Translations under genes and position numbers: made by a program
Shown here: positions 1 to 64,000 of the stretch, one piece after another
How the letters are laid out: every line of letters begins with the position of its first letter
Position numbering within the stretch: position 1 is the first letter of the stretch
Notes under the pieces: model-generated
Database searches by the model: none
What the model was told of the DNA's origin: nothing
What the model saw: only the letters and a program-made list of their open reading frames with translations
Origin: an uncultured bacterium
GTDB lineage: Bacteria; Hydrogenedentota; CAZGCA01; CBFDCQ01
Reading direction: 5' to 3'
Assembly: GCA_965603355.1 (NCBI GenBank)
Contig: CBFDCQ010000008.1
Location: 5,441-69,440, forward strand
DNA length: 64,000 nt

Positions 1-1592
1 GGGGTCATCTTGATCGGTCGGAAAGTGTCCTGGACCTTCATAGGCGGGACGGTTTGGCACCTCAATCGGCCCTTGGGCGCTGGGAGAATCGCGGCATCGT
101 TCCACGAGTTGTCGTTATAGCCGACCTTGTTCCAATGCGGCTTTTCGAGCCTGGCGTCGTACTCTTCCCCCGGTTTTATCTGGTTTGGTCCAATCGCTCC
201 GCTAGACGTTTTCCACGAGTCGTCCGTCACGAAGTGTTGCTCTGTACCGTCCTCATAGGTAACCGTCATCTGCAAGACGGCTCGGGGCCAATATCCCCAA
301 GGTCCGCCATGTTCCCATGACAAAATGTTCTGAGCGCTATACCAGCCGTTGCCCAGCATCATACCCATTGCGTTCTCGCCCGGCTTTAGCAAACTCGTGA
401 CGTCGTAGCTGCGATATAAGACCTCTTTCGAATAATCCGTCAGACCGGGTGAAAGCACTTCATCTGAAACCTTCTTGCCGTTGATGTACAGTTCGCTCCA
501 GCCTAGCCCGGAGAAGTGGACCCGCGCTTGCCGGATGTCCTTGGTCACGGCGAACTCCTTCCGCAGCAATGGCGCGGGGGCGCTGGCAGCAGCGGCCATT
601 GCGAAGAAGCGGTTGACCTTGACAACGGGAGGGAACTTCGGCGACTTCCCGGCGTCATAGACCTTGAATTCGATAATGCCGGTCGATGCTGTCTCTGTCG
701 AGTCGAATTCCAGCTTTAGTTTTGACGTGGTAATCTCTTCGAAAGTTGTCGTGTTATACTTATCTCCTTCAACGCCGAGGCCGACGGGATTTTTGACGGG
801 TACAAATGCCTTGCCGTCCCAGTAGAGAACTCGCGATGCCTTGGGAAGCCGCACGCCGCCGCGATCGTCGAACCAGTACACGTCGATACAGTCGACATTG
901 ACTGGCTTGGGCCATTCGTATTGAACCCAGTGGACGCCTCGATGAGCCCAGTTGCCGTAGGCTCCGTACTGTTTGTCGTTGGAATTAGCCGGTTTGAAGC
1001 CGTCATTGACTGCGTCAAGCGTCTCATGGCCAGATACAAATGATGTTGACGGCTTTGCAAACAGTGCGACATTGCGCCGGCCCGGCTTTGCGTCAGCCTC
1101 CTGCTGCTCGGCAGGCGGGCTGGGTGGCGCGACCCCGATCCATTGGCCCTTCCAGTCGCTTTGTTCCATGAGCCCCATTTCAAAGCGGGCCGGCCGGCTC
1201 CACGTCGATGGGCGGCCCTGGTGGTCCCAGACACGAACCTTCCAATAGCACTGCTCATCGCTTGAGAGTGGCTTTCCTCGATATTCGACGTTTACCGAGC
1301 GGTCGGAATTAACCTTGCCGCTATCCCATTTGTCGCCGACGTTTGCCTGGAGTTGTTTCTCGCTGGTGGCAACCAGGACGCGATACGCCGACTGACTCCG
1401 CCCGCGACGCAACGATTCGAGTATCCAACCGAATCTTGGTTTGAGCGTATCGATACCCAGCGGATTGACGGCGTATTCGCATGTCAATTTCACTGCCGAC
1501 ATGAGCTTCTGTCCGGGGAAAGCGCCGCCGGACTCATCGGCACAGGCGCTTCCAAGGACACATACCATCAAAGCAGCTGCTAATCTTCTCAC
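1..1592 (-). CDS. alpha-L-rhamnosidase (GH78), N-terminal part. The gene runs off the window start; a GTG start at 1592 gives MRRLAAALMVCVLGSACADE..., a signal peptide.
   Basis: Manual minus-strand translation is open from 1592 to position 1. The N-terminus KLTCEYAVNPLGIDTLKPRFGWILES matches the characteristic GH78 rhamnosidase N-terminal motif (CEY..NPLGID..PRFSW). Absent from the ORF track, probably because it is edge-truncated. Confidence 0.6.
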   Translation of the reverse strand, partial: MRRLAAALMVCVLGSACADESGGAFPGQKLMSAVKLTCEYAVNPLGIDTLKPRFGWILESLRRGRSQSAYRVLVATSEKQLQANVGDKWDSGKVNSDRSVNVEYRGKPLSSDEQCYWKVRVWDHQGRPSTWSRPARFEMGLMEQSDWKGQWIGVAPPSPPAEQQEADAKPGRRNVALFAKPSTSFVSGHETLDAVNDGFKPANSNDKQYGAYGNWAHRGVHWVQYEWPKPVNVDCIDVYWFDDRGGVRLPKASRVLYWDGKAFVPVKNPVGLGVEGDKYNTTTFEEITTSKLKLEFDSTETASTGIIEFKVYDAGKSPKFPPVVKVNRFFAMAAAASAPAPLLRKEFAVTKDIRQARVHFSGLGWSELYINGKKVSDEVLSPGLTDYSKEVLYRSYDVTSLLKPGENAMGMMLGNGWYSAQNILSWEHGGPWGYWPRAVLQMTVTYEDGTEQHFVTDDSWKTSSGAIGPNQIKPGEEYDARLEKPHWNKVGYNDNSWNDAAILPAPKGRLRCQTVPPMKVQDTFRPIKMT

Positions 1593-1728
1593 GGTCGCTT
1601 TCCCTTACGTTTGGTCAATCACTGAACATCTAACACCAGATCTTCCATATTGCGGGGTAACGGGACAGGATAAGGCCTTTGCACGAGTCAGGAGGATCGT
1701 GACCGCGAAAACTCGGCCAAGACATCCG

Positions 1729-4212
1729 TTATTCAATTACCACTTCCTGGATACCGGCCGCCCACTTGTCCTGCAGCAACACCTCGAGTTTGAGCGCCGA
1801 GGTGTGTACAGGCTCGAAAGAAACCTCGTTGAACGAGTCTTTCTCCGTCCCATATGACCCGCCATTACTCACGGGCCTGAACTCGCCGCCGTCCCGGTAA
1901 AGGATCCGCCACGATTTCGGTACGCGGCATGCCCCGCGCCCGGTGTCGTCAAACCAATACACATTGACGCTCGATACCTCGTGCTCCTTATCCCATTCGA
2001 ACATCACCCACTCCGTCGTGCCTTCGTGCGGCCAGAAATCAAGCTGCAACCCGGAAGCGTCGGCCGAGTCGACAGGCAGAATCTGATCCTTGATCGCATC
2101 AAGAGACACGTGCACAAACGATGCCGTGGTCTTGCTCAAGTATGCGAGCGTGTCCGCGGGCTTGGGGCGGGCGGCCTCGGGAACGCTGGCCAGCCAGACA
2201 GTCATATGCGCTGTTCCGCGATGGGCCCATGCATAGTAGGGGATCGCCTTGAATGGCCTGCTCGAATCAGGAATGACACGGCCATCCGTCGTCCGCTTTG
2301 CCGTCCCGGCACGACCGGCGATTGTGACCACCCCACCAAGAAGATCGTCCTCGAACTGAGCCGTCAGCCTGGCATCGTCGGGAACCACAAGATCCGACAC
2401 CTGCCCGTCATTGTCGGGACCCTCCATACAGTACACGATTGGACCGCGTTGCAGCGCGACTTTCCCTGCATTTGACGCAATGTTCGGATGCGAGACGACG
2501 CGCCTGATCGGCATGGGAAGGTCGACTTCAATCGTGTCGCCCTTCCGCCATGTGCGCGCGATCCGCGCGTAGCCTTTCTCGATCCGCAGCGGCACCTGTT
2601 CGCCATTGACCCGGATGGATACTTCATCGCCCATCTCCTTAACGAACGTATAAAGTTCACTGGGAACCGGCTGGCTCCGCGCCCAACCGGGGACCCGGAC
2701 GTTGACAACGAAGTCCCCTTCATTCTCCGGGTCAACTGTGATCTTGACGTTACCTTTCCAGGGATACGCGGTTTCTTGCCTGAGTGTCACCTTATTGTCC
2801 GCCGTATCCACGGTGACGGTGCCGCCGATAAACAGATTGACGTAGAGATCCCTGTCTTTGTGCGCGTACGCGAAGCCGGGAACCGACGGTACGAAACGGG
2901 CCACGTTGGAGGGGCAGCACGCACATCCGAACCAGGGACTCCGGGCATGCTGGCCAATCGATTCGAGCACGTTCGGATAGAAGAACGTGTCGCCCTCCAT
3001 TGAAATACCCGACAGCGCGGCGTTGTAGAGCGTGCGCTCGAGCACGTCGACGTACATGGCATCACCATGCATCAGAAACATCCGGTGGTTCCACAGGATA
3101 TTGGCGATCGAGGCACAGGTCTCGCAATACGCCGTCATGTTTGGGAGTTCGTAAGGCCCCCCGAAACCCTCGTGTCCCCCTGCCGCTCCAATGCCGCCCG
3201 TAACATACAGTTTCTTTGTGACCACGTCCTCCCAAATCGTATCGATGGCATTGACATAGCCCATGTCGCCTGTCAGCGCGGCCACGTCCGCCATCCCCGT
3301 GTATAGATAAGCGGCGCGAACACTGTGCCCGACGGCCCGCGTCTGTTCGACCACAGGGATATGGTCCTGGCCATACGTTCCGTAGAGGTCGCCGTCCCCG
3401 TCCGGCCCGCGCCGGCCTGTACGCCCTCGCTGATCCAGAAAAAACTTCGCCTGGTCGAGATACTTCTCGTCGCCCGTCACACGGTACAGCTTGCACAATC
3501 CAATCTCGATCTCCTGATGCCCCGGAGGGTCGGTCCGCCCGTCCGCGTTGAACACGCGGCAGATCAGGTCAGCATTCTTGCGGGCAATGTCAAGGAACGC
3601 CGTGTCGCCCGTAACCTGATAATGGGCGACGGCCGCCTCGTACATGTGACCCGCGCAGTACTGCTCGTGATTCCATGAAATATTCGTCCAGAGTTCCTCC
3701 GGTTTACGGTCCGGTAACGAGTAGAACGTGAAGAGGTAGCCGTCCTCCCACTGGGCGGCGGCCATGATCCGGATGAGCTGGTCCAAATGCAGCCGCATTA
3801 GCCTGTCCGGATTGACTTGCAGGGAGTAGGCGGCCCCTTCCATGACCTTGTAGACATCCGAGTCATTAAAGACAAGTCCTTCGTGTTCCCCCTGCTGAAG
3901 GCCGGCCACCTTCTCAAAATTACTGATGCGGTCCGTCTCTTCGCACTTCTCAAACGCGTAAGGGATGGTCACCCGGCTACTCGTCTCGAGCCTCGGGGAC
4001 CAGAATCCATCGTCCACATGAACCTTGTTAAAGCTCACTGGCGTGATGTTGTAATCCCGCGGCAAAATAACCGGCCCCTGATCCCCGGAACAGTAGGCCG
4101 AACAAAACAAATGGATCACAAAACTCCATGCCAAAAACGCTTTTCCTGCGTGCATCGCTTGACTCCTTTGCCCAGCACCCTGGAAACTTCCACTTAAGAA
4201 CTCATAACACAT
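1729..4212 (-). CDS. GH127 beta-L-arabinofuranosidase family protein (DUF1680), secreted, 827 aa
   Basis: The C..CETCASIANILWNHRM..GCACCPSNVARF cysteine cluster is typical of the HypBA1/GH127 zinc site. C-terminal beta-sandwich. N-terminal signal peptide MHAGKAFLAWSFVIHLFCSAYCSG. Confidence 0.8.
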   Translation of the reverse strand: MCYEFLSGSFQGAGQRSQAMHAGKAFLAWSFVIHLFCSAYCSGDQGPVILPRDYNITPVSFNKVHVDDGFWSPRLETSSRVTIPYAFEKCEETDRISNFEKVAGLQQGEHEGLVFNDSDVYKVMEGAAYSLQVNPDRLMRLHLDQLIRIMAAAQWEDGYLFTFYSLPDRKPEELWTNISWNHEQYCAGHMYEAAVAHYQVTGDTAFLDIARKNADLICRVFNADGRTDPPGHQEIEIGLCKLYRVTGDEKYLDQAKFFLDQRGRTGRRGPDGDGDLYGTYGQDHIPVVEQTRAVGHSVRAAYLYTGMADVAALTGDMGYVNAIDTIWEDVVTKKLYVTGGIGAAGGHEGFGGPYELPNMTAYCETCASIANILWNHRMFLMHGDAMYVDVLERTLYNAALSGISMEGDTFFYPNVLESIGQHARSPWFGCACCPSNVARFVPSVPGFAYAHKDRDLYVNLFIGGTVTVDTADNKVTLRQETAYPWKGNVKITVDPENEGDFVVNVRVPGWARSQPVPSELYTFVKEMGDEVSIRVNGEQVPLRIEKGYARIARTWRKGDTIEVDLPMPIRRVVSHPNIASNAGKVALQRGPIVYCMEGPDNDGQVSDLVVPDDARLTAQFEDDLLGGVVTIAGRAGTAKRTTDGRVIPDSSRPFKAIPYYAWAHRGTAHMTVWLASVPEAARPKPADTLAYLSKTTASFVHVSLDAIKDQILPVDSADASGLQLDFWPHEGTTEWVMFEWDKEHEVSSVNVYWFDDTGRGACRVPKSWRILYRDGGEFRPVSNGGSYGTEKDSFNEVSFEPVHTSALKLEVLLQDKWAAGIQEVVIE

Positions 4213-4685
4213 TCATTGTATAAAATCGAGATTTCCCATATGGACCTGCCTGCGTCAATCACTGGCAGGTCTTCATCATAGTATATGATAGAACTCGAGT
4301 TTTCAAATCCAATACTTTCTATCATAGTCCCTCTTGAAGCCATTTATGGTCCAATCGCAGCCATCGGAGGCGACCGATAGTGCTGTGCGTGCGAATTCCG
4401 GCAGACATTCCCTGTGGGACGCTCGCCGTGTTGAAAACTCGCCGTGGCGAGGAGAGTCTGTCCTCCGCAGGAGACCTTGGGGCTAATAACTCAACAAATG
4501 ACTCGTCTCGCGAATGACCGACAAAGAAGTCGAATAATCTCCCCGGACTTGGTGTATAATATCACGAGGGGAAGGAGCGGCGCGTTCGAGCTTTGCCGGT
4601 CGGTAGACCGAGGAAAGGGAGAAGAAAACGGGAATTGGGATGAAGAATAGGTGACTGTCCCCTATTTTCTACTCCGATTAAGAAC

Positions 4686-5222
4686 ATGAGAAGACGAATA
4701 CGACTGCGGCTTTGGTTTGTCGGCGCAACGGTGGTCATAGCCACCTTAGTCGTGGCACTTTTTGCCGTTCAGACACTGCGTGAGTTCCGACGGGTATACC
4801 ATGATCTATCGTATACCGAGCAACTAGACATAGATGCAAGGTTCATCAACGGACTCCAGGTGCAAGTTCTGGATTCTTTCTTCGAGCGCACCCTATCCAG
4901 GGACGACCTGCCAACGGACCAAAGAGAATGGTTGGATCAGCATGCGGACCAACGTGGTGACCTGTACTTGGTAACTAGGGTGGCGGCCCGACCCGGGTTC
5001 CAAGGGAGGTACCGCGCCGTGAGTGACCTGATAATTGAGATCGTTGAGCCAGAGACACTTAGGGGAGAACGTTACCGCATTGTCCCCGCGCGTGGATGGG
5101 TTCAGTTGCCCGGAGAGGTGTGCTACGGCCTGTTCATGGTTCAGAATTCGCGGCGGCTTGGTGTCACCTTTGACGTGACAACTCCCGTGGAACTTAGGGT
5201 TGTTGATGTAATCACTGAATAG
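4686..5222 (+). CDS. hypothetical protein with one N-terminal TM helix, 178 aa
   Basis: ORF in an AT-richer islet. Hydrophobic N-terminus; no recognisable domain. Confidence 0.35.
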   Translation: MRRRIRLRLWFVGATVVIATLVVALFAVQTLREFRRVYHDLSYTEQLDIDARFINGLQVQVLDSFFERTLSRDDLPTDQREWLDQHADQRGDLYLVTRVAARPGFQGRYRAVSDLIIEIVEPETLRGERYRIVPARGWVQLPGEVCYGLFMVQNSRRLGVTFDVTTPVELRVVDVITE

Positions 5223-5536
5223 CACCTAGTGAGCATAGTAAGTAGGGGGAAATGAGGGAACATCCATGATAAGTGATTGTCGAGGACAGAGAAGGAGGTC
5301 TCCCGTAGATTGTTCCTGCCCGATGTTGCTGTCACGGACTCACTCAGCCGCCGTAAATAGGGGAAATAGGGGGACACCACACCTATTTCTTTTACATGTA
5401 GCCACATGCAGCGATAACGTGCCGAGTCGAGACTGTTCTCCCCGCGTTCTAACGCTGGGACTCCTCCGGACAAGTGAAATCGTGCTTTCGCGAGTCGGTC
5501 ATCGCCGGGGAGTGCGGTGATGCTCGCCCTAAAGGT

Positions 5537-5563
5537 GTCATTCTGAGCGGAGCGAAGAATCTC
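5537..5563. repeat. left copy of a perfect 27-bp inverted repeat (gtcattctgagcggagcgaagaatctc) flanking the GIY-YIG gene
   Basis: Exact reverse complement of 5873-5899. Seen directly in sequence. Confidence 0.9.
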
Positions 5564-5583
5564 ATTGCTTGCAGTAGATCGAG

Positions 5584-5898
5584 ATGAAGCAGTATTACGT
5601 TTACATAATGACCAACAAGTCTGGCACTCTATACACGGGAGTAACAAACGACCTTGAGCGGCGTGTGTATCAGCACAAGCACAAACTTGTGCCCGGCTTC
5701 ACCGCCAAGTATAACATCAGCCAGCTTGTTTACTGTGAGTCAGCCCCAGATGTGCGATCTGCAATCGCGCGCGAGAAGCAGATCAAGGGATGGCTGCGGG
5801 CAAAGAAGATCACGTTGATTGAGTCCATGAATCCGACGTGGGAGGACTTGAGTGCCGAGTGGTATGATAACGGAGATTCTTCGCTCCGCTCAGAATGA
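5584..5898 (+). CDS. GIY-YIG nuclease family protein, 104 aa
   Basis: MKQYYVYIMTNKSGTLYTGVTNDLERRVYQHK is a classic GIY-YIG motif block. The stop codon TGA lies inside the right inverted repeat. Confidence 0.85.
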   Translation: MKQYYVYIMTNKSGTLYTGVTNDLERRVYQHKHKLVPGFTAKYNISQLVYCESAPDVRSAIAREKQIKGWLRAKKITLIESMNPTWEDLSAEWYDNGDSSLRSE

Positions 5899-5899
5899 C
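5873..5899. repeat. right copy of the 27-bp inverted repeat (gagattcttcgctccgctcagaatgac)
   Basis: Perfect reverse complement of 5537-5563. Encodes the C-terminal residues SSLRSE of the GIY-YIG ORF. Confidence 0.9.
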
Positions 5900-6185
5900 G
5901 TCGGGGCAGCAGACGCGAAAAAGAAGCGCCGGAGGTCAGCCCATGCCAGGTTACTTAGGTGTCGACACGTTGCGGGATTCAAATGCCGCCTCAAGTGGCC
6001 TTTCTGCGCCATGAGGCTCGGAACGCCACCTATGAGGAGCGATGAGTGAGAAAAATGCTTTATCTGACGGACTGCGAGGGGCCTATAAGCAAAAACGACA
6101 ACGCGTTTGAGCTCGCGGAACATTTTGTCCCGGAGGGCGGCAAGTTAGCTATTGTGGGGAAACTGGCGATCAGTGAGGGAAATCC

Positions 6186-7229
6186 TCAGCCGGTTGAGGT
6201 CAGTTCGGCTATGGATTCGGGATACGGCGGATAAATCACGCCCTTTTCCGTGACGAAGGCGGTTATCAACTTTGCGGGCGTCACGTCGAACGCTGGGCAG
6301 TACGCTTTGACCCCCTCGGGGGCGATAGGCTTGCCAAGCACTTGCGTGACCTCACGAGCCGCGCGTTGCTCGATAGGTATCTGGTCTCCCCTTGACAAAG
6401 AGACGTCGAACGTCGAGAGGGGAGCCGCGACGTAGAACGGTATGTCGTGAGCGTTAGCGAGAATCGCCAGCCCGTATGTGCCGATCTTGTTGGCGGTATC
6501 GCCATTAGCGGCTATTCGGTCCGCACCGACGATAACGAGGGTCACCTTGTCTTCGCGCATCACGACTGCAGCCATGTTGTCGCAGATGAGCGTCACGTCG
6601 ACTCCGGCATGCATCAACTCCCAAGTTGTCAACCGGGCTCCCTGAAGCAACGGTCTCGTCTCGCCGGCGTAAACCTTAACGTGCTTGCCTCGTTCTTGAG
6701 CGGCAAAGATCACGCCGAGCGCCGTACCGTAGTCGGCCGTGGCGAGACCGCCGGCGTTGCAGTGCGTGAGAATGCCGTCACCGTCCTCGATGAGCGCGGC
6801 GCCAAACTTGCCTATCGCGCGACACGCGACCTTGTCCTCCTCCAGGATTGCAACCGCTTCCTTCTCGAGGAGGTCTGTGACGACGCCCGGCGGTTTGTCC
6901 CTGGTCGTCGCCAAGATACCCTTCATTCTCTCCAGAGCCCAGAAAAGGTTCACGGCGGTCGGACGAGAAGAGGCAAGATAGTCGGCGATCTCGTGCACCT
7001 TGACCTCGAGCTCGTCGGCGGTCTCGCACGCCGTGTTGCGTGCTCCCACGACCACCCCGAGGGCCGCCGCTATGCCTATGGCGGGGGCGCCGCGCACCCT
7101 CAGATTCCTAATCGCCTCCCAAACCTCCTCGACCGTATCGAGGAACAGATATTTGAGTTCACCGGGCAGCAGCGTCTGGTCAACAATCCGCATCCTGCCC
7201 TCTTCCCAAGCAACCGTTGCTATCGGCAT
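6186..7229 (-). CDS. mtnA: S-methyl-5-thioribose-1-phosphate isomerase (methionine salvage; eIF-2B alpha/beta/delta family)
   Basis: Strong family blocks: [95 protein letters not shown]. Confidence 0.9.
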
Positions 7230-7254
7230 ATTCCAGCACCTTTCCGCGTCATGC

Positions 7255-8139
7255 TCAGGCTCTGGGATGGTATCGAGCGTGAACCTGTTTCAGCCGGTCG
7301 TGACCGACATGTGTGTATATTTGCGTTGTTGAAATGTCGGCGTGTCCGAGCATTTCCTGCACGGCACGAAGGTCGGCGCCGCCTTCGAGCAGGTGGGTCG
7401 CAAACGAGTGACGCAACGTGTGAGGGGTTACGTTCTTCTCAATCGCCGCTCTTCCTGCGAGCTGTCTGACCAGCTTCCAAAGCCCGCGTCGCGTGAATCC
7501 ACGCCCCAGCCTCGTCAGGAAAAGCACGTCGCTCTCCGCGCCTTTTGCGCTCGCTCGTTCGTCAAGGTAGCGGAGGAGTTTCGTCTCCGCGGCGCCGCCA
7601 ACAGGGACGAGGCGTTCTTTGCCCCCTTTACCGAGACAGCGCACGTATCCCTCCCTTAGATTGAGATTGCCTATACTAAGAGCGATGATTTCCGATACAC
7701 GCAGTCCGGCGGAGTACATGAGTTCGAGCATGGCGGCATCGCGAACGCCGCGAAATGAGTCCGGGCGCGGAACCGCGATCAGCCGGTCGACCTCCGCAGG
7801 GGAGAGGACGCCGGGCAGCCGTCTCCACGTTTTCGGTGAGTCTAGATCCGCGGTCGGATCGCGTGTCGCAACCGCTTCCGACAGAAGATGCCTGTGAAAG
7901 AGCTTTATGGTGGAGAGATGTCTTGCGATAGAACGTGAGGATAATCCGCTGTCCTTCAGGTGCAGAAGGTAGTCAACGACGTCCTCCGCCATGATGTCGT
8001 TCGGCTCGTCCGCTCCGATTTGCTCGGTTACGAAGCGCAGATACCTGGAAACGTCGGAACCATAAGCCTTTGCCGTGCGGGGCGACAGACCGCGCTCAAC
8101 CGTTATGAAATCGAGGAACAATCTGCGGTATTCGCGCAC
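7255..8139 (-). CDS. tyrosine site-specific recombinase, XerC/XerD family
   Basis: C-terminal catalytic region HTLRHSFATHLLEGGADLRAVQEMLGHADISTTQIYTHV. N-terminal SAM-like domain. 294 aa. Confidence 0.85.
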   Translation of the reverse strand: MREYRRLFLDFITVERGLSPRTAKAYGSDVSRYLRFVTEQIGADEPNDIMAEDVVDYLLHLKDSGLSSRSIARHLSTIKLFHRHLLSEAVATRDPTADLDSPKTWRRLPGVLSPAEVDRLIAVPRPDSFRGVRDAAMLELMYSAGLRVSEIIALSIGNLNLREGYVRCLGKGGKERLVPVGGAAETKLLRYLDERASAKGAESDVLFLTRLGRGFTRRGLWKLVRQLAGRAAIEKNVTPHTLRHSFATHLLEGGADLRAVQEMLGHADISTTQIYTHVGHDRLKQVHARYHPRA

Positions 8140-8203
8140 GGCAGCGCACCTCTATTGAATCAGTTTCATACGGGCGAATGCAGCGGAGCCCACACCGCCC
8201 TCT

Positions 8204-9262
8204 TCAACCATCCTTGCGCACCATCGTCATCGTTTCCGAGGGGAGCCTTTCCCCGTCGGTCGTTTGCTGGAGAGACACTTTTCTCAGGTATGAGGCGGCA
8301 TCTTCCGGGGCGGTGGGATTTACATAGAATCCGGCACCCCACTCGAACCCGGTGACCTCGACAAGCCTCGGCGTTATCTCAATATGCCAGTGGTAGTACT
8401 CGTTGTCGCGTTCGCGGCAGGGCGAAGTGTGAATCATATAGTTATAAGGAGGTTCAGCGAGCGCTCTGTCGAGCCTGAGAAGCGTCTCACGCATGACGCC
8501 CGCCAAGTCGTCCACCTCTTCCCTGGTTATCTGATCGTAAGAGCTTCTGTGTTTGCGCGGCATCAGCCACACCTCGAAAGGGAACCGAGGTGCGAACGGA
8601 ACGAACGCAACAAAACGGTCGCTCATGGCGACTGTTCTGACGCCATAATTGATCTCCTCCCTGACGATATCGCAGAAGACGCACCGTTCCTTAAGGCGGA
8701 AGTAGGTTCTGGCGCCGCGCAACTCCTCAACCACACGTTTTGGGACTATGGGTGTCGCGATAAGTTGGGAATGCGGGTGGCTGAGCGATGCGCCGGCAAC
8801 CGATCCACGGTTCTTGAATATCAGGATGTAGCGGAACCGGTCGTCGCCTCTCAGGTCGAGGGACCGTTCTTTATACACCCACAGCACTTCGGCCAACTGC
8901 CTGGCGTCCATCGCCTCGGTTCGGTCGTCGTGGGACGGCGTGTCTATGATCACCTCATGTGCGCCGATGCCGTTCATCACGTCGTAGATGCCTTGACCGG
9001 CTCTATCGAGTTCGCCCTCGATCTGCAGCGCGGGGAACTTGTTTGGCACAACGCGCGTCCACCATCCTGTGGTGTTGGGCTTGCTGCCGGGTGGGCGGTA
9101 CGCGGCGATTTCCGGAGGAGTCTTGTCTTCGTTGCCGGGACAGAACGGGCACGGGCCGGTCTGGCGGTCCTGCGGGCTCGCTACCATTCTGAGCCGGCGC
9201 GCTCGTTCGGACGCGATGATGATCCATCTGTCAACGACCGGGTCTTTTCTCAGTTGGAGCAT
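8204..9262 (-). CDS. galT: galactose-1-phosphate uridylyltransferase (HIT family, class I)
   Basis: CPFCPGNE zinc motif; HPHSQ histidine-triad active site; FxxxFAPRFPFE tail. 352 aa. Confidence 0.8.
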   Translation of the reverse strand: MLQLRKDPVVDRWIIIASERARRLRMVASPQDRQTGPCPFCPGNEDKTPPEIAAYRPPGSKPNTTGWWTRVVPNKFPALQIEGELDRAGQGIYDVMNGIGAHEVIIDTPSHDDRTEAMDARQLAEVLWVYKERSLDLRGDDRFRYILIFKNRGSVAGASLSHPHSQLIATPIVPKRVVEELRGARTYFRLKERCVFCDIVREEINYGVRTVAMSDRFVAFVPFAPRFPFEVWLMPRKHRSSYDQITREEVDDLAGVMRETLLRLDRALAEPPYNYMIHTSPCRERDNEYYHWHIEITPRLVEVTGFEWGAGFYVNPTAPEDAASYLRKVSLQQTTDGERLPSETMTMVRKDG

Positions 9263-9273
9263 GCGTGGTCCAC

Positions 9274-9702
9274 CTACTGTTCACCGACGGGCCCTCTTCT
9301 CTCGATCAACTGTACGATATGGTACCCGTACATCGTCTCGACTACGTCGCTTACGTCGCCTTCCTCCAGGAACGCCACGGCCTCGCCGTACTGCTTGTCA
9401 AAGTCGTCGGTCTCGAGAAAGCCCAGGTCGCCGCCCAGCCGGGCGGTCATAGCGTCCTCTGAGTACTGCTTGGCAAGTGCGGCGAAGTCCTCTCCCGCTA
9501 CAATGCGATCGTGAATTTCCTTTATCCTCTGGAGCGCTTGCGCAGTCTTGACCGGATCGTTGCGGTCGGTCATGATGAGGATGTGGCGCGTCCGGACCTC
9601 GGGACGCCGCTGCTGGCGGACCGCTTGCCGGTGACTCATGTAGATGGATACCGCAAAGATGAGGATTACTATTCCTGCAATTATCAGATTCCTTTTCATA
9701 AT
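9274..9702 (-). CDS. parvulin-type peptidyl-prolyl cis-trans isomerase (PpiC/SurA-like) with N-terminal membrane anchor
   Basis: FAALAKQYSED..GGDLGF..GYHIV rotamase motifs. Probable start at MKRNLIIAGIVILIF (9702) rather than the longer ORF start at 9828. Confidence 0.7.
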   Translation of the reverse strand: MMKRNLIIAGIVILIFAVSIYMSHRQAVRQQRRPEVRTRHILIMTDRNDPVKTAQALQRIKEIHDRIVAGEDFAALAKQYSEDAMTARLGGDLGFLETDDFDKQYGEAVAFLEEGDVSDVVETMYGYHIVQLIERRGPVGEQ

Positions 9703-9748
9703 CGCGTCCCGTTCCTCCTCATTAAGTGAAGTTGTCCAAGAATTCCCG

Positions 9749-10765
9749 TCATACGCCCAGATCGTCGAGCATTGTGCCGTAGAAGTTAACCCAAAAGCCG
9801 ATGACAAAGAAGGCGACACGAATAGCAACGGCTAAAATTACGAGCACATAGAGTACTACAACAAGATTGTTCGCTGCCTGCATAGCTTCCGCTTCATGAA
9901 TGTCCGCCACTTTCTGCAGATGTTGGTCAAGTTTGCCGGACTCCTCTCCGGTATGGATCATCTCGCGCGCCATGTCGCTAAGGTAGCGACATGGCGACAA
10001 GGCGATGCTAAGAGACTCACCAGCTTGTATATCGGGTATGCACCTGACCAGGCTGCGTTCTATATACGGATTGTTGGCTGTGGCGGCGGCTTTGTGTACG
10101 GCCTCCGTTATTGGGACGCCACTCTTAATGAGCAGGCCCAAGGACCTGGCGAACCGCGAGATCGCCAGTTTACGCGTTATTGAGGCCAGCGGCCACATGA
10201 ACGTGGTGATAAGGCCGGATACCCATCCCAGGAGTCCCAACCTTGCCAGCACGACCGCAACCAGCAGCACTACTCCTATAAACAGCAGAAGCTGTGCAAT
10301 ATTCTGGAGGAAAAGCTGCATGAGCAGGTTGAAGTCCAGACCGTCCGTGGAAGCCTTTCCGAGAGCACCCATGAAGCATATTGTGATGAAGAGGAACAGC
10401 AGAAGGCAGATTGGATAGATCAATTTGCCGATGATTTTTCTGACGAGCGCGGCCATTCGCTCGTAATAGTCCGCGAGGTTCTCGAATATCTCGGCCAGTC
10501 TTCCTCCGATCTCCCCCGCGCCGACGAGCTCGATAAAGAATTTCGGGAGGTACCGTGACTGTTCGCGTGAAGCTTGCTCGAGCGTCGAACCTCCCTTGAT
10601 GGAGTCGGACATTTGTGACACGACGTTCCTGAGCCGCCAGTTGTGGGTGTTGTTCGTGATGATATCAAGACTTCTCAAGATGGGTATGCCTGCACCGTGA
10701 GAGGTGGCAAGCTGCCGACAGAACACCATCATAGTGCGGAGGTTAAGTTTGGACGAGAAGATCAT
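9749..10765 (-). CDS. type II secretion system F / type IV pilus PilC-family inner-membrane protein
   Basis: Two GspF-like domains (..IELVGAGEIGGRLAEIFENLADYYE.. and ..MIHTGEESGKLDQHLQKVADIHE..) with TM segments. No GspE ATPase neighbour in the window. Confidence 0.65.
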   Translation of the reverse strand: MIFSSKLNLRTMMVFCRQLATSHGAGIPILRSLDIITNNTHNWRLRNVVSQMSDSIKGGSTLEQASREQSRYLPKFFIELVGAGEIGGRLAEIFENLADYYERMAALVRKIIGKLIYPICLLLFLFITICFMGALGKASTDGLDFNLLMQLFLQNIAQLLLFIGVVLLVAVVLARLGLLGWVSGLITTFMWPLASITRKLAISRFARSLGLLIKSGVPITEAVHKAAATANNPYIERSLVRCIPDIQAGESLSIALSPCRYLSDMAREMIHTGEESGKLDQHLQKVADIHEAEAMQAANNLVVVLYVLVILAVAIRVAFFVIGFWVNFYGTMLDDLGV

Positions 10766-10786
10766 TTGGATACTATTTCGATTCCG

Positions 10787-11686
10787 CTAATTCTCCGGTT
10801 TCTGGGACTCTTTAACGATCCGGTACGTTGGATAAGCGAAGTTTATGTTCCCGTTCGCCTCAAAATTTTCAAGTATACCGCGCGAGAGATTGTCCTGCAT
10901 AGTCCTTCGCTCTCTGGCGCCGGTCAAGTATCTGAGCGTGAGTTTAACCCCGTTGTCGGCTATTGTGACGTAGACAGCGGGGGTGAGCGTGCTGTACTTG
11001 ATGGCGTACTTCTTCCTGAGCTCCTTGAGTCCCGACTTGGCGTGCAGCTGCGCCTCCTGAGCTCCTTCCACGGCGCGGTCGAGCATAATCTGTCTTGCCT
11101 TGCGCCAATCGCTCTCGAAGGTCACCGTCACGCCCAACTCGTCCCATATGAACGGGAATCCGCTCGTGTAGTTCCATACGGGCTGGCGAAACAGCGTGTT
11201 GTTCGGGCAATGCGCGAGCCGGAACGTGCTCTGTTCGCCGGACACCCACTCGCCGACCTCGAGGAGGGTGGTCTGAAACAACCTGATGTCTATTACGTCC
11301 CCGACGAGATCTCCGATACGTATTCGGTCACCGACACTGAACGGGCGACGGACCAGGATGAAAAGCCACCCCGCCACCGACAGTATCGCGTCGGCAAGGG
11401 CTATGATAAGACCGGCTGCCGTCACACTCACGATGACCGTCAGATCGATATCCGGTAAGGCTTCGATCCAAATCAGGACAACGGCCAGTAGTGCGACGAC
11501 CGTGGCGGCATACGTCGCGGCCTTGCGAGCCCTGTGCCTCCTGTTAACATCCTCGACCTTTCTGCTAATGATGCGAAACGCTATGAGCATGCCCAGGTAG
11601 GTGAGGATAAGCGCTGCCACGGTACACAGCACTTTCGTCAAGACCACGGCATCAATGCGATCTGCCATATCAGCTAGAAAAGGCAT
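10787..11686 (-). CDS. mscS: small-conductance mechanosensitive channel (MscS family)
   Basis: Three N-terminal TM helices, then GDRIRIGDLVGDVIDIRLFQTTLLEVGEW and the beta domain typical of MscS. Confidence 0.8.
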   Translation of the reverse strand: MPFLADMADRIDAVVLTKVLCTVAALILTYLGMLIAFRIISRKVEDVNRRHRARKAATYAATVVALLAVVLIWIEALPDIDLTVIVSVTAAGLIIALADAILSVAGWLFILVRRPFSVGDRIRIGDLVGDVIDIRLFQTTLLEVGEWVSGEQSTFRLAHCPNNTLFRQPVWNYTSGFPFIWDELGVTVTFESDWRKARQIMLDRAVEGAQEAQLHAKSGLKELRKKYAIKYSTLTPAVYVTIADNGVKLTLRYLTGARERRTMQDNLSRGILENFEANGNINFAYPTYRIVKESQKPEN

Positions 11687-11929
11687 ATTATCCTACCCCT
11701 CGGTTCGAGCAGTAAACACGCACACCACCTTGCGCTCGCGGCGATTATATCACTAGCTTGCGACGTTTTCAAGCGGGAAGGGCTCGTGCGTGGGCTCACT
11801 GGTCCGCACTCTCACGACAATGCCTCATTTGTCGCCGAAAACGTTCTTACAGTCTACGGCTCCGCTCTTGTCGTCGTGCCGGCGAAAGAGGGAATCCACG
11901 CTCTTGGATGAGCCCTCGGCACGTTTCCT

Positions 11930-11956
11930 GGATTCCCGCCTGCGCGGGAATGACGC
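11930..11956. repeat. solo hairpin element ggattcccgcctgcgcgggaatgacgc (reverse complement gcgtcattcccgcgcaggcgggaatcc); stem attcccgc/gcgggaat, loop ctgc
   Basis: Perfect 8-bp stem seen directly. Same GTCATTC-N12-GAATC architecture as the repeats flanking the GIY-YIG gene. Accounts for the spurious ORF peptides ..LDSRLRGND.. and ..WIPACAGMT.. Confidence 0.8.
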
Positions 11957-12049
11957 TTGGAAGGGAAACTGGGAGCATAAATGACTATCCAGTGCGGGGT
12001 CGCGGCGCAGTATCTGTGAGCAAAGCGCGAGAATTGCAGAAGAAAGGGC

Positions 12050-12087
12050 TTGACAAATCCACGCAATTGTGTTACTGTATTAATACA
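12050..12087 (+). promoter_or_regulatory. putative sigma70-type promoter (-35 TTGACA at 12050-12055) overlapping a perfect 12-bp palindrome TGTATTAATACA (12076-12087), a candidate GntR autoregulatory operator
   Basis: Consensus -35 hexamer. The palindrome sits about 45 bp upstream of the gntR start, where YtrA-type operators are typically found. No clean -10 identified. Confidence 0.45.
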
Positions 12088-12130
12088 ATCGGTGCGTTCG
12101 GGCAATTAGCAGTGATAGGAGAGGGCACGA

Positions 12131-12526
12131 ATGCGGTTGCACATCTCGTTGGACGACGGCGTGCCGATCTATCTTCAAATCGTGAACCAGATCAAGTACC
12201 TGGTGGCTTCCGGACGTCTGGGCCCGGGCGATGAGCTGCCTCCTATTCGTGTGCTTGCCGAACAGCTTCTTATCAATCCGAACACGGTGGCGCGCGCTTA
12301 CAGGGAGCTTGAGACGGCCGGTATACTGACCAAGCGGCGCGGCGCCGGCACGTATGTCTCGGACAAGGGGTCTCCGCTGACTCGGCGGGAGCGTGCCCGC
12401 ATCCTCGAGGGCCGCGCGGACGCGCTGCTGGTTGAGGCGCAGCAGTTGAATTTCGATCTTGAAGAGCTCACCCAGCTCATCCGGAAACGCGCTCAGCAGT
12501 TCACGAAGGAGGACCGGAAACGATGA
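12131..12526 (+). CDS. GntR-family transcriptional regulator (YtrA-like short subfamily)
   Basis: N-terminal winged HTH IYLQIVNQIKYLVASGRLGPGDELPPIRVLAEQLLINPNTVARAYRELE. Short C-terminal region. First gene of a GntR-ABC ATPase-permease operon; stop overlaps the next start. Confidence 0.75.
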   Translation: MRLHISLDDGVPIYLQIVNQIKYLVASGRLGPGDELPPIRVLAEQLLINPNTVARAYRELETAGILTKRRGAGTYVSDKGSPLTRRERARILEGRADALLVEAQQLNFDLEELTQLIRKRAQQFTKEDRKR

Positions 12527-13443
12527 GCAGCAGCGATAAGTCAGAGCATCCTGTGCAGGTTGAGGGACTCACTCGGCGTTTTGGGAAGACCGTTGCGCTG
12601 GACAATGTAGATCTCGCAGTGCGGCGTGGGTTGGTCTTCGGGCTCGTGGGCGAGAACGGTGCCGGCAAGACGACGCTTATCAAACACCTTCTGGGTCTGC
12701 TGAAGCCGCAGACGGGCAAAGTGCGCGTGTTCGGTCTCGACCCGATAGAGAAGCCTGAGGAGGTGCTCGGCGAGATAGGCTACCTGTCGGAGAACCGCGA
12801 TCTGCCGACCTGGATGCGTGTGCGCGAGTTGATGCTTTACACGCAGGCTTTCTACCCCAAGTGGGACGAGGCGTTCGCTGAGGATCTGCGGGAGACTTTC
12901 GAGCTTGACCCGTCGGCAAGGATCAGGAGCCTGAGCCGTGGTCAGCGCGCGAAGGCGGGACTGTTGGTTGCGCTGGCGCACCGGCCGGCCTTGCTTCTGC
13001 TCGACGAGCCGTCTTCCGGCCTTGATCCGGTGGTACGCCGCGATATCCTGACAGCGATCATACGCACCGTAGCGGAGGAGGGACGGACGGTGCTGTTCTC
13101 GTCGCACCTGCTCGACGAGGTGGAACGCGTTGCCGATCACGTGGCGATGATTCACAAGGGCAAGATAACCTTGTCGGCGCCGCTGGATGAGATTAAGGAA
13201 CGGCACTGCCGAATCACGCTTCGATTCTCGGAGTCGCGGACTGCGCCGCCCGAGTTGGCGGGCGCGCTGTGGTGGGAAGGCCGGGGGCAGGAGTGGACGG
13301 CGGTATGCGACGGTCGCTTGGACGCTCTCAAGCAGCAAGCGGCCGAGATGAGCGCCGAGGTGGTGGAGGAAGGCGTTCCGACACTTGAGGAGATCTTTGT
13401 GGGACGCGTCAAAACCGGGCGAGCCGCGTCGAGGGAGGTCTGA
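12523..13443 (+). CDS. ABC transporter ATP-binding protein
   Basis: Walker A GENGAGKTT; signature LSRGQRAKAG; Walker B LLLLDEPSSGLD; H-loop. Confidence 0.85.
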   Translation: MSSSDKSEHPVQVEGLTRRFGKTVALDNVDLAVRRGLVFGLVGENGAGKTTLIKHLLGLLKPQTGKVRVFGLDPIEKPEEVLGEIGYLSENRDLPTWMRVRELMLYTQAFYPKWDEAFAEDLRETFELDPSARIRSLSRGQRAKAGLLVALAHRPALLLLDEPSSGLDPVVRRDILTAIIRTVAEEGRTVLFSSHLLDEVERVADHVAMIHKGKITLSAPLDEIKERHCRITLRFSESRTAPPELAGALWWEGRGQEWTAVCDGRLDALKQQAAEMSAEVVEEGVPTLEEIFVGRVKTGRAASREV

Positions 13444-13446
13444 CGG

Positions 13447-15081
13447 ATGCGTTCACCTGTTCAGGCGCTGCTCTGGGAGCAGTGGCGGCGACTCCGCTGG
13501 CCGATGGTGTTCGCTCTTGTCCTCATGATGTCCGCTTTCATGCTGCATAACACCCCCAGCAAAAGGTTAGCGCTCATTGACGATCCGGACCTCGTGATGA
13601 GTTGCTTTATGATGATTCTGTGCATCGGTGTCTTTGTCGCATTTCTACTATGTTCGCACTCGGAGGCGAATGATTTACGACTCACGTTGCCGTCGCGTTT
13701 TTACACGCTGCCGGTGAAGACGCACGTGCTGGTGAACTGCGAGCTGCTTTTCCGGGTAGTTGCCGTAGGTTTGCTCAGTTTCACTATGGTTGGCACACGC
13801 TATTTGCTATTCCACGATTTGCTATTCTACGATGAGTTCTTCATGGACGCGAGTCTGGTGTGGAAAGTGCCTTTGTTTCTTATGTGTTTGTTGGCGTTCC
13901 TTCAGGGAGTCTGCTTGTGCCCGAAAGGGCCGTGGCTTCTGGCGGCGGTTGTGTCAGTCGCGCTGCTCCTGACACGGACCTGGCGGATCATTGCCGGGCC
14001 GCTCTTCGACGTGAACTGGGAAGCCACCAACTTATTTGCGATCGGGATACTGGCTTTGTTCGCGGGCGCGGGATACGTGATCGCGCTCGGCGGTGTCAGG
14101 CTTGACCGCTGCGGGGCTTGGATGGGTATCCGAAAACGTCTTGGGCAGATCCTGCGCGTGGGTACGGGGCGCCAGAAACGTTTCTCCTCGCCGGCACATG
14201 CCCAACTGTGGTTCGAGTGGAGGAGGAAAGCTAAGTATGTTCCCATGGTGGCGATAGCTTCTGCAACGCTATGGTTCCTTGTCTACAGGTACCTGCTGTT
14301 TCATGAGTTGTCGGCCGGGAGAATCGCTGCGTGGGAGAGTGCTAGGGAAGAGATGTTGATCCTGATCGTCGGTGGAGGTTTATTCGTATGCCCTCTGGTG
14401 GCGGCGTTCGTTGTGGGAATGCTCATTCCCGCTCAGGACCATCGCGATCACACCTCCGGTTTCTCGTGCTTCATCATGACCAGGCCGATGCGCACGAAAG
14501 AGTTGGCTACCGCCCGGTTGAAGATGGGTGCGCTCAGCCTGGGGTTGACATACGTGTTCGTCTCTCTGATTCTGATGGTGCTTCTTGGATTGCCGGCGTT
14601 CCTGCAGGCGCTGAAGTTCTCCTGGGATGAGCTCGTGCAGGCGGGCACTCCCGAGCAGCCCTTTCTGCCGATCGTTATGGTTTTGGGGAGCTTTGCGCTG
14701 GCGTGGACGCTGCTGTGGTTGAGTTTGCCCCTATTGGGCGCACTGTTACTGTATGGCGTGATTGTCTGGGTGGTATCCATGCTGCCCCCGATCGGTGGCG
14801 CGAGCGTCCTGTGGTGGGTACCGGCGATTCTTCTGGTTGGAGTAGCCGCGCTTGTCCGTATGGCCGGTCGGCGCACGCTGCTCACGGTGCGCGATCTCCC
14901 CGTCGTTGCGGTCCTGGGGCTCATCAGCGCCTGTGTCATGCTCGTGTTGTTGTGGGCTTCAGATTGGCCCTCCCATGAGCTGGGTCCTGCGGGCGTGGCA
15001 TCGCGCGTAGCTGTCTCGTTGATTCCTGCTGTTGCATTCATCTGGGAGCCGCTGAAATTGCACTGGTTCCGCCACCGTTGA
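13447..15081 (+). CDS. polytopic membrane protein, putative permease partner of the upstream ABC ATPase (ABC-2-like)
   Basis: 544 aa with many predicted TM segments. Position immediately downstream of the ATPase. No specific motif recognised. Confidence 0.45.
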   Translation: MRSPVQALLWEQWRRLRWPMVFALVLMMSAFMLHNTPSKRLALIDDPDLVMSCFMMILCIGVFVAFLLCSHSEANDLRLTLPSRFYTLPVKTHVLVNCELLFRVVAVGLLSFTMVGTRYLLFHDLLFYDEFFMDASLVWKVPLFLMCLLAFLQGVCLCPKGPWLLAAVVSVALLLTRTWRIIAGPLFDVNWEATNLFAIGILALFAGAGYVIALGGVRLDRCGAWMGIRKRLGQILRVGTGRQKRFSSPAHAQLWFEWRRKAKYVPMVAIASATLWFLVYRYLLFHELSAGRIAAWESAREEMLILIVGGGLFVCPLVAAFVVGMLIPAQDHRDHTSGFSCFIMTRPMRTKELATARLKMGALSLGLTYVFVSLILMVLLGLPAFLQALKFSWDELVQAGTPEQPFLPIVMVLGSFALAWTLLWLSLPLLGALLLYGVIVWVVSMLPPIGGASVLWWVPAILLVGVAALVRMAGRRTLLTVRDLPVVAVLGLISACVMLVLLWASDWPSHELGPAGVASRVAVSLIPAVAFIWEPLKLHWFRHR

Positions 15082-15207
15082 GCCGTACCGTCACATAGAA
15101 GCTCTATTTACTGGCCTGTCTTTTGCCTGTCCCAATACTCCTCAATGGCGAGACTCCACGTAAGGAGAAAGAGGAAATGCCTGAGCTGATCCTTAGGGTA
15201 CAGTTTC

Positions 15208-15236
15208 TTGACAAAATTGGAGAGGCGATTTATACT
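15208..15236 (+). promoter_or_regulatory. sigma70-type promoter TTGACA-N17-TATACT upstream of the DUF1015 gene
   Basis: -35 at 15208-15213, 17-bp spacer, -10 TATACT at 15231-15236. The RBS aaaggag precedes the GTG start at 15326. Confidence 0.55.
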
Positions 15237-15325
15237 CTTTCGAAAGGGTGGGGGGAAGATCCAGTACAATATCCTATTGCGGTCGGCCGGATATAGACGA
15301 ATAATCCCGTAAAGGAGCAGGGTCT

Positions 15326-16642
15326 GTGGCGGGAGTCAAGCCGTTTAGAGGAGTAAGGTACAATCCTGAAGTCGTGAGCGACCTGTCGCTGGTGACGACG
15401 CCGCCTTTTGACGTCATTTCCCCTGACCAGAAACGCGCCTACCACGAGCGTCATCCGAAAAATGTCATACGGTTGAATCTCGGCGAGAGTGTGCCCGGGG
15501 ATGACGAGAAGAACAACTGGTACAAGCGGGCATCGGACTATCTGAACGGGTGGCTCGAGGAAGGTACGCTGGTGCAGGATGAGGAAGAGTCGTTCTACCT
15601 GTTGAGGCGTGACTATGTCGGCAGGTGGGGGGGTGTGCATGTCAGGCACGGGTTCAGCGCGCTGGTGAGGATCGAGGACCCGGAAAAGCGCCTGATTTTG
15701 GGCCATGAGCTGACGTTCGATGACGTGATCGTGGACAGGCTGAGGCTGATCGAGGCCACGCGAGCGAACGTGTGTCCGATATTTGCTCTTTACTCGGACC
15801 CGGATGGCGAGGTTATCAGCGCGATCAAGTCGAGCGTCCGGGAACCGCTGGCGACCATGTCGCTGGAGGACGGTTCGCTGGATACGTTGTGGCGCTGCGC
15901 GGACGCGGAGATGTTCCGTTTCGTCGGCGAGAAGATTAAGGACAAGGTCATCTTCATCGCGGACGGGCACCATCGTTACGCCACGTCGCGGCTGTACCGC
16001 AACGAGATGCGTCGTGACGATGGAAAGAACACGGGTTCGGAACCGTACGATTATGTGTTGATGACACTGGTGGCGCTCGAGGACGAGGGGTTGGCGATAT
16101 ACCCGCCGCACCGTCTTATCAGCGGGTTGCGCAACTTCGACGGAGCGGCTTTCCTGGACGAGCTGGAGGAGTATTTCGACGTTGTCCCCGTGGTTCACCA
16201 TGGAACGTTGTCGGAGCAGGTAGATAACCTGGTACGGCTGATGGATGGCAATGTGGGGAAGGAGCGGAGTTTCGGTGTGCTGCTGAAGGACACGGCACCG
16301 CGGCTTCTCATGCTGAAGCATGAAATAGACGCTCATCCTTGGTTCAGCTCGATCCGCGACAGCGTGCGGAACGAACTCGACGTTCCAATCCTTCACAGGC
16401 TGGTAATTGAGGGTATGCTCGACGTCAGCGCCACGTGCGACAGGCATGTGCGGTACAACCCGGACGAGCAGGACGCAGCCGAGCTTGTCCAGTCGGGTGA
16501 GGTACAGGTGGCTCTTCTTATTAACCCGCCGACACGTGAAGACGTACAACGGGTCTCTCATGGCGGCGAGCTTATGCCTCACAAATCGACCTACTTCTAT
16601 CCCAAACTCCTGACCGGTCTCGTGATGAACAAGATGTACTGA
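15326..16642 (+). CDS. DUF1015 family protein
   Basis: Conserved blocks PFRGVRY, FIADGHHRY and YPPHRL are characteristic of DUF1015. 438 aa. Confidence 0.75.
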   Translation: MAGVKPFRGVRYNPEVVSDLSLVTTPPFDVISPDQKRAYHERHPKNVIRLNLGESVPGDDEKNNWYKRASDYLNGWLEEGTLVQDEEESFYLLRRDYVGRWGGVHVRHGFSALVRIEDPEKRLILGHELTFDDVIVDRLRLIEATRANVCPIFALYSDPDGEVISAIKSSVREPLATMSLEDGSLDTLWRCADAEMFRFVGEKIKDKVIFIADGHHRYATSRLYRNEMRRDDGKNTGSEPYDYVLMTLVALEDEGLAIYPPHRLISGLRNFDGAAFLDELEEYFDVVPVVHHGTLSEQVDNLVRLMDGNVGKERSFGVLLKDTAPRLLMLKHEIDAHPWFSSIRDSVRNELDVPILHRLVIEGMLDVSATCDRHVRYNPDEQDAAELVQSGEVQVALLINPPTREDVQRVSHGGELMPHKSTYFYPKLLTGLVMNKMY

Positions 16643-16697
16643 GACTTCCGGTGAACTCCGCGCCGTCACGGCGAGAAAGGTTGGTGGAACGGCTTAC

Positions 16698-17966
16698 GTG
16701 AGAGTATCGGTGGAGAGAGAAAGCAGGGAAACGGCAATACTCGTGGGGCTCGTGACGCCGCGGGAAAGCGCTTTCGACGTCGAGGACTCGCTTGACGAGC
16801 TGCAGGAGCTGGCGCGGACCGCAGGGGCCGTCACGGTGCATCGCGAGATACAGAATCGCCGTCCCGAACCCAGATACCTGATCGGCAAGGGTAAAGCCGA
16901 GCACGTAGCGGCGCTGGTTGAAGCGCTGGAAGCCGATCTCGTCGTATTCGATACGGACCTCACCGCCGCGCAGGTGCGCAATCTCGAGAAGTTGTTCGGC
17001 GTCAAGGTAATCGACCGCACCGAGCTAATCCTGGACATTTTTTCGCAACACGCCGAGTCCCGCGAGGGCAAGATTCAGATCGAGCTCGCCCAGTTGAACT
17101 ATCTGCTCCCGCGACTGATCGGCAAGGGTGTGGAGATGTCGCGGTTAGGCGGCGGGATAGGCACGCGGGGTCCCGGCGAGAAACAGCTCGAGTATGACCG
17201 CAGACGCATACGCGGGCGCATCACAAGGCTGAACAAGGACCTGGCTGCGGTCAAACGCAGCCGGGCCGAGCAGAGGAAGAAGCGCAAGCGCGACGTTGCG
17301 GCTTCGATCGCGATAGTAGGGTACACTAATGCAGGCAAGTCGTCGCTGCTAAACGCGTTAGCGTCGGCGGACGCGCACGTCGAGGCGGCGCTTTTTGCCA
17401 CGCTCGACCCGCGCACGCGGCGTGTCACTCTGCCGGACGGGCTCGAGGTGGTGTTCAGCGATACGGTGGGTTTCATAAAGAAGCTCCCGCACACGCTCGT
17501 CGCGGCGTTTCGGGCGACGTTGGAGGAGGTGGTCCAGGCGGATATCCTCCTTCTGGCCGCCGATGCCGGCCACCCGCTGATGGAGCAGCAGATCGGTACG
17601 GTCAAGGGTGTGCTGGCGGAGCTCGGGGCGGCTGAAAAACCTATCATCACGGTGTATAACAAACGTGACAAGATAGAAGATGCTGGTTTGCGCGAACGCC
17701 TCGAACGGAGGGGCCCGGACAGTGTGGTGATATCCGCGCTGCACGATACGGATTTTGGGAGGCTCCTCGAGCTGATTATGGCGAAGCTCAGACCGTTGCG
17801 GCGGGAGATGACGCTCGCCATTCCGCAGGACGAGACCCAGCTCATTGGCGAGATTCACCGCCACGGAGAGGTTCTCGAGCAGCAGTACAAGGATACCGTC
17901 GTGGTCATGAAGGCGCGCGTTGACCGTCACCTGGCGGCGAGACTGGAGGGATATAGCAAGCGATGA
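16698..17966 (+). CDS. hflX: GTPase HflX
   Basis: N-terminal HflX domain (ERA.LVGL), G1 IAIVGYTNAGKSSLLNAL, DTVGFI, NKRD G4. 422 aa. Confidence 0.85.
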   Translation: MRVSVERESRETAILVGLVTPRESAFDVEDSLDELQELARTAGAVTVHREIQNRRPEPRYLIGKGKAEHVAALVEALEADLVVFDTDLTAAQVRNLEKLFGVKVIDRTELILDIFSQHAESREGKIQIELAQLNYLLPRLIGKGVEMSRLGGGIGTRGPGEKQLEYDRRRIRGRITRLNKDLAAVKRSRAEQRKKRKRDVAASIAIVGYTNAGKSSLLNALASADAHVEAALFATLDPRTRRVTLPDGLEVVFSDTVGFIKKLPHTLVAAFRATLEEVVQADILLLAADAGHPLMEQQIGTVKGVLAELGAAEKPIITVYNKRDKIEDAGLRERLERRGPDSVVISALHDTDFGRLLELIMAKLRPLRREMTLAIPQDETQLIGEIHRHGEVLEQQYKDTVVVMKARVDRHLAARLEGYSKR

Positions 17967-18427
17967 AGAAACCGGATGCGCGGGAGGTGAAATACCCAAG
18001 GCTTAGAGTTTCGGCCATCATAATCGAGGATGAGAGGATTCTGCTGGTGCGCCACGAGAAGTACGGCAGAAGTTACTGGGTTCTGCCGGGCGGTGGCATG
18101 GATTTCGGCGAGACTCTCGAGGAAGCCACCGTGCGCGAGCTGAAAGAGGAGACGAATCTCGACATAACGGTTGATAAACTGGTTTTCGTGGACGATATCC
18201 TTCCCAGAGATCTCCATCGTCATGTGGTCGACGTGTACTTCACCGGGAACGTGGTCGGCGGGGACCTGGAGGTAGGAGACGATTCACATATGCATGAAGT
18301 ACGGTTCTTCCCGCTCGACGAATTCCGCGATCTGCAGTTCGAGCCGGACATCGTTGACCGAATCGTCGATGCGTACCGACAGGGTTTTCCCAATTCCGCC
18401 GACTATCTAGGGAACGTGTGGGAGTAG
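17963..18427 (+). CDS. NUDIX hydrolase
   Basis: Nudix box GGGMDFGETLEEATVRELKEETNL. Start overlaps the hflX stop. Confidence 0.8.
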   Translation: MKKPDAREVKYPRLRVSAIIIEDERILLVRHEKYGRSYWVLPGGGMDFGETLEEATVRELKEETNLDITVDKLVFVDDILPRDLHRHVVDVYFTGNVVGGDLEVGDDSHMHEVRFFPLDEFRDLQFEPDIVDRIVDAYRQGFPNSADYLGNVWE

Positions 18428-18457
18428 AACGGGGAGTCGGTTTGCCCCATCCAGGTA

Positions 18458-18607
18458 GGGCGGGCATCTTGCCCGCCATCGGCCCACCCGAAAGACAACA
18501 ACGTAAGGGCGAGGCATGCCTCGCCCGCGTTGGCAGACAGGAATGTCTGCCCCACCGCCCCTCTGATGGGGCCGCAATCATCCGTGTGGGCGGTTCGCGA
18601 ACCGCCC
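18458..18607. repeat. cluster of five consecutive perfect GC-rich hairpins between convergent genes: gggcgggca-tct-tgcccgcc, gggcgaggc-at-gcctcgccc, ggcagaca-ggaa-tgtctgcc, gcccc-tctgat-ggggc, gggcggttcg-cgaaccgccc
   Basis: Each inverted repeat read directly. None is followed by a T-tract. Located between the NUDIX stop (18427) and the MOSC-fusion stop (18628). Confidence 0.8.
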
Positions 18608-18627
18608 CTACGTCGCGGCTGGCGGAA

Positions 18628-19686
18628 TCAGGAGCGGTTGATTGTGCGGTCTTCGGTGACGATGATGTCGACCGGGAGGTCGTGTGGTTCTGCGGGGATC
18701 GAGTCGTAAATCTGGACTTCGTAGGCGAGGGCGATCCTTTTTCCGCGAAATGCCGCGAGGAACCTGTCGTAGTACCCGCCGCCGTACCCTATTCTGTGGC
18801 ACGCCGTGTCGAAAGCGATTCCAGGCACAATGGCGACGTCGGTTTCAGCAGGTTGGACCGGCCTTAGACACTGTTCTCTCGGCTCGAGTATGTCGAAGGT
18901 GGACGGTTCGAGCTCGTCAAGGCTCTTGAGTTCCGACCAGACCATCTCACGTGTTGACGGGACGGCCACGGGCACGGCCACCGTTTTGTTCTTTTCGAGC
19001 GCGCCGCGGATCAGAGGCATCGTATCAACCTCGTTGTCTTTCGAAGACACGTATGTCAGTATGGTGCGGGCAGACTCGAACTCGGAGAGCGATCTCAGTC
19101 GTTGGAGTATCGCATCGCTTTTGTGTGCAACATGTTCCGGCGTTAACGCGCGTCGTGTCGCGAGGGCGCTGGCCCGTATTGCGCGCTTGAGCTCTTTGAC
19201 CGTGATATGCGCCCGGATGGTATCGCCCGGTTTGATCTCGCCGCCGGACAGCACCATGCCGAATATACCCTCGCGCGGCATGATGCAGTCGCCAACGAGC
19301 TTGCGTATCTCGCATGCGGCATGACACGCCTTGCCGATTTGCGATACCTGGAGCTCCACGGTGTTGATGGTAAGCCGCGTTCCGACGGGCAGTGTATACA
19401 GGCCTATGCCGCGCGTGGTGATGTTCTCGGCGAAGTCGCCGGGGGAAAGCTCAAAACCTGATGCGCGCATCTTGTCTATGCTCTCCTCCGCGAGCAGGCT
19501 GACTTGACGGTGCGCCATACCGGCGTGCGCGTCACCTTCAATACCGTGTTCCTGCAGGAGGGTGATGACCTCCACGGGATGCTTCCTGACACCTTTCTCG
19601 CTACTCACGCAGACCGCAACCACGGTCCCGCACAGATCAAGATTATCCCGCATATCACTTGCTTGAGTATGCATATCGTCCTTCAT
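18628..19686 (-). CDS. fusion protein: N-terminal MOSC domain (YiiM-like) plus C-terminal 5-formyltetrahydrofolate cyclo-ligase
   Basis: N-terminal CGTVVAVCVSSEKG..GIEGDAHAG..GDFAENITTRGI..LQVSQIGKAC is MOSC-like. The C-terminus ILTYVSSKDNEVDT..AVPV..GIAFDTACHRIGYGGGYYDRFL has 5-FCL motifs. Confidence 0.7.
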   Translation of the reverse strand: MKDDMHTQASDMRDNLDLCGTVVAVCVSSEKGVRKHPVEVITLLQEHGIEGDAHAGMAHRQVSLLAEESIDKMRASGFELSPGDFAENITTRGIGLYTLPVGTRLTINTVELQVSQIGKACHAACEIRKLVGDCIMPREGIFGMVLSGGEIKPGDTIRAHITVKELKRAIRASALATRRALTPEHVAHKSDAILQRLRSLSEFESARTILTYVSSKDNEVDTMPLIRGALEKNKTVAVPVAVPSTREMVWSELKSLDELEPSTFDILEPREQCLRPVQPAETDVAIVPGIAFDTACHRIGYGGGYYDRFLAAFRGKRIALAYEVQIYDSIPAEPHDLPVDIIVTEDRTINRS

Positions 19687-19854
19687 CCCTTTCAGCCTGC
19701 TTCAGCAGGCGGTTCTTTGCACCCCGCCGAGGCGGGCTAAACGTCACGGAACGTTTCAGCGATATCATTAAGTGAAGGCCGTCCAAGTTCGTCTTGCCTC
19801 TTCGCGGCGGCGCCCAATGCAGGTACTACCGCGGGCATTCTCGGTCAAGCGATA

Positions 19855-20595
19855 TCACACGTTCGGTCCGCAGTTGGGCCCTCGCCGCCGTCGTCGTCGC
19901 GGGAACCGCTCGGGCGTATTATTCTGCGCGACGGTATTGTTTGCATCCGGCACTCTCTGGACATGCACGCAGCGCGCTATTAGCTCGTCCATAGCGAGTT
20001 GGGTCTCCCCGACGCGCACCACGAGCGACGGTTGGCGCTGGTGCATTGTGACGACGGCTCCCGGGACGAGACCGAAGGAGGCGATCTTGTCGAGCCGGTC
20101 GTGTTTCTTTGTCTCGACGTACATCACGCGCCCTTTCGCTCCCGGAGGAAGCTTGTCGAGGGTTAGCACTATAGGTTGCAGCTCACTCCTGTCACGTTTA
20201 CAGCATTCGCCGGGGGGGATCGGCATACCGTGCGGGCATGTGGTGGGGTGGCCGAGCAGAGTACAGATACTCTCGGTGACTTCCGGGCTAAGAATATGCT
20301 CGAACTCGCACGCCTGAGCCTCGAGCACTTCGTCTCTAACCGAGAGCACGTCGGCGAGCAGCCGTTCGGCCAGCCTGTGGCAGCGAAGGAGCTCCCCCGC
20401 CTTCTGTTCCCCTTCGCCCGTGAACGCGACTGAGCCTTCGGCAATCGTTACGAGTCCTGCGCGTTCCATCTCTCGGAGGGTAGCCTCGAGTTCTTGTCCG
20501 CTTTCCTTGGACAGTGACTCGATTGTCACTTCATCGCCGCGTTCCCTCTGCATCCAGGCAAGTTCCAGGATTTCGTCGAAATTGGTTGCATCCAT
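19855..20595 (-). CDS. DtxR/MntR-family metal-dependent transcriptional regulator with C-terminal FeoA (SH3-like) domain
   Basis: ..RCHRLAERLL..EACEFEHILS..LGHPTTCPHGMPIP metal-binding region, then an FeoA-like GAKGRVMYV..GLVPGAVVTM tail. Start chosen at MDATNFDEIL (20595) to avoid a 68-bp overlap with the upstream gene. Confidence 0.65.
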   Translation of the reverse strand: MDATNFDEILELAWMQRERGDEVTIESLSKESGQELEATLREMERAGLVTIAEGSVAFTGEGEQKAGELLRCHRLAERLLADVLSVRDEVLEAQACEFEHILSPEVTESICTLLGHPTTCPHGMPIPPGECCKRDRSELQPIVLTLDKLPPGAKGRVMYVETKKHDRLDKIASFGLVPGAVVTMHQRQPSLVVRVGETQLAMDELIARCVHVQRVPDANNTVAQNNTPERFPRRRRRRGPNCGPNV

Positions 20596-20602
20596 GGTGA
20601 TC

Positions 20603-21973
20603 TCAGTTGCTCTCGTGAGCGATCTTCGGGTAATAGGTGCTGTAGCTAAATCGCGGACTGTTCTGCTCATCGTGACACCGCTTGCAGTCCGCGCGACTGG
20701 TTCTTCCGTAACGGGTTGTCGGGGTGTCCGTGTGGTTGCTTCCGACGCCGTGACACATCTCGCATCCCACGTTGGCCAACTCGGGCGTCTCGCTCAAGCT
20801 CTCAAAACCGTCGAAGTAACGGTAGCCTGTCACGTGACAGCGCAGACAGGCGGGATCGGATTGTCTGCCCTCGTTCTTGAGCGGCGCGAACGATTTCGCA
20901 TGGCGGCTTTCCGACCAGATAGTGAACGCTTCGGCATGGCATCCGGCACACCAATCGCTGCCGACGTAATAGCCTCCCCTTTCGGGTGTCTTGATCGAGC
21001 GTTCCTTCAGAAAACCCTGGTTGACCATCATTGCCGTCGAACAGTCGAGTATCTGTCCCACGACCGGCGAATCGGAGACCTGATCCGACAGGATTAGAGT
21101 CTCATATTTGTGTGTAAATCTTCCCGGCCCGCCAAGAGCGATGTCGGTTCTGGCGAGGTACTGTCCGCCTTTGCCTGAATTCACCACTATCAGCCTATCG
21201 GTTGACCGTTCATGTTCTACAGGGCGCTCGGCCTCGTGAGAGTATACGGCCAGGTCTATCTCGGGAAACGCCTTGGTCAACGAGAGGACTTCCTTGGGGT
21301 CGGCGTGCGCGAGAAGAATCCGCAGGTCCGCTTTGCCCTTGAGTCTCGCGAGAGCGTTTCTCAGAGCTCGTTTGGCGTCCAGGACTTTCACGTCGAGACC
21401 TTCGAGTTTGGCGAGATAGTCGCTGACCTGGTTTGAGAGCACGCCTATCACTGCTATGCGTGTGTTCTTGCCGCCAACGATCCGGTCAACGACGGTGTAT
21501 GCAGGAAAGAACGGTTGCCCGTCGGGTCCCGCAAGGTTGGCCGATATGAACGGGAACTTGGCTCGTTCAGCCATATTGACGAGGAAACGAGGGCCGAATG
21601 TGACATCAATCTCGCCGATGTTGAACGCGTCGTACGCCATTTCGTTCAGTGCGAGAATTGCGGTTTGGAACCGCAGCTCGTGCTCCGCGCCGGCGCCCTG
21701 GGTCAGATCGCCGTTCTCGAGCAGCAGGATGGGGTTCCCCTCAAACCCAATTGCCCTGACGAGCGTGTGTCTTCTGGCAAGCCCGCCACCGCACGTGGGG
21801 CAATCGGCCGGTTCCATCTCACCGGTGAGCTGGCCGCTGCAAATGACGGTCAGCTGTGCTGAAGGTTCGGCGGGATCCGTTTGCCCTATAGCGACCGCGC
21901 AAAGTAAAGCAGTAACGAGCCCTATACTTACGCCCAGAGCCGCGTGTTCGTACAGTTTCCTTCGACTCATCAT
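20603..21973 (-). CDS. secreted tetraheme c-type cytochrome with a degenerate 5'-nucleotidase/metallophosphoesterase-like N-terminal domain
   Basis: Four CXXCH motifs in the C-terminal third (CAGCH, CLRCH, CEMCH, CKRCH). Signal peptide. The N-domain resembles the UshA-type fold (..RIAVIGVLSN..ILLAHADPKE..) but lacks the canonical metal-ligand His/Asp motifs. Confidence 0.65.
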   Translation of the reverse strand: MMSRRKLYEHAALGVSIGLVTALLCAVAIGQTDPAEPSAQLTVICSGQLTGEMEPADCPTCGGGLARRHTLVRAIGFEGNPILLLENGDLTQGAGAEHELRFQTAILALNEMAYDAFNIGEIDVTFGPRFLVNMAERAKFPFISANLAGPDGQPFFPAYTVVDRIVGGKNTRIAVIGVLSNQVSDYLAKLEGLDVKVLDAKRALRNALARLKGKADLRILLAHADPKEVLSLTKAFPEIDLAVYSHEAERPVEHERSTDRLIVVNSGKGGQYLARTDIALGGPGRFTHKYETLILSDQVSDSPVVGQILDCSTAMMVNQGFLKERSIKTPERGGYYVGSDWCAGCHAEAFTIWSESRHAKSFAPLKNEGRQSDPACLRCHVTGYRYFDGFESLSETPELANVGCEMCHGVGSNHTDTPTTRYGRTSRADCKRCHDEQNSPRFSYSTYYPKIAHESN

Positions 21974-23082
21974 TGTGTGTCGTCTTCCTCGAGGACCACG
22001 CCGGCGACCGGGACAACAATCTGCTCCGGACTGACCCGCGTGAGCTTCAGGGTTACTGAACCGATCCTTTCGCCGGGTTCCGCTCCCGGCTGGAGCGTGC
22101 CGACGATTCTATGCCTCTGCTGCAAGCCCAACGTTGTTCTTCTCCACGTTACACCTTCAATGTCGGACTCTATCCCGGCGAGCCCGAATGGTGCGTCGCC
22201 GTACACATCTATCGCGCCTAGACTTTCGGCCGGCGACCGCGCCGCAAAGAACAGGAGTTCAGGTGTGGTGTACAATCCACCTGTCACAAACGCCCTGACC
22301 GGCACGGCCACGGTTGGCAGACGCTTGATGTTAGTGTGCACAAGGACATTCGTGTTAAGAACACCGCCAGCCGCCTCCGGTTTGAGGCGCACCTCGATCT
22401 CGTACTGAGCGGCGCCGGGAACGGATTCATCTCCGGCGGACGGTGCGGCCTCTGAATAGGAGGCGGCGACACTGTCTGAAGAGCTTTCGACACCGGTTAT
22501 CTCGACTGGTTCACGCCACGTCTGCTTCAAGCTAACGATCTGGCTGGCACCCTTGCCTTTCTCAATGGTGCCGAAATCTATCGTCTCCGGCTCTATCACG
22601 AACTCAGGTGTGATATCGGCCGACACAAGCAGAGTGGTGAGGAGTTTTTCCGGGTCGTTCGAGTAGATATACGCTCCAATTCTCGGCGATTTTCCGTGGA
22701 AATGCTGGGGATCGAGCGTCGCGATCAGGTCCGCGGCGGCTTCCGGCTCAATTTCCAAAGTGGACAGTTCCAGGCTAAGACAGCCGCACGACGTTTTGAA
22801 CCCTTCAATGTTCAGCGTGGCCTCGCCGGTATTCTTTATCGAGAAAGTGTGATCGAGCACTTGGTCCGGCTCAATGGCGCCGAAATCGTGCCCCTCCTCC
22901 GAGACCTCTATACGCGGTTGAGGCCCTGCCGGCTTCGGTTGCACGCCGGTGGTTTGCCTAGGAGGTACAAATACGATTCCATCCTGCACCGGAGGTTTAG
23001 CCACGCGGTAGGCGTAACCCAGCAGGACCACAAGTCCGAGCAGGACAATCGCCACTATGATTTCGTTGCTGCGAATCTTCAT
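21970..23082 (-). CDS. DUF1573 domain membrane-anchored protein
   Basis: N-terminal TM. HDFGAIEPDQVLDHTFSIKNTGEATLNIEGFKTSCGC matches the DUF1573 signature (H.FG...G......F.N.G...L.I.....CGC). 370 aa. Confidence 0.6.
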   Translation of the reverse strand: MKIRSNEIIVAIVLLGLVVLLGYAYRVAKPPVQDGIVFVPPRQTTGVQPKPAGPQPRIEVSEEGHDFGAIEPDQVLDHTFSIKNTGEATLNIEGFKTSCGCLSLELSTLEIEPEAAADLIATLDPQHFHGKSPRIGAYIYSNDPEKLLTTLLVSADITPEFVIEPETIDFGTIEKGKGASQIVSLKQTWREPVEITGVESSSDSVAASYSEAAPSAGDESVPGAAQYEIEVRLKPEAAGGVLNTNVLVHTNIKRLPTVAVPVRAFVTGGLYTTPELLFFAARSPAESLGAIDVYGDAPFGLAGIESDIEGVTWRRTTLGLQQRHRIVGTLQPGAEPGERIGSVTLKLTRVSPEQIVVPVAGVVLEEDDTQ

Positions 23083-23254
23083 TTCGATACGCCGACTCTT
23101 TCCTCAGACCAGCTTAAGTGTCCCGCATAAGATAGCATAATTGGAAGGATAGAAGCAAGGAACTGTTGACGGTTTCTTCCCGGTTGACAGCCGGTTCCGA
23201 CCTTCCAGTGATCGTTCGATAGGCCGCACTCCGGGGAGCGGCAGGGTTGACGGT

Positions 23255-24568
23255 CTATGGTGTCGCGGACAGTACCGGGCTGAACGGTGGGGCCGTGCTC
23301 CAAAGCAGCCCATACAGGACTGTGATGAGGAGTGCGACGAGAATGCCTACATAGAGCCTCTTGACAACGGATTCTTGTCGGATACTCCCTCCGAGTAGAG
23401 TGATGATGCAAAAGATAATACTCAGAAGGAAGGCGGTCTTGATGTAGAAGGCTCCCATGCGCAGAGCGACTACCGCTGCAAGTCCTGCAAAGGGAATTGC
23501 TGCGCCACCTGTTGCGGCAACCTTGTTGAAGATGCGCGTTCTTGCGCGCCTGCGCGCCACGTCCCTCGCGCTCTTGCCGGTGGTGATGTCAGTTCCGCAC
23601 GCGACACAGATTCTGTCACCGGGGCTGATTTCAGCGCGACATCGAGGGCACTGTTTTGCGCCGGCCGGTGTCGCGGGAGCCTCGATGCGCGTTTCCTGCA
23701 CCATCGTAGGTTTTACGGCGCGCAGCTTTTCCCTGGATGCGGCCGCGCGAATCACGGTGGGCCGGATCATCGATAGAGCGGTGGCCGCTTGTTCCGCGCT
23801 CTTGTACCTATCTTTTGGATCTTTTGTAAGCATCCTCATCACAACCCGCGCCAACCCGTCCGGCACCGCCCTGTTCAGTTCCTTAATGTCTGTCGGCCCT
23901 TCGTACTGGTGTTTCTGTATAATCTCGAGCGCTGTTGCGCCTTCGAATGGAACGTTGCCCGCGAGCAATTCGTAGATGACTACTCCGAGGGAATAGACGT
24001 CTGAGGATTTGCCGACTGGCGTCCCTTTGCTCTGTTCGGGCGACATGTACTCGGGAGTGCCGACGATATCGCCGGTGCGCGTCATGCGAGTGGCATAAGT
24101 GAGCCTGGCCACGCCGAAGTCGGTCAGCTTCGGTTTGCCGTCCGTGCCGACTAGGATGTTGCCCGGCTTGATATCGCGGTGTATGATCCCGGCTTTGTGC
24201 GCGTGCGCGAGAGCGGCCGCTACACTTATGGCGAGGTCGAGCGTGCGCCCGACATCGAACCGCTCACCCTCGGCCAGCAGATCGTCCAGACTGCTGCCCT
24301 CGACAAAGTCCATCGCGTAGTAGTGAGTGCCTTGATCTTCGCCCACGGCGTGGATCTTGACTATGTTCGGATGGTCGAGCTTGGCGAGAGCTTCCGTCTC
24401 TCTCTTAAACCTCTTGACGAACACCGGGTCTATGGTAAACTCGCTCGAGAGGACTTTCAGGGCTACCGTGTGGCCGGCGTCGAGTTCAGTAGCACGGTAC
24501 ACGACACCCATTCCGCCGCGTCCCAGCTCGCCCTCGATCTTGTAGTTGCCCAACGTGTCACTGTTCAT
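23255..24568 (-). CDS. Hanks-type serine/threonine protein kinase with zinc-ribbon and C-terminal TM region
   Basis: GELGRGGMGVVYRA glycine loop, VALK, HRDIKPGNIL catalytic loop, DFGVA, GTPEYMSPEQ. CPRCRAEISPGDRICVACG zinc ribbon. Hydrophobic C-terminus. Confidence 0.85.
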   Translation of the reverse strand: MNSDTLGNYKIEGELGRGGMGVVYRATELDAGHTVALKVLSSEFTIDPVFVKRFKRETEALAKLDHPNIVKIHAVGEDQGTHYYAMDFVEGSSLDDLLAEGERFDVGRTLDLAISVAAALAHAHKAGIIHRDIKPGNILVGTDGKPKLTDFGVARLTYATRMTRTGDIVGTPEYMSPEQSKGTPVGKSSDVYSLGVVIYELLAGNVPFEGATALEIIQKHQYEGPTDIKELNRAVPDGLARVVMRMLTKDPKDRYKSAEQAATALSMIRPTVIRAAASREKLRAVKPTMVQETRIEAPATPAGAKQCPRCRAEISPGDRICVACGTDITTGKSARDVARRRARTRIFNKVAATGGAAIPFAGLAAVVALRMGAFYIKTAFLLSIIFCIITLLGGSIRQESVVKRLYVGILVALLITVLYGLLWSTAPPFSPVLSATP

Positions 24569-25895
24569 CGGGCACCGCCTGTTCGCCGGTCAAGTCCGAT
24601 CTGTTATTGCTCATTGTCTCGAGGTATTCTGCCGCCGCCGCGGCCGTCTCGGTGTCCGGTCCGAGTTCTATCGTGCGCCTGAACTCTCGCTCGGCGCTGC
24701 CGAGGTCGCCCAAACGGTAGAATCTCTCACCGAGTGAGAAGTGTTCCATCTGCCATTCCTCGTACGGGATTGCGCCTTCGCCGGAACGTCTGGCGCTTTG
24801 CAGGCTCCATACCGCGCCTCCTGCGACAATGGCGACCGCTACGGCAATTACCGCTGCACGTCTGGCGCCGCGTGGCGCACGCTCGGTCGCAGACGTGGCA
24901 CGGTCTCCGGTCGACACATTTGTACCGCATTGGATGCAGACGACTTGTCCGCTCTCAAGTTCGGCGTTGCACACGCTGCACAGCTCAACGTCAAGCTGAG
25001 CCCGCCGCGCCTCAATCCGTTGGATGACCTCGGCAACGTTCAGGGGTCGCTGTTCGGGCTCCTTCTCGATCATGTCCAGAACCAGCTTGTTCAGCCACTC
25101 GGGGACGGAGCTGTTCCATTCGCGGGGCGCTTCCGGTATAGAGTACCGGTGGCTTCTCAGCACTGCCGGAGGTGAGTCACTCTTGAACGGCACTCGCCCG
25201 GTGACCATTTCATACAGGAGTATTCCGAGCGAGTAGATATCGGTGCGGTGGTCGACCTCCTTGGCGGCGGCCTGTTCGGGCGACATGTACTCCACAGTGC
25301 CGATAACTTGACGTGTGGTCGTGACACCCTTCACGTCGCTGAGCTTGGCAATGCCAAAATCCACTATTTTCGCGCGGCCGTTCTCGTCGAAGATGACGTT
25401 AGCGGGCTTTATGTCGCGGTGGATTATCCCGCCGGCGTGCGCGTGTCCCAGGGCGGAGCAGACCGATGTGGCGATTTCCAGAGCTTCCACCAAGCGGAGC
25501 GCGCCGTGCTCCTTGATCTTATCAGCGAGGCTGCCGCCGGAAAGATACTCCATCACATAGAAATGCCGACCGGTCTCCTCGCCGACTTCGAGTATTTTGA
25601 CTATGTTGGAGTGGTTCAGGTTCCTGAGCACTTCAATCTCTGTGCGAAATCGCGCGAGACGGGACGGGCTGTCACGCAGGCCGGTCGGCAAAAGCTTCAG
25701 CGCACCATGCAAACCGTCGGGATCAACTACAAGGTAGACGGTGCCGCTGGCTCCGCGACCGAGTTCGCGAACGGTTTCGTATATGCCTATCTTCACAGGG
25801 ATCAGGTCTGCCTCAGGCGTTCCAGACACGCTCACGTGCGGCCGGTTTGGCCTGCCTGCCGCCCGTTTCTGACAGCAGCGCGAGAGTTGATACAC
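24558..25895 (-). CDS. Hanks-type serine/threonine protein kinase (second copy) with zinc-ribbon, TM and TPR-like C-terminus
   Basis: GRGASGTVYLV, HRDIKPANVIF, DFGIAK, GTVEYMSPEQ. CSVCNAELESGQVVCIQCG zinc ribbon. TM segment AAVIAVAVAIVAGGAVW. Confidence 0.85.
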   Translation of the reverse strand: MYQLSRCCQKRAAGRPNRPHVSVSGTPEADLIPVKIGIYETVRELGRGASGTVYLVVDPDGLHGALKLLPTGLRDSPSRLARFRTEIEVLRNLNHSNIVKILEVGEETGRHFYVMEYLSGGSLADKIKEHGALRLVEALEIATSVCSALGHAHAGGIIHRDIKPANVIFDENGRAKIVDFGIAKLSDVKGVTTTRQVIGTVEYMSPEQAAAKEVDHRTDIYSLGILLYEMVTGRVPFKSDSPPAVLRSHRYSIPEAPREWNSSVPEWLNKLVLDMIEKEPEQRPLNVAEVIQRIEARRAQLDVELCSVCNAELESGQVVCIQCGTNVSTGDRATSATERAPRGARRAAVIAVAVAIVAGGAVWSLQSARRSGEGAIPYEEWQMEHFSLGERFYRLGDLGSAEREFRRTIELGPDTETAAAAAEYLETMSNNRSDLTGEQAVPDEQ

Positions 25896-26396
25896 CTACA
25901 GTCCAAGTTCCTCTCCAACGATTGAAGCTATGAAACGTTCAATGGATACCGGGAAGAACCGCACATCAGGCGAGTGCACAACTCCGGTCTCGATATCCTC
26001 TTTCCGCTCAAGCTCGTCAAGCACGGCATCTATGAGCTGGTCGGAGTTCATCTGCATCTCTCTCACTTTAAAATATTCCGACTCGAAGTTCACCGGCTTG
26101 CCTCCGAGCGCCAGAAAGCCGAACACGCGACCCACGAGCGCAGGTTCGATGTTCTCTTGGCCGAACAGCTCCTCGTACTTGAGCCCGTGGTAGTCCGGGT
26201 GCCAGACGAGACGCGGCGAGACGTTTATCTGTCCGCGAATCTCGAGGCTTCTATCGTGCCGTTCGCGCGATTCGCCCAGCAGAATGTACGGCAGTCGGTG
26301 ATATCCCACCACTATTCCGTGAGTAGGCTTCTTGATGACGTGCGTTTCTCGGAAAACGTGTTGCAGGTAAGCGAAATCTTCGTGATCCTCTGTCAC
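25896..26396 (-). CDS. hypothetical protein, 166 aa, in operon with the two kinases and the cyclase
   Basis: ORF directly abuts the kinase start (25895/25896). No domain recognised. Confidence 0.4.
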   Translation of the reverse strand: MTEDHEDFAYLQHVFRETHVIKKPTHGIVVGYHRLPYILLGESRERHDRSLEIRGQINVSPRLVWHPDYHGLKYEELFGQENIEPALVGRVFGFLALGGKPVNFESEYFKVREMQMNSDQLIDAVLDELERKEDIETGVVHSPDVRFFPVSIERFIASIVGEELGL

Positions 26397-26443
26397 GGTA
26401 ACGTCATCTCCTTAACAGCACGTGTCGGAATTCCATCTCGGAT

Positions 26444-28069
26444 CTACTTCACCCCGAGCACTTCGTGGACGGAGACCGGTTTTTTCTTTCCCTTAAGGAG
26501 GATCGGGCCGAGCGGCCTTCCGGAAACCTTTTCTCCGAGCTTGTGGAACGTCTCGCCGCAAGCGAGTATCTGCCCCGGTTCAGCCTTTGAACAGAGTCGC
26601 CGCGCTACGTTGACTATATCGCCGATAGCCGTAAACTCCATGCGCCTCGGCGAGCCGATATATCCGGCTATCGCAGTGCCTGTGGCGACGCCTATTCCAA
26701 CATCGAACGTGGGTCGTCCGCTCCTGCTCCATCTTTCGCGCATAGGGCACAACACGTGCTGCATCTCCAGCGCGACCTTCACTGCACGGACGGCGTGGTC
26801 GTGCGCCTGGACCGGGGCGCCGAAAACGGCCATGATCTCGTCGCCGACATACTTGTCCAGGGTCCCATCGTGCAGGAAGATTACCTCCGCCATTTCTGTG
26901 AAGTACTCATTCAACATCGAGACAACGTCGGTGGGCGACATCCTCTCAGCCAACCCGGTGAACCCGCGAATATCGCTGAACAAGGCGGCTATCTCCTGTT
27001 TTGTGCCGCCCAGTTCGATGCTTCCTTCCTTATTTATTACCTCATCCACTACACGAGGCGACAGGAACCGTTCCAGGTTGTTGCGTCGCCGCTCTTCCTC
27101 TATCATCCTTTCGGTCAACCGGACGTTCTCGATAGCTATCGCGGACTGGCTGGCGACTGCCTCGAACAGCTCGAGGTCCTCGGGAGCAAACTTGTGGTTT
27201 GGATCGCGACTGTCGACGTAGATGCTGCCGAGTATTCTGTCCTCGACTTTCAGCGGCACGCTCATTGCCGATCTGATCTGGCTCAGGATGACGCTTTGTC
27301 TCGAACTGAATCTGTCATCGTGCAGCGCATCTTCGGCGATCACGAGTTCGCCATCTATCGCGGAACGGCTTGCTATCCCCATGCTGGGCGAGCTGGTCGC
27401 CGCGTCCCTACCCATCTTGCGCGCGACCTCGGTGCTCAAGCTGCCGTCATCTTCGTTGACAAGGACTATGAACCCGCGGTCCGCGCCGGTCACCTTGATG
27501 GCGCTGTCGAGAATTGCCTCGAGCCGTTTCTTGAGATCAAGTTCGGAAACCGCGAGGCGTGACGCTTCGTACAGGGCCTCAAGACGACGGTACGCTTTGC
27601 CGATCGCCATGATGTTGGTCGGGTCCGCGAGCTCCTCGATAGAGCTGTCCTGGACGTCCGGTCTTCTCACCATCATGGTCAGTCGCTCGCCGACGGAACT
27701 CATCTGCTGCTTTATGCGGGCGACGTCTGCCGAAGCGTTCGCAGCGGTCGTAGCGGTGCCTGCAGCTTGTTGCCAAGGCCCGTCTACGAGGGTGAACACC
27801 AGGTCATAGTGACCTATGGTGATTTTGTCGCCTTCGGCCAACTCCTTTCTCTCGACAGGTTTCCCGTTGACCAGCGTACCGTTAGTGCTGCCCAGATCTA
27901 TCAGCACGTGCTTGCGGTTTTCGAGCCGCAACTCAGCATGCTTCGTCGAGACAAATTCATCGCTCAGCACCAGCCCGCTGTCCTCTGCGCGACCTATAGT
28001 GAGAACAGTTTGCCGGAGAGCCACGCGACGACGTTTCCGGTTGCGGTAGGATACAAGCAATTGTGCCAT
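26444..28069 (-). CDS. FHA domain - GAF domain - class III adenylate/guanylate cyclase
   Basis: FHA: TIGRAEDSGLVLSDEFVSTKHAEL..LGSTNGTLVNG. GAF in the middle. Cyclase: FSDIRGFTGLAERM..LNEYFTEM..GTLDKYVGDEIMAVFGAP..RVGIGVATG. Confidence 0.8.
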   Translation of the reverse strand: MAQLLVSYRNRKRRRVALRQTVLTIGRAEDSGLVLSDEFVSTKHAELRLENRKHVLIDLGSTNGTLVNGKPVERKELAEGDKITIGHYDLVFTLVDGPWQQAAGTATTAANASADVARIKQQMSSVGERLTMMVRRPDVQDSSIEELADPTNIMAIGKAYRRLEALYEASRLAVSELDLKKRLEAILDSAIKVTGADRGFIVLVNEDDGSLSTEVARKMGRDAATSSPSMGIASRSAIDGELVIAEDALHDDRFSSRQSVILSQIRSAMSVPLKVEDRILGSIYVDSRDPNHKFAPEDLELFEAVASQSAIAIENVRLTERMIEEERRRNNLERFLSPRVVDEVINKEGSIELGGTKQEIAALFSDIRGFTGLAERMSPTDVVSMLNEYFTEMAEVIFLHDGTLDKYVGDEIMAVFGAPVQAHDHAVRAVKVALEMQHVLCPMRERWSRSGRPTFDVGIGVATGTAIAGYIGSPRRMEFTAIGDIVNVARRLCSKAEPGQILACGETFHKLGEKVSGRPLGPILLKGKKKPVSVHEVLGVK

Positions 28070-28291
28070 GCCGACAATCCCACGATCCGCGCTAACCTCA
28101 AACAGCTAGCCAAGATATACAACACCACAATAACAAGGATACCACCGCAACGGCACCAAGTCAAGCGGAAAAGGGTAGAGGGTAAGCGGCGGGCAGCGGA
28201 CGATAACGCCCTCTCGCGTGAGAGCCGACACTCCGGTCGGCTACCCCGAGTTCTCCGGGGGGCGAACATCACAAATGATGCAGTGGCGGGT

Positions 28292-29590
28292 CTACTCAAC
28301 GCGTATGATGTTTGTTTTGTCCCGTACGGAGTCGAGTGCGTCAATCTGCTGCATAGCGCGCTGCACATCACCTTCGCTGCAGGTGTGCGTCATCAGAACG
28401 ATCGGCACGGGGTTCTCCACGTGTTCCGCGACGGCTTTCTGGATCACTGACGCGATGCTGATGTTATTGCGGCCGAGTATGGTGCAGATCTCCCCGAGCA
28501 CACCAGGTTTGTCGACCGTGGTGCAGCGCATATAGTACCGGTTCTCGACGGTCTCAATTTTCCTGACCGGCATCTTCGTGCCCCACACGAACGGTTTCAT
28601 TCGCCCGACCGAGCCGAACTGGATGTCCTTGGCGACATCTATCAGGTCCGAGAGAACGGCGCTCGTGGTCGGGGCGCGCCCGGCTCCCTTGCCGTAGTAC
28701 ATCGTGGTTCCGGCTACGTCACCTTCGATGTAGACGGCGTTGTACTCGTTGCTGACGTCCGCGAGAAGAAACTGTTGCTGGACGAGAGTCGGGTGAACGC
28801 GCAGATCGAGTTCGCCGTCCAACCTTCTCGCTATGGCCAACAGCTTTATAACGTAACCGAGTTCTGATGCGTACCGGGCGTCCTCACTGGTAATGCCGGT
28901 GATTCCTTCAACATAGATCTCATCAAGGTCGATGTCCGTCGAGAACGCCAACGACGCGATAATCTTGAGCTTATGCGCGGAGTCGTAACCTTCGACGTCG
29001 AGACTGGGATCGGCTTCTGCGAACCCGTTTTCCTGCGCGTCTTTCAACGCCTCCTTGTAGCTCTTGTTGGCGTGCGTCATCTGGGTGAGGATGTAATTTG
29101 CCGTACCGTTGACGATGCCGAGCACACGGTCGATCCTGTTTGCCGCAAGACCCTCTCTCAACGCTTTCAGGATGGGAACACCGCCGCAGACGCTCGCCTC
29201 GAACCTCAGTTCCACACCGTGTTTTTCAGCGGCCTGGCACAGTTCCGACGTGTGCTTGGCAACGAGCAGCTTGTTGGCGGTGACGACATGTTTGCCCTTG
29301 CTGAGCGCGTATAGGATCAGGTCTTTGGCCGGCTGTTCTCCACCGATCAGCTCGACGACGATTTCGACTTCAGGGTTCTTGATGAGCGTTCTGGCATCGT
29401 TCGTGACGAGCGCGGGCTCTATTGCCAACCTGTCCGCTACCGTGGTGTCAATGTCGGCAACCTGTTTGAGGGAGAGCGTAACGCCAGTTCTGTCGACAAG
29501 GGAGGCGTGTCTGCCGAGTAACTCGCATACAACTCCCCCGCCGACGATCCCTGCGCCTATGACTCCAACGCCGAATTCTTGTCGCATCAA
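28292..29590 (-). CDS. hom: homoserine dehydrogenase with C-terminal ACT domain
   Basis: VGVIGAGIVGGGV Rossmann motif. Homoserine-DH catalytic region (..NGTANYIL..). C-terminal ACT (..GVLGEICTILGRNNISIASV..). Confidence 0.85.
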   Translation of the reverse strand: MMRQEFGVGVIGAGIVGGGVVCELLGRHASLVDRTGVTLSLKQVADIDTTVADRLAIEPALVTNDARTLIKNPEVEIVVELIGGEQPAKDLILYALSKGKHVVTANKLLVAKHTSELCQAAEKHGVELRFEASVCGGVPILKALREGLAANRIDRVLGIVNGTANYILTQMTHANKSYKEALKDAQENGFAEADPSLDVEGYDSAHKLKIIASLAFSTDIDLDEIYVEGITGITSEDARYASELGYVIKLLAIARRLDGELDLRVHPTLVQQQFLLADVSNEYNAVYIEGDVAGTTMYYGKGAGRAPTTSAVLSDLIDVAKDIQFGSVGRMKPFVWGTKMPVRKIETVENRYYMRCTTVDKPGVLGEICTILGRNNISIASVIQKAVAEHVENPVPIVLMTHTCSEGDVQRAMQQIDALDSVRDKTNIIRVE

Positions 29591-30795
29591 CTTGTCTGGC
29601 CTTTCCGGAGCTTTCTCACGGCTTCCGCTATTCGGTTCATGCCTTCGTTAATAATCTCACGCGAGGTCGCGTAGGATAGCCTAACATGGTTGGGCGCACC
29701 GAACCCCTCTCCGGGTACGAGGGCAACCTTGGCCTCCTCCAGCAAGAATCCGGCGACATCCGACGCGGAACGAATCTCCGCGCCGTTGTAGTTGTTTCCG
29801 AACAATCCCGATACGTCCACGAACAGGTAGAACGCGCCGGAAGGTGGTTGGATCTCAGTTCCGAAAGCCTCGCCGGCCCGCGCGGCCATGATCTTGCGCC
29901 TCTGGTTGAACTCGGTTACCATGTGTTGCACGCAGCTCTGGTCGCCTCGCAACGCTGCGATGGCGGCTTTCTGCGAGATGGAAGTGGGGTTCGAGGTTGA
30001 CTGACCCTGCAGACGCCCGATCGCCGTCATGATCTCCTTGGGTCCGGCGGCGTACCCGATCCGCCATCCTGTCATCGCGTAGGCCTTGGACACGGCGTTC
30101 ACGACGACGGTCTGCGCTTTGATCTGTTCGTTGAGCGACGCTATGCTGACATGTTCCATCCCGTCGTAAATGAGCTTCTCGTAGACTTCGTCGGAGATTA
30201 CTGCGATACCGGTGTCGAGCGCGATCTGGGCGATCGATTCGAGTTCTTGCTTCGAGTAGACGGCTCCCGTAGGATTCGACGGACTGTTGAGCACAAGCAG
30301 CTTCGTCTTGGGGGAGATCGCGGCCTTGAGCTTTTTCGGATCGAGCTTGAACGCCGCGTCCGTCTCGAGGATAACTGGTCGCGCGCCGGCGGCTTTCACC
30401 TGTTCAGGGTAGCTCACCCAGTATGGTGCGGGTATGATCGCCTCGTCACCGGGGTTGAGCGACGTAAGAAAGATGTTGAAAAGCGAGTGTTTCGCGCCGC
30501 AACTCGCCACAATCTGTTCCCTTTCATATTCGAGTCCGTTGTCATTCCTGAACTTTTCGAGGATAGCGTCTTTAAGTTCAGGTGAACCCGACGGCGGAAC
30601 GACGTACTTCGTGTAACCTTCGTGAATCGCGGCAATCGCCGCCTCCTTGATGTGGTCGGGGGTATCGAAGTCCGGTTCCCCGACACCGAAGGCGACAACG
30701 TCAATTCCCTGCGCTTTGAGTTGTTTTGCTTTGGTGGCTATCGCCATAGTCGCCGAGGGCGACAGCGAACCTATTACGGACGAGACTTCCAACAT
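29587..30795 (-). CDS. aspC: aspartate aminotransferase (class I PLP-dependent aminotransferase)
   Basis: GEPDFDTP; NSPSNPTGAVY; PLP-lysine region SKAYAMTGWRIGY. 402 aa. Confidence 0.8.
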   Translation of the reverse strand: MLEVSSVIGSLSPSATMAIATKAKQLKAQGIDVVAFGVGEPDFDTPDHIKEAAIAAIHEGYTKYVVPPSGSPELKDAILEKFRNDNGLEYEREQIVASCGAKHSLFNIFLTSLNPGDEAIIPAPYWVSYPEQVKAAGARPVILETDAAFKLDPKKLKAAISPKTKLLVLNSPSNPTGAVYSKQELESIAQIALDTGIAVISDEVYEKLIYDGMEHVSIASLNEQIKAQTVVVNAVSKAYAMTGWRIGYAAGPKEIMTAIGRLQGQSTSNPTSISQKAAIAALRGDQSCVQHMVTEFNQRRKIMAARAGEAFGTEIQPPSGAFYLFVDVSGLFGNNYNGAEIRSASDVAGFLLEEAKVALVPGEGFGAPNHVRLSYATSREIINEGMNRIAEAVRKLRKGQTS

Positions 30796-30834
30796 TATCG
30801 ATATCCTCTCTGCAGTCCAGCTGAACGCCGGACT

Positions 30835-32034
30835 TTACTCTGCCGGGGCATTCTGCAGCACCTTCTTCATGCCGCGAATGGCCTGCCGTATCCTGTTATC
30901 GTTTTCGACGAGAGCAAACCGTACATACCCTTCGCCAAGTTCCCCGAACCCAGCACCTGGTGAGGCAGCGACAAGCCCTTTTTCAAGAAGGAGCTCGCAG
31001 AACTTAAGCGAGCCCATATCGCGGAACGGTTCCGGTATGCGCGCCCAGACATACATCGTAGCTTTCGGCTTGGGCACGCTCCATCCGATTCTCTCGAGTC
31101 CGCGTATCATGGTATCGCGGCGCTGCCGGTACATTTCGACATTCTCGTGTATGCAATCGTCCGGTCCGCGCAACGCTGCTACCGCGGCCACCTGAATAGG
31201 TGTGAACACGCCGTAATCGTAGTAGCCCTTAAGCTTTGCTAAAGCGTCGATAACGTCGCTTCTGCCGACGGCAAAACCGACGCGCCATCCTGCCATATTG
31301 TACGTCTTCGATAGGGAGTAGAACTCGATTCCGACATCTTTGGCGCCGGGTGCCTGCAGAAAGCTGGGCGCCTTGTACCCGTCGAAACATATTTCCGAGT
31401 AAGCGAGGTCGTGCACGATGAGGAGGCTCTCGCGTTTAGCGAATTCAACCACCTCCTCGAAGAATCCGAGGTCAACGACGCGCGTCGTGGGATTGTTCGG
31501 GTAGCTCAGCACGAGCACTTTCGCTCGCGGGAAGACGTGCTTCGTGATCTCCGACAGATCCGGCAGAAAGTCCGTCTCCTCGGTCAGCGGGATGTCCATC
31601 AGGCGACCGCCTGCTATCGCCACACTGTAGAAGTGGCTCGGATAGGTCGGGCTCGGCACGAGCACAAGGTCGCCCTCGTTGAGAATCGCGAGCATCAGGT
31701 GGCTGATACCCTCTTTTGAGCCGATACAGGCTACCGCCTCGGTCTCCGGATCGATGCTCACGTTGAACCGTCGCTCGTACCACTCCGAGATAGCCCGTCT
31801 TATATGCACTATTCCTCTAGACGCTGAGTAACGGTGCGTTTTGGGGTTGCGGGCAACCTCGCACAATTTGTCGATCACATGCTGCGGTGGGGGCTTGTCG
31901 GGGTTGCCCATTCCCAGATCTATGACGTCGAGGCCGCTGCGTCTGGCGCGCATCCTGAGGTCGTTAATACGCCCGAACATGTACTCGGGCAGCTTTGCGA
32001 GCTTTTCAGCCTCTATGTGTTGAGTTTCCGTCAT
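30835..32034 (-). CDS. class I/II PLP-dependent aminotransferase (alanine/LL-DAP aminotransferase-like)
   Basis: MGNPDKPPP; SYPNNPTT; SLSKTYNMAGWRVGF PLP-lysine motif. 399 aa. Confidence 0.75.
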   Translation of the reverse strand: MTETQHIEAEKLAKLPEYMFGRINDLRMRARRSGLDVIDLGMGNPDKPPPQHVIDKLCEVARNPKTHRYSASRGIVHIRRAISEWYERRFNVSIDPETEAVACIGSKEGISHLMLAILNEGDLVLVPSPTYPSHFYSVAIAGGRLMDIPLTEETDFLPDLSEITKHVFPRAKVLVLSYPNNPTTRVVDLGFFEEVVEFAKRESLLIVHDLAYSEICFDGYKAPSFLQAPGAKDVGIEFYSLSKTYNMAGWRVGFAVGRSDVIDALAKLKGYYDYGVFTPIQVAAVAALRGPDDCIHENVEMYRQRRDTMIRGLERIGWSVPKPKATMYVWARIPEPFRDMGSLKFCELLLEKGLVAASPGAGFGELGEGYVRFALVENDNRIRQAIRGMKKVLQNAPAE

Positions 32035-32045
32035 TGTACTAAGCG

Positions 32046-32288
32046 CTAGCCCTCCTCTATTACCGCCAGCACATCACCGACCTTTACGACGTCGCCCTCT
32101 TCGACGCGGATCTGCGATATCGTCCCTGAAACTGGTGCCGGTACGACGAACACGCCCTTATCGGTAGTCAGTTCGACGAGGTCGTCGTCCTTCTCGACGG
32201 TGTCGCCTTCCTCGACCTTCCAGTACGACACGTTCGCTTCGTCCGGGGCCTCCTCACCGATATTCGGCACTTTCACTTCGTACGCCAT
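32046..32288 (-). CDS. stand-alone lipoyl-attachment domain protein (E2-type lipoyl domain, 80 aa)
   Basis: MAYEVKVPNIGEE...VSYWKVEEGDTV..DLVELTTDKGVFVVPAPVSG matches the N-terminal lipoyl domain of PDH E2, with the lipoyl-lysine in TDKG. No catalytic or peripheral-subunit-binding domain follows. Confidence 0.7.
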   Translation of the reverse strand: MAYEVKVPNIGEEAPDEANVSYWKVEEGDTVEKDDDLVELTTDKGVFVVPAPVSGTISQIRVEEGDVVKVGDVLAVIEEG

Positions 32289-33186
32289 GTTTCAAATCTC
32301 CTCCCCCCGCAGACAAGAATACTGCGTCAGCCATGTAAGAGCTTCTCACGAGCGGGCCGGATGCGACATGCTTGAATCCGAGTTCTCCGCCGACTGTGGC
32401 GTACTTCTCGAAAACTGACGGCGGAACGAACTCGGCCACCTGATAGTGGTCTTTTGACGGGCTGAGGTACTGCCCGATTGTGAACACGTCGCACCGCACT
32501 GAACGCAAGTCCTTCATCACGCCGACAACTTCGTCCCAGCTTTCCCCCATGCCTACCATGATACCTGATTTGGTCAATATTTCAGAATTCCGCCTCCCGG
32601 CGACTTCCAGCACGGCCAGCGACCGGTCGTAATCGGCTCCCGGCCGCACGCCGCCGTGGAGTCGCGGCACGGTCTCGATGTTGTGCGCGAAAACGTCGGG
32701 ACGCGAGTCGATGACCGATTCGATCGGATGCGCGTCGCCGCGAAAGTCCGGCACGAGAACCTCTATCGTGACGTACTTCCGCAGAGCCCCAATTGTTCTA
32801 ATCGTCTCGGCGAACTGGTAGGCGCCGCCGTCGGGCAGATCGTCTCTCGTGACCGACGTGATGACGGCGTGACGCAGCCCGAGCTCATCGACCGCGCGCG
32901 CCACCCTTTCCGGCTCATCCGCGTCAGGCGGCTCCGCGTGGCCGTTCCGTACCGCGCAGAACCTGCACGACCGGGTGCAGACGTTGCCGAGTATAAGAAA
33001 CGTGGCGGTCTTCCGCGAGAAACATTCGGCGATATTCGGACAGTGCGCGCTCTGGCATACCGTGTTCAATGAGAGCCGTTCGAGCGTGGCAAGAGTCGAG
33101 CGGACAGACGTCTCGCAGCTGAGCCTGCACCGTATCCACGGCGGAAACCCTCGTCTTTTAGAGTTTTTGTCCATAACCTGCACCAA
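32254..33186 (-). CDS. lipA: lipoyl synthase (radical SAM)
   Basis: CPNIAECF and CTRSCRFCAV cysteine motifs for the two [4Fe-4S] clusters. Typical LipA C-terminus. Confidence 0.9.
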   Translation of the reverse strand: MVQVMDKNSKRRGFPPWIRCRLSCETSVRSTLATLERLSLNTVCQSAHCPNIAECFSRKTATFLILGNVCTRSCRFCAVRNGHAEPPDADEPERVARAVDELGLRHAVITSVTRDDLPDGGAYQFAETIRTIGALRKYVTIEVLVPDFRGDAHPIESVIDSRPDVFAHNIETVPRLHGGVRPGADYDRSLAVLEVAGRRNSEILTKSGIMVGMGESWDEVVGVMKDLRSVRCDVFTIGQYLSPSKDHYQVAEFVPPSVFEKYATVGGELGFKHVASGPLVRSSYMADAVFLSAGGGDLKHGVRSESAEYR

Positions 33187-33416
33187 TTATGTGAACGGCA
33201 GTCTCCGGAAAAGTGGACTAATTATACGCCAGGCGCATGGAAATGTCAAAGAACGTGCCGTGGGAAAAGGTCGCATCCTGGTGCGCGGTTTTTGGGAATC
33301 AACAAGGGCGGATATGTCCTATTGGGCTGGGACTGAGAGAATGGTTGCAAACAGGTCTCTGCCCGGCGCCACGTTGCGCTTGTGTCAGTCGTGATTTGCC
33401 ACGCTGCTGAAATAGG

Positions 33417-33445
33417 TTGACAAGGCGGGACGATATTGGCAAAAT
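33417..33445 (+). promoter_or_regulatory. possible sigma70-type promoter TTGACA-N17-CAAAAT for the fadN operon
   Basis: Consensus -35 at 33417-33422 and a weak -10, about 80 bp upstream of the GTG start preceded by ggaagga. Confidence 0.35.
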
Positions 33446-33523
33446 TGTGCTGTTTGTCGGGTCTTCATACATGGCAGGCTACTGTCAAACGGGGCGTATT
33501 GTCGCTGCGGAAGGAACAAGTGT

Positions 33524-35950
33524 GTGCGAAGGCGAATAGAGAAGGTGGCGGTTCTGGGATCTGGTGTCAGGGGCAGCGGTCTGTCTGCTTACGTTGCCGG
33601 TATAGGGCTGCCCTGCTATCTCCTTGACCTGGTTCCGGAAGAACTCGCGGACGAGGAGACGGCAAAAGGATTGACGCTTGACGATCCCGCCGTGAGGAAT
33701 AGGTTGGGAAACCTGGGTGTGCAGCACGCGCTGAAAGCAGATCCTCCAGCCTTTTTCGATGTCGGCGATCCGGCGCTGATCCGTGTGGGCAACTTTGAGG
33801 ACAACATGGACTGGCTCGGCGAGGCGGACTGGATAGTCGAGGCGGTCGCCGAAAACCTCGATGTCAAGAAGCGACTTCTCAAGAACGTCGAGAAGTTCCG
33901 CAGCGAGGGTTCCATAGTCAGTTCCGCGACTTCCGCACTTCCAATAAGCGAGATGGGTAAAGGGTTGTCGAAGGAGATGCGGCAACACTTTCTCGGCACA
34001 CATTTCCTCAATCCCGTCCGGTACGTGAGATTGATTGAGATCGTGCCGGGACCGGACACGGATTCAGAGGTGCTGGAGTTCATGGCACACTTTGCCGAGA
34101 GAGTGCTCGGGAAAAGGGTGGCTATCGCCAAAGATGTGCCGTATTTCATTGCAGACCGTCTTGGCACGTTCGGTATCATGGCGGCCATGAAGGCGACGAA
34201 GAAGATGGGGCACAGGATCGAGGAGGTGGACAGGATATTGGGTCTCGCCACGGGCAGGGCGGCAAGCGGGGTGTTCGCGCGCGCGGATACCATGGGCGTG
34301 GACGCTCTCATGAACGTCGCGCAAGACCTGCACAAGAGGTTGCCGAACGATCCCGATCGTGATGTGTTCCGACCACCGCAGTTCCTCAGGAAGATGGTCG
34401 GGAAGAACGCGCTCGGGGACAAGGCGGCACGGCGGTTCTACAAGCGCGCGGAGTTTGGCGGCGCGCAGATGGTCCTTGCTCTAGATCTGGACAAGATGGA
34501 GTACCGGGAGCGGGAAGCGGTTGAAATAGATTCACTGGATAAAGTAGGGCGCATTGATGATCCCGGCGAGAGGGTGAAGGCGCTGGTGTATGCGGAGGAT
34601 CGTGGCGGAAAGTCCGCGTGGCGCGCGATGTGTGACATGCTGCTTTACGCTGTGGAGCATGTGCCTGAAATTGCCGGCGAGATTGTCGACGTTGACAACG
34701 CGGTGAGGTGGGGACTCGACTGGGCGATCGGTCCGTTTGAGGCGTGGGACGCCATCGGCGTCAGGGAATCCGTCTCTCGCATGGAACAAGAGGGAAGAAA
34801 GATACCGGAGAAGGTGCGCAGGGTCCTCGGCGAAGGTGAAGGCTCCTTCTACGTCTCCGAGGAGGGCGGTACGAAGTACTTCGATTTTGCCACGGGCAAG
34901 TACGAGCCGCTTGCGGCCAATCCGAACGTTACCGTCCTGGACGGCAGTAAGGTGGTCAAGTCGAACAGGGGAGCCGGCCTGCTTGACATCGGCGACGGTG
35001 TCGCGTGCCTTGAGTTTCGCACTGCAGGCGGCGTGATTGACGCTGATATCGTGCAGATGCTGTTCGACAGCATCGAGGAGGTCAACCGGAACTTCGTCGG
35101 TCTTGTCATCGGGAACAGCGGGACGAACTTTTCCGCCGGGGCTGACCTGCGTCCGCTGTTGACTCAGATCAGGGCGAAGAACTGGGATGGCGTCGAGAGG
35201 ATGTCCCGCCGTTTGCAGGAGGCGTGCACGTTGCTCAGGTGCTCCGGCAGGCCGGTTGTTGCGGCACCGTTTGGAATGACGGTGGGAGCCGGTGCGGAAA
35301 TCGCGATGGCCGCGGACAGGATTTGCGGGCACACCGAACTCTACATCGGGTTGGCGGATGTCGCTGTCGGGCTCATACCGGGGGGCGGCGGCACGAAGGA
35401 ATTGCTGCTGCGCTGCACTGAGAATGTGCCACCCGATCCTGACACGGATCTGTTGCCGTATGTGCGTCATACGTTTGAGCTTATAACCACCGGGAGAGTC
35501 TCGACCAGCGGGAAGGAAGCGCGCAGGATAGGTTTTCTCCGCCGAGCGGACCGGATCATCGCGAACAGGGATTACTTGATCAACGATGCGAAACGCGCTG
35601 TGTTGACCATGGCTCAGGACGGTTATGTCCGACGGCAGCCCCGTAGGGATATACGCATCGTCGGCGAACGCGGATATGCGACTCTGAAGTCGAGCTTGCT
35701 GGAGATGAAGTGGGGGCACCGTATCAGCGAGCATGACGCGGTAATCGCTGACAAGCTGGCTTACGTTCTCTGCGGCGGCACGTTGCCGGACAGGATGCTC
35801 GTTGACGAACAGTACCTGCTTGATCTCGAGCGCGAAGCGTTCGTGAGTCTTTGCGGGTGCGAGAAAACGCAGGAGAGAATGGAACGTATGCTCAAGTCGG
35901 GCGGACCTTTGCCGAACCGCGGCCGGATCGCTCACCACTTGAGCGTTTGA
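33524..35950 (+). CDS. fadN: bifunctional 3-hydroxyacyl-CoA dehydrogenase / enoyl-CoA hydratase, FadN-type order (dehydrogenase N-terminal, crotonase C-terminal)
   Basis: N-terminal NAD-binding VAVLGSGVRGSGL and 3HCDH domains. C-terminal crotonase fold (..VIGNSGTNFSAGADL..). 808 aa, arranged like Bacillus FadN. Confidence 0.8.
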   Translation: MRRRIEKVAVLGSGVRGSGLSAYVAGIGLPCYLLDLVPEELADEETAKGLTLDDPAVRNRLGNLGVQHALKADPPAFFDVGDPALIRVGNFEDNMDWLGEADWIVEAVAENLDVKKRLLKNVEKFRSEGSIVSSATSALPISEMGKGLSKEMRQHFLGTHFLNPVRYVRLIEIVPGPDTDSEVLEFMAHFAERVLGKRVAIAKDVPYFIADRLGTFGIMAAMKATKKMGHRIEEVDRILGLATGRAASGVFARADTMGVDALMNVAQDLHKRLPNDPDRDVFRPPQFLRKMVGKNALGDKAARRFYKRAEFGGAQMVLALDLDKMEYREREAVEIDSLDKVGRIDDPGERVKALVYAEDRGGKSAWRAMCDMLLYAVEHVPEIAGEIVDVDNAVRWGLDWAIGPFEAWDAIGVRESVSRMEQEGRKIPEKVRRVLGEGEGSFYVSEEGGTKYFDFATGKYEPLAANPNVTVLDGSKVVKSNRGAGLLDIGDGVACLEFRTAGGVIDADIVQMLFDSIEEVNRNFVGLVIGNSGTNFSAGADLRPLLTQIRAKNWDGVERMSRRLQEACTLLRCSGRPVVAAPFGMTVGAGAEIAMAADRICGHTELYIGLADVAVGLIPGGGGTKELLLRCTENVPPDPDTDLLPYVRHTFELITTGRVSTSGKEARRIGFLRRADRIIANRDYLINDAKRAVLTMAQDGYVRRQPRRDIRIVGERGYATLKSSLLEMKWGHRISEHDAVIADKLAYVLCGGTLPDRMLVDEQYLLDLEREAFVSLCGCEKTQERMERMLKSGGPLPNRGRIAHHLSV

Positions 35951-35974
35951 TTCTGAAAGGACAGGGATCGCGAG

Positions 35975-37159
35975 ATGAGAGAGGCGGTCATAGTGGCTGC
36001 GGCGAGAACACCGGTCGGACGTGCCAAGACGGGCAGCCTGCGCGATACGAGACCGGAAGATCTGCTCGCGACGGTTATCGCGGAGGTGTGCAATAGGACG
36101 CCGGATCTCAACAAGAAGGATGTTGATGACGTCGTGATCGGCTGTGCCGGCCCGGCCGGCGAGCACGGAGTGAATATGGCCAGGGTGACCGCGCTGCATG
36201 CCGGCATGCCGGACACCGTGCCGGGACACACGGTCAGCAGAGCCTGTTCTTCCGGCCTGCAGGCGATAGCTATCGGCGCTCAGTCCGTCATGTGCGGGTT
36301 TGCCGATGTGGTGATAGCCGGCGGGGTGGGGAGTATGAGCTGTATGCGGATCGGCGGCTCCAATCCGAGCGCGCACGCGGGTATTCTGGAGCAACGTCCT
36401 GAAGTATACACATCGATGGGAATAGCTGCCGAGAACGTCGCGGCGCGGTTCAACGTGGACCGGCGGGATATGGACGGGTTTGCGGTGGGCAGTCACCGGA
36501 AGGCCCTCGAGGCGATCGATGAGGGTAGGTTCAGGGACGAGATCGTTCCGGTGAAGGCCAGGGTTTACCCGCTCGACCCGACAGATCGGTCCGGTCCGGA
36601 GGAGATCCTGTTCGATACGGACGAATGTCCGGGAGCGAGCCTCGAGGAGCTTGCCGCGTTGGAGCCTGCGTTCGACCCGAGCGGTTCGGTGACGGCGAGG
36701 AATTCCTCGGCTCCGGGCGATGGTGCAGCGGCGGTAGTGCTCGCTTCGCGCGAGAGCGCGCAGAGGCTGGACATCAAACCTATGGCGACGTTCAGATGTT
36801 ACGCGGCCGCGGGTGTGCCGCCGGAGGTTACGGGAACCGGTCCGACCGTTGCCGTGCCGAAGTTGACCAGGGTATCGGGTATGGATCTTGAGGATTTCGG
36901 GTTGGTCGAGCTGGACGAGGCGTCCGCCTGTCAGGCTGTACACTGCATCAGACAGCTCGGTTTGAACGAGGAGATGGTAAACGTCAACGGCGGCGCCATC
37001 GCGCTGGGTCGCCCGCTGGGCAGCACCGGCGCAATGCTCGCGGTCACGATCCTGCACGAGATGGCGCGTAGGAAAGTGCGCTACGGTCTGGTTACCATGT
37101 CGGCGGAAGGCGGTATGGGCCTCGCGGCTGCGTTCGAACTCGAGGATCACGAGGGTTAA
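35975..37159 (+). CDS. fadA: acetyl-CoA C-acyltransferase (thiolase)
   Basis: REAVIVAAARTPVGR; active-site Cys region VSRACSSGLQAI; C-terminal NVNGGAIALGRPLGSTG. Confidence 0.85.
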   Translation: MREAVIVAAARTPVGRAKTGSLRDTRPEDLLATVIAEVCNRTPDLNKKDVDDVVIGCAGPAGEHGVNMARVTALHAGMPDTVPGHTVSRACSSGLQAIAIGAQSVMCGFADVVIAGGVGSMSCMRIGGSNPSAHAGILEQRPEVYTSMGIAAENVAARFNVDRRDMDGFAVGSHRKALEAIDEGRFRDEIVPVKARVYPLDPTDRSGPEEILFDTDECPGASLEELAALEPAFDPSGSVTARNSSAPGDGAAAVVLASRESAQRLDIKPMATFRCYAAAGVPPEVTGTGPTVAVPKLTRVSGMDLEDFGLVELDEASACQAVHCIRQLGLNEEMVNVNGGAIALGRPLGSTGAMLAVTILHEMARRKVRYGLVTMSAEGGMGLAAAFELEDHEG

Positions 37160-37234
37160 CGCGCCGACGGCGCACCTTCGGGCCGCCACGGCGAGCCTTC
37201 GACGAGACGCGCGCGCTACCTGAGTGAGACGTGG

Positions 37235-37609
37235 ATGTTGCAGCTGAGCAGAATCCAAAGAAATCACCTGCTGAAATGGTTGGTTATCATTCTGATTGTG
37301 GAAGTGTTTCTCTTTTTCTTCCCATTCCTAGCTTGGAAGGCGTTCCTGGCTCTTGGCATAGCTTTCTGGGTCGGTTTCTTGTTGCGAGTCTTGGGCGTGT
37401 ATCCCGGGAAATACGAGCCGCTGACACTTGATCTGCTTTCGGGCGCGTTAGCTCTTATCTGCGGAGTCGGGTGCTTTGTTGCAGGGAAGACCGACGGTAT
37501 CGTACGCCTTTTCATATTGCTGGCACCCCCCTTTGCATTAGTTCCTCATTTTGTATATATTATCTGTAAGTTGGGGCGTGCCGCCGAAGAATCAGCACGT
37601 AATCAGTAA
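37235..37609 (+). CDS. small membrane protein (3-4 TM), hypothetical, inside the fad operon
   Basis: Hydrophobic 124-aa ORF between fadA and fadD. Confidence 0.4.
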   Translation: MLQLSRIQRNHLLKWLVIILIVEVFLFFFPFLAWKAFLALGIAFWVGFLLRVLGVYPGKYEPLTLDLLSGALALICGVGCFVAGKTDGIVRLFILLAPPFALVPHFVYIICKLGRAAEESARNQ

Positions 37610-37672
37610 AGCGATTTTGGGAAAGCAGGAGGTTCCCGGTCACGTGATGGCATCATCGCACGCGGGGGGGAG

Positions 37673-39472
37673 GTGAACAGTATGATGAACACTCTGAACC
37701 GGATGTTCCAAGAGAGCGTGAGGAAGTACGCTTCCATGCCCGCGCTTTCAAGTAAGGCAGGAGGCGAGTACAAGTCTGTCACCTACAGTGAGATGGGGGC
37801 TAAGGTGCGCACGCTCGCGAGCGGTCTGGTGGATTTGGGCGTGCAGAAAGGTGACCGCATCGCGCTCATCTCGGAGAACCGTCCTGAGTGGGCGGTTGCT
37901 GACATGGCGATCGCGCATGTTGGTGCGATCAACGTTGCGGCTTTCCCAACGCTCCCACCGGGGCAGGTGGGATACATCGTTGGCGACTCGGGCTCAAAGC
38001 TGATACTCGTTTCAGACAAGAAGCAGTTGGCGAAAGCGCTCGAGGTGAAGAAGGTCCAGCCCGATCTGCGCATCATCACCATGGATTGTCCCGCCGACGC
38101 TGTCAACGACGTGATCACCTTGGATGACGTCATGAGGCGCGGCGAAGCTTCACCGCTTAACGACACGGACTACGAGGACCTGTGGCGCAGTGTTCAGCCG
38201 GATGACTGGGCGAGCATTATTTACACGTCCGGCACGACGGGCGACCCCAAGGGGGCGATTCTCTCGCACTACAATTTTGCCTCCAATGTAGAGGCTGCCC
38301 AGGATGCGTTGACCTTTGAGCCTGGAGACGTGCTGTTGTCTTTCGTTCCTCTCAACCACGTGATGGGGCGACTGGTGGACCTGTACTTGGCGCTGGGTTG
38401 CGGCGCAACGATTGCCTACGTTGAGGATCTGCGTCGGCTGCGGCAGAACATGGCGGAAGTAAGGCCGCACTACGTGACGCTCGTGCCTCGCGTCTTTGAG
38501 ATGTTTCAGGAAGGTCTGCTTCGCAACGTCGCCAAAGAGTCTGATTTGAAGCAGAAGTTGTTCAACTGGGCGCTGTCGGTTGGCGAGCGCCGCACCGAGC
38601 GGATACAAGATAGACAGGCGGTGCCGTTTCTGCTTGCGTTCAAATGGCGGTTCGCCGATACACTGGTTTTCAGCAAGATCCGCGGGCGGCTGGGTTTGAA
38701 CCGGCTCAAGTTGTTCCTCACGGGCAGTGCGCCGCTGCCGAAGGCTACGGCGGAGTTTTTCAGCGCGATGGGAGTGACGATTCTGCAAGGATACGGGCTG
38801 ACCGAGACGTCGCCTCTTGTCTCTGTGAGCCGTCCCGCCTGGATCAAGTTCGGCACGGTCGGTCCGCCGGTCATAGATGTCGAGGTGAAAATCGCCGCTG
38901 ACGGCGAGATCCTGGTGCGCGGCCCGAACATCATGCAAGGTTACTACAACATGCCCGAAAAGACCGCGGAGGTCATAGAATCTGATGGTTGGTTTCACAC
39001 GGGCGACATAGGTGAGTTCGATGAAGACGGGTTTCTCAAGATCACCGATCGCAAGAAGGACCTCCTCGTTCTGGCCAACGGCAAGAAGGTTGCGCCTCAG
39101 CCGATTGAGAATCTTCTGAAAGAGAGTCCCTATATCTCCCAGGTCATCCTCTTTGGCGACAAGCAAAGCATTGTAACTGCTCTGGTTGTGCCGTTATTTG
39201 AGCGCGTGAAGGCATGGGTAAAGGAACGCGGCATAAGTGTCAGCTCGATAAAGGACAAAGAGCTTGCGCAGCTCGCTGCGGTGAAGAGCCTGATTCAAGA
39301 GGAGATCGAGCGGCTTTCGGGGCACCTCGCCAACTTCGAGAAGGTCCATCGTTTCTCGCTGATAGACCAGGAGTTCACCGTTGAAGGCGGTGAGATGACC
39401 CCAACGCTCAAAGTCAAGCGGCGTGTGGTACTGGAGAAGTACAGGGACGTGATCAAGTCAATGTATCGTTGA
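37673..39472 (+). CDS. fadD: long-chain-fatty-acid--CoA ligase (AMP-dependent synthetase)
   Basis: AMP-binding motif IIYTSGTTGDPKGAILSH; GYGLTETS; C-terminal domain. 599 aa. Confidence 0.8.
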   Translation: MNSMMNTLNRMFQESVRKYASMPALSSKAGGEYKSVTYSEMGAKVRTLASGLVDLGVQKGDRIALISENRPEWAVADMAIAHVGAINVAAFPTLPPGQVGYIVGDSGSKLILVSDKKQLAKALEVKKVQPDLRIITMDCPADAVNDVITLDDVMRRGEASPLNDTDYEDLWRSVQPDDWASIIYTSGTTGDPKGAILSHYNFASNVEAAQDALTFEPGDVLLSFVPLNHVMGRLVDLYLALGCGATIAYVEDLRRLRQNMAEVRPHYVTLVPRVFEMFQEGLLRNVAKESDLKQKLFNWALSVGERRTERIQDRQAVPFLLAFKWRFADTLVFSKIRGRLGLNRLKLFLTGSAPLPKATAEFFSAMGVTILQGYGLTETSPLVSVSRPAWIKFGTVGPPVIDVEVKIAADGEILVRGPNIMQGYYNMPEKTAEVIESDGWFHTGDIGEFDEDGFLKITDRKKDLLVLANGKKVAPQPIENLLKESPYISQVILFGDKQSIVTALVVPLFERVKAWVKERGISVSSIKDKELAQLAAVKSLIQEEIERLSGHLANFEKVHRFSLIDQEFTVEGGEMTPTLKVKRRVVLEKYRDVIKSMYR

Positions 39473-39553
39473 TGGAATGGGACACGAAAGAGGCAAGAGG
39501 AACATGGGCGTTGGGTAACGACGATTGACACGAGGCTTTCGTGAAGACGAATC

Positions 39554-40039
39554 GTGACGGGGGAGATAAGAATGATAAGTAGACTCTCCGTGAAGAGGTC
39601 TCTTGGATATTTGGTGGCGGCATTGATACTATCCGCGTGCGGGTGCGCGGGTCTGCGAGGACGCGTTCCGGCGAGCGAGTACTCGATTCCAGACGTTTCG
39701 GCGGAGGTCGGTGGCGAGTTCACACAGGTTCGCGATGTGGTTAGAGACGTTCTTCGCGAGAGCCCTGTCGAGATCTATACGCGGGACAAAAGGGGGCTAT
39801 TTGTCGTCTATGCAAACGTGAGACGCGCGTTTCTGACGCCGCGCAGGTTGCGGCTCGTCGTAACCCTCGAGCGGGTCTCAGAGAGCAGCACGCGCGTTGC
39901 CGTTCAGAGCTTCCCCGAAGCGTACACGGTCAGGCTTCTTACTTATCCCGCGTGGCGTCCCGCCGCGTTCGGCGACAATTCGCTTGCGGAAGAGATCGTG
40001 AGTTTAATCGAGGAGCGGTCGAGCGAAGCGGGCGAGTAG
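39554..40039 (+). CDS. hypothetical lipoprotein
   Basis: Lipobox LILSAC|GCAG after a signal peptide. 161 aa, no known domain. Confidence 0.4.
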   Translation: MTGEIRMISRLSVKRSLGYLVAALILSACGCAGLRGRVPASEYSIPDVSAEVGGEFTQVRDVVRDVLRESPVEIYTRDKRGLFVVYANVRRAFLTPRRLRLVVTLERVSESSTRVAVQSFPEAYTVRLLTYPAWRPAAFGDNSLAEEIVSLIEERSSEAGE

Positions 40040-40277
40040 CTCCTTTCAGCAACCGATCTCCTGTGTGCGACGGGCGGGTCTGAGACCCGCCTCTACCTGC
40101 CGCATCTGCGAGGAGAAAGCCCCCCTTTTATGGTGTATCCGGTTGTGGATGGGCGAATTTTGAGCTTGACTCAGGATGAAAAGAGGTCTATCATACGAAT
40201 AAAAGTCCGGGTTAGGGGTATCTAATAAGGCGGAGTGGTAGAAACTCAACGTTTAATCCAGGCAGTCAGAGGTTGTC

Positions 40278-41738
40278 ATGAGAAGACGCCGGTTATGGTT
40301 GGCAGTGGCTCTATTGGCGGTTGGTTCGGCCATTGCAGGGTCGACGTTCCCGTCACGGGCGCAGGAGAACGCCGACGGCCTCGTGTATGTGATACCGATC
40401 AAGGGCATGATCGGTCCCGGACTGGCCAGCATGGTCGGGAGGAAGATTGACGAGGCGGAAGAAAAGGGTGCGCAAGCCATAATCTTCGAGATTGACACGC
40501 CCGGTGGGCGTGTGGATTCGGCGGCACAGGTTCGTGACGCGATATTCGAGACTCCTTTGCAGACCATCGGCTATATAAAGTACAGGGCGACTTCGGCCGG
40601 TGCGCTCGTCGCGTTGGCCTGCCAGTCCATCGTCGTGGCGCCGGGCAGCTCTATAGGCGCGGCAGCTCCAATAATGATCGCGCCCGGGGGATCGGGTCCC
40701 GTGCCGGGCACCGAGAAGGAGGTCTCTTACGTTCGGACGGAATTCGTCGCGACAGCCGAACGCAACAACCATAACACACTTCTCGCGAAGGCTATGGTGG
40801 ACAAGGACGTCGAGGTATACGCGCGATTCACGGATTCGGGGGTGGAGATATTCGAGGGCCCTCTGGACGGCGAAAAGCCGCCGGACGTTGAGCTTGTTAT
40901 CGCCAAGGAGAAGCTTCTCAGTCTGTCGGGGGAGGAGACTCTCAAGCTGGGGCTTGCGGAACACGAGGCCAGCAGCGTTGGCCAAGTGCTCAGACTTTAT
41001 GACATGCGCGGAGCGCGTCTCGTGCGGGCTGAGCTGAGTTGGTCCGAGAGGTTGGCGCGGCATCTCACGCACCCCGCTGTCAGCGGGCTGCTGCTGACGT
41101 TTGGTTTCTTGGGCATCATATACGAACTGAAGATCCCGGGGTGGGGAATCAGCGGGACCATAGGGCTGACCTGCCTCGCTCTGTTCTTTGGCGCCCACCT
41201 TCTTGTTGGTCTTGCGGAATGGATGGAATTGCTGCTTTTCGGGGCGGGGATAGTGCTGATTATTGCGGAGATATTCTTCATTCCGGGGTTTGGCATAGCT
41301 GGAATATCGGGTACCGCATGTCTGATGGCCGCGATCTATCTTGCGCTCGTGAAATCGCCCATACCGAGGAGCCCGGATGAGATCGCACAGTTCCAGCGCG
41401 CAATGTACACACTGGTCTGGTTCGTGTTAGCGTCGCCGATCATCCTGGTATTGACGTGGAAACTGCTGCCGCGTACCCCGTTCTACGGGCGGATTGTACA
41501 GGTGGCGGAGGAACGTGCCGATCTGGGTTTCACGGCTGCTTCTACGGAGTCGTATATTGGCCAAGTTGGACGTACCGTCACGATTCTGAGACCTGCAGGT
41601 CGCGCGCGGTTCGAGGGCCGGCTTGTGGATGTCGTTGCTGAAGGTGAGTTTATCCCTCCCGGCACTCAGGTGAGGGTGGTTGACGTTAAGGGTAGCCGTG
41701 TGGTTGTCATCCCGGATGAGGAGGTTAAGGAAAGCTAG
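40278..41738 (+). CDS. NfeD-family membrane-bound ClpP-class serine protease (long form)
   Basis: Signal/TM, ClpP-like domain (..IFEIDTPGGRVDSA..KYRATSAGALVALAC..), multiple TM helices, C-terminal OB-fold. 486 aa. Confidence 0.75.
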   Translation: MRRRRLWLAVALLAVGSAIAGSTFPSRAQENADGLVYVIPIKGMIGPGLASMVGRKIDEAEEKGAQAIIFEIDTPGGRVDSAAQVRDAIFETPLQTIGYIKYRATSAGALVALACQSIVVAPGSSIGAAAPIMIAPGGSGPVPGTEKEVSYVRTEFVATAERNNHNTLLAKAMVDKDVEVYARFTDSGVEIFEGPLDGEKPPDVELVIAKEKLLSLSGEETLKLGLAEHEASSVGQVLRLYDMRGARLVRAELSWSERLARHLTHPAVSGLLLTFGFLGIIYELKIPGWGISGTIGLTCLALFFGAHLLVGLAEWMELLLFGAGIVLIIAEIFFIPGFGIAGISGTACLMAAIYLALVKSPIPRSPDEIAQFQRAMYTLVWFVLASPIILVLTWKLLPRTPFYGRIVQVAEERADLGFTAASTESYIGQVGRTVTILRPAGRARFEGRLVDVVAEGEFIPPGTQVRVVDVKGSRVVVIPDEEVKES

Positions 41739-41740
41739 AG

Positions 41741-42067
41741 ATGCTGAGCAAAAAGAAGAAGACGCTTCACAAGATGCTGAAAATGCTTTTGCGCGACTTG
41801 CGCGATCTGGAACATCGAGGTGCTGGTTATTACAGCGCCGTACCGTATGCGGAGCGGTACAATAAGCTGCTCGGTCAGATCAGATCGTCGTACCCGGACG
41901 ATGCGGACCTGCTTGGCACGTTCGAGGATATGGTGCCGGAATCCTCTACCGATTCGGCGGTCAAGGCCAAGGCGGTCGAGAGGCTTATTGTGGAGATAGG
42001 TCAGCTCATGGCCTTCATTGAAGCCTCTTTCGAGGCGGAAGAGGAAAAAGGAGACGAGGACTCGTGA
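41741..42067 (+). CDS. hypothetical cytoplasmic protein, 108 aa
   Basis: ORF between the two NfeD genes with translational coupling (stop/start overlap). No domain recognised. Confidence 0.35.
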   Translation: MLSKKKKTLHKMLKMLLRDLRDLEHRGAGYYSAVPYAERYNKLLGQIRSSYPDDADLLGTFEDMVPESSTDSAVKAKAVERLIVEIGQLMAFIEASFEAEEEKGDEDS

Positions 42068-42564
42068 TAGTCTTACTGCTGTTTCTGGCTGGAATGGCGC
42101 TGCTTTTCTGCGAGCTGTTTATTCCGGGCGGCGTTCTCGGTACGGTGGGTATTGTCTGCATCGGTGGAAGCATCTTCTTCGCATTCAGGGACTACCCCGA
42201 CGCTGCGCTGGCGGTGCTCGCAGGTGAGGTTCTAGTTCTTGCTGTAGGAGTTGTGGTATGGCTGAGAGTATTTCCCCATACACCTATCGCTCGACGTCTC
42301 ACCCTGGCGCGGGAGTTTGACGCCGAAGAAGGTTTCACGAGCGCATCCTCGGAGCTGGAAGAGTATGTCGGCAAGCAAGGCGTGGCCGTGACGATCTTGA
42401 GACCGGCCGGAATCGCTCTGATCGAGGGGAAACGAGTGAACGTTGTGACAGACGGGGAGTTCATTGAGAAGGACGAGCGGGTAAAGGTGTCGGAAGTGGA
42501 AGGAGGACGTATAGTCGTTCTGCCGGTGACCGATAGCGATGCGGGGGCGGACGCGGATACGTAG
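42064..42564 (+). CDS. NfeD short-form protein (two TM helices plus C-terminal OB-fold)
   Basis: N-terminal hydrophobic hairpin. The C-terminal ..VGKQGVAVTILRPAGIALIEGKRVNVVTDGEFIEKDERVKV.. is the NfeD OB-fold. Confidence 0.65.
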   Translation: MIVLLLFLAGMALLFCELFIPGGVLGTVGIVCIGGSIFFAFRDYPDAALAVLAGEVLVLAVGVVVWLRVFPHTPIARRLTLAREFDAEEGFTSASSELEEYVGKQGVAVTILRPAGIALIEGKRVNVVTDGEFIEKDERVKVSEVEGGRIVVLPVTDSDAGADADT

Positions 42565-42629
42565 TAGGGTCTGGCAGCCCTTTAGAAAGGACAGGCGAAG
42601 GCGAGGCAGACTTGGACGCGACGCACTGT

Positions 42630-42745
42630 TAGGGTGCAGGAATGACGCATTGCTAGGGTGCGGGAATGACGCGTTGGTAGGGTGCGTGCGTGACGGGCAG
42701 TTGGAGTGTGGGAGTGGCGCATTTGGGAAAGAATGACGCCTTGGA
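42630..42745. repeat. tandem direct repeat of about 24 bp (tagggtgcgggaatgacgcgttgg), about 3 copies plus degenerate copies, each carrying GGAATGACGC
   Basis: Units 42630-42653, 42654-42677, 42678-42704 read directly, with a further gaatgacgccttgg at about 42731. The motif matches the solo hairpin element at 11930-11956. Confidence 0.8.
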
Positions 42746-42824
42746 GGCTCGGGCTCACAAGGAGCGGCACATCATAGAAACATTAACGGAACTGTAGGTT
42801 AGATTCAATGAAAGGAGACTGACA

Positions 42825-43859
42825 ATGCCACACCCAGCTCTATTGGTAGGATTGTTCGTCGGCGGGATAGTGCTGCTCATCGCCTTCGCGGTGCTCGCGA
42901 GGTTCTTCGGCCTCTGGCTGAGGGCGGCGCTATCCGGAGCCAAGGTTACGTTCACGAACCTTATCGGCATGACCTTGCGTAACGTGTCGCCGAAGATAAT
43001 TGTCGACAGCCGTATCATGGCGGTGAAGGCGGGACTCCCGCTCAGCGTGAACGATCTCGAGACACATTATCTCGCGCGCGGAAACGTCTTGAACGTGGTG
43101 AGAGCTTTAATTGCGGCAAGTAAGGCGGGCATCGAGCTGGAGTTCCCGCAGGCTGCCGCGATCGATCTCGCCGGCCGGGATGTGCTCGACGCCGTGAAAA
43201 CATCTGTTAATCCCCGCGTCATTGACGCGCCCGACCCAGGGAGGGGTAAAGATACTGTTAGCGCCGTGGCGATGGACGGTATCCAGCTTAAGGCCAAGGC
43301 GAGGGTGACGGTCAGGGCCAACCTCGAACGGTTGGTCGGCGGTGCGACCGAGGAGACTATCATTGCGAGGGTCGGCGAAGGAATCGTGACCACGATAGGT
43401 TCCTCCGAGACTTACAAGAGCGTGCTTGAGAATCCCGACTCCATCTCGAAGAGGGTTCTGGATAGAGGTCTCGATTCCGGGACGGCGTTCGAGATTCTGT
43501 CCATTGATATTGCGGACGTTGACGTCGGCGAAAACATCGGCGCGCAACTTCAGGCGAGACAGGCGGAGAGCGACAAGCTTGTCGCTCAGGCGCGGGCGGA
43601 GGCGCGTCGCGCGACCGCCGTGGCGCGTGAGCAGGAGATGAAAGCGCTGGTTCAGGAAATGCGCGCGCGTGTGGTCGAGGCGGAAGCCGAGGTGCCTAAG
43701 GCCATGGCAGAGGCGTTCCGCGCGGGTAACCTGGGTATACTGGACTACTACAAGTTCAAGAATATCCAGGCGGACACGTCCATGCGCGATTCCATAGCTG
43801 GTGTGGGCGAAGGCGAAGAGAAACGTGAGGAAGAGAAACGTGAGGAAGACAAACGTTAG
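42825..43859 (+). CDS. floA: flotillin-like protein FloA (SPFH domain; YqfA/UPF0365 family)
   Basis: Near-diagnostic blocks: [93 protein letters not shown]. The C-terminus has a tandem 15-bp repeat ([14 protein letters not shown]). Confidence 0.85.
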
Positions 43860-43871
43860 AGGTGATCAGAA

Positions 43872-44441
43872 ATGAATCCCTTTCCGCTTATCATTCTGTT
43901 CATTGTCGGTGCCAACATCATCAAGGGCATTCGAGAACAGGCTAAGAAGCAGCAGGAGATGGGTGGACAGCAGCCAGGGGAGCAATCCCCAAAGCTCTTC
44001 GAGACCGAGGATGGAACACCGCCTGGCGCGGTCCAGCACCCTTCGCAGCAGCAACGGCCGGCGGCTGACACAGGGAAGATACCGCCGGTTTTTGGAACGG
44101 GACCCAGGGGCACCGTTTTCGACCAGTGGTTTGGAGAGAGCCAGCAGGAAAAGGGAGTTGCCTGGGAAGCTCAGCGGGACGAGATCGGCGAGTTTCTTGG
44201 GATTAAACCCAAACCGGTGCCTGTTGTTGCGCCGCCCATGCCTATAGTCGAAGAGGTGACGGCCGAGCCGATACTGGAGGAAGTGCGGCGGCCGACGATT
44301 CCCGTTGCGAGAAGGAAGCGCGGACCGATCCAAAAGAAAGCGGCGCGGATGCTGCCTCGTGGCGTGTTCGGCGACATGGGCGATGTGAGGCGCGGGATAA
44401 TTATGTCGGAGATACTCGGGCCACCCAAGGGGCTGCAGTAA
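43872..44441 (+). CDS. hypothetical protein with N-terminal TM, Pro/Gln-rich; last gene of the NfeD-FloA operon
   Basis: 189 aa, follows floA by 12 bp. Followed by a terminator. Confidence 0.4.
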   Translation: MNPFPLIILFIVGANIIKGIREQAKKQQEMGGQQPGEQSPKLFETEDGTPPGAVQHPSQQQRPAADTGKIPPVFGTGPRGTVFDQWFGESQQEKGVAWEAQRDEIGEFLGIKPKPVPVVAPPMPIVEEVTAEPILEEVRRPTIPVARRKRGPIQKKAARMLPRGVFGDMGDVRRGIIMSEILGPPKGLQ

Positions 44442-44466
44442 GTCTGACTCAGCGATGTGAGATGGT

Positions 44467-44497
44467 GGGGGCACACCACAGCGGTGTGCCCCCTTTT
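44467..44497 (+). terminator. rho-independent terminator: gggggcacacc-acagc-ggtgtgccccc followed by TTTT
   Basis: Perfect 11-bp GC-rich stem, 5-nt loop and a T-tract, 25 bp after the operon's last stop. Confidence 0.75.
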
Positions 44498-44642
44498 GCT
44501 ATCTTACCCAATGCTGCCACTCTGAGTCCGCGGCGGCGGGCGAAGAATCTCAAATCCAGTAAATGGCGGGAAAAAGTACTTGACAAGGATTGATAATAGG
44601 TGTATAATACACATGTGAACTAAGGGAGAAAGGAGAACGAAG

Positions 44643-45119
44643 GTGGGACTGAAAGAGGAACTTGGATTGAAAATACCCTTTACCGTACCTGCGCACGAGG
44701 CGCTGCTGAGTATCTTCTTCACGGGATCTCTGATCAAGAAGAAGGCCCGAGAGTTCTTCAGCGCGTATGGCGTCACGGATGTGCAGTTCAACCTCATGAT
44801 GCTGCTGATGTACCATTCAGGGGACGATGGGGGATTGACCCAGGCTGATTTGAGCCGCATGATGCTCGTGAATAGGGCCAACATAACGTCGCTCGTAGAC
44901 AGGATGGAGAAGGCGAGTCTGGTTGTCCGGACCGCGGTGCCAGGCGACAGGAGGTACAACTCCGTTCGGCTGACGGCGCACGGCAAGAAGGTCCTGCTTG
45001 ACGTCGAGGAGGAGTATGCTCACGAGGTCGCGAAGATCATGGGAGCGCTCGACGACTCCGAAGTGCGCGACCTTATAGGGGACCTGGAACGTATTCGGAC
45101 AAGTCTTAAGGGGCGTTGA
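44643..45119 (+). CDS. MarR-family transcriptional regulator
   Basis: Winged-helix region ..LTQADLSRMMLVNRANITSLVDRMEKASLVVR..DRRYNSVRLTAHG.. 158 aa. Confidence 0.8.
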   Translation: MGLKEELGLKIPFTVPAHEALLSIFFTGSLIKKKAREFFSAYGVTDVQFNLMMLLMYHSGDDGGLTQADLSRMMLVNRANITSLVDRMEKASLVVRTAVPGDRRYNSVRLTAHGKKVLLDVEEEYAHEVAKIMGALDDSEVRDLIGDLERIRTSLKGR

Positions 45120-45270
45120 CGGAGGATTGACATTCAGACGTGGTCAAGCGAGGGGGTTTTTGGATAAGGATAGTTTATATATGTATCGTATATATGCGGA
45201 TTTATTCGGCTGCCATATATACTCACGATAACTCTGGTTTGGGTCCAGGGGCGGCATTCTAAAACAGGAG

Positions 45271-45726
45271 GTGGTTGAAATGAAGGGGTTTCCGAAACTA
45301 GGACGCCTGACGAGGGCTCGGAAGGTATCGCTCGTTCTGGTTGCGGTGAGCTGTGTTTCACTGATAGCGGCTTTTGTTGTTGGAGTCAGTGATAACTGGC
45401 CGGGGATAACGCTATGCTACATCGCGGCTACGACTTTCATTCTTGCTCTTGTGCATAGCGGGCGTCGGATAAGGAACTTCTTGATCCTCCTTGGCATGGG
45501 GCTGGTCGGGTTCCCTCTGTTTGCTGTGCTGCACAATGTCTTTTATGCGCTGGGGGAAATAGCGAAAGATATCGCCATAGTGCACCATTCCATGGGGCTC
45601 TTGCATGCGGCATTCTTTATCATTGCGATTATGTTCTGCCCGGCGGCTGTCGTGATTGGCGCTGTTGGCAGCGTGGTAGTTGCAGCGATGAATAGGCGAA
45701 GACAGATGTCCAATGAAGCGGCATAG
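45271..45726 (+). CDS. small 4-TM membrane protein, hypothetical
   Basis: Hydrophobic 151-aa ORF downstream of the marR gene. Confidence 0.4.
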   Translation: MVEMKGFPKLGRLTRARKVSLVLVAVSCVSLIAAFVVGVSDNWPGITLCYIAATTFILALVHSGRRIRNFLILLGMGLVGFPLFAVLHNVFYALGEIAKDIAIVHHSMGLLHAAFFIIAIMFCPAAVVIGAVGSVVVAAMNRRRQMSNEAA

Positions 45727-45816
45727 CGAAGTGCGTGGGACAGGATAAGGGGCGTGCCTTTGCGGTAGTGGAGTGAGGGTGCTTGAGGTTGGGACAACCG
45801 AGACGTATCGGGAGGG

Positions 45817-47460
45817 ATGAGAACCATGTTTAGACGAGCGATTACATGTTGCCTGGCGGTGTTGACGCTACTTAGCCTGGTCGGGTGCAGCACGGTGTAT
45901 ATGAAAGCGACACCGTTCTATACCGGCGAGTACGAGAAGACCGACGGGCCGGCCGAGAAGAGGGTAAACCTCTGGCCGCTGGCGTACTACCGGAAACCGG
46001 CGCTGTCCTTGCTGTGGCCGCTTGGGGAGGTCACGGACGACCATGTCGCCGCACGTCCACTCGTTGCGGTCTACAAGCTCGACAAGGAAGAGCGCCAGTG
46101 GCGTATTCTGTGGCCCTTGGCTCAGTTTGACTTCGAGACGGACAGCCATCATATCTTGCCGGTTTTTTGGGGCGAGGACTACTTCTTCATACCCCCGTTG
46201 GTTTTGTGGTCCGATGAGTACAAGGCGGTGTTCCCGTTGTGGCTGCATTCCAAGGATTCGGGTGGCCACGATACTTGGGCGCTATGGCCGTTCTTCCGAC
46301 TCGAACGGGAGGAGGACGAGCGGGGCTTCCACGTCTGGCCGCTGGTTGGCTCTTACGAGCAAGAGGATAGCAGCTATACCTTCGCGATGTGGCCGCTGTG
46401 CCAGCGATGGCGTGACGGCGACGACTCTCTTCTGCTGACACCGCTGTGGTCCAGCAGAACCGAAGGCGATTCGCGGTGGAACTGCTTGTTCCCGCTCTAT
46501 TACACCAGCACCAATCCGTCAAAGGACGAGGAGCGACTGATAACTCCGGTCATTGGCCGCGCACGTTCGGGCGACAAAACGCGGTGGATCCTTGTTCCGG
46601 CCGCTTCGTCCGTGTCATGGGGTGAGGATGAGAAGGATATTTGGGCGCTGGCACCTCTGGCACATTTCCGGTGGGGCGGCGACGACGTTCAGAGCCATGT
46701 CGCGCCGCTATATCTGTATGACCGAGACGAGAACCTGTTCGTCTCGCCCGTGTTCTCAAGGAGAAAGGGCGATGACGATGGCTTCGTCAATGTGCTCACG
46801 CTTCTTGGCCAATACACGTATCACAGCGATGGACAGAAGACGTTGAGGTTGCTTCCGCCACTGACGGCAGTCTCGCGGGGCGGGAAGTACAGGCGTCCGG
46901 GCGCATGGTTGTTCTCCTACTTCGCACCGGAAGCACGTGCTGAGCAAGAGAAGCCGTACTACCTCTGGATTGCGCCATCGATTTACTGGGAGCGGGATTT
47001 CGGCGAGAGGGAGTGGTCGGAGGATCCAGATGGTGCGGGATGGACGGGCGAGTGGCATCGGAAAGGACTCTTCCCCCTCTGGCACTACCAGAGCCACGAG
47101 GATCCTGAGAGGGAGCGCCGTTATCGCGACTTTTCGCTGCTGGGCTTCTTGTACGATTATCGTCTCCGTCAGGGCCGGCCCGCAAGAGATGATTCCGAGA
47201 TAACCGAGGACTACGTGCGGAGGCGTATTCTCTGGCGATTGGCTCATTATGAGCGCATTGACGGAGATAAGACGCTTGATATCTTTCCTGCCATAACCTG
47301 GGACAGCAAGGCGGACGGTTATAGACAGTTCTCGTTCTTGTGGCGGCTGTTCCGAGTTGAACGCACTGAAGATGGCGGGCAGAATCTGGACTTCCTATTC
47401 GTCCCGCTGATGCGCAAGAGCGGCACGTCCGAAGGCGGAACCGGCCAGGGAGAGCTTTGA
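45817..47460 (+). CDS. lipoprotein built from about 25 short (about 17 aa) Trp/Pro/Leu-rich repeats; family not recognised
   Basis: Lipobox LSLVGC|S. Recurrent units such as LWPLAYYRKP, LWPLGEVTDD, LWPLAQFDFETD, VFWGEDYFF, FPLWLHSKDSG, LWPFFRLERE, VWPLVGSYEQ, MWPLCQRWRDG, TPLWSSRTEGD, FPLYYTSTNP, APLAHFRWGGDD, APLYLYDRDEN, FPLWHYQSHED. 547 aa. Confidence 0.6.
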   Translation: MRTMFRRAITCCLAVLTLLSLVGCSTVYMKATPFYTGEYEKTDGPAEKRVNLWPLAYYRKPALSLLWPLGEVTDDHVAARPLVAVYKLDKEERQWRILWPLAQFDFETDSHHILPVFWGEDYFFIPPLVLWSDEYKAVFPLWLHSKDSGGHDTWALWPFFRLEREEDERGFHVWPLVGSYEQEDSSYTFAMWPLCQRWRDGDDSLLLTPLWSSRTEGDSRWNCLFPLYYTSTNPSKDEERLITPVIGRARSGDKTRWILVPAASSVSWGEDEKDIWALAPLAHFRWGGDDVQSHVAPLYLYDRDENLFVSPVFSRRKGDDDGFVNVLTLLGQYTYHSDGQKTLRLLPPLTAVSRGGKYRRPGAWLFSYFAPEARAEQEKPYYLWIAPSIYWERDFGEREWSEDPDGAGWTGEWHRKGLFPLWHYQSHEDPERERRYRDFSLLGFLYDYRLRQGRPARDDSEITEDYVRRRILWRLAHYERIDGDKTLDIFPAITWDSKADGYRQFSFLWRLFRVERTEDGGQNLDFLFVPLMRKSGTSEGGTGQGEL

Positions 47461-47472
47461 GAGGCGGTCTCT

Positions 47473-48519
47473 TTGAGGAAAGACCAAAGCGGAATGGAGA
47501 GGCATCCGATGGCTGAACAGGAATCTCTGCGGAGCAAGATCGAGAAGTGGGTGGCTGAAGGGTTGATCTCTGCGGAGCAGGGTGAGGCCTTGAAACGGCA
47601 CGAAGAAGAGTGTGCAACGCCTGTACGGCGCGTGAAGGCCGATGAGGTCCTCGTTTATCTCGGCAGTCTGGTTGTCTTTCTGGCGATGGCGTTCGGAGTG
47701 GGCGTGAACTGGACGGCGCTGGGGAGCGCCGGCAGGATACTGTCTGTAGCAGTTCCCACAGTGGCCATGCTGGCATTGGGCTGGCGGCTGCGCGGGTCAG
47801 AGAACGCACGGCACAGACGGGGCGCGCAAGCGCTATGGCTGAGCGGCTGCCTACTGAGTGCGCTCTGTTTTGGAGTAACGTTCCATGAGCTGCATATCAT
47901 CGACGACGAGGCGTTCCTAATCCTGATGAGCTGCCTGTTGGCGACGTGTGTCGCAGGCGTTCCCTTCGTGCTGCTCAGGAGCATCGCTCAGAGCATCGCG
48001 TTGCATCTTTGCGGTACCGCAACGCTGATTTCGCTCCTCATCTGGCTGGAAGATTCTGTGATCCCACCCACGTTCAACCAGTTCTATGAGTATCTGTTGC
48101 TCACGGCAGTCTGTCTGGTAGTTGGCGGTCTGTGGCTGGCGCTCTCGGAGTGGCTGCGAAGGAGGGAGAGGATAAGGCTTGCGGACGTATCCCGTATCTT
48201 CGGGACCTTCACGATCTTGATCTTCACTCTCGTCTTGGCCACGGAGGGGCAAGAATGCCCTGCACCTTGGCAGAAGCCGGCGATGGAAGCCATACCATTC
48301 TTGGCAAGCATCGGTTTCATCGCTGCAAGTGTGAGACGGCAGTCGCGAGTCTTCCTGTATGGTGGAGCGGCATTCCTTCTGTTCTGGATCATCTACATGA
48401 ACTTCGAGCATTTCAGGGAGAAGATCGGGATGCCTATCGCACTGCTCATCATCGGCGCGGTGCTCATCGGGCTGGGGCTCGGAGCGGGCCGGTTAAGCAA
48501 ACGGATACGCGGAAGTTAG
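47473..48519 (+). CDS. DUF2157-like polytopic membrane protein
   Basis: The N-terminal amphipathic segment LRSKIEKWVAEGLISAEQGEALKRH followed by 8 or more TM helices matches the DUF2157 layout. Confidence 0.55.
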   Translation: MRKDQSGMERHPMAEQESLRSKIEKWVAEGLISAEQGEALKRHEEECATPVRRVKADEVLVYLGSLVVFLAMAFGVGVNWTALGSAGRILSVAVPTVAMLALGWRLRGSENARHRRGAQALWLSGCLLSALCFGVTFHELHIIDDEAFLILMSCLLATCVAGVPFVLLRSIAQSIALHLCGTATLISLLIWLEDSVIPPTFNQFYEYLLLTAVCLVVGGLWLALSEWLRRRERIRLADVSRIFGTFTILIFTLVLATEGQECPAPWQKPAMEAIPFLASIGFIAASVRRQSRVFLYGGAAFLLFWIIYMNFEHFREKIGMPIALLIIGAVLIGLGLGAGRLSKRIRGS

Positions 48520-48586
48520 CGAGGAGCAAGAGTGTAGCTGAGAAAGGAGGAGCAAAGCGAACAGGGGAAAAGGAGTCCGGTTCGCG

Positions 48587-49312
48587 TTGGTGGGGCGATG
48601 CCAGCCTGGATCCCGCCAGCCAGTGAAAGGAGAAGGAACGATGAGGATCAAGACTGAGTTCATGAGATGGATCTGCCTGGGTGTACTGCTTGCGGTGCCG
48701 CTTTCATGTGTGACGCCGGATGTCCGTGAGACACATGCGCCGGAAGTCAAGCAGGCGGGCCCGTTCGCCGAAGTGCCACCAGAGAAGGAGTGCGAAGAGA
48801 TCGACGCCCGGGCGCAAGAATTCTTGAAGGAAGCCAAAACGAGCAAGCTGACGATCTACGCCGTATACGTGATGAACGAGCCTGCCCGGCATGATCCCGA
48901 TGCGGCGCAACTACTGGCCAGGAAACTTGAGGATGCGGGATTTGAACGGGTAAGTGTGTTCGAAGACCCTGCCGATCTGCCCTTCGAGCCGGAGCCAAAC
49001 GAGCTGAACATCTTTTGGAAGCGCGCTCGAGCGTTTGCTTCGCAGGTCCAGGCAAGACCTCTGGACACCGATTACGTGCTGGTGGTGGACGTGTTCGCCG
49101 ATTTCGAGAAGGGCGCCATGGGACCCGTGCATGCCGCTACGACCAACGCCGAAGGCCAGTTCGCTTACCTCGCGCTGCGGAACAGCCACCATCCTTTATT
49201 CCAAGCGATTGCGCCCAAGTCGATGGACGACATGTGTCGGCTAGTGATTGAGGATATGAAGCGAAAAATGGAGGGCGAAGCGTCGCAGTCCGCACAGCGG
49301 GTATGGCAATAA
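48587..49312 (+). CDS. hypothetical lipoprotein
   Basis: Likely start at MRIKTEFMRWICLGVLLAVPLSC|V (lipobox). No known domain. Confidence 0.4.
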   Translation: MVGRCQPGSRQPVKGEGTMRIKTEFMRWICLGVLLAVPLSCVTPDVRETHAPEVKQAGPFAEVPPEKECEEIDARAQEFLKEAKTSKLTIYAVYVMNEPARHDPDAAQLLARKLEDAGFERVSVFEDPADLPFEPEPNELNIFWKRARAFASQVQARPLDTDYVLVVDVFADFEKGAMGPVHAATTNAEGQFAYLALRNSHHPLFQAIAPKSMDDMCRLVIEDMKRKMEGEASQSAQRVWQ

Positions 49313-49365
49313 ACCTGTGACGGAGAAGTACGAGTCCGATAGAGGGGTGGTGCGAGCACTCAGTG

Positions 49366-50442
49366 TCAATCGCGGTCGCGTCGAATTTCGGCCATGAAAG
49401 TCGCGGCGTCATCCTCTTTGCCGATTTCCGCCGCGATCTTCGTCAAGTTGAGCGCAGTCTCTTCACAGTAGGGGTTGATTCTAAGCGCGCGTTCGAAGCT
49501 CTCGTACGCTTTCTCCTTCTGTCCGAGCTTCCAGAGCGCGACGCCGGTGCCGGCGTGAGCTGCTTCGTTTAGCGGGTTCTCTTTGAGCGCCTCGACGAAC
49601 TTGCGTAGCGCCTCCATATGGTTGTTCTGTTCCAACAATCCCTGTCCCTGTTGGACGAGCTCTGACGCAGCGGCACGACGTTTATGTTCCTCTTCGTCCG
49701 GCACCCTCCACTTCTCTCTAAACAAGTTCTCGTTGTCTCGCAGCAGGTTCGTCCAGCGCTCTCCCTCAACGCCGAGCGCAAGAAAGGTGCGTTCCCCGAA
49801 GTGGAAGATGAAACAGTCAGTTGCAATCAGCAGCTTGAACCCGTTCTGCTGCGCGCGCACGCAGTAGTCGTCATCCTCGAAATTGCCTATCCCAAAGCGC
49901 TCGTCAAGGTATCCTATCTGCCGAATGACGTCCCTCTTGATAAGCATGCAGAATCCGACCAAGCCGATCGCAGCGTCCCACTGGCCCGCGTTACGTCTCG
50001 CGACGTCTCGGGCGTATTGTTCGAGCTCCTCGAGATGGCGGAGCTCTCTTGTTTCGATAAGTTGCGCACCCTTTGCGTGATTTGTCACGGGGCCGACGAT
50101 GCCAACCCTCTCATCGCTTTCGGCGGCCTGAACGAGTGTGGTCAGCCATCCGTCAGTTACTATCGTATCGTTGTTGAGGAGAAGGACGTAGTCGCCGTCG
50201 GCGGCCTTGATGCCCGCGTTGGTGCCGCGCGGGAACCCGAGGTTTTCTTCTTCGCGAATAACGACTGCGCCTTCCAGGGAACGGAAATACTGTTCCGTGC
50301 CGTCGGTCGATCCGTTATCAACAAGTACCAGCTTGTACGGGTAGCGCGTGCATCTCGCCAGGCTTTCGACGCACATTCGCGTGTATTCGAGCTGGTTATG
50401 GGCGACGATCACTACAGAAGCGTGCGCCGCTGCGTTGGACAT
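49366..50442 (-). CDS. family 2 glycosyltransferase with C-terminal TPR repeats
   Basis: GT2 motifs VVIVAHNQLEYT, LVLVDNGSTDGT, DxD region LLNNDT. C-terminal TPR-like helical repeats (..ALWKLGQKEKAYESFERALRINPY..). Confidence 0.75.
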   Translation of the reverse strand: MSNAAAHASVVIVAHNQLEYTRMCVESLARCTRYPYKLVLVDNGSTDGTEQYFRSLEGAVVIREEENLGFPRGTNAGIKAADGDYVLLLNNDTIVTDGWLTTLVQAAESDERVGIVGPVTNHAKGAQLIETRELRHLEELEQYARDVARRNAGQWDAAIGLVGFCMLIKRDVIRQIGYLDERFGIGNFEDDDYCVRAQQNGFKLLIATDCFIFHFGERTFLALGVEGERWTNLLRDNENLFREKWRVPDEEEHKRRAAASELVQQGQGLLEQNNHMEALRKFVEALKENPLNEAAHAGTGVALWKLGQKEKAYESFERALRINPYCEETALNLTKIAAEIGKEDDAATFMAEIRRDRD

Positions 50443-50451
50443 CGTTTTGCT

Positions 50452-52221
50452 CTACTTTCTTGTCACTGTGATAGTGACATCTTTGCCAGGCTCGATCGTC
50501 TGCAGTTGCATTGTAGCCACGGACTCGGCTCGGTTCAAGAAATAGGTTGCACCGCTGACATCGATCTCGTAATCCTCGAAACCGGGATACAGTTTCAACG
50601 TAAGATGTGTGATTCCGTCCGGAGCGCTGATCGTCCATCCGAAACCGGATTCCGATCTCGTGAACCTGCCTACCCGGGCAGCTTTCCTCTCAATCCACCA
50701 CTTGGCCAACTTCGCGCCCGTGTCGTTGAACACCCATTTGCCGTCAAATCGTTTCAGGACGTCGCGGTAAGCCCCCAGACGGTCAACGCATCCGTCAGCG
50801 TCGCGCACATAAGTGCGCCAAAGCAAACTGAACAGGGCGTGCCGGCGGGATGTCTTTCTAACAATATTGGCTATGCGTGCGAGCGCGACTCGTACGTCGG
50901 GATCTTCTTCGAACAGCTTCTCGTCGGCGACGACGGCCGGGAGCTGCAGCGCCGATGAGGCTCGCCGCTCGCTGCGAATGTACGGGAAGTGAGGAAACGC
51001 CAGGCCTGCCCGGTAACCTACGTTATTAAGTCCGCCCGTGCTGCCGTATGCGAACGCGGCTTGCTCGTGTGAAAGATGGCTTCCGGGGATGTATGGGCCG
51101 ACGGTGCGCTGATGCAACCCGCTGACCTCGCTTTGAAGCGTTTCCTCGAGCAGCTCTTTTTCAGACCGCACCTTCGCACAGGTGAGCGATGCCTCTTCAC
51201 TGGCGCTCAACCCGATCTCGAACCCGCTGCGTCTGAGCTCTCCCAACGCGGCGGACATGCTCTCGTTGCTCACGCCGCGCAGGTCTGAGCCCGCGCCGCC
51301 GGTCGCGGGGAAATAGAACGAGGACGAGAAGCTGTGGTCGGTCTCCAGCCGCATGAGTTCCGAGAAGCCACGGAGCGGTTCTTTACGCATTTTGTTGAAA
51401 CGCAATGCACTTGATATATGCGCGAGCGCCTTTCCCGGTCTCAGCCGCAACATCTCCATTGCGGCGCCGGCAACCTCTTCGCGGAACGATCGTCGCGGGA
51501 CGAACTCAACGTCGTGCGAGAGGAATAGTGCCGACTCGTTGGACCGTGGCCAGTACCATTTTTGCAGCAACGCGGTCTTGCGTTCTCGAGCCACAATGAT
51601 CAGCAGATTCAGCACGATTTCCATGTAGTTGTTCACTATCGGTTCGTCCAGGACGTCCGCGCGACGCAGCGGGCGACCGTTGGCAGGCCGGTCTTCTCCC
51701 GCGTCATAGGTTTCTACGCGTCGTTCCGCCTCGCCGGACAGCAGGTAGAAAGCCGAGGCGACCAGGTCGAACAGGATATCAATCCGAAAGGTTTGCGGGT
51801 GGAACGATACGAGCGGTTTCTCGTCGGATGCGTCGATAACCAGTGCGCGGCCATCCGGCCGGGGTGAGACGCATCCGGCAACCAGGATCGGTCCTGTGGG
51901 CATGCCTCGAACGCCGGAGACGTTGGCGGGGCTGATGTGCGAGTCTGCGCCGGACCAGACCGTACCGTAATCCTCGCATTGCACTCTCACCAGGAAACCG
52001 TCACCGCGCCGGCGGGGATCGTCATTGCGCCCGTAGTAGAAGACGACGTCGCACGCCGGGCGCTCGATCCTGCGTGACGGTGTGTCGGCGGGATAAATCG
52101 TGTACGATACGCCAAGGGTGTCGAGGAGAGTATTGAACACGTATTCGGCCTCGCGGTCGAATTGAGGCGAACAATCCAGAACGACTCCTATTTCCATCGG
52201 CACCACTCCCGGTGTTGGCAT
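50452..52221 (-). CDS. hypothetical protein, 589 aa, co-transcribed with the GT2-TPR gene (possible polysaccharide-modification role)
   Basis: Long ORF whose stop lies 10 bp before the GT2 start. No confident domain assignment from sequence inspection. Confidence 0.5.
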   Translation of the reverse strand: MPTPGVVPMEIGVVLDCSPQFDREAEYVFNTLLDTLGVSYTIYPADTPSRRIERPACDVVFYYGRNDDPRRRGDGFLVRVQCEDYGTVWSGADSHISPANVSGVRGMPTGPILVAGCVSPRPDGRALVIDASDEKPLVSFHPQTFRIDILFDLVASAFYLLSGEAERRVETYDAGEDRPANGRPLRRADVLDEPIVNNYMEIVLNLLIIVARERKTALLQKWYWPRSNESALFLSHDVEFVPRRSFREEVAGAAMEMLRLRPGKALAHISSALRFNKMRKEPLRGFSELMRLETDHSFSSSFYFPATGGAGSDLRGVSNESMSAALGELRRSGFEIGLSASEEASLTCAKVRSEKELLEETLQSEVSGLHQRTVGPYIPGSHLSHEQAAFAYGSTGGLNNVGYRAGLAFPHFPYIRSERRASSALQLPAVVADEKLFEEDPDVRVALARIANIVRKTSRRHALFSLLWRTYVRDADGCVDRLGAYRDVLKRFDGKWVFNDTGAKLAKWWIERKAARVGRFTRSESGFGWTISAPDGITHLTLKLYPGFEDYEIDVSGATYFLNRAESVATMQLQTIEPGKDVTITVTRK

Positions 52222-52711
52222 GGAGACCGCGGAAAAGCGTGACCACGTAACGAGCGTGCGCGCAGTTCCCGCATTAATCGGGTTCGTTCTACAGCATGCC
52301 GGCTCGCTTTGTCAACCTCGGCCACGCGTCTGAGACGAGCCACGGAGGTCACAGAGAACGTCTTCTGGGCCAAGGAGGTCTGCCTCAGCCGCGAGATGTG
52401 AGAAGTTAAACCGACACGTGGCGTTTGGTTGAAGAGAGTGGTCTGCGGACGGAGGTTGCATGACCCTCCGAACGCCCTAAAACGGTAATCTGACAAGATT
52501 GGACGGGATGCTCAGGATACCGTCGCAGTCGCGTCCGCCCTGTGTGTGGCTGCCGACGATCCGCAAATAATCACAGGCCCCTTTTCTGAGATGCTTGATT
52601 TATTAAAACCTGAACGTGAGGCCAACATACAATGCGGTATCGTCATTATCATCCGGGCCCGTGTGACCAAGTTCGAAGCACATACGCTGGTACCTCACCT
52701 CGGCACAATTC

Positions 52712-53869
52712 CTAACGAAGGGCCTCCATCCACGGAGGATACGCATCTTCTCCTACGCCGTTTGACGCGAAAAACTCACTGATCCTCTGCGGCAGCTTCC
52801 TTCCGGGAAACAGAAACCTCAAGGGGTTCTGGAATGCAATACGATCAAGCATCTCTGGTTCCGGTGCTAATTCGGCAATAAATGGTTTCACATATTCCTC
52901 CAGTGTCCAAGTATGACGAGTCATCGGCCAATCCGTGCCGAAAATGATCCGATCCTTTGTGCGATCCTGGCCCATGAGATGCTTAAGAATTGGGAAATAG
53001 CGCTTGGCGGTTGTCCTACTCAGAGCTCTGGAGTGATACGAGAGATCTGCGTAAACATTGTCATACTCTTTCATTAAGTCCAGTATCTGGGTGCACCACG
53101 TTTCTTCCTGCCTGTCTTTTCCCATCAACATTAACTCATCATTTCCTCCAAAATGGGCAAAGTTGAGATACAACGCCGGGTGTTTTTGTAGAACCCCTTT
53201 CCAACTTGAAGGACGGCAAAAGTCTCGAGCGCACTCCATACAACGCATCAACTCACTGCTATAACCGCCGTCTTTGGAACAATGCGTAGTAATGGGAACG
53301 GAGTTTTCCTCGCAGTAGCCGTACACGGTCTCCAACTCACGCTCGACGCCGTCAGCATTACAGAAAGAGGAAGGATCAGGATGATAACCCAGGGGCGGAT
53401 ACATTTTCACTCCCAAGAAACCCATCTTGTCAAGAGCCTCTATAGTGGCTTTTGAAGCGAATTTTCTGCGAGGGTCAAACATAATAAAGGGCATTATCCT
53501 CCCCGGGTGTTCAATAGCCATATCCGATGTCAACTTCACTTGGTATCGATATGGACATTCAGGTTTTACGTGAAAAGAGGCAATCTCGAGGTCCATCATG
53601 AGCGGAGTTGACAACACAATATTCGCCTCTTTCATTTCGCCGACAAGTATTCTGGCAACCTCATCGAAATCTCTCCTCATCATGTCGAGGACTTCATGAA
53701 GCTTATCGTACTTTGGGCCCGGCGTCACCACTGTTGCGACTCTTGCGAGCCACGCCGTTCCTTTGCGCCGCAGGAACCATTCTCGGGGAGCCGATCTAGT
53801 CTTGAAAAATCCATCAGAAACGAATCTAAAATTCAGCAAATGACTGTGGACATCTATGAATTGCTGCAT
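52712..53869 (-). CDS. amidohydrolase-2 family (TIM-barrel metal-dependent hydrolase) protein
   Basis: N-terminal IDVHSH metal-binding motif, downstream His/Asp ligands (..HFGG.., ..FGTDWP..) typical of PF04909-like amidohydrolases. 385 aa. Confidence 0.65.
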   Translation of the reverse strand: MQQFIDVHSHLLNFRFVSDGFFKTRSAPREWFLRRKGTAWLARVATVVTPGPKYDKLHEVLDMMRRDFDEVARILVGEMKEANIVLSTPLMMDLEIASFHVKPECPYRYQVKLTSDMAIEHPGRIMPFIMFDPRRKFASKATIEALDKMGFLGVKMYPPLGYHPDPSSFCNADGVERELETVYGYCEENSVPITTHCSKDGGYSSELMRCMECARDFCRPSSWKGVLQKHPALYLNFAHFGGNDELMLMGKDRQEETWCTQILDLMKEYDNVYADLSYHSRALSRTTAKRYFPILKHLMGQDRTKDRIIFGTDWPMTRHTWTLEEYVKPFIAELAPEPEMLDRIAFQNPLRFLFPGRKLPQRISEFFASNGVGEDAYPPWMEALR

Positions 53870-54518
53870 TTGGCCATCCTCCTATGACATATGACACCGG
53901 ATGCGTTCACGCCCCGTCAGAGTGTTGCCGGCGTGTGAGGGTGCTGCTCGCACGTTGGAGACCCCGCGCTTCAATCCCCTTTTCTCACTGAGCCTCCGCG
54001 GAATCACGCATGCAGTCTGGAGACCCCATCCAGGAGCGGAACAGCAGAGTGTGGTGACTTGGACTCGCTTCGGAACTGGGCATCTTTGTACCGCCCCCCA
54101 ATATGTTCGGCCGAGTAACGAAATGCTGATTCTAAGTGTTGAGATACGCCTATGCTCGGTAATCACTCTGGTCAAATAGAGCGTGGTCGCCGCGCAATGC
54201 CACGCGGTTGTTACCCTCAGAGCCCCTGGAGCGTGTCGTAAAATGCGTAACTCAATCGTTGTGAGACAGTTACGGCATTAGAGTCCCGACGCACCTACCT
54301 GACGCTTCTACCCTCACCTATGATGACGGGAGCATGCCGCGTTTTCTTCCCACAAAAGTAAGAAGAGTCGCTTTGAGTGAAACGGGAATGCCGATGTGGT
54401 TCCTGCGCTCGATGGGAGTTGAGGCTAGGAAGGAGGCGACGAGAGCGGAGAAGGCTAGATCTAGGAGGATAGGGTTCCACGGCTTGGGGTTGTGTCTAAG
54501 TGCCTGTTTGGACTTCCT

Positions 54519-54965
54519 TTAGCGTTTCCTACTGTCCAGGAGAATCGTTACGGGGCCCGCGTTGACAAGCTCGACATCCATCATGGCGCCGAAAATGCCT
54601 GTTTGCACGGGCAGGCCTTCGGACCTGATCAGGTCGCAGGTTCTCATGAACAGCGGTTCCGCCGCATCGGGTTGAGCGGATTGAATAAAGGATGGTCTGT
54701 TGCCTTTGCGACAGTCGCCGAGCAGCGTGAACTGCGACACGAGCAGAACAGCGCCCTCAACATCACGAAGCGACCGGTTCATCTTGCCGGCTTTGCCCTG
54801 AAAAATGCGCATGTTAGCAATCTTCCTCGCGATGAACTCCGCATCCTGGTCGGTATCATCCTTCTCGACGCCCAAGAGCACGAGCAGGCCCGTGCCGATT
54901 CTCGCGCAGACCTCGTTGTCTACCGAAACATGTGCTCTTGTCACTCTCTGGATTACAGCGCGCAA
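54519..54965 (-). CDS. dtd: D-aminoacyl-tRNA deacylase
   Basis: MRAVIQRVTRAHVSV...LLVLLGVEKDD...SQFTL...GPVTILLD are Dtd family blocks. TTG start. Confidence 0.85.
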   Translation of the reverse strand: MRAVIQRVTRAHVSVDNEVCARIGTGLLVLLGVEKDDTDQDAEFIARKIANMRIFQGKAGKMNRSLRDVEGAVLLVSQFTLLGDCRKGNRPSFIQSAQPDAAEPLFMRTCDLIRSEGLPVQTGIFGAMMDVELVNAGPVTILLDSRKR

Positions 54966-55051
54966 TTGTTCGTCCTTCTTCTTCCGTTCCTCCCGGCGGG
55001 CGGGACGCCCGCCCTACGTGGAGTGCGGGATCAAACTTTCCAACCTGGATT

Positions 55052-57379
55052 CTAAGTAGGTTTGAGCACCATCACCGATTCGGTCTCTTCGTCGGAGAAG
55101 CGCTCGGGGGTGCTATAGGACACGAGTCGGACGTACTCGCCGTTTTTCCAGAGCTCGAACAGGTCCGCATAGTGCCTGCTCGATCCATCCTCCGACTGAC
55201 CGCCGGGATAGGCTGCGAGCAGCTCGTCGCGTTTGTCGAAACTGGCGATTAGCCTGAGCGTTGCGCCGGCATTCACTTCATTCAAGTCGCCGCCGGGGTT
55301 CAAGGTGTAGCTGGTTCCGCCAACCGGCACGTTCTTTCTGGACAAGTTTTCGACGCGTGCCAGAGACTCGAACCGTGCGCTGTTGAACCGTCCCCATTTC
55401 CATCCGCGCATATCCTCGCCCGCTTTGAGGATGAGCTGGTTCACGGCCTTACGCAGACTTTCTCGTAAGATCGCGTCGAGGGCTTCGCCTTCCGGCATTT
55501 CTACTATTCCCGTCTTCATATGTTCAGGTTGCTCCCTGATAATCTGCTCCAACAGCTCTGCGGGCGGCTCCCACGACTTTTGCCGGGGGAGATCCCATCG
55601 GTCCTCGGGAGCCAGCGTTGCGCCGCGCCACAGGCGGTTCCAGACAGCATCCCGCACAAACATGAACCAGCTAATCCATATAGTCGTCGCCACGCTGTCC
55701 GGGGCGGCTTTGAAATCCCAGATCTTGAGCAGACCGAGCACCCTTGCCATGTGCTGCTCGGGTTTTTCGTCTTGAAATGCCGAGAAGAGCGCGGGAAGGA
55801 AGGCTTCGGCAGCACAGTCGTGCACGTCGAGCTGAAACCTTTTCATGTCCTCGACGCTTACAATCTGGTTGGCAGAAAGCAGATGGTTGATCCGGCGCGC
55901 ACGGTAGCTTGGAGCCCACTGCCAGCCGAGGTAATAAGGATAACTTCGTCCCACAGGACGCTGGTTGGCTGACGCCACAAAACGGCATTCCGGATTCATC
56001 ACGTATCTCAGCTTACTGAACGGTATGAACCGCTGCCAGTCAAACGCGCCGGATGAACCGTCATGAGGAACGCGACCGAATCCGCGTTTACGGATCGGAA
56101 ACCCTCCGGCGGGTATAATAGCCACGTTGCCTTCGTTATCGGCATACGCGAAATTCTGGGCGGGTACGCTCACACAACGGACGGCGTCGAGAAAGTCGTC
56201 GAAGTTCGTCGCGCTGTTGAACCTGAGGATAGCCTGAAGTTCGTCCGACGGTTGGTGACCTACCCACTGCATAGTTACGGTCTGTCCTTCGCGAGTCAGG
56301 ACGGGACCGTGAACCGACAGTTCAATGGCGACGTGTTTCGTCTCGGCGTCCTTGACAGCGATCTCCTCCTCGACGGTCTCGAAACGGCGCCATCTTGCCT
56401 TATGCCGGTATTTCGAACCGTCTTTGGGATGCACCTTCTCGTAGAAGTAGTCGACGACATCAGCACGCGTGCTCGTCATACCCCAGGCGATGTGCTCATT
56501 ACGTCCCACGATAACTCCGGGCATTCCCGGGAAAGTGGCGCCGGCGACGTTCAATCCGTCCGCGACAAGGTGAGCGAGATACCATACCGAAGGGAGGCTG
56601 AACTCCAAGTGTAGATCATTGCAGAGGATGGGTTTGCGCGTCGCGGATTTCGTGCCGTCAACCGCCCAATTGTTGCTGCCGGGCCGTCTGCTTGCCCCCT
56701 GCAGGAAGCCTGCTCGGAGCGCGCGTCCGAGAATGTCATGCGCAGCTTCAAGGAGCCCGGGCACATCATTCGGGATCCTCGAGCGCGCATGGCGTGGTTT
56801 CGACGGCCTCTTGTCCGGAACGACAGGTGTCTCATACGGTCGGTCCAGCGGGTAAAGTGCATCCGCGGCGTCGGCGCCGAGCCCGTCCACCACTGCCGGG
56901 AGCCACAGATCGTCGAAGGAGCCGCAAACGAGCCACGCCACGTACCTCAAAAACGCCAACGAGTCGATCGGAGCCCACGGTTCCATCACGTAGCCAAGCG
57001 TGGCGAAATAGGAGGGGAGTTCGTCCGGCGATACTTCCTCAACGCGAGCGTTGACGCCGCGACAATAGGCTGTGAGACACCGATACGAGAGGCCATCCGG
57101 GGTCATCTCGTCAAGACATCTCTGTGCAGCGCGTTTGAACCCGAGAGTGCGGCAGAACAGGTCTCGTTCGAACGCCCGCTCGCCCAGCACTTCTGCCAGG
57201 CGGCCTTGAGCCGTTCTTCGCAGTATGTCCATCTGCCACATTCTGTCCGTGGCATGGACATAGCCGAGCGCACAAGCGGCGTCTTCGCTGGTATCGCCAT
57301 AAATGTGGGGTATGCCGTACCGGTCCGTTACGATCGTGACGTTTTTTTCGAGCGCGCCAAGCGTCGTGCTTCTCACCAC
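55052..57379 (-). CDS. penicillin acylase family Ntn-hydrolase (penicillin amidase / acyl-homoserine-lactone acylase-like), no obvious signal peptide
   Basis: N-terminal alpha-subunit block IVTDRYGIPHIYGDTSEDAACALGYVHATDRMWQMD. Putative nucleophile serine in GSNNWAVDG. 775 aa. Confidence 0.8.
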   Translation of the reverse strand: MVRSTTLGALEKNVTIVTDRYGIPHIYGDTSEDAACALGYVHATDRMWQMDILRRTAQGRLAEVLGERAFERDLFCRTLGFKRAAQRCLDEMTPDGLSYRCLTAYCRGVNARVEEVSPDELPSYFATLGYVMEPWAPIDSLAFLRYVAWLVCGSFDDLWLPAVVDGLGADAADALYPLDRPYETPVVPDKRPSKPRHARSRIPNDVPGLLEAAHDILGRALRAGFLQGASRRPGSNNWAVDGTKSATRKPILCNDLHLEFSLPSVWYLAHLVADGLNVAGATFPGMPGVIVGRNEHIAWGMTSTRADVVDYFYEKVHPKDGSKYRHKARWRRFETVEEEIAVKDAETKHVAIELSVHGPVLTREGQTVTMQWVGHQPSDELQAILRFNSATNFDDFLDAVRCVSVPAQNFAYADNEGNVAIIPAGGFPIRKRGFGRVPHDGSSGAFDWQRFIPFSKLRYVMNPECRFVASANQRPVGRSYPYYLGWQWAPSYRARRINHLLSANQIVSVEDMKRFQLDVHDCAAEAFLPALFSAFQDEKPEQHMARVLGLLKIWDFKAAPDSVATTIWISWFMFVRDAVWNRLWRGATLAPEDRWDLPRQKSWEPPAELLEQIIREQPEHMKTGIVEMPEGEALDAILRESLRKAVNQLILKAGEDMRGWKWGRFNSARFESLARVENLSRKNVPVGGTSYTLNPGGDLNEVNAGATLRLIASFDKRDELLAAYPGGQSEDGSSRHYADLFELWKNGEYVRLVSYSTPERFSDEETESVMVLKPT

Positions 57380-57556
57380 CGCGCGTACCTCCCACCAGAT
57401 TCGTTCCCCGCCAAGCTTGCCGTATGATTATATGCCAAGATACCGGATAAGGCAAGGCGTGTTGTCCAACAATTCCATGTCCGGGTGTAGCATTGTAGAA
57501 TAAAGGCCGCTGCCTCGCGCAAATACCTACCTGCAAAACTCGAGATGCTGTCGAGA

Positions 57557-57616
57557 TTGACATGAGACGCGAATCAGGACTATAATGGCCGGATGGCCCG
57601 CGTCACGTAGGCGGGC
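57557..57616 (+). promoter_or_regulatory. near-consensus sigma70 promoter TTGACA-N18-TATAAT followed by the palindrome gcccgc-gtcacgtag-gcgggc, upstream of uvrA
   Basis: -35 at 57557-57562, -10 TATAAT at 57581-57586. The inverted repeat at 57596-57616 lies just downstream of the -10, so it is a candidate operator. Confidence 0.5.
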
Positions 57617-57736
57617 ATGGATCAGACGTCCAGTAGCATGAGTATGGAGCAGGATTCGTGGTGACAGGGAGTGTGGGGCGAGTTGTCGCAGGCCTGACCC
57701 TGCTATCATCGATGGCGTCCTGCCGGAGCTTTTGCA

Positions 57737-60565
57737 GTGTGCACGGAAACCAAGGAATCACTCCGGAGCGGTGACTCAGCCAGGAATATCTGCCTGGCAG
57801 GGGTGCGCGTACACAACCTGAAGAACCTCGATGTTGAGATACCGCGCAACCGTCTTGTAGCCGTTACCGGGGTGAGCGGTGCGGGCAAATCGAGCCTCGT
57901 GATTGACACAATCTGCGCGGAGGGTCAACGTCGCTACCTTGAATCGCTCGATCCGTATTCGAGACAGTTCGTCGGCAGGATGAGCAGTCCGGACGTGGAC
58001 TTCGCCGTAGGAATCCCACCGACGATTAGTCCCAAAAAGGTTGCGCTTTCGCACAAATGGCGCTCAACCGTGGGGACTGCCACGGAGATCTACAACTACT
58101 TGCGTCTACTTTTCGCCAAAATCGGCGTAGTGCATTGTTACCGGTGCGGGCGCGAGATGGAGAGCACGAGTGCCGAGCAGGTAGCCGACGAGCTTGAAAA
58201 GGCACACGGCGGTGACCTGGTTTTCATAACATTCGGGGTGAACGGGTCGCCATCGGGCAAGCTGATGGAGCGGCTGGTGCGCGACGGGTATACGCGCGCG
58301 ATTGTGGGGGACTCGGTTCAGCAGATAGACGAGCTTCGCGGCCGGAGGAACAAGAAGCGCGCCGAGGTACACGTGGTCGTTGACCGCGTCACTCCGGGTC
58401 GGTGCGGGCGAAGACGCCTTGTTGACTCGCTCGAGACTGCCTACCGTGAGGGCTCGGGCGAGTTGAGGGTACATGTTGCGGAAGCTGACGTGCTGCGCTA
58501 CAGCGCGCGTCCCGACTGTCCTTACTGCGGGACAGAACCTGTCAGTCTGAGCCCGGCTCTTTTCTCGTTCAACAGCGCGGCGGGGACATGTGCTCAGTGC
58601 CGCGGCTCCGGAATGGTGGCGGAGGTGGACCTGCAGGCGGTCATCCCGGATGAGGCCAGAAGTATCGAGGATGGAGCTATTGCACCGTGGAGGCATCAGC
58701 AGCATCGTTGGCCATTGAACGAGCTGAGGATCATAGCGCACAAGTACGGCCTGTCTCTGCGCGTCCCCTTTGAACAACTCAGCCGTAAGAACAGAAGACT
58801 TGTGCTTGAGGGTGAGACGTACTTCCCCGGCGTCTACAGATTCTTCGAGATGCTTGAACAGAAGAGGCACAAGCCGGGTGTGGCGGAGTACCTGGACGTG
58901 TATCGTAAGAGCGTTGAGTGTCCGGAGTGCGCGGGAAACAGGCTGAACCCGCAGGCGGCCAGCGTGCACGTTAACGGATTCAACATTGCAGAGCTCTGCA
59001 ATTCACCCTTGTCCGGTTTGAAGAAACGTCTGGCGGGACTCAGGTTGGACGGTTGGCAGAGAAAGGTAGCTGGTGGGTCAATTGAGCAGATCGTGAGGCG
59101 CGTTGATTGTCTCACAAAAATGGGGCTCGGCTACCTGACGTTGGACAGGAACTTCGCGAGTCTTTCCGAAGGAGAGGTTCGACGGGTGAATCTCGCGGGT
59201 TTCCTTTCAGCTGACCTCAGCGGCAGCCTGTATGCGCTGGACGAACCGACGGTAGGTCTTCATCCGTGTGACCGCGAGCGTTTGTTCGAGGCGCTCGAGG
59301 CGCTCAAAGAGCGCGGTAACACGGTTATCGTCATAGAGCATGACAGGCATATCCTCGAAAGGGCAGACCAGGTCCTCGAGCTGGGACCCGGAGCTGGACG
59401 AGCCGGCGGGGAGATTGTGTTTCAGGGAACCTACGATCGGATCCTCTCCTGCGGTAAGTCCCTTACAGGAAGATACTTATCAGGGCACTCGACGGCGCTA
59501 ACTCATGAAAGACGCGTAGCTAGCGGGCATCTGAAGGTCATCGGGGCGCACAAGCACAATCTTCGTGATATCAATCTGAAAATCCCCCTGGGAGTGTTGG
59601 TGTGTATCACGGGCGTGTCAGGTTCCGGTAAGAGCGTGTTGTTGCGGGACGTGATCTATGCCGCTCTTGCGGGTGAGAATGACGCGTTGCCTCGGGGGGG
59701 TAACGGGTATGTCGCGCTGGAGGGAGCCGAGCAAATAGAACGAGCAATGTTCGCGGACCACAGTTCCATAGGCCGCTCACCGAGATCGGTACCGCTGTCT
59801 TACATTGGAGTCTACGCTAAAGTACGCGCGCTTTTCGCCGGTGTTCGCGTGGCGCGGGTTAAGGGTTACCGGAGCAACCGTTTTTCTTTCAATGCGAAGG
59901 GAGGGCGTTGTTCCGGTTGTAAAGGTCTGGGCTACATCGAAGTGGCGATGAACCTGGTGCCTAACGTCCGTGCGAAGTGTTCTGCGTGTGAGGGCAAGAG
60001 GTTCAAGGACGAGATACTGCAGGTGCGCTTCCGGGGCAAGAACATTGCCGACGTGTTGGATATGACTGCGGAGGAGGCGGTGACGTTTTTTTGCGATTCG
60101 CCCGATATAGAGAGCGGACTCAGGGCGCTTGACGAGGTCGGTCTGGGATACTTGCAGCTCGGTCAGCCGCTGGCGAGCCTTTCGCGTGGCGAGGCTCAGC
60201 GGCTCAAACTGGCCTCTTCCATCTTACGAGGCGCTGGAGGCGATGCTCTGTTCTTGTTCGACGAACCCACGGCGGGGCTCCACTTTGAGGATGTGAGGAA
60301 GCTGACCGAGTGTTTCGATACGCTTCTGGAGAAGGGCAACTCAGTTATCGTAGCAGAACACAACATGGAACTGGTCAGGCAGGCCGATTACGTAGTGGAT
60401 CTGGGTCCGGGAGCCGGTCTGAGGGGCGGTAGAGTTGTTGCAAGAGGAACGCCGCAGCATGTTGCTCGATGCAAGTCCTCGAAAACGGGGAAGGCTCTCG
60501 AGGAGTACATAAGGTGTGCGGGACAACCAGCAGGTGGGGAGGTACGCGCTCTCGCAGGAGCGTGA
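57737..60565 (+). CDS. uvrA: excinuclease ABC subunit A (UvrA family; exact N-terminal start uncertain)
   Basis: [48 protein letters not shown] matches the UvrA N-terminus. Zinc modules (CxxC pairs). Second ABC module with [15 protein letters not shown] and DEPT motifs. Confidence 0.8.
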
Positions 60566-60570
60566 ACGCT

Positions 60571-63183
60571 ATGGGCACCGCGATTAAGAAAAACGAACAC
60601 GCCGGGGACCAAAGCTCTCGGGACCCGAATGTCGGCACGTCATCGGCATCATCTCTCATAAGCGACACCGCCCGCGAGACTATTCGGGCGGAAATCGACA
60701 CTGTGGGTGGAAACGAGGTCTTCTTCATAGGCAGAACCGACGAGCGCGGCCTTGTGACCGATATTGCGGTGCACGCCAGGGGCAATGATGAGGCGGTGTC
60801 GGCTTTTATCGGCTCAGCGTCGGCGGGCGACGTGGTGATCCATAACCATCCATCCGGTCCACTCACTCCGTCCGACGCGGACATTGGTTTCTCGAGCACA
60901 TTCGGCGACATGAGCGTTGGCTCGTACATCGTGGACAATATGGTACGAAAGGTGTACGTGGTCGTGCCGGTTTTTGAGAGGATCGAAACGAAGAAGATTG
61001 CCCCCGAACAGGCAACCGCGATTGTGAGACCCGGTGGGGCGATCGAGAGGGATTTGGCGTCATACGAGTTCAGGAGTCAGCAGGTTGAAATGATGGAGGA
61101 GGTCATAGGAGCGTTTGACGAGGACAGGATAGCCCTTATCGAGGCCGCAACAGGTACGGGTAAGACGGTCGCCTACCTGATTCCCGCCATATTGTGGGCG
61201 ACAGCCAACGGCGAACGGGTAGTCGTATCGACGAACACGATCAATCTTCAGGAGCAGCTCATACACAAAGACATACCGATGCTGAGACGCGCCCTCGGAA
61301 TCGGATTTGAGGCGATCCTGATGAAAGGAAGAGGCAACTACGTCTGCTTGAGAAAACTTGAGAAGGTGGCCTCGGACATCGAGCTTTTTTCCACGAGCGA
61401 CGACAGGAAGATGCTCGCGGATATCATAGCGTGGGCGCGAAAATCCAGGGACGGAGACAGGTCACAGCTCAGTTTCGTGCCGCCTGAGCATCTGTGGGAG
61501 AAGGTCTGTTCTGAAGCCGATTTTTGTTTGCGGGCGAAATGCTCTCACTTCAAGGACTGTTTTGTCAATCGTGCTCGTCGAGAGGCATCGCAATCGGACA
61601 TCATTGTAGCGAACCACCATCTTCTGTTCGCGGATATCTCGTTGAGGAGACAGACGGGCAGCTACTCTGATCTCGCGGTACTTCCGTCGTACCGGAGGCT
61701 CGTGATTGACGAGGCTCACAACGTCGAGAACGTGGCGACGTCGTACCTCGGCGAGCGGATCACGCGGGCCGGTCTCGCCAGGATAATAGGGAGGCTGCAT
61801 CGTTACGAGCGGGTGAAACGCTCTGCGGTTGAGAAGGGTATTGTTCCTTTCCTGCGCGCTAAGATCGGGCGCGCGCGCGGCGCCTTCACGGACAAGCAAG
61901 GCGAGAGACTGCTCTCTGTGATTGACGGTACGATAGTACCGTTGCTGGAAGGGCTGTTGCAGCTTGTTGATGTTGCGTTTGAAGCTGTTTTTGAATTTGT
62001 TCAAGGGTTTTCGCAGGAGACCGGCCTGGAGAAGAAGCTGAGAATCACCGATGAGGTGCGCACGGGCGACGGGATGCGCAACGTTTACTCGGAACGCGTG
62101 GAACCTCTCGTTGCGGAGCTCACGGCGGCGGCGGGAAAGCTTGGTGCTGCAGCGGTCGCGCTGTCCAAAGCCAAGAGCAAGGACGAGAAGGCTGATTTCA
62201 CGCTGGACCAGGCGGAGCTGAACGCATACGCGATTAAGTTCAGGACGATAGCGGCTTTCATCGCGCAGATATTCAATGAAACCGGTCATGAGGACACGAT
62301 TCAGTGGATTGAGACGAAAGATGCGGGAAGGCGCGTGGTCAGAGTCTGTTCGGCGCCGCTCGACGTATCGTCGGCGCTGGTGGAGACGGTATATCCGAAC
62401 ATCAGGACCATCGTGATGACCTCAGCCACTCTGTCCGTGGGGGGCAGGCTTGATTTCCTGAAGCGCCGGCTCGGACTCGACTGCGTGGAGCAGGGTCGGG
62501 TAAGCGAGCGAATCCTGCCGTCTCCCTTTGACTTTGACAAACAGGCGGTGATAGGTGTCCCGCTGGATATTGCGGACCCGTCGTCGCCACAGTATATCGA
62601 TCAGGCTGCGGAGATGATCATGGAATGCCTGCGAATCACTCGCGGCAAGGCGTTTGTGCTATTCACCTCGTTCGGCGCACTGAACTACGTTGCCAAGAAG
62701 CTCCGCGAGCCCTTGAAGGAGGAGGGAATAACATCGCTGAGACAGGGTATGGCTCCGCGACACAAGCTGCTCGAGATGTTCAAGAAAGATGTGCACTCCG
62801 TATTGTTCGCGACAGACAGTTTCTGGGAAGGTGTTGACGTCGCCGGTGAAGCGCTCGAGTGCGTGATTTTGGCGAAACTCCCTTTCCGGGTGCCGACGGA
62901 ACCCGTTCTCGAGGCGCGCGCTGAGAAGATCGAGAAAGACGGCGGCAACTCGTTTGTGGAGTACACGGTGCCGCAGGCTGTGATAAGATTCCGGCAGGGA
63001 TTTGGCAGACTGATCCGCAGGCGGAGCGATCGCGGCGCTATAATCATACTTGATAACAGGGTACTGACCCGCTCTTACGGAAGTGTCTTTCTGCGGTCGC
63101 TTCCAGACGCGCGGCTGATGTGCACAAAACGGGAGGAAGTGCTCGCGGCCGTTCGCGAGTTCTTTGAGGGCAACCTTCGCTGA
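60571..63183 (+). CDS. fusion protein: N-terminal RadC-like JAB/MPN domain plus DinG/Rad3-family ATP-dependent helicase
   Basis: JAMM/RadC motif [21 protein letters not shown] with upstream Glu. Helicase Walker [12 protein letters not shown] box [11 protein letters not shown]-terminal helicase_C_2 (..[12 protein letters not shown]..). ATG 5 bp after the uvrA stop, with an AGGAG RBS. Confidence 0.75.
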
Positions 63184-63330
63184 ATGGGCGGGTGATTTGC
63201 CGCGGTTGTATGTGGACGGGTCACATGATAGAATTGTCAGGTGTGGTGCGGCAGGCAACTAGAGGCCAGGCTGAGCCATGTCAGCTCGTCTCTGGATGCA
63301 GCCAGGACGGGGCTAACGGGGAAGATCCAG

Positions 63331-63864
63331 ATGGTGCCTGTAGATCAGGACGATAAACCAGGTAAAAATGAAGGCGCCGGTGAGGAAGCGGCCGCGACCA
63401 TCAAGCTATCGTCGATTCTTGAAGAGGGGTTGATCCTGTGCGGGATGAGAGCCCGGGGCAAGCGCGAGGCGGTCGAGGAGCTGGCCTCATTCGTCGCGCA
63501 GAAAAGGCCCGGGGTGAGCAAAGACGCGATAGCGGAGTCAGTGCTTGCCCGTGAGCGTGTGTGCACTACGGCAATAGGCAGAAGGTCCGCGTTCCCGCAC
63601 GGCGAGGTGGCTGGTCTCGGGAAGATGATTGTCGCCGTTGGGTTGTCCGAGGCGGGCGTGGATTTTGATGCTATTGACGATTTGCCGGTTAACTTCATCG
63701 TGCTCATCGTGACATCGGAGACGGCAGCCGGTGAATACCTGGGAACGCTTGCGGCGTTTGCTTCGCTGAGTCGCGACCTGGATAAGATGGCGGTCCTGCT
63801 GCGTGCAACCTCGCCCGTCGACGTTCTGAGAACTATCGAGGGCTTCGATATAGAAATAGTGTAG
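63331..63864 (+). CDS. PTS EIIA type-2 domain protein (PtsN / nitrogen-regulatory IIA-like)
   Basis: ERERVCTTAIGRRSAFPHG matches the PTS-EIIA-2 phosphorylation-site region (RE...STG.G.G.A.PH). Start placed at MVPVDQ; the longer ORF begins at 63241. Confidence 0.6.
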   Translation: MVPVDQDDKPGKNEGAGEEAAATIKLSSILEEGLILCGMRARGKREAVEELASFVAQKRPGVSKDAIAESVLARERVCTTAIGRRSAFPHGEVAGLGKMIVAVGLSEAGVDFDAIDDLPVNFIVLIVTSETAAGEYLGTLAAFASLSRDLDKMAVLLRATSPVDVLRTIEGFDIEIV

Positions 63865-63899
63865 AAATCGCGAGTTTAGCTTGCCTCTGCAACATCGAC

Positions 63900-63929
63900 T
63901 TGACAAATCCGCGTCCGTTCGGATAGACT
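63900..63929 (+). promoter_or_regulatory. possible promoter for the tRNA gene: -35 TTGACA (63900-63905) with a weak -10
   Basis: The extended -35 context cTTGACAAATCC is almost identical to that upstream of the gntR operon (12049-12060). Confidence 0.3.
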
Positions 63930-63963
63930 CCAATCAAAGAAAATTGTGCCGGAACCGAAGGGT

Positions 63964-64000
63964 GGGGACGTAGCTCAGTTAGGGAGAGCGCTTGTCTGGC
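63964..64000 (+). tRNA. 5' portion of a tRNA gene (truncated by the window end); anticodon read as GGC, so probably tRNA-Ala
   Basis: ggggacg acceptor arm, TA, D-stem gctc/gagc with D-loop agttaggga, anticodon stem cttgt, U33, then GGC at positions 34-36. G3 is consistent with Ala identity. Confidence 0.6.

Follow-up and report, generated by a model that had tools for sequence, protein, structure and literature searches.

A GIY-YIG gene lies between two inverted 27-nt arms

In the 64-kb window, that is, the whole stretch of DNA analysed here, a gene for an ssn-like GIY-YIG protein of 104 aa occupies positions 5584-5898 of the + strand (Pfam PF01541, E 4e-16, the match covering residues 3-75 of 104). 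It is enclosed by a perfect inverted repeat, with a left arm at 5537-5563 (+ strand) and a right arm at 5873-5899 (- strand). Both arms read GTCATTCTGAGCGGAGCGAAGAATCTC; they are 27 nt long, 100% complementary and 309 nt apart, and when up to three mismatches are allowed, the sequence is found at these two sites only in the 64 kb, for 0 expected. The left arm scores 41.5 bits with covariance model R1 (E 9e-8). Coordinates, complementarity and the Pfam match agree with the perfect 27-nt inverted repeat around a 104-aa GIY-YIG ORF that a preliminary description of this DNA had reported.

In the left arm, a 25-nt motif, GTC-ATTCT-GA-GC-GGA-GC-GA-AGAAT-C, covers positions 5537-5561 and is followed by a conserved TC. 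The GTC end of this arm points outward from the gene, and 21 nt separate the arm from the ATG. The right arm, whose GTC end also points outward, overlaps the end of the gene: it spans two bases of the Gly97 codon, the complete codons of the seven residues DSSLRSE, and the TGA stop. This stop is part of TGAC, which is the conserved GTCA read on the other strand. The stop codon had been correctly assigned to this arm in the preliminary description, but the arm had been credited with six residues instead of the seven full codons counted here. The low GC content described around the gene is real, and modest: 47-55% over about 4.0-5.8 kb, versus 56-62% on both sides.

A search for GTCATTC-N10-16-GAATC in the window gave three matches, for 0.13 expected. 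Two are the arms, and the third, at 11931-11954 on the - strand, belongs to a solo hairpin that matches the NTS repeat of Neisseria. These three hairpins, two arms and one NTS, are the only ones of the family in the 64-kb window, and no second GIY-YIG copy was found there by tblastn. The dispersed repeat family that had been proposed is thus not seen in the window and, with only three family hairpins in 64 kb, a genome-wide role in the organism concerned is not evident. None of the PADLOC defence models matched.

The protein is a probable Ssn nuclease of a separate subfamily

SsnA of N. meningitidis is a single-domain GIY-YIG nuclease of 94 aa (CDD cd10448; Chenal et al. 2025, Nat Commun 16:2388, PMC11893778). 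The window protein was found to be 51% identical to the SsnA ortholog of N. gonorrhoeae (BLASTP, E 7e-32). The same gene was reached by tblastn (E 1e-21, 87% coverage, window residues 6-95) in a plasmid collection, where the matches were two N. gonorrhoeae chromosomes filed there as plasmids. We take the gonococcal ORF as the ssnA ortholog because it is 94 aa long when read from an ATT start, fits the Y6/Y17/E64 numbering, and lies amid 7-8 NTS copies.

Residues Y7, Y17 and E64 of the window protein, the counterparts of the catalytic Y6, Y17 and E64 of N. meningitidis, are invariant among 33 aligned sequences, including the Neisseria, Rhizobium, Aeromonas, Spirosoma and Novosphingobium homologs. 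The residues mutated by Chenal et al. are therefore retained. With the N. gonorrhoeae ortholog as reference, the protein falls within the loose definition of Ssn (E<1e-10 over >75% of the length), and its 51% identity places it below the strict one (>=60% identity to SsnA). It belongs to a separate subfamily.

The AlphaFold2 model (pLDDT 90.6 overall) has one compact GIY-YIG domain, made of residues 1-96, whereas residues 97-104, for which pLDDT is below 50, form a disordered tail. These last residues (GDSSLRSE) correspond to the read-through into the right hairpin. The solved folds nearest to the model are those of UPF0213/YhbQ (BH0048, PDB 1zg2), Slx1 and the UvrC N-terminal domain; no Ssn structure was among the PDB entries compared. 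These proteins share the GIY-YIG fold with the window protein but only about 20-30% identity, and belong to other subfamilies. We know of no hairpin repeats associated with them.

The family is very large. An exhaustive search collected 15,256 representatives at E<=1e-3, 5,286 of them at E<=1e-10, and a word-indexed search gave more than 8,000 matches. Homologs at 56-80% identity, taken from 80 loci, span about 20 phyla. Among the best 120 homologs, 44 end with DSSLRSE, DPSLRSG or a close variant, and the others end 0-4 residues past the last conserved Trp. The hairpin-encoded tail is therefore an optional read-through.

The arms represent a hairpin class that escapes the published pattern

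Each arm consists of (T/C)GTC, a 5-bp stem, a tandem G·A, GC-GNA-GC and a final C, the tag being TGTC at the left arm and CGTC at the right arm. The GTCATTC and GAATC ends are shared with NTS, but the interior differs. The arms do not match the SRM pattern published for Ssn repeats, HGTCWYN(0-2)YYVSBRHN(0-5)WNVSBRGN(0-2)RNCYNB, which in the window is matched by the solo NTS only. In the covariance model of the variant, the two arms were the only significant matches of the 64-kb window (E 9e-8), and the NTS came next with an E value of 0.57.

We built a detector for this class (GTC, stem, GA...GA, complementary stem, C) and ran it on 80 homolog loci amounting to 681 kb. It gave 302 matches, versus about 0.5 expected by chance; in the 64-kb window it found the two arms only, for 0.05 per shuffled window. 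A generic detector, asking for GTC, any 5-bp hairpin and C, proved too loose (26 matches, versus about 17 in shuffles). The published SRM pattern found 4 matches in the 80 homolog loci where the variant detector found about 300, so that the variant class escapes it, and surveys based on this pattern under-count the pairs formed by an Ssn gene and its repeat.

The hairpins are concentrated around the gene, with a density of 5.4/kb up to 250 nt from it and 0.85/kb at 250-500 nt. Beyond 1 kb, density is 0 to 0.16/kb, typically about 0.05, an approximately 100-fold drop that still leaves it far above chance.

Two sets of hairpins, each selected without the property to be scored, were used to examine structure and flanks separately. 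The anchor-only set, in which the fixed anchors alone were required, contains 174 matches (none in shuffles), 86 of them unique. These 86 were 93% paired in the proposed structure, versus 27-47% when the partners were slid, and 115 double-sided changes were counted versus 29 in shuffles, none of 500 shuffles reaching the observed value. The structure-only set, in which neither GTC nor C was required, contains 122 unique hairpins. G was found at position -3 in 120 of them, T at -2 in 119, C at -1 in 118, and C at +1 in 119. Both arms of the window keep GTC directly 5′ and C directly 3′ of the stem. In N. meningitidis, cutting by SsnA needs the three nucleotides 5′ of the palindrome, and binding depends mostly on the C directly 3′ of it (PMC11893778). 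The near-invariant GTC and C are therefore exactly the positions critical for SsnA.

By nearest-neighbour DNA folding, an arm has an energy of -1.9 kcal/mol, no better than shuffles. However, the nearest-neighbour model gives no credit to sheared tandem G·A pairs or to the stable GCGNAGC DNA mini-hairpin. This GCGNAGC core, which forms the inner part of the arms, is a classic DNA mini-hairpin, and it favours a DNA rather than an RNA structure.

It could be that the inverted repeat acts on the gene itself as RNA or double-stranded DNA, for instance as a panhandle, an mRNA stabiliser, a terminator or an operator, and has nothing to do with the substrate of the nuclease. The left arm probably falls within the 5′ leader, the right arm is at the 3′ end, and in a transcript the two could form a 27-bp duplex. 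However, arm-to-arm complementarity is not conserved in relatives, whereas the hairpin of each arm and its GTC and C flanks are, and hairpins are also found in arrays and, at a distance from the gene, as solo copies. A consensus scan of positions 5200-6250 detected neither a terminator-like nor a sigma-70-like site, and no Rfam family matched at gathering thresholds anywhere in the window. In addition to the DNA-type core, the characterised homolog, SsnA, binds neither RNA nor dsDNA (PMC11893778). We consider this kind of role very improbable.

Most relatives of the gene are flanked by hairpins on both sides

If the hairpins belong with the nuclease, the GIY-YIG genes of relatives should lie between such repeats, a check that had been asked for in the preliminary description. 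For 76 homolog loci, at least 300 nt of flanking sequence were available on both sides, and hairpins were scored within 300 nt. A hairpin was present upstream in 61, downstream in 59, and on both sides in 51 of the 76. Considering the nearest copies in these 51 loci (upstream/downstream), 27 have the +/- orientation of the window, with GTC outward, 10 are +/+, 8 are -/+, and 6 are -/-. The downstream hairpin ends exactly 1 nt past the stop codon, as it does in the window, in 13 of the 76 loci.

More distant homologs are also bracketed. In Rhizobium sp. CIAT894, the gene lies within a perfect inverted pair of CGTCATCCCAGGGCTTGACCCTGGGATCCA, and in Aeromonas caviae it lies between canonical NTS copies, the downstream one overlapping the stop. 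At the N. gonorrhoeae gene, in contrast, the nearest copies are reversed, with GTC ends inward. As the gonococcal copies and 24 of the 51 loci differ from the window, the bracket geometry is common but not fixed. Many loci contain arrays of hairpins in alternating orientation, which at times alternate two hairpin types (loci L088 and L089). Two details are new: there is a widespread hairpin variant outside the published pattern, and the downstream hairpin is repeatedly fused in frame to the end of the gene.

Relation to known systems and proposed function of the locus

The feature is genuine, and exemplifies a system that was described in 2025. The preliminary description had likened the locus to REP/RAYT pairs, with a nuclease gene inside inverted hairpin repeats, and had added that such an association was, to its knowledge, uncharacterised. 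The first point captured the core of the matter, the same bracket being present in relatives, but the second did not hold: the association has been described as the Ssn/NTS-SRM system, so that the central idea was correct yet already in print (PMC11893778). In this work, Chenal et al. found an SRM near 71% of homolog genes, and on both sides of the gene in 42%, and they compared the NTS-ssnA-NTS layout with those of insertion sequences and of REP/RAYT. A full-text literature search with the repeat sequence itself returned no relevant paper.

SsnA binds NTS (CGTCATTCCCGCGMAVGCGGGAATCYRG) only when the repeat is single-stranded, and its cut lies a few nucleotides upstream (PMC11893778). The locus of the window resembles this system by its protein, which has about 95 aa, a single GIY-YIG domain and identical catalytic residues, by the position of the gene within inverted hairpins, and by the hairpins themselves, which have GTC on the 5′ side, a stem that starts with A-T then T-A, and a C directly 3′; an exact NTS is moreover present in the window. 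It differs in several respects. The arms have 5 bp, a tandem G·A and GC-GNA-GC where NTS has an 8-bp CCCGCG stem; the gene runs in frame into the right copy and takes its stop codon from it; GTC ends point outward, and inward at the gonococcal gene; and there is no expansion of the repeat within the 64-kb window. Since a change in stem sequence abolishes the activity of N. meningitidis SsnA (PMC11893778), the specificity for the arms is predicted to differ from that of SsnA.

A second group of relevant repeats are the CGTC-tagged palindromic repeats of Di Nocera et al. 2013 (PMC3733652), which include dRS3 of Neisseria and RPE-4/-6 of Rickettsia and have no dedicated transposase. The arms share with this superfamily the terminal CGTC/TGTC tag and the A-T then T-A first stem pairs, and in relatives of the window gene head-to-head dimers and clusters are frequent, as they are in the superfamily. 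The published stems, however, are continuous over 8-9 bp, with loops of 4-5 nt and a CCA tail, whereas the stem of the arms is interrupted (5 bp, G·A/A·G, 2 bp), their loop has 3 nt and their tail is CTC. In stem, loop and tail, the solo NTS at 11928-11955 does agree with the published families.

With REP/RAYT and IS200/IS605, the likeness is in the nuclease gene placed between short inverted hairpin repeats that are recognised as ssDNA, and in the BIME-like alternating arrays found in relatives. Here, however, the enzyme is of the GIY-YIG type and not an HUH/Y1 transposase, and the tag is GTC, not GTAG.

From the homology of the protein, the motif, the conservation and covariation of the structure, and the bracket architecture, all of which are direct observations, we conclude that the ORF most probably encodes an Ssn-family GIY-YIG nuclease, and that the two arms are its cognate SRM-type hairpins, of the CGTC/TGTC superfamily, each being an independent ssDNA site. 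The functional unit would then be each arm alone, rather than a long-range pairing of one arm with the other. When single-stranded, the 5′-(T/C)GTC...C strand would fold into five Watson-Crick pairs, two sheared G·A pairs, a GC/GC clamp and a GNA triloop. Binding, cut position and biological role are here deduced by analogy, from the enzymes of Neisseria and Wolbachia. Accordingly, the protein would bind the arm hairpin as ssDNA only, would need the C directly 3′ of the stem, and would nick a few nucleotides 5′ of GTC. The cleavable strand would be the top one at the left arm and the bottom one at the right arm. This strand geometry would place both predicted cuts a short way beyond the unit, one in the top strand at about 5530-5535 and one in the bottom strand at about 5901-5906.

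The Neisseria and Wolbachia enzymes restrict or trim incoming or exposed ssDNA, and thereby modulate recombination (PMC11893778). By the same analogy, the nuclease of the window may process or restrict ssDNA bearing the motif, be it incoming DNA or intermediates of replication or recombination. For Chenal et al., it is the specificity of ssDNA cleavage that gives the family its biotechnological value (PMC11893778), and the variant is a candidate for a new specificity of this kind, because it keeps the nucleotides critical for SsnA on a changed stem. The locus offers a clear natural instance of an Ssn nuclease together with its cognate hairpins, from a subfamily with a very wide distribution among uncultured bacteria. 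It poses no biological question beyond those already posed, namely the role of these enzymes outside Neisseria and the mobility of the unit.

Is the hairpin-ssn-hairpin unit mobile?

That the nuclease mobilises the repeats is a hypothesis. In its stronger form, which overlaps with the Ssn interpretation and adds mobility as a function, the hairpin-ssn-hairpin unit is an autonomous IS- or REPtron-like element, nicking at the outward GTC ends moves the unit, and solo hairpins are seeded in the process. The terminal inverted repeats, with predicted cut sites just beyond both ends, fit such an element, as do the BIME-like alternating arrays beside the gene in relatives and the solo copies found 1-5 kb from it at roughly 100 times chance density. 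The two closest homologs, at 91% and 82% aa identity, have unrelated genes as neighbours, and both the size of the family at E<=1e-10 and its distribution over about 20 phyla at 56-80% identity point the same way. An analogy with insertion sequences was raised by Chenal et al. (PMC11893778), and CGTC repeats were noted to be without a dedicated transposase (PMC3733652).

The boundaries of shared DNA do not support this view. The closest homolog (91% aa) is that of locus L087, where the neighbouring genes differ from those of the window, and a block of 724 nt is common to the two loci, at 5418-6141 in the window (84% nucleotide identity by blastn and alignment). This homology overruns the arms, by 119 nt on the left and 242 nt on the right, and takes in 32 codons of a neighbouring HAD-like gene, which L087 has in full length and the window in truncated form. 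Because the block extends past both arms, the arms are not the boundaries of the shared DNA. At locus L088, homology begins at the start codon and not at the upstream arm. Neither a target-site duplication nor another flanking direct repeat was found at the arms, and among the 27 loci that share the orientation of the window, only 8 have arms with 90% identity or more.

Copy number and context do not favour mobility either. The 64-kb window has one gene copy and no further arm-type copy, the unit is present on all of the contigs, 20 or more, from the window's own population, and P0052, which overlaps the gene after it, has the same context in all of 16 contigs. With one cut per strand, the predicted nicks would excise nothing by themselves. 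No empty site was recovered by any of three routes, for want of close relatives. Even the best relatives of the neighbouring mtnA in metagenomes did not exceed about 62% identity; they showed no synteny, and there was no GIY-YIG gene close by. With the exact mtnA protein, contigs of the same population either carried the unit or broke about 74-100 nt past mtnA. For the Rhizobium CIAT894 homolog, there are more than 125 related plasmids, which have nothing but the adjacent peptidase gene in common with it and differ over the whole left flank. Homologs are also rare in viruses, with only 2 among 2.9 million viral contigs. On balance, an autonomous element of this type appears rather unlikely.

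The extension of the L087 block into flanking DNA bears a superficial resemblance to co-conversion, as expected if the gene were a free-standing homing endonuclease of the I-TevI-like GIY-YIG type, acting on a dsDNA target, with the repeats as remnants of a homing site. The GIY-YIG domain is compatible with this, and NCBIfam, which holds no specific model for the protein, gave as its only match, below threshold, the group I intron endonuclease model TIGR01453, a weak one (17.7 bits, for a cut-off of 56). However, the protein is a bare catalytic domain of roughly 95 aa with no DNA-binding domain, there is no intron or intein context, and homology to SsnA is much closer. The scarcity of homologs in viral contigs also argues against homing, which we regard as extremely improbable.

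Returning to the Ssn interpretation, one may speculate further that the unit is a minimal self-propagating ssDNA element. The nuclease of about 95 aa would then be the missing "dedicated enzyme" that spreads CGTC/TGTC repeats across phyla, and the GCGNAGC/tandem-G·A subfamily would form a distinct specificity class that spreads horizontally. The unrelated contexts of close homologs, the distribution over about 20 phyla, the BIME-like arrays and the density of solo copies are compatible with this proposal, to which we give little weight at present.

Half-sites and a solo NTS elsewhere in the window

Two other sequences of the window had been compared with the arms in the preliminary description. 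Near 42.6 kb, tandem copies of the hairpin had been reported. The strings are indeed present: GCGTCATTCC occurs 3 times in the window, versus 0.2 expected, and the 42.6-kb region contains two tandem GCGTCATTCC[C/T]GCACCCTA units, 24 nt apart, together with a third GTCATTC. These units contain the 5′ half of the motif only, and since the complementary arm is missing they are half-sites and not hairpins of the same architecture.

The solo hairpin near 11930 had been attributed the architecture of the arms. This is correct for its GTCATTC and GAATC ends, whereas its interior and its stem class are different. It corresponds to CGTCATTCCCGCGCAGGCGGGAATCCAG, at 11928-11955 on the - strand, and is a canonical NTS that matches both the Neisseria consensus, at 28 of 28 positions, and the SRM pattern. 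It is intergenic, between divergent MscS-like and GntR genes. With an 8-bp stem, a 4-nt loop and CCAG, it folds as DNA at -8.9 kcal/mol (z -2.75). The solo NTS thus belongs to the same repeat superfamily as the arms, with a stem of another class.

Flanks of the nuclease unit

To the right of the unit formed by the GIY-YIG nuclease gene and its inverted hairpin arms, 32 codons on the plus strand (6046-6141) share 91% identity with the N-terminal end of a HAD-like gene (360 aa), which comes after the GIY-YIG unit at L087, the locus of the closest homolog. In the window, the HAD-like gene is truncated, and mtnA, a minus-strand gene at 6186-7229, overlaps it with its 3′ end. The fragment is a leftover of a rearrangement or deletion beside the unit.

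Several short-read contigs carrying the window's mtnA (L173-L177) all stop at one point, at window position ~6112, which is ~74 nt beyond the mtnA stop. This common break falls inside the block shared between the window and L087 and suggests that the community that yielded these contigs carries repeated or polymorphic versions of that block.

Upstream of the unit, in the lower-GC stretch, lies a 178-aa ORF with a hydrophobic N-terminal segment (4686-5222, plus strand). It is annotated as a gene in every contig of the same population, and gave no match in Pfam or PADLOC.

Hairpin arrays and partial sites

At two homolog-bearing loci, the gene is flanked by BIME-like arrays (L088, 1-1300; L089, 3100-4350), in which two hairpin types alternate regularly, GTCATTCTGAGCGCAGCGAAGAATC being read on the minus strand and GTCATGCTGAGCGGTAGCGAAGCATC on the plus. 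The L088 gene adjoins a DUF499 gene, and that of L089 a DUF1156 gene.

Elsewhere in the window, two tandem GCGTCATTCC[C/T]GCACCCTA units, 24 nt apart (42639-42672, minus strand), occupy an intergenic region that also contains GGCGTCATTCTTTCCC (42731-42740, minus strand). These sites agree with the 5′ half of NTS, the hairpin repeat of Neisseria, and have no complementary arm, and might be half sites or sites that have decayed. Three occurrences of GCGTCATTCC were observed, versus 0.2 expected. A further sequence, GTCATACTCTTTCATTAAGTCCAGTATC (53060-53087, plus strand), has its ends, GTCATACT...AGTATC, in common with the Neisseria 'NTSvar' repeat, with a stem of just 5 bp and a covariance model E-value of ~0.9, which is chance level.

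Gene neighbourhoods of other homologs

Plasmid p1 of Planktothrix agardhii (NZ_LR882964.1, 18847-19131) carries a homolog at 80% identity, flanked by an MmeI-type restriction-modification gene and the DISARM gene drmA, a neighbourhood of the defence-island type. The window's GIY-YIG protein itself had no match in PADLOC. On a Spirosoma oryzicola plasmid, the homolog has a GH43 gene on one side and a GH127 gene on the other; a GH127 gene (1729-4212) is also found near the window's nuclease gene, probably by coincidence.

Three records filed as plasmids in PLSDB (NZ_CP119142.1, NZ_CP119140.1 and NZ_AP026896.1, from N. gonorrhoeae and Aeromonas caviae) look like chromosomes, judging from their size of 2.2-4.9 Mb. 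It is the presence of such chromosome-sized records among the plasmids that made a gonococcal ssnA locus readable in this analysis.

Follow-up and report, generated by a model that had tools for sequence, protein, structure and literature searches.

A candidate Ser/Thr-phosphorylation and cAMP signalling cluster in an uncultured Hydrogenedentota lineage

Overall organization of the cluster

A 64,000-nucleotide stretch of DNA from an uncultured Hydrogenedentota lineage (the window) carries four consecutive genes that may form a chromosomal signalling cluster, in which two Ser/Thr kinases regulate a neighbouring adenylate cyclase through its FHA domain. We consider this reading plausible and hold it tentatively. 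An earlier note on this DNA had described four consecutive minus-strand ORFs here, and this layout was borne out. The features discussed below are as follows.

28136..28164, minus strand: putative promoter, a -35/-10 pair identified by consensus match only, within the 222-nt intergenic region that precedes the cyclase gene
26444..28069, minus strand: cyclase gene, encoding a putative FHA-GAF-class IIIb adenylate cyclase of 541 aa (Pfam)
25896..26396, minus strand: 166-aa ORF, product of a family seen almost exclusively in Hydrogenedentota
24558..25796 (longest ORF to 25895), minus strand: kinase A gene, Pkinase, with the probable revised start GTG 25796
23255..24568, minus strand: kinase B gene, Pkinase, sharing 11 nt with the 3' end of the kinase A gene
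20603-21973: gene described earlier as a tetraheme cytochrome, with four CxxCH motifs and an UshA-like N-terminal part

The genes of the cluster are separated by spacers of 47 nt and 99 nt and then by the 11-nt overlap, and no terminator-like site was found on the minus strand inside the four-gene cluster. The overlap of the two kinase genes (24558-24568) is real and recurs in the relative L004, and the abutment of the 166-aa gene and kinase A at 25895/25896, also reported earlier, is most likely an artefact of taking the longest ORF. The kinase A orthologues in L100 and L004 have an ATG start at 'MK[IL]GKYE', which corresponds to GTG 25796 in the window, and kinase A therefore most likely starts at this GTG, yielding a protein of 412 aa and the 99-nt spacer. 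The putative promoter consists of TTGACT, 17 nt and TATCCT with an upstream TG, and matches the consensus at 9 of 12 positions.

The cluster had been described as an operon that continues into genes for a DUF1573 protein, a cytochrome and a DtxR-type regulator. Between kinase B and the DUF1573 gene lie 172 nt, and the relatives carry different genes downstream of kinase B; these three genes therefore lie outside the conserved cluster. The four CxxCH motifs of the 'tetraheme cytochrome' are present, but the product really joins an UshA-like metallophosphoesterase (first ~300 residues; NF041198, 245 bits) to a c554 domain with four haems.

The FHA-GAF-cyclase protein

The cyclase contains an FHA domain (residues 24-86, 7e-19; PF00498, 68.4 bits against a cut-off of 20.7), a GAF domain (178-313, 2e-17; confirmed as PF01590, 64.7 bits) and a Guanylate_cyc domain (357-531, 1e-27), the last being the cyclase homology domain PF00211 with 97.3 bits against a gathering cut-off of 21.9. 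A search for hydrophobic segments in the protein found none, and it is predicted to be soluble. The architecture is found throughout the phylum, in hundreds of orthologues of ~545 aa.

Six catalytic-domain residues (D366, K406, D410, T480, N487, and R491) are invariant across 35 orthologues. The metal-binding D366 and D410 and the transition-state N487 and R491 align with those of the closest solved relatives, Cya2 (2w01/6fht) and CyaB (3r5g). The substrate-specifying position is occupied by Lys (K406) in the window cyclase and in 6fht, and by Glu in the guanylate cyclase Cya2 (2w01), while T480, found in place of the class IIIa Asp, has its counterpart in the Thr of CyaB 3r5g. For what defines class IIIb, and for its response to CO2, we follow PMC2613629. 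The pocket residues of the FHA domain (G26, R27, S41, H44, S61, N63, and G64), following the GR / SxxH / NG motif defined after PMC1262709, are likewise invariant in the 35 orthologues. Because the catalytic, substrate and FHA residues are all retained, the protein looks like an active class IIIb (Lys/Thr, ATP-specific) adenylate cyclase, and not a pseudo-cyclase.

The closest kin of the protein are the class IIIb cyclases, namely P. aeruginosa CyaB (3r5g), Synechocystis Cya2 (2w01, and the 6fht variant), Anabaena CyaB1 and Synechocystis Slr1991. The window catalytic domain matches these structures at E values of 2e-32 to 2e-39, and its metal, substrate (Lys, Thr) and transition-state residues agree with theirs. 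Wild-type Cya2, with Glu/Gly, is a guanylate cyclase, in contrast to the Lys/Thr of the window cyclase, and 6fht is its adenylate-cyclase-type derivative. Anabaena CyaB1 also bears GAF N-terminal to the catalytic domain, but the window protein differs in its N-terminal FHA domain and single GAF domain. No match at E<=1e-3 was obtained between this GAF domain and solved cNMP-binding GAF domains (CyaB1/CyaB2, PDE2/5 type), and the sole solved GAF match at that threshold is the HD-GYP protein 4mcw. In the linker between FHA and GAF, T131 is nearly invariant, with a +3 residue that is mostly Gly and atypical for FHA preference.

Two membrane-anchored kinases

Kinases A and B, which are 37% identical to each other, both match Pkinase of Pfam (3e-56 and 4e-55; 191 and 187 bits, cut-off 31.7). 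The Hanks motifs are complete in both, reading GRGASG, ALK, HRDIKPAN, DFG, and GTVEYMSPE in kinase A and GRGGMG, ALK, HRDIKPGN, DFG, and GTPEYMSPE in kinase B, and the activation-loop threonines are kept in the orthologues. From these sequences, the two proteins are predicted to be paralogous, membrane-anchored and catalytically intact Hanks kinases.

The four-cysteine motifs and transmembrane anchors described earlier are present in both kinases. The CxxC-x10-CxxC motif lies at 306/320 in kinase A (CSVC/CIQC) and at 307/321 in kinase B (CPRC/CVAC), and all four cysteines are conserved in the six orthologues of each kinase; the scores against the zinc-ribbon HMM PF13240, 19.1 and 23.2, fall just under the curated cut-off of 25. 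A transmembrane segment was located at 347-365 of kinase A (long-ORF numbering), and hydrophobic segments at about 350-374, 378-396, and 405-423 suggest an anchor of about three transmembrane segments in kinase B. The putative ribbon of each kinase is predicted to be cytoplasmic and to lie between kinase domain and membrane anchor. Kinase A ends in a short, predicted TPR-like extracytoplasmic tail conserved in 6/6 orthologues. Only a single narrow clade has the kinase pair: full-length kinase B orthologues occur only at identities of at least 62%, and full-length relatives of the C-terminal parts (the three-segment anchor of B and the TPR-like tail of A) are found only in this clade.

The 166-aa protein

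The 166-aa ORF has no match in Pfam, NCBIfam or PADLOC. Its family occurs across the phylum, almost exclusively in Hydrogenedentota, and in none of 80 other species genomes does the gene lie near a kinase gene; any link between this protein and the kinases would therefore be a recent recruitment. In the kinase clade the gene is no longer beside the usual neighbours of the family, and two cysteines conserved in 31/31 aligned non-clade sequences are replaced by Leu and Phe. T18 and T137 are invariant, each with a hydrophobic residue at +3; no structural or motif sign of a phospho-acceptor or kinase-binding surface was found. The product is a conserved cytosolic protein, fixed beside the kinase pair in this clade, and may be a kinase substrate or adaptor. 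Its place as the one gene product always encoded beside the kinases, its lost cysteine pair, its departure from the ancestral neighbours and the retained T18 and T137 raise a further reading, which we consider quite improbable, that it was recruited as an adaptor or substrate, phosphorylated by the kinase pair and read by the cyclase FHA domain, and so is the partner postulated by the earlier note. If so, it would define a new small family linking Ser/Thr kinases to cAMP synthesis.

Gene order in relatives

In the kinase clade a constant block runs from the 166-aa gene through (DUF362) to the genes of kinases A and B, and it is seen in all members examined (the window, L100, L004, L096-L098, L094, L095, L101, and one JGI contig). 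The cyclase adjoins this block in two of three subclades (window/L100 and L004/L096-L098), where it directly precedes the 166-aa gene and is read in the same direction. The cyclase and kinase proteins of these two subclades are only 63-69% identical, and the shared order at such divergence suggests that the arrangement is ancestral. The third subclade (L094, L095, L101, and one JGI contig) has the block, with DUF362 after the 166-aa gene, but no cyclase adjoining it. The clade cyclase of L011, 68% identical to that of the window, is located elsewhere without kinases, and no kinase was found within 8-10 kb of three distant cyclase orthologues (44-48% identity), those of L009, L010, and L012. 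Cyclase orthologues from outside the subclades with the full cluster thus have no adjoining kinase. Within the one narrow clade, gene order is conserved in two subclades but not in the third, and it is weak evidence for kinase-cyclase coupling. As the cyclase is phylum-wide and full-length kinase B stops at 62% identity, the FHA domain in most Hydrogenedentota must read phosphothreonines made by other kinases, and the comparative data weaken the proposed coupling.

Possible coupling of the kinases to the cyclase

In the proposed mechanism, a membrane or periplasmic cue would lead the kinases to autophosphorylate on activation-loop or juxtamembrane threonines. The cyclase FHA domain could then dock on these phosphothreonines, on a phosphothreonine of its own linker, for which T131 is a candidate, or on a partner that carries the phosphate, and the docking may alter the geometry or location of the cyclase dimer and hence the cAMP output. 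The GAF domain could supply an additional small-ligand input, and the class IIIb active site might add CO2/bicarbonate sensitivity. The FHA, kinase and cyclase domains are all intact, and the short spacers, the lack of an internal minus-strand terminator-like site, the putative promoter upstream of the cyclase and the gene order shared by two subclades favour the mechanism. Against it count the unusual +3 residue of T131 and the scan of 38 window ORFs, among which neither a PP2C phosphatase nor a cNMP-binding effector was found. A precedent is PknF/Rv1747, in which a kinase encoded beside its FHA-bearing target phosphorylates the inter-domain linker of that target (PMC8339232). The earlier note judged such regulation 'very likely'; since the block of the third subclade has no cyclase beside it and cyclase orthologues occur elsewhere without kinases, 'plausible' is the better word.

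These same observations could mean that the genes lie side by side through shared descent alone, with the cyclase a phylum-wide housekeeping enzyme served by other kinases and its position without regulatory meaning, a possibility that we take seriously but do not favour. The isolated cyclases of L009, L010, L011, and L012, the block without a cyclase and the restriction of the kinases, but not the cyclase, to one clade all speak for it; however, order and orientation are kept in two diverged subclades, the spacers are short with no internal terminator-like site, and what the adjacent kinases produce is an obvious target for the FHA domain. It is also conceivable, though unlikely, that the real unit consists of the two kinases and the 166-aa protein as their substrate, adaptor or regulator, ancestrally with DUF362, and that the cyclase is an optional add-on. 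The presence of the block in every clade member examined agrees with such a unit, as do the changed neighbourhood and replaced cysteine pair of the clade protein, whereas the family's absence from kinase neighbourhoods in the 80 genomes and the missing phospho-acceptor or kinase-binding signs argue against it, and synteny within one clade may reflect shared descent.

A dead cyclase domain acting only as a scaffold is highly improbable. No point in its support was found, the metal and transition-state residues whose loss the earlier note took as the mark of a pseudo-cyclase are all kept and invariant, as are the substrate Lys and Thr, and the domain matches the solved Cya2 and CyaB cyclase domains at E values of 5e-36 and 2e-32. 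Least credible is an anti-phage defence module, a Pycsar-like cyclase or PD-T4-6-like kinase system. PADLOC does match the cyclase to PycC (3e-19) and the kinases to PD-T4-6 (down to 8e-98), but what these models pick up is the general similarity among class III cyclases and among Hanks kinases. The cyclase has adenine-type Lys/Thr and is conserved by vertical descent across the phylum, no cNMP-activated effector lies beside it, and the cluster is set among housekeeping genes (hom, aminotransferases) in DNA of unremarkable composition.

If the kinase-to-cyclase coupling is true, the cluster would offer a clear bacterial case in which Ser/Thr phosphorylation acts directly on cAMP synthesis, an enzyme integrating phosphothreonine, a GAF ligand and possibly CO2 as its three inputs, and a first signalling handle on an uncultured phylum. 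The cluster is otherwise an ordinary signalling cluster in which every domain type is already well known. The domains and the kinase/FHA neighbour logic are textbook, and the main value lies in annotation: of an FHA-GAF adenylate cyclase with orthologues throughout the phylum, of a kinase pair specific to one clade, and of a conserved orphan family that occurs in two distinct genomic contexts.

Comparison with known systems

The arrangement resembles the PknF-Rv1747 and fhaA-fhaB...pknA-pknB clusters of M. tuberculosis in that a Hanks kinase gene lies beside an FHA-bearing candidate effector, and the tandem kinase genes are reminiscent of pknA-pknB. Here the candidate effector is a nucleotide cyclase, unlike the ABC transporter or cell-division protein of those systems, and, in contrast to the mycobacterial clusters, no PP2C phosphatase accompanies it, none being found among the 38 window ORFs scanned. 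In Rv1747 the regulatory phosphorylation falls on threonines of an unstructured linker that flanks the FHA domains (PMC8339232). Assignment to the Stk1/PknB PASTA kinases (NF033483) was rejected: the scores of 288 and 330 bits lie below the cut-off of 450 and cover the kinase domain only, with no Pfam PASTA match. Pycsar PycC shares the class III cyclase fold (PADLOC up to 3e-19), and a Pycsar system was rejected on account of the missing adjacent effector, the adenine-type residues, the FHA and GAF sensor domains and the vertical phylum-wide conservation. With their putative ribbon, the kinases have the layout of bacterial Hanks kinases that carry a zinc ribbon (PF13240/PF12773) between kinase domain and membrane anchor, and the matches of kinase B include unrelated DZR-ribbon kinases, for example from Gemmatimonadota.

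Organization of the four-gene cluster

Four ORFs follow one another on the minus strand between 23255 and 28069, and the gene and domain description given in the earlier note holds.

Genes of the cluster
26444-28069, minus: cyclase, 541 aa, with Pfam FHA (24-86), GAF (178-313) and class III cyclase (357-531) domains
25896-26396, minus: 166-aa protein, without a match in Pfam, NCBIfam or PADLOC
24558-25895, minus: kinase A (longest ORF), with a Pfam Hanks-type kinase domain
23255-24568, minus: kinase B, with a Pfam Hanks-type kinase domain

The kinase A start codon had been placed at 25895, directly abutting the 166-aa stop at 25896, which probably does not hold. The kinase A orthologues in L100 and L004 (numbers with L denote loci of relatives) start with an ATG at 'MK[IL]GKYE', which aligns with GTG 25796 of the window and not with GTG 25895. 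Judged by this alignment, kinase A most likely starts at GTG 25796, downstream of the longest-ORF start, which would leave a 99-nt spacer to the 166-aa gene; the corresponding gap in L100 is 100 nt. The overlap claimed between kinases A and B is real, measures 11 nt and is kept in L004. Consensus matching placed a promoter-like site in the 222-nt gap 5' of the cyclase gene and found no minus-strand terminator-like site inside the cluster. Searched for riboswitches and other RNAs, the window gave neither an Rfam match nor a tRNA. The operon had also been drawn as continuing into the DUF1573, cytochrome and DtxR genes. These genes do not belong to what is conserved of the cluster, since quite different ones lie 3' of kinase B in the relatives; the gap between kinase B and the DUF1573 gene is 172 nt.

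Both kinases are intact and the cyclase looks active

Kinases A and B share 37% identity, and both carry the GxGxxG, catalytic Lys, HRDIKPxN, DFG and GTxEYMSPE motifs. C-terminal of each kinase domain lies a CxxC-x10-CxxC motif, a candidate zinc ribbon, followed by one hydrophobic segment in kinase A and about three in kinase B. All six orthologues compared retain the cysteines of this motif, the activation-loop threonines and, in kinase A, the short TPR-like extracytoplasmic tail. Kinase B has full-length orthologues only at identities of at least 62% (18 clusters), with generic kinase-domain matches below, so the kinase pair is confined to the same narrow clade as the group of 166-aa proteins at 73% identity or more. 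No PP2C phosphatase or cNMP-binding effector was found among the 38 window ORFs scanned.

The closest relatives of the cyclase catalytic domain are Synechocystis Cya2 (2w01, 6fht) and P. aeruginosa CyaB (3r5g). In an alignment of 35 orthologues (43-85% identity), the metal-binding D366 and D410, the substrate-specifying K406 and T480, the transition-state N487 and R491, and the FHA pocket residues G26, R27, S41, H44, S61, N63 and G64 are all invariant. The first substrate-specifying position is Glu in wild-type Cya2, a guanylate cyclase, whereas the window cyclase has Lys, as does the adenylate-cyclase-type construct 6fht. A pseudo-cyclase, which the earlier note had allowed for, was rejected because of these invariant catalytic residues, and the protein is most likely an active, ATP-specific adenylate cyclase. 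Class IIIb is defined by a Thr replacing the class IIIa Asp, and the bacterial members tested respond to CO2/bicarbonate (PMC2613629). In a distant Hydrogenedentota genome (L010, 8001-10293), the orthologous cyclase gene is followed on the same strand, after 29 nt, by a gene for a beta-carbonic anhydrase (Pro_CA), which fits this responsiveness.

Among solved structures (E<=1e-3), the GAF domain matched none of the cNMP-binding GAFs, and its sole GAF relative there is the HD-GYP protein 4mcw. A conserved motif, IR.EM..VG..LT[LM]IG, is present in the linker between FHA and GAF, and its nearly invariant T131 is a candidate phospho-site. Nothing specific on a characterised FHA-GAF cyclase or on Hydrogenedentes cyclases was found in the literature. 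Relatives of about 545 aa with the same three domains number in the hundreds at 44-51% identity, with a closer group at 65-100%; the cyclase is a phylum-wide orthologue. Homologues with organism names come mostly from Candidatus Hydrogenedentes/Hydrogenedentota, together with a few MAGs under other taxonomic labels.

The 166-aa protein and its change of neighbourhood

The family of the 166-aa protein is small and highly conserved, with 56 homologues of 156-168 aa (mean column identity 66%), 129 matches among species-representative genomes and only 137 clusters in a profile search of 1.84 billion representative proteins. Besides the domain and defence databases searched for its fold or function, its profile was compared with PDB sequences, where the best E was only 0.44. 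Two AlphaFold models reached pLDDT values of 66 and 52, and ten distant or atypically long members of the 137 clusters were without an informative Pfam domain.

In none of 80 species genomes was a class III cyclase domain or a Hanks kinase found in the flanks of the 166-aa gene that were surveyed, which reached up to 10 kb either way. The usual same-strand order outside the window's clade (L013-L092; for example L001 10001-13844 and L002 10001-12865) is the 166-aa gene followed by genes for two uncharacterised proteins of about 470 and 600 aa. The former, which is N-terminally anchored, accompanies the 166-aa gene in 49 of the 80 genomes; the latter, weakly resembling Glucodextran_N, is on its strand in 58, usually downstream and in a few genomes 5' of it. 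The three genes look like a conserved unit across Hydrogenedentota. No conserved 5' partner of the 166-aa gene was found in distant genomes, where its upstream neighbours show no relationship among themselves.

Within the window's clade, a narrow group of three subclades, the 166-aa gene stands by the kinase pair.

Gene order in the three subclades
Window and L100: hom, cyclase, 166-aa, kinase A, kinase B
L004 and L096-L098: cyclase, 166-aa, DUF362, kinase A, kinase B
L094, L095, L101 and one JGI contig: 166-aa, DUF362, kinase A, kinase B, without the cyclase

The constant unit here is the 166-aa gene with the two kinases. Two of the three subclades have a DUF362 gene inserted between 166-aa gene and kinase A (L004 10546-11484, L095 10535-11473, L101 7714-8652), whereas the window and L100 have none at that position. 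Kinase B identities (71-88% within, at most 67% to others) show the cyclase-less subclade to be monophyletic, and in both other subclades the cyclase is placed and oriented alike. On the simplest history, the ancestor had the cyclase, the 166-aa gene, DUF362 and both kinases in one cluster; the cyclase then moved elsewhere once, and DUF362 was lost once. The same genomes that carry the gene by the kinase pair, and not by its usual neighbours, have replaced both cysteines kept in all 31 non-clade sequences of the family alignment: 'PY[IV]C[LIV]G' became 'PY[IV]LLG' (Cys to Leu, around residue 40) and 'P[VIML][ED]C' became 'PVNF' (Cys to Phe, around residue 105).

Possible control of the cyclase by the kinase pair

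The earlier note was essentially right in its observations, subject to three corrections, and plausible but overstated in its interpretation. It held that the kinases 'very likely' regulate the cyclase through the FHA domain; the components are indeed intact and the coupling is plausible, but 'very likely' goes too far. Kinase A, kinase B or both would create a phosphothreonine, whether on a kinase, on the 166-aa protein or in the linker of the cyclase, and its binding by the FHA domain would modulate cAMP synthesis. Consistent with this are the intact kinases with conserved activation-loop threonines, the tight gene spacing, and the combination in one protein of a phosphothreonine reader and an adenylate cyclase that are both intact. 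The closest precedent for a kinase next to an FHA-bearing neighbour is PknF-Rv1747 of M. tuberculosis, where phosphorylation falls on threonines of the unstructured linker that joins the two FHA domains of Rv1747 (PMC8339232). Gene order speaks on both sides: the cyclase stands beside the block in two of three subclades, and its adjacency to the kinases is probably ancestral within this one clade, but it is not conserved outside. No kinase or 166-aa gene was found beside the distant cyclase orthologues L009, L010 and L012, or beside that of L011, which is from the window's own clade (68% identity). Because the adjacency is restricted to the clade and lost in one subclade, and because other kinases must normally serve a cyclase found throughout the phylum, we favour kinase-to-cyclase coupling only tentatively, at a little short of an even chance.

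The main rival, that the genes are merely neighbours by descent, is somewhat less likely. A variant compatible with kinase-cyclase coupling, in which the true partner of the kinases would be the 166-aa protein, seems unlikely. An anti-phage defence system was rejected: PADLOC matched Pycsar cyclases and PD-T4-6 kinases, but these matches are generic homology, and such a role is disfavoured by the adenine-type residues of the cyclase and by a chromosomal context that is conserved. All components of the cluster are well-known families and the logic of a kinase with an FHA neighbour is textbook, the sole unexplained element being the orphan 166-aa family with its clade-specific attachment to the kinase pair.

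Neighbouring genes in the window

The product of 20603-21973 (minus), previously called a tetraheme cytochrome, does contain four CxxCH motifs, but its first ~300 residues are a UshA-like metallophosphoesterase, fused to a four-haem c554-type domain. The protein is anchored at its N-terminus, carries a CPTC motif at residue 58 and scores 245 bits against NF041198 'UshA-like (seleno)protein', below the cut-off of 275. Its gene overlaps the upstream DUF1573 gene, whose product matches the OS_HP2 '(seleno)protein' domain, by 4 nt. Two families catalogued as selenoprotein families adjoin at 20603-23082 (minus), with no in-frame stop able to encode selenocysteine. The longest ORF of the DtxR/FeoA-type regulator (19855-20670, minus) shares 68 nt with the gene upstream of it; translation probably begins at the internal ATG at 20595 (Met26), because a 7-nt gap then results and the N-terminal winged-helix region is retained. 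Further along, one ORF (18628-19686, minus) joins a MOSC domain (53-158) to a 5-formyltetrahydrofolate cyclo-ligase (167-345).

Follow-up and report, generated by a model that had tools for sequence, protein, structure and literature searches.

The best explanation of the gene that follows uvrA in the window (the whole 64-kb stretch of DNA that was analysed) is that it is an ordinary chromosomal gene for a protein of the published RadC-like DinG subgroup, in which a JAB/MPN+ domain, a short linker and a DinG/YoaA-type helicase are joined in one polypeptide. This architecture was already known. What is apparently new is the tight two-gene operon that it forms with uvrA in one uncultured lineage. 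We hold the identity of the gene, its family membership and the operon arrangement with good confidence; our confidence in the enzymatic mechanism is far lower.

Architecture and family membership of the fusion protein

The initial annotation had proposed an N-terminal JAB/RadC-like domain with a JAMM motif and an upstream Glu, followed by a complete DinG-family helicase with the motifs ATGTGKT and DEAH. The open reading frame was recovered with exactly these limits, all of the named motifs are present, and searches against Pfam and NCBIfam upheld both domain assignments (Table 1). An in-frame start at position 60469, which would yield a protein of 904 aa and an overlap of 97 nt with uvrA, was dropped because the nearest homologues, aligned with 100% coverage, are 870 aa long and the 870-aa start is also the one called on other contigs. 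A structure prediction, suggested in the same annotation as a check, fits the DinG/XPD fold. The full-length AF2 model has a pLDDT of 85.8 and a pTM of 0.80 and comes closest in the PDB to E. coli DinG (6fwr, E=5.6e-39) and to S. aureus DinG (9ii8/8zef). Residues 1-21 form a disordered extension, present only in sequences of at least 51% identity.

Table 1. Positions of the described features in the window; residue numbers refer to the 870-aa product.
Feature	Position	Strand	Details
Sigma-70-type promoter-like site	57557..57586	+	TTGACA-N18-TATAAT, 12/12 matches, upstream of uvrA
uvrA, canonical class I excinuclease ABC subunit A	57737..60565	+	942 aa
Gene junction	60556..60573	+	AGGAG 60556-60560; TGA 60563-60565; 5-nt ACGCT; ATG 60571-60573
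RadC-like DinG, JAB/MPN+ and DinG/YoaA-type Fe-S helicase	60571..63183	+	870 aa, single ORF
JAB/MPN+ (RadC-like) domain	60637..60966	+	residues about 23-132
E49, general-base candidate of the JAMM site	60715-60717	+	
JAMM metal-site motif	60841..60882	+	residues 91-104; H91-N-H93-PSGPLTP-S101-DA-D104; HxH-x7-S-xx-D
Linker after the JAB domain			residues about 133-156
SF2 DinG/XPD-type helicase core	61039..63168	+	residues about 157-866
Walker A			residues about 192-199; ATGTGKT/GTGKT
Fe-S domain (binding predicted)	61345..61560	+	C259/C319/C324/C330, four invariant Cys (alignment A1)
DEAH			residues 380-383
Arch insertion, long helical			residues about 400-570
Helicase_C_2			residues 683-846; Pfam, 162 bits
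C-terminal helix			residues 854-866
PTS EIIA-2 (PtsN-like) gene	63241..63864	+	Pfam PTS_EIIA_2, 70.8 bits

The fusion is genuine, as first proposed. Fusion loci were collected by scanning genome contigs with alignment A1, a single-protein query having given none; a scan of metagenome contigs added only three further loci. An origin of the fusion as a frameshifted two-gene artefact was ruled out across all 37 JAB-bearing species-level loci. In 35 of these it is encoded by one ORF of 801-1055 aa, and in the other two by one contiguous tblastn match, an antisense shadow ORF having masked the ORF calling.

Within the JAB fold, the N-terminal domain carries the JAMM/MPN+ zinc-site pattern E...HxH-x7-S-xx-D, zinc binding being assumed from relatives. 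Its residues E49, H91, H93, S101 and D104 are invariant among 31 full-length homologues of 45-92% identity, and the JAMM motif is intact in 36 of the 37 species-level loci, which come from many phyla (in one of these 36, L002, E49 falls outside the truncated match). The sole degenerate motif was found in a Cetobacterium locus. As judged from the alignments, the JAB catalytic site appears to be under selection.

A domain search of the N-terminus matched the Pfam RadC family (PF04002), with a score of 22.7 bits that barely passes the gathering score of 22.1 and is marginal alone; the alignment is limited to the motif region, model positions 43-88 of 121. The models of canonical RadC remained far below their cutoffs, at 17.6 bits for TIGR00608 (cutoff 133.85) and 23.5 bits for PRK00024 (cutoff 180). 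When the JAB domain was used as a phmmer query, 548 clusters among 1.84 billion representatives were matched. The best 150 listed matches all lie at or near the N-terminus of their own protein, and the lengths of these proteins fit whole or truncated fusions. For the DinG-type JAB domain alone, 385 clusters (50% identity) were obtained at E<=1e-10, again at or near the protein N-terminus, and many of the listed JAB-domain matches are about 800-920 aa long. Since the phmmer matches are few, those listed are all N-terminal in fusion-sized proteins and only the motif region aligns to RadC, the DinG-type JAB domain can be regarded, at the level of sequence, as a distinct JAB subfamily. Cheng 2025 (PMC11981726), citing Attaiech et al. 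2008, gives E. coli radC mutants as not damage-sensitive; hence, the name RadC alone does not imply a role in repair. RadC-type JAB domains have been a puzzle since a 2008 paper, listed in the same review as "RadC, a misleading name?". Among the papers covered by our literature search, none dealt with RadC biochemistry or linked RadC to crosslink repair.

The remainder of the protein is a helicase with the ATP motifs of MD1 and MD2, an Arch insertion and a CCCC Fe-S domain. Additional Pfam matches on this part were to DEAD, ResIII and DEAD_2. The cysteines are spaced C-x59-C-x4-C-x5-C, which fits the CCCC motif described for DinG-like proteins (Cheng 2025, PMC11981726), and binding of an Fe-S cluster is assumed from relatives. 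Like the JAMM residues, Walker A, the DE of DEAH and the four Fe-S cysteines are invariant in the 31 homologues. Among the NCBIfam models YoaA (NF053712) scored best, at 592.2 bits against an equivalog cutoff of 680, and DinG models scored 517 and 409 bits.

The initial annotation took the combination of a RadC/JAB domain with DinG to be undescribed, which is wrong. Iyer, Zhang, Rogozin and Aravind (2011, NAR, PMC3239186) described fusions of RadC-JAB domains with DinG/Rad3 helicases from several phyla and suggested that they act as nucleases, and Cheng (2025, CSBJ, PMC11981726) named the subgroup "RadC-like DinG" and modelled one member. According to the latter review, there has so far been no biochemical or genetic study of the subgroup. 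The protein described here has the features of this subgroup, namely the N-terminal JAB domain ahead of the helicase with the conserved E, HxH and D, and full-length homology to proteins of the same architecture in many phyla, with 45-51% identity across 95-98% of their length. The closest named relatives, at 45-50% identity, are likewise spread over several phyla. The best 120 listed full-length matches extend over 80-100% of the query (for nearly all of them, at least 95%) at 45-92% identity and span Acidobacteriota, Hydrogenedentota, KSB1, Calditrichota, Abyssubacteria and others. Intact full-length fusions were found in Acidobacteriota, Geobacter relatives, Gemmatimonadota, spirochaetes, Fusobacteria and other phyla.

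The uvrA gene and the junction

The UvrA protein scores 948.8 bits against TIGR00630 (cutoff 729.8) and contains two ABC modules, a UvrB-interaction domain (PF17760, 46.7 bits) and a DNA-binding insertion domain (PF17755, 52.4 bits). The initial annotation had considered a dedicated module "rather than canonical NER"; as this uvrA is a canonical class I gene, nothing points away from canonical NER. Neither a second uvrA nor a second dinG was found in the 64-kb window.

The gap of 5 nt behind the uvrA stop codon and the ribosome-binding site, both noted before, can be read directly in the DNA; the SD-like AGGAG sits inside the 3' end of uvrA, 10 nt upstream of the ATG. A search between uvrA and the helicase gene returned no convincing promoter or terminator. 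The perfect TTGACA-N18-TATAAT found upstream of uvrA recurs upstream of uvrA in the relatives L081, L082, L088 and L090, and is likely the promoter of the pair. Co-expression with uvrA, as suggested at the outset, is thus plausible, given the conserved junction and the lack of a convincing intergenic signal. The helicase gene is probably translationally coupled to uvrA, and the two genes probably form one two-gene unit that would be transcribed from a consensus sigma-70 promoter.

A LexA-box-like CTGT-N8-ACAT lies over the -35 hexamer. As this box is not kept in L081 and nothing matches it at that position in the other relatives, SOS control was discarded.

Downstream of the helicase gene, a PtsN-like gene is present here and in L081, L082-84 (after an inserted pgi), L088, L089 and L090. 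This neighbour is probably not part of the repair function. Its start codon differs between gene callers.

Genomic context and candidate roles

Directly upstream of the fusion gene, uvrA is found in all six lineages of at least 71% identity, and the pair persists to identities as low as 71% for the helicase and 63% for UvrA. The initial annotation had asked whether fusion and linkage are conserved: the fusion proved widespread and the linkage real, but the latter is confined to one clade. It is conceivable, though in our estimate unlikely, that the adjacency is neutral, lineage-specific synteny of two housekeeping genes and functionally uninformative. The linkage is absent from the nearest outgroup, a relative of 51% identity, and none of the 37 more distant fusion loci has a uvrA neighbour on the same strand (in one, ORFs resembling uvrA lie close by on the other strand). 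The distant loci are equally tight against unrelated housekeeping genes, such as purA and the genes for an FAA hydrolase, ThrE and a RelA/SpoT-TPR protein, and a family-wide conserved neighbour was not found among them; shared-neighbour clusters are lineage-specific, mostly from Gemmatimonadota, and not repair-related. Against neutrality, the pair is retained in the six lineages although their upstream flanks differ (penicillin amidase, FtsY-like, PilZNR), and the junction has been remodelled three ways but always within +5 to -4 nt, with a 5-nt gap in L081, a 4-nt ATGA overlap in L082, L088 and L090 and a 1-nt TGATG overlap in L089. In addition, both genes act on DNA. A role against foreign DNA, akin to that of CasDinG or defence-associated DinG-like proteins, had also been raised for the fusion and is highly improbable. 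Although PADLOC "typeIV_DinG" models match the helicase core with up to 433 bits and DdmD is among the distant structural matches, the PADLOC matches reflect generic helicase-core similarity, and the Csf4 model TIGR03117 reaches just 115 bits against a cutoff of 400. The Fe-S cysteines are kept here, while CasDinG has lost Fe-S binding (Cheng 2025, PMC11981726). The window is ordinary chromosome with housekeeping neighbours, and neither cas nor other defence genes turned up close by among the window genes scanned against Pfam. Chromosomal synteny is stable across relatives, and the family is widely spread over phyla in stable chromosomal contexts. A defence island was rejected on the context and on the generic nature of the PADLOC matches. 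RadC-like DinG is a widespread subgroup. A lineage in which the gene is joined to a canonical uvrA offers one contextual clue tying the family to damage excision. The weight of this clue is modest, since a single uncultured clade carries the linkage, which may be neutral synteny.

The JAB domain occupies the place of the DnaQ-type 3'-5' exonuclease of Firmicute DinG, which points to a role as the enzyme's processing module. In the mechanism that we envisage, the helicase would load on ssDNA at a damaged or stalled site and translocate 5'-to-3', a polarity assumed from relatives, and translocation would deliver the JAB active site to the blocking obstacle. To our knowledge, all characterised JAB enzymes are (iso)peptidases. 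By this analogy we favour, at something short of an even chance, a peptide bond as the substrate, within a protein that is trapped on DNA or crosslinked to it. A phosphodiester bond is a less probable but serious candidate, and a similarly limited share of our expectation goes to some other substrate or to no catalysis at all. The phosphodiester bond is the target in the nuclease proposal of Iyer et al. 2011 (PMC3239186), by which the JAB domain has displaced the DnaQ-type exonuclease non-homologously and the enzyme would degrade the strand that it unwinds. This published argument agrees with the conserved catalytic residues and the equivalent N-terminal position of the two domains. The helicase cores are also close: the sequence search of the PDB ranks S. 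aureus DinG first, and residue 157 of our protein, where the helicase begins, pairs with position 248 of PRK08074 and residue 249 of S. aureus DinG (8zef). The models for exonuclease-bearing DinG (ExoDinG) themselves fall short of their cutoffs, PRK08074 with 517 bits (cutoff 789) and TIGR01407 with 383 bits (cutoff 548), and their alignments start past the exonuclease domain, at positions 248 and 240. We consider the helicase-nuclease rather unlikely. More remote still is an alternative excision and verification machine of UvrA and RadC-like DinG, in which the helicase would replace UvrB in verification and the JAB domain would process. XPD performs damage verification in archaea and eukaryotes, and here a helicase of the XPD/DinG fold is co-encoded with the damage sensor UvrA in what looks like stoichiometric coupling; moreover, a C-terminal helix of the kind by which YoaA binds HolC is present without a known partner. 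However, the UvrB-interaction domain is still present in UvrA, which scores as a canonical equivalog, the linkage is restricted to one clade, and an interaction of UvrA with the helicase is purely conjectural. We regard this machine as very unlikely.

The boldest reading, speculative and quite improbable, is that the JAB domain acts as a translocation-coupled, DNA-dependent metalloprotease. The 5'-to-3' DinG motor would run into a crosslinked or jammed protein, the JAB domain would trim it to a small peptide adduct and UvrABC would excise the remnant, UvrA being, in this clade, probably co-translated with the helicase. Excision repair in E. coli deals with crosslinked proteins only below about 12-14 kDa (PMC6945406). 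If the metalloprotease reading is true, it would give a function to the long-enigmatic RadC-type JAB domain, and the fusion would be a single-chain equivalent, in bacteria, of the SPRTN-plus-FANCJ route of eukaryotes.

Comparison with known systems

The protein is identical in architecture to the RadC-like DinG subgroup, including the YoaA-like MD1/FeS/Arch/MD2 core and the C-terminal helix. Unlike the published members, the clade described here adds the tight uvrA-helicase operon, and sequences of at least 51% identity add the disordered N-terminal extension of about 21 residues; a uvrA linkage is not mentioned in the published accounts of the subgroup ("uvrA" has 0 occurrences in the review of Cheng 2025). 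YoaA, the HolC-associated DinG paralogue of E. coli and the best-scoring NCBIfam model, is alike in its Fe-S helicase layout and C-terminal helix, but is without a JAB domain. YoaA binds HolC through this helix, and HolC is absent from the organisms with RadC-like DinG (Cheng 2025, PMC11981726).

The ExoDinG of Firmicutes (S. aureus 8zef/9ii8) shares a close helicase core and has an accessory catalytic domain in the equivalent N-terminal position. There, the accessory domain is a DnaQ-like 3'-5' exonuclease of the RNase-H fold, whereas a JAB/MPN+ fold is found here. Canonical RadC/YicR (PF04002, TIGR00608; structure 2qlc) has in common with the fusion the JAB fold and the HNHPSG...PS..D motif, but its N-terminal HhH-type region is missing from the JAB domain of the fusion.

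In eukaryotic DNA-protein crosslink repair, the protease SPRTN/Wss1 works with the helicase FANCJ. The likeness is one of functional analogy only: a protease-type metallohydrolase is likewise combined with a 5'-3' helicase of the XPD/DinG family, but SPRTN/Wss1 is a zincin-like SprT protease with no homology to JAB. Unlike that pair, the fusion would carry both predicted activities in one polypeptide, and in both systems a hand-over to excision repair is possible.

The fusion and its active site

The motifs quoted in the initial annotation were all found: residues 91-104 form a JAMM motif of textbook form (HxH-x7-S-xx-D) with E49 as the upstream glutamate, ATGTGKT lies at 192-198 and DEAH at 380-383. 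As read from the sequence, the uvrA TGA is followed by a gap of 5 nt and the ATG at 60571, with AGGAG 10 nt 5' of this start codon. An alternative in-frame ATG at 60469 (904 aa, 97-nt overlap with uvrA) was rejected, because the closest homologues are 870 aa long and match over the full length, and because the 870-aa start was also chosen by independent gene calling on other contigs. Residues 1-21 form a disordered, Lys/Ser/Thr-rich extension (pLDDT about 30), which occurs in sequences of at least 51% identity and is missing from most more distant family members.

A full-length search retrieved thousands of DinG-like proteins. The best 120 listed had 80-100% query coverage, nearly all at least 95%, and came from Acidobacteriota, Hydrogenedentota, KSB1, Calditrichota, Abyssubacteria, an actinobacterial MAG and unnamed metagenomes. 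Partial proteins with the same N-terminal domain were found in Geobacteraceae, Desulfuromonadales and Nitrospirota. Searched separately, this domain matched 548 clusters (50% identity) at E<=0.001, 385 of them at E<=1e-10. Among the best 150 listed of the 548, it lay at or near the N-terminus, many of the proteins being about 800-920 aa long; shorter matches are probably metagenomic fragments. Species-representative genomes of Terriglobia, Thermodesulfobacteriota/Geobacter relatives, Sumerlaeota, Treponema, Brachyspira, Fusobacteria, Halanaerobium and many Gemmatimonadota carry the fusion, in every case as a single ORF or a single contiguous match. This refutes a frameshifted two-gene origin, an objection that the initial annotation had itself named, and the fusion is genuine. 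The architecture had also been taken for undescribed; however, it was reported in 2011 (Iyer et al., PMC3239186) and the subgroup already bears the name RadC-like DinG (Cheng 2025, PMC11981726), of which the locus is a further member.

Conservation was analyzed in 31 full-length homologues (45-92% identity). E49, H91, H93, S101 and D104 are invariant, as are C259, C319, C324 and C330, spaced as for an Fe-S cluster, Walker A G195/K198, and D380-E381 of the DEAH motif. Of 37 loci with a JAB domain in species-representative genomes, 36 have an intact JAMM motif; in one of these (L002, a distant fusion locus), E49 falls outside the truncated match. Since the site residues are invariant in the alignment and the motif is intact in all but one locus, the hydrolase site is under strong purifying selection. 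The sole degenerate site belongs to Cetobacterium (Fusobacteria), with F-N-H and with T...E replacing S...D. This fits the observation made in 2011 that certain fusobacterial versions no longer have the zinc ligands (Iyer et al., PMC3239186). Judged by its site residues, the JAB hydrolase domain is catalytically intact, and it is permanently joined to an intact Fe-S DinG/YoaA-type motor.

Linkage to uvrA

The upstream UvrA is a canonical class I protein (949 bits against a TIGR00630 cutoff of 730) with a UvrB-interaction domain and a DNA-binding insertion domain, which leaves the suggested departure from canonical NER unsupported. No second uvrA was found within the 64-kb window. In every relative of at least 71% identity uvrA lies directly 5' on the same strand; this clade comprises six lineages (helicase identity 100, 92, 77, 73, 72 and 71%). 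Their junctions take three forms (stop + 5 nt + ATG, ATGA overlap, TGATG overlap), and the gene beyond uvrA varies by lineage (penicillin amidase, an FtsY-like gene or PilZNR). Nothing convincing was found as a separating element between the two genes. In the next nearest relative (51% identity) a B12-binding-domain gene stands in place of uvrA, and in the 37 more distant fusion loci uvrA-like ORFs were nearby in only one, on the opposite strand. There the gene is found tight against unrelated purA, FAA hydrolase, ThrE, RelA/SpoT-TPR protein or chromate transporter genes, and no family-wide conserved neighbour was found among the fusion loci. Thus, the linkage is real but confined to one uncultured clade, where the genes probably form an operon with translational coupling. 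This operon is a modest detail, apparently unreported before.

A perfect promoter-like site also precedes uvrA in four relatives (L081, L082, L088, L090); all clade members for which upstream sequence exists have kept it, despite divergence of the intergenic DNA around it. Only in the window does a LexA-box-like CTGT-N8-ACAT overlap its -35 hexamer. When the clade's loci (L081-L098) were compared with window 57737-63183, RadC-like DinG was consistently more conserved (71-92%) than the co-encoded UvrA (63-83%), which was unexpected because UvrA is usually a conserved protein. The one distant fusion locus with a uvrA-like neighbour is L003, from a deltaproteobacterial MAG: an ORF of 1876 aa, containing two UvrA-like halves (tblastn 620 and 397 bits), lies 5' of the fusion gene at a distance of about 0.8-1.1 kb and on the opposite strand.

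Chromosomal surroundings

The window encodes HflX, homoserine dehydrogenase, an aminotransferase, MtnA, a XerC/D-type recombinase, glycoside hydrolases, Ser/Thr kinases, FloA/NfeD, Dtd and penicillin amidase, and is ordinary chromosome. PADLOC matches at the locus were to generic DinG models and no cas genes were found nearby, so that the proposed role against foreign DNA finds no support. Two tandem Ser/Thr protein kinase genes adjoin an FHA-GAF-adenylate/guanylate cyclase gene, possibly as a signalling cassette. Five large ORFs (479-911 aa) had no Pfam match at E<=1e-5. The window end resembles the 5' half of a tRNA gene (GGGGACGTAGCTCAGTTAGGGAGAGCGCTTGTCTGGC) and is preceded by a promoter-like site; ARAGORN reported no tRNA there, presumably because the window end cuts the gene. 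On other contigs with an identical helicase, a gene for a 432-aa TIR_2 + DUF533 protein lies about 1.1 kb beyond the PTS EIIA-2 gene, a position just past the window end. AP_endonuc_2, a xylose-isomerase-like TIM barrel Pfam family that includes endonuclease IV, is represented in a Halanaerobium MAG by a gene immediately 5' of the fusion and, in the window's clade, by one located two or three genes 3' of it. The products may be Nfo-type repair enzymes or sugar isomerases.

Coordinates of features in the window and at related loci
Feature	Position	Strand	Remark
uvrA	57737-60565	+	TGA at 60563-60565
RadC-like DinG	60571-63183	+	870 aa
N-terminal extension	60571-60633		residues 1-21
Promoter-like site, uvrA	57557-57586		perfect TTGACA-N18-TATAAT
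Kinase-cyclase genes	23258-28069	-	
ORF without Pfam match	13447-15078	+	
ORF without Pfam match	15233-16669	-	
ORF without Pfam match	34535-37267	-	
ORF without Pfam match	45817-47457	+	
ORF without Pfam match	50455-52221	-	
Promoter-like site, tRNA-like end	63900-63929		TTGACA-N18-TAGACT
tRNA-like end	about 63960-64000	+	
UvrA-like ORF	L003:1261-6891	-	
RadC-like DinG	L003:8001-10547	+	
Degenerate JAMM fusion	L024:3787-6195		Cetobacterium
TIR_2 + DUF533	L091, L092, L093: 7389-8613	+	
AP_endonuc_2	L026:7162-7998		Halanaerobium MAG
AP_endonuc_2, clade	L082:9135-10130		
AP_endonuc_2, clade	L088:9434-10429		
AP_endonuc_2, clade	L089:4478-5473		
AP_endonuc_2, clade	L090:6545-7540		

Putative substrate and related systems

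Characterised DinG/XPD enzymes translocate 5'-3' on ssDNA. The motor would run likewise, and translocation would carry the JAB site up to an obstacle or a substrate. Both DNA and a peptide bond are plausible substrates. We lean towards the peptide bond because of the fold and the full JAMM site, and because we know of no JAB nuclease; the displacement argument of 2011 speaks for DNA (Iyer et al., PMC3239186). UvrA and this protein are encoded together in the window's clade. In E. coli, NER is limited to crosslinked proteins smaller than about 12-14 kDa; for larger ones, a preceding protease step has been proposed to be required (PMC6945406). We hypothesize that peptide-bond cleavage by the JAB domain could be such a pre-step feeding NER, which would make sense of the uvrA operon.

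Pfam assigned Helicase_C_2 (162 bits), DEAD, ResIII and DEAD_2, and, marginally, RadC (22.7 bits, gathering score 22.1); full-length RadC models of NCBIfam, with cutoffs of 134-180, scored about 20 bits. The NCBIfam model nearest to the helicase is YoaA, whose cutoff of 680 is not reached (592 bits); the E. coli-type DinG model gave 409 bits and Csf4/CasDinG 115 bits (cutoff 400). Second best was PRK08074, the Bacillus-type exonuclease-DinG (517 bits), with an alignment only from model position 248, past its exonuclease domain; the JAB domain occupies the site that the exonuclease holds in Firmicute DinG.
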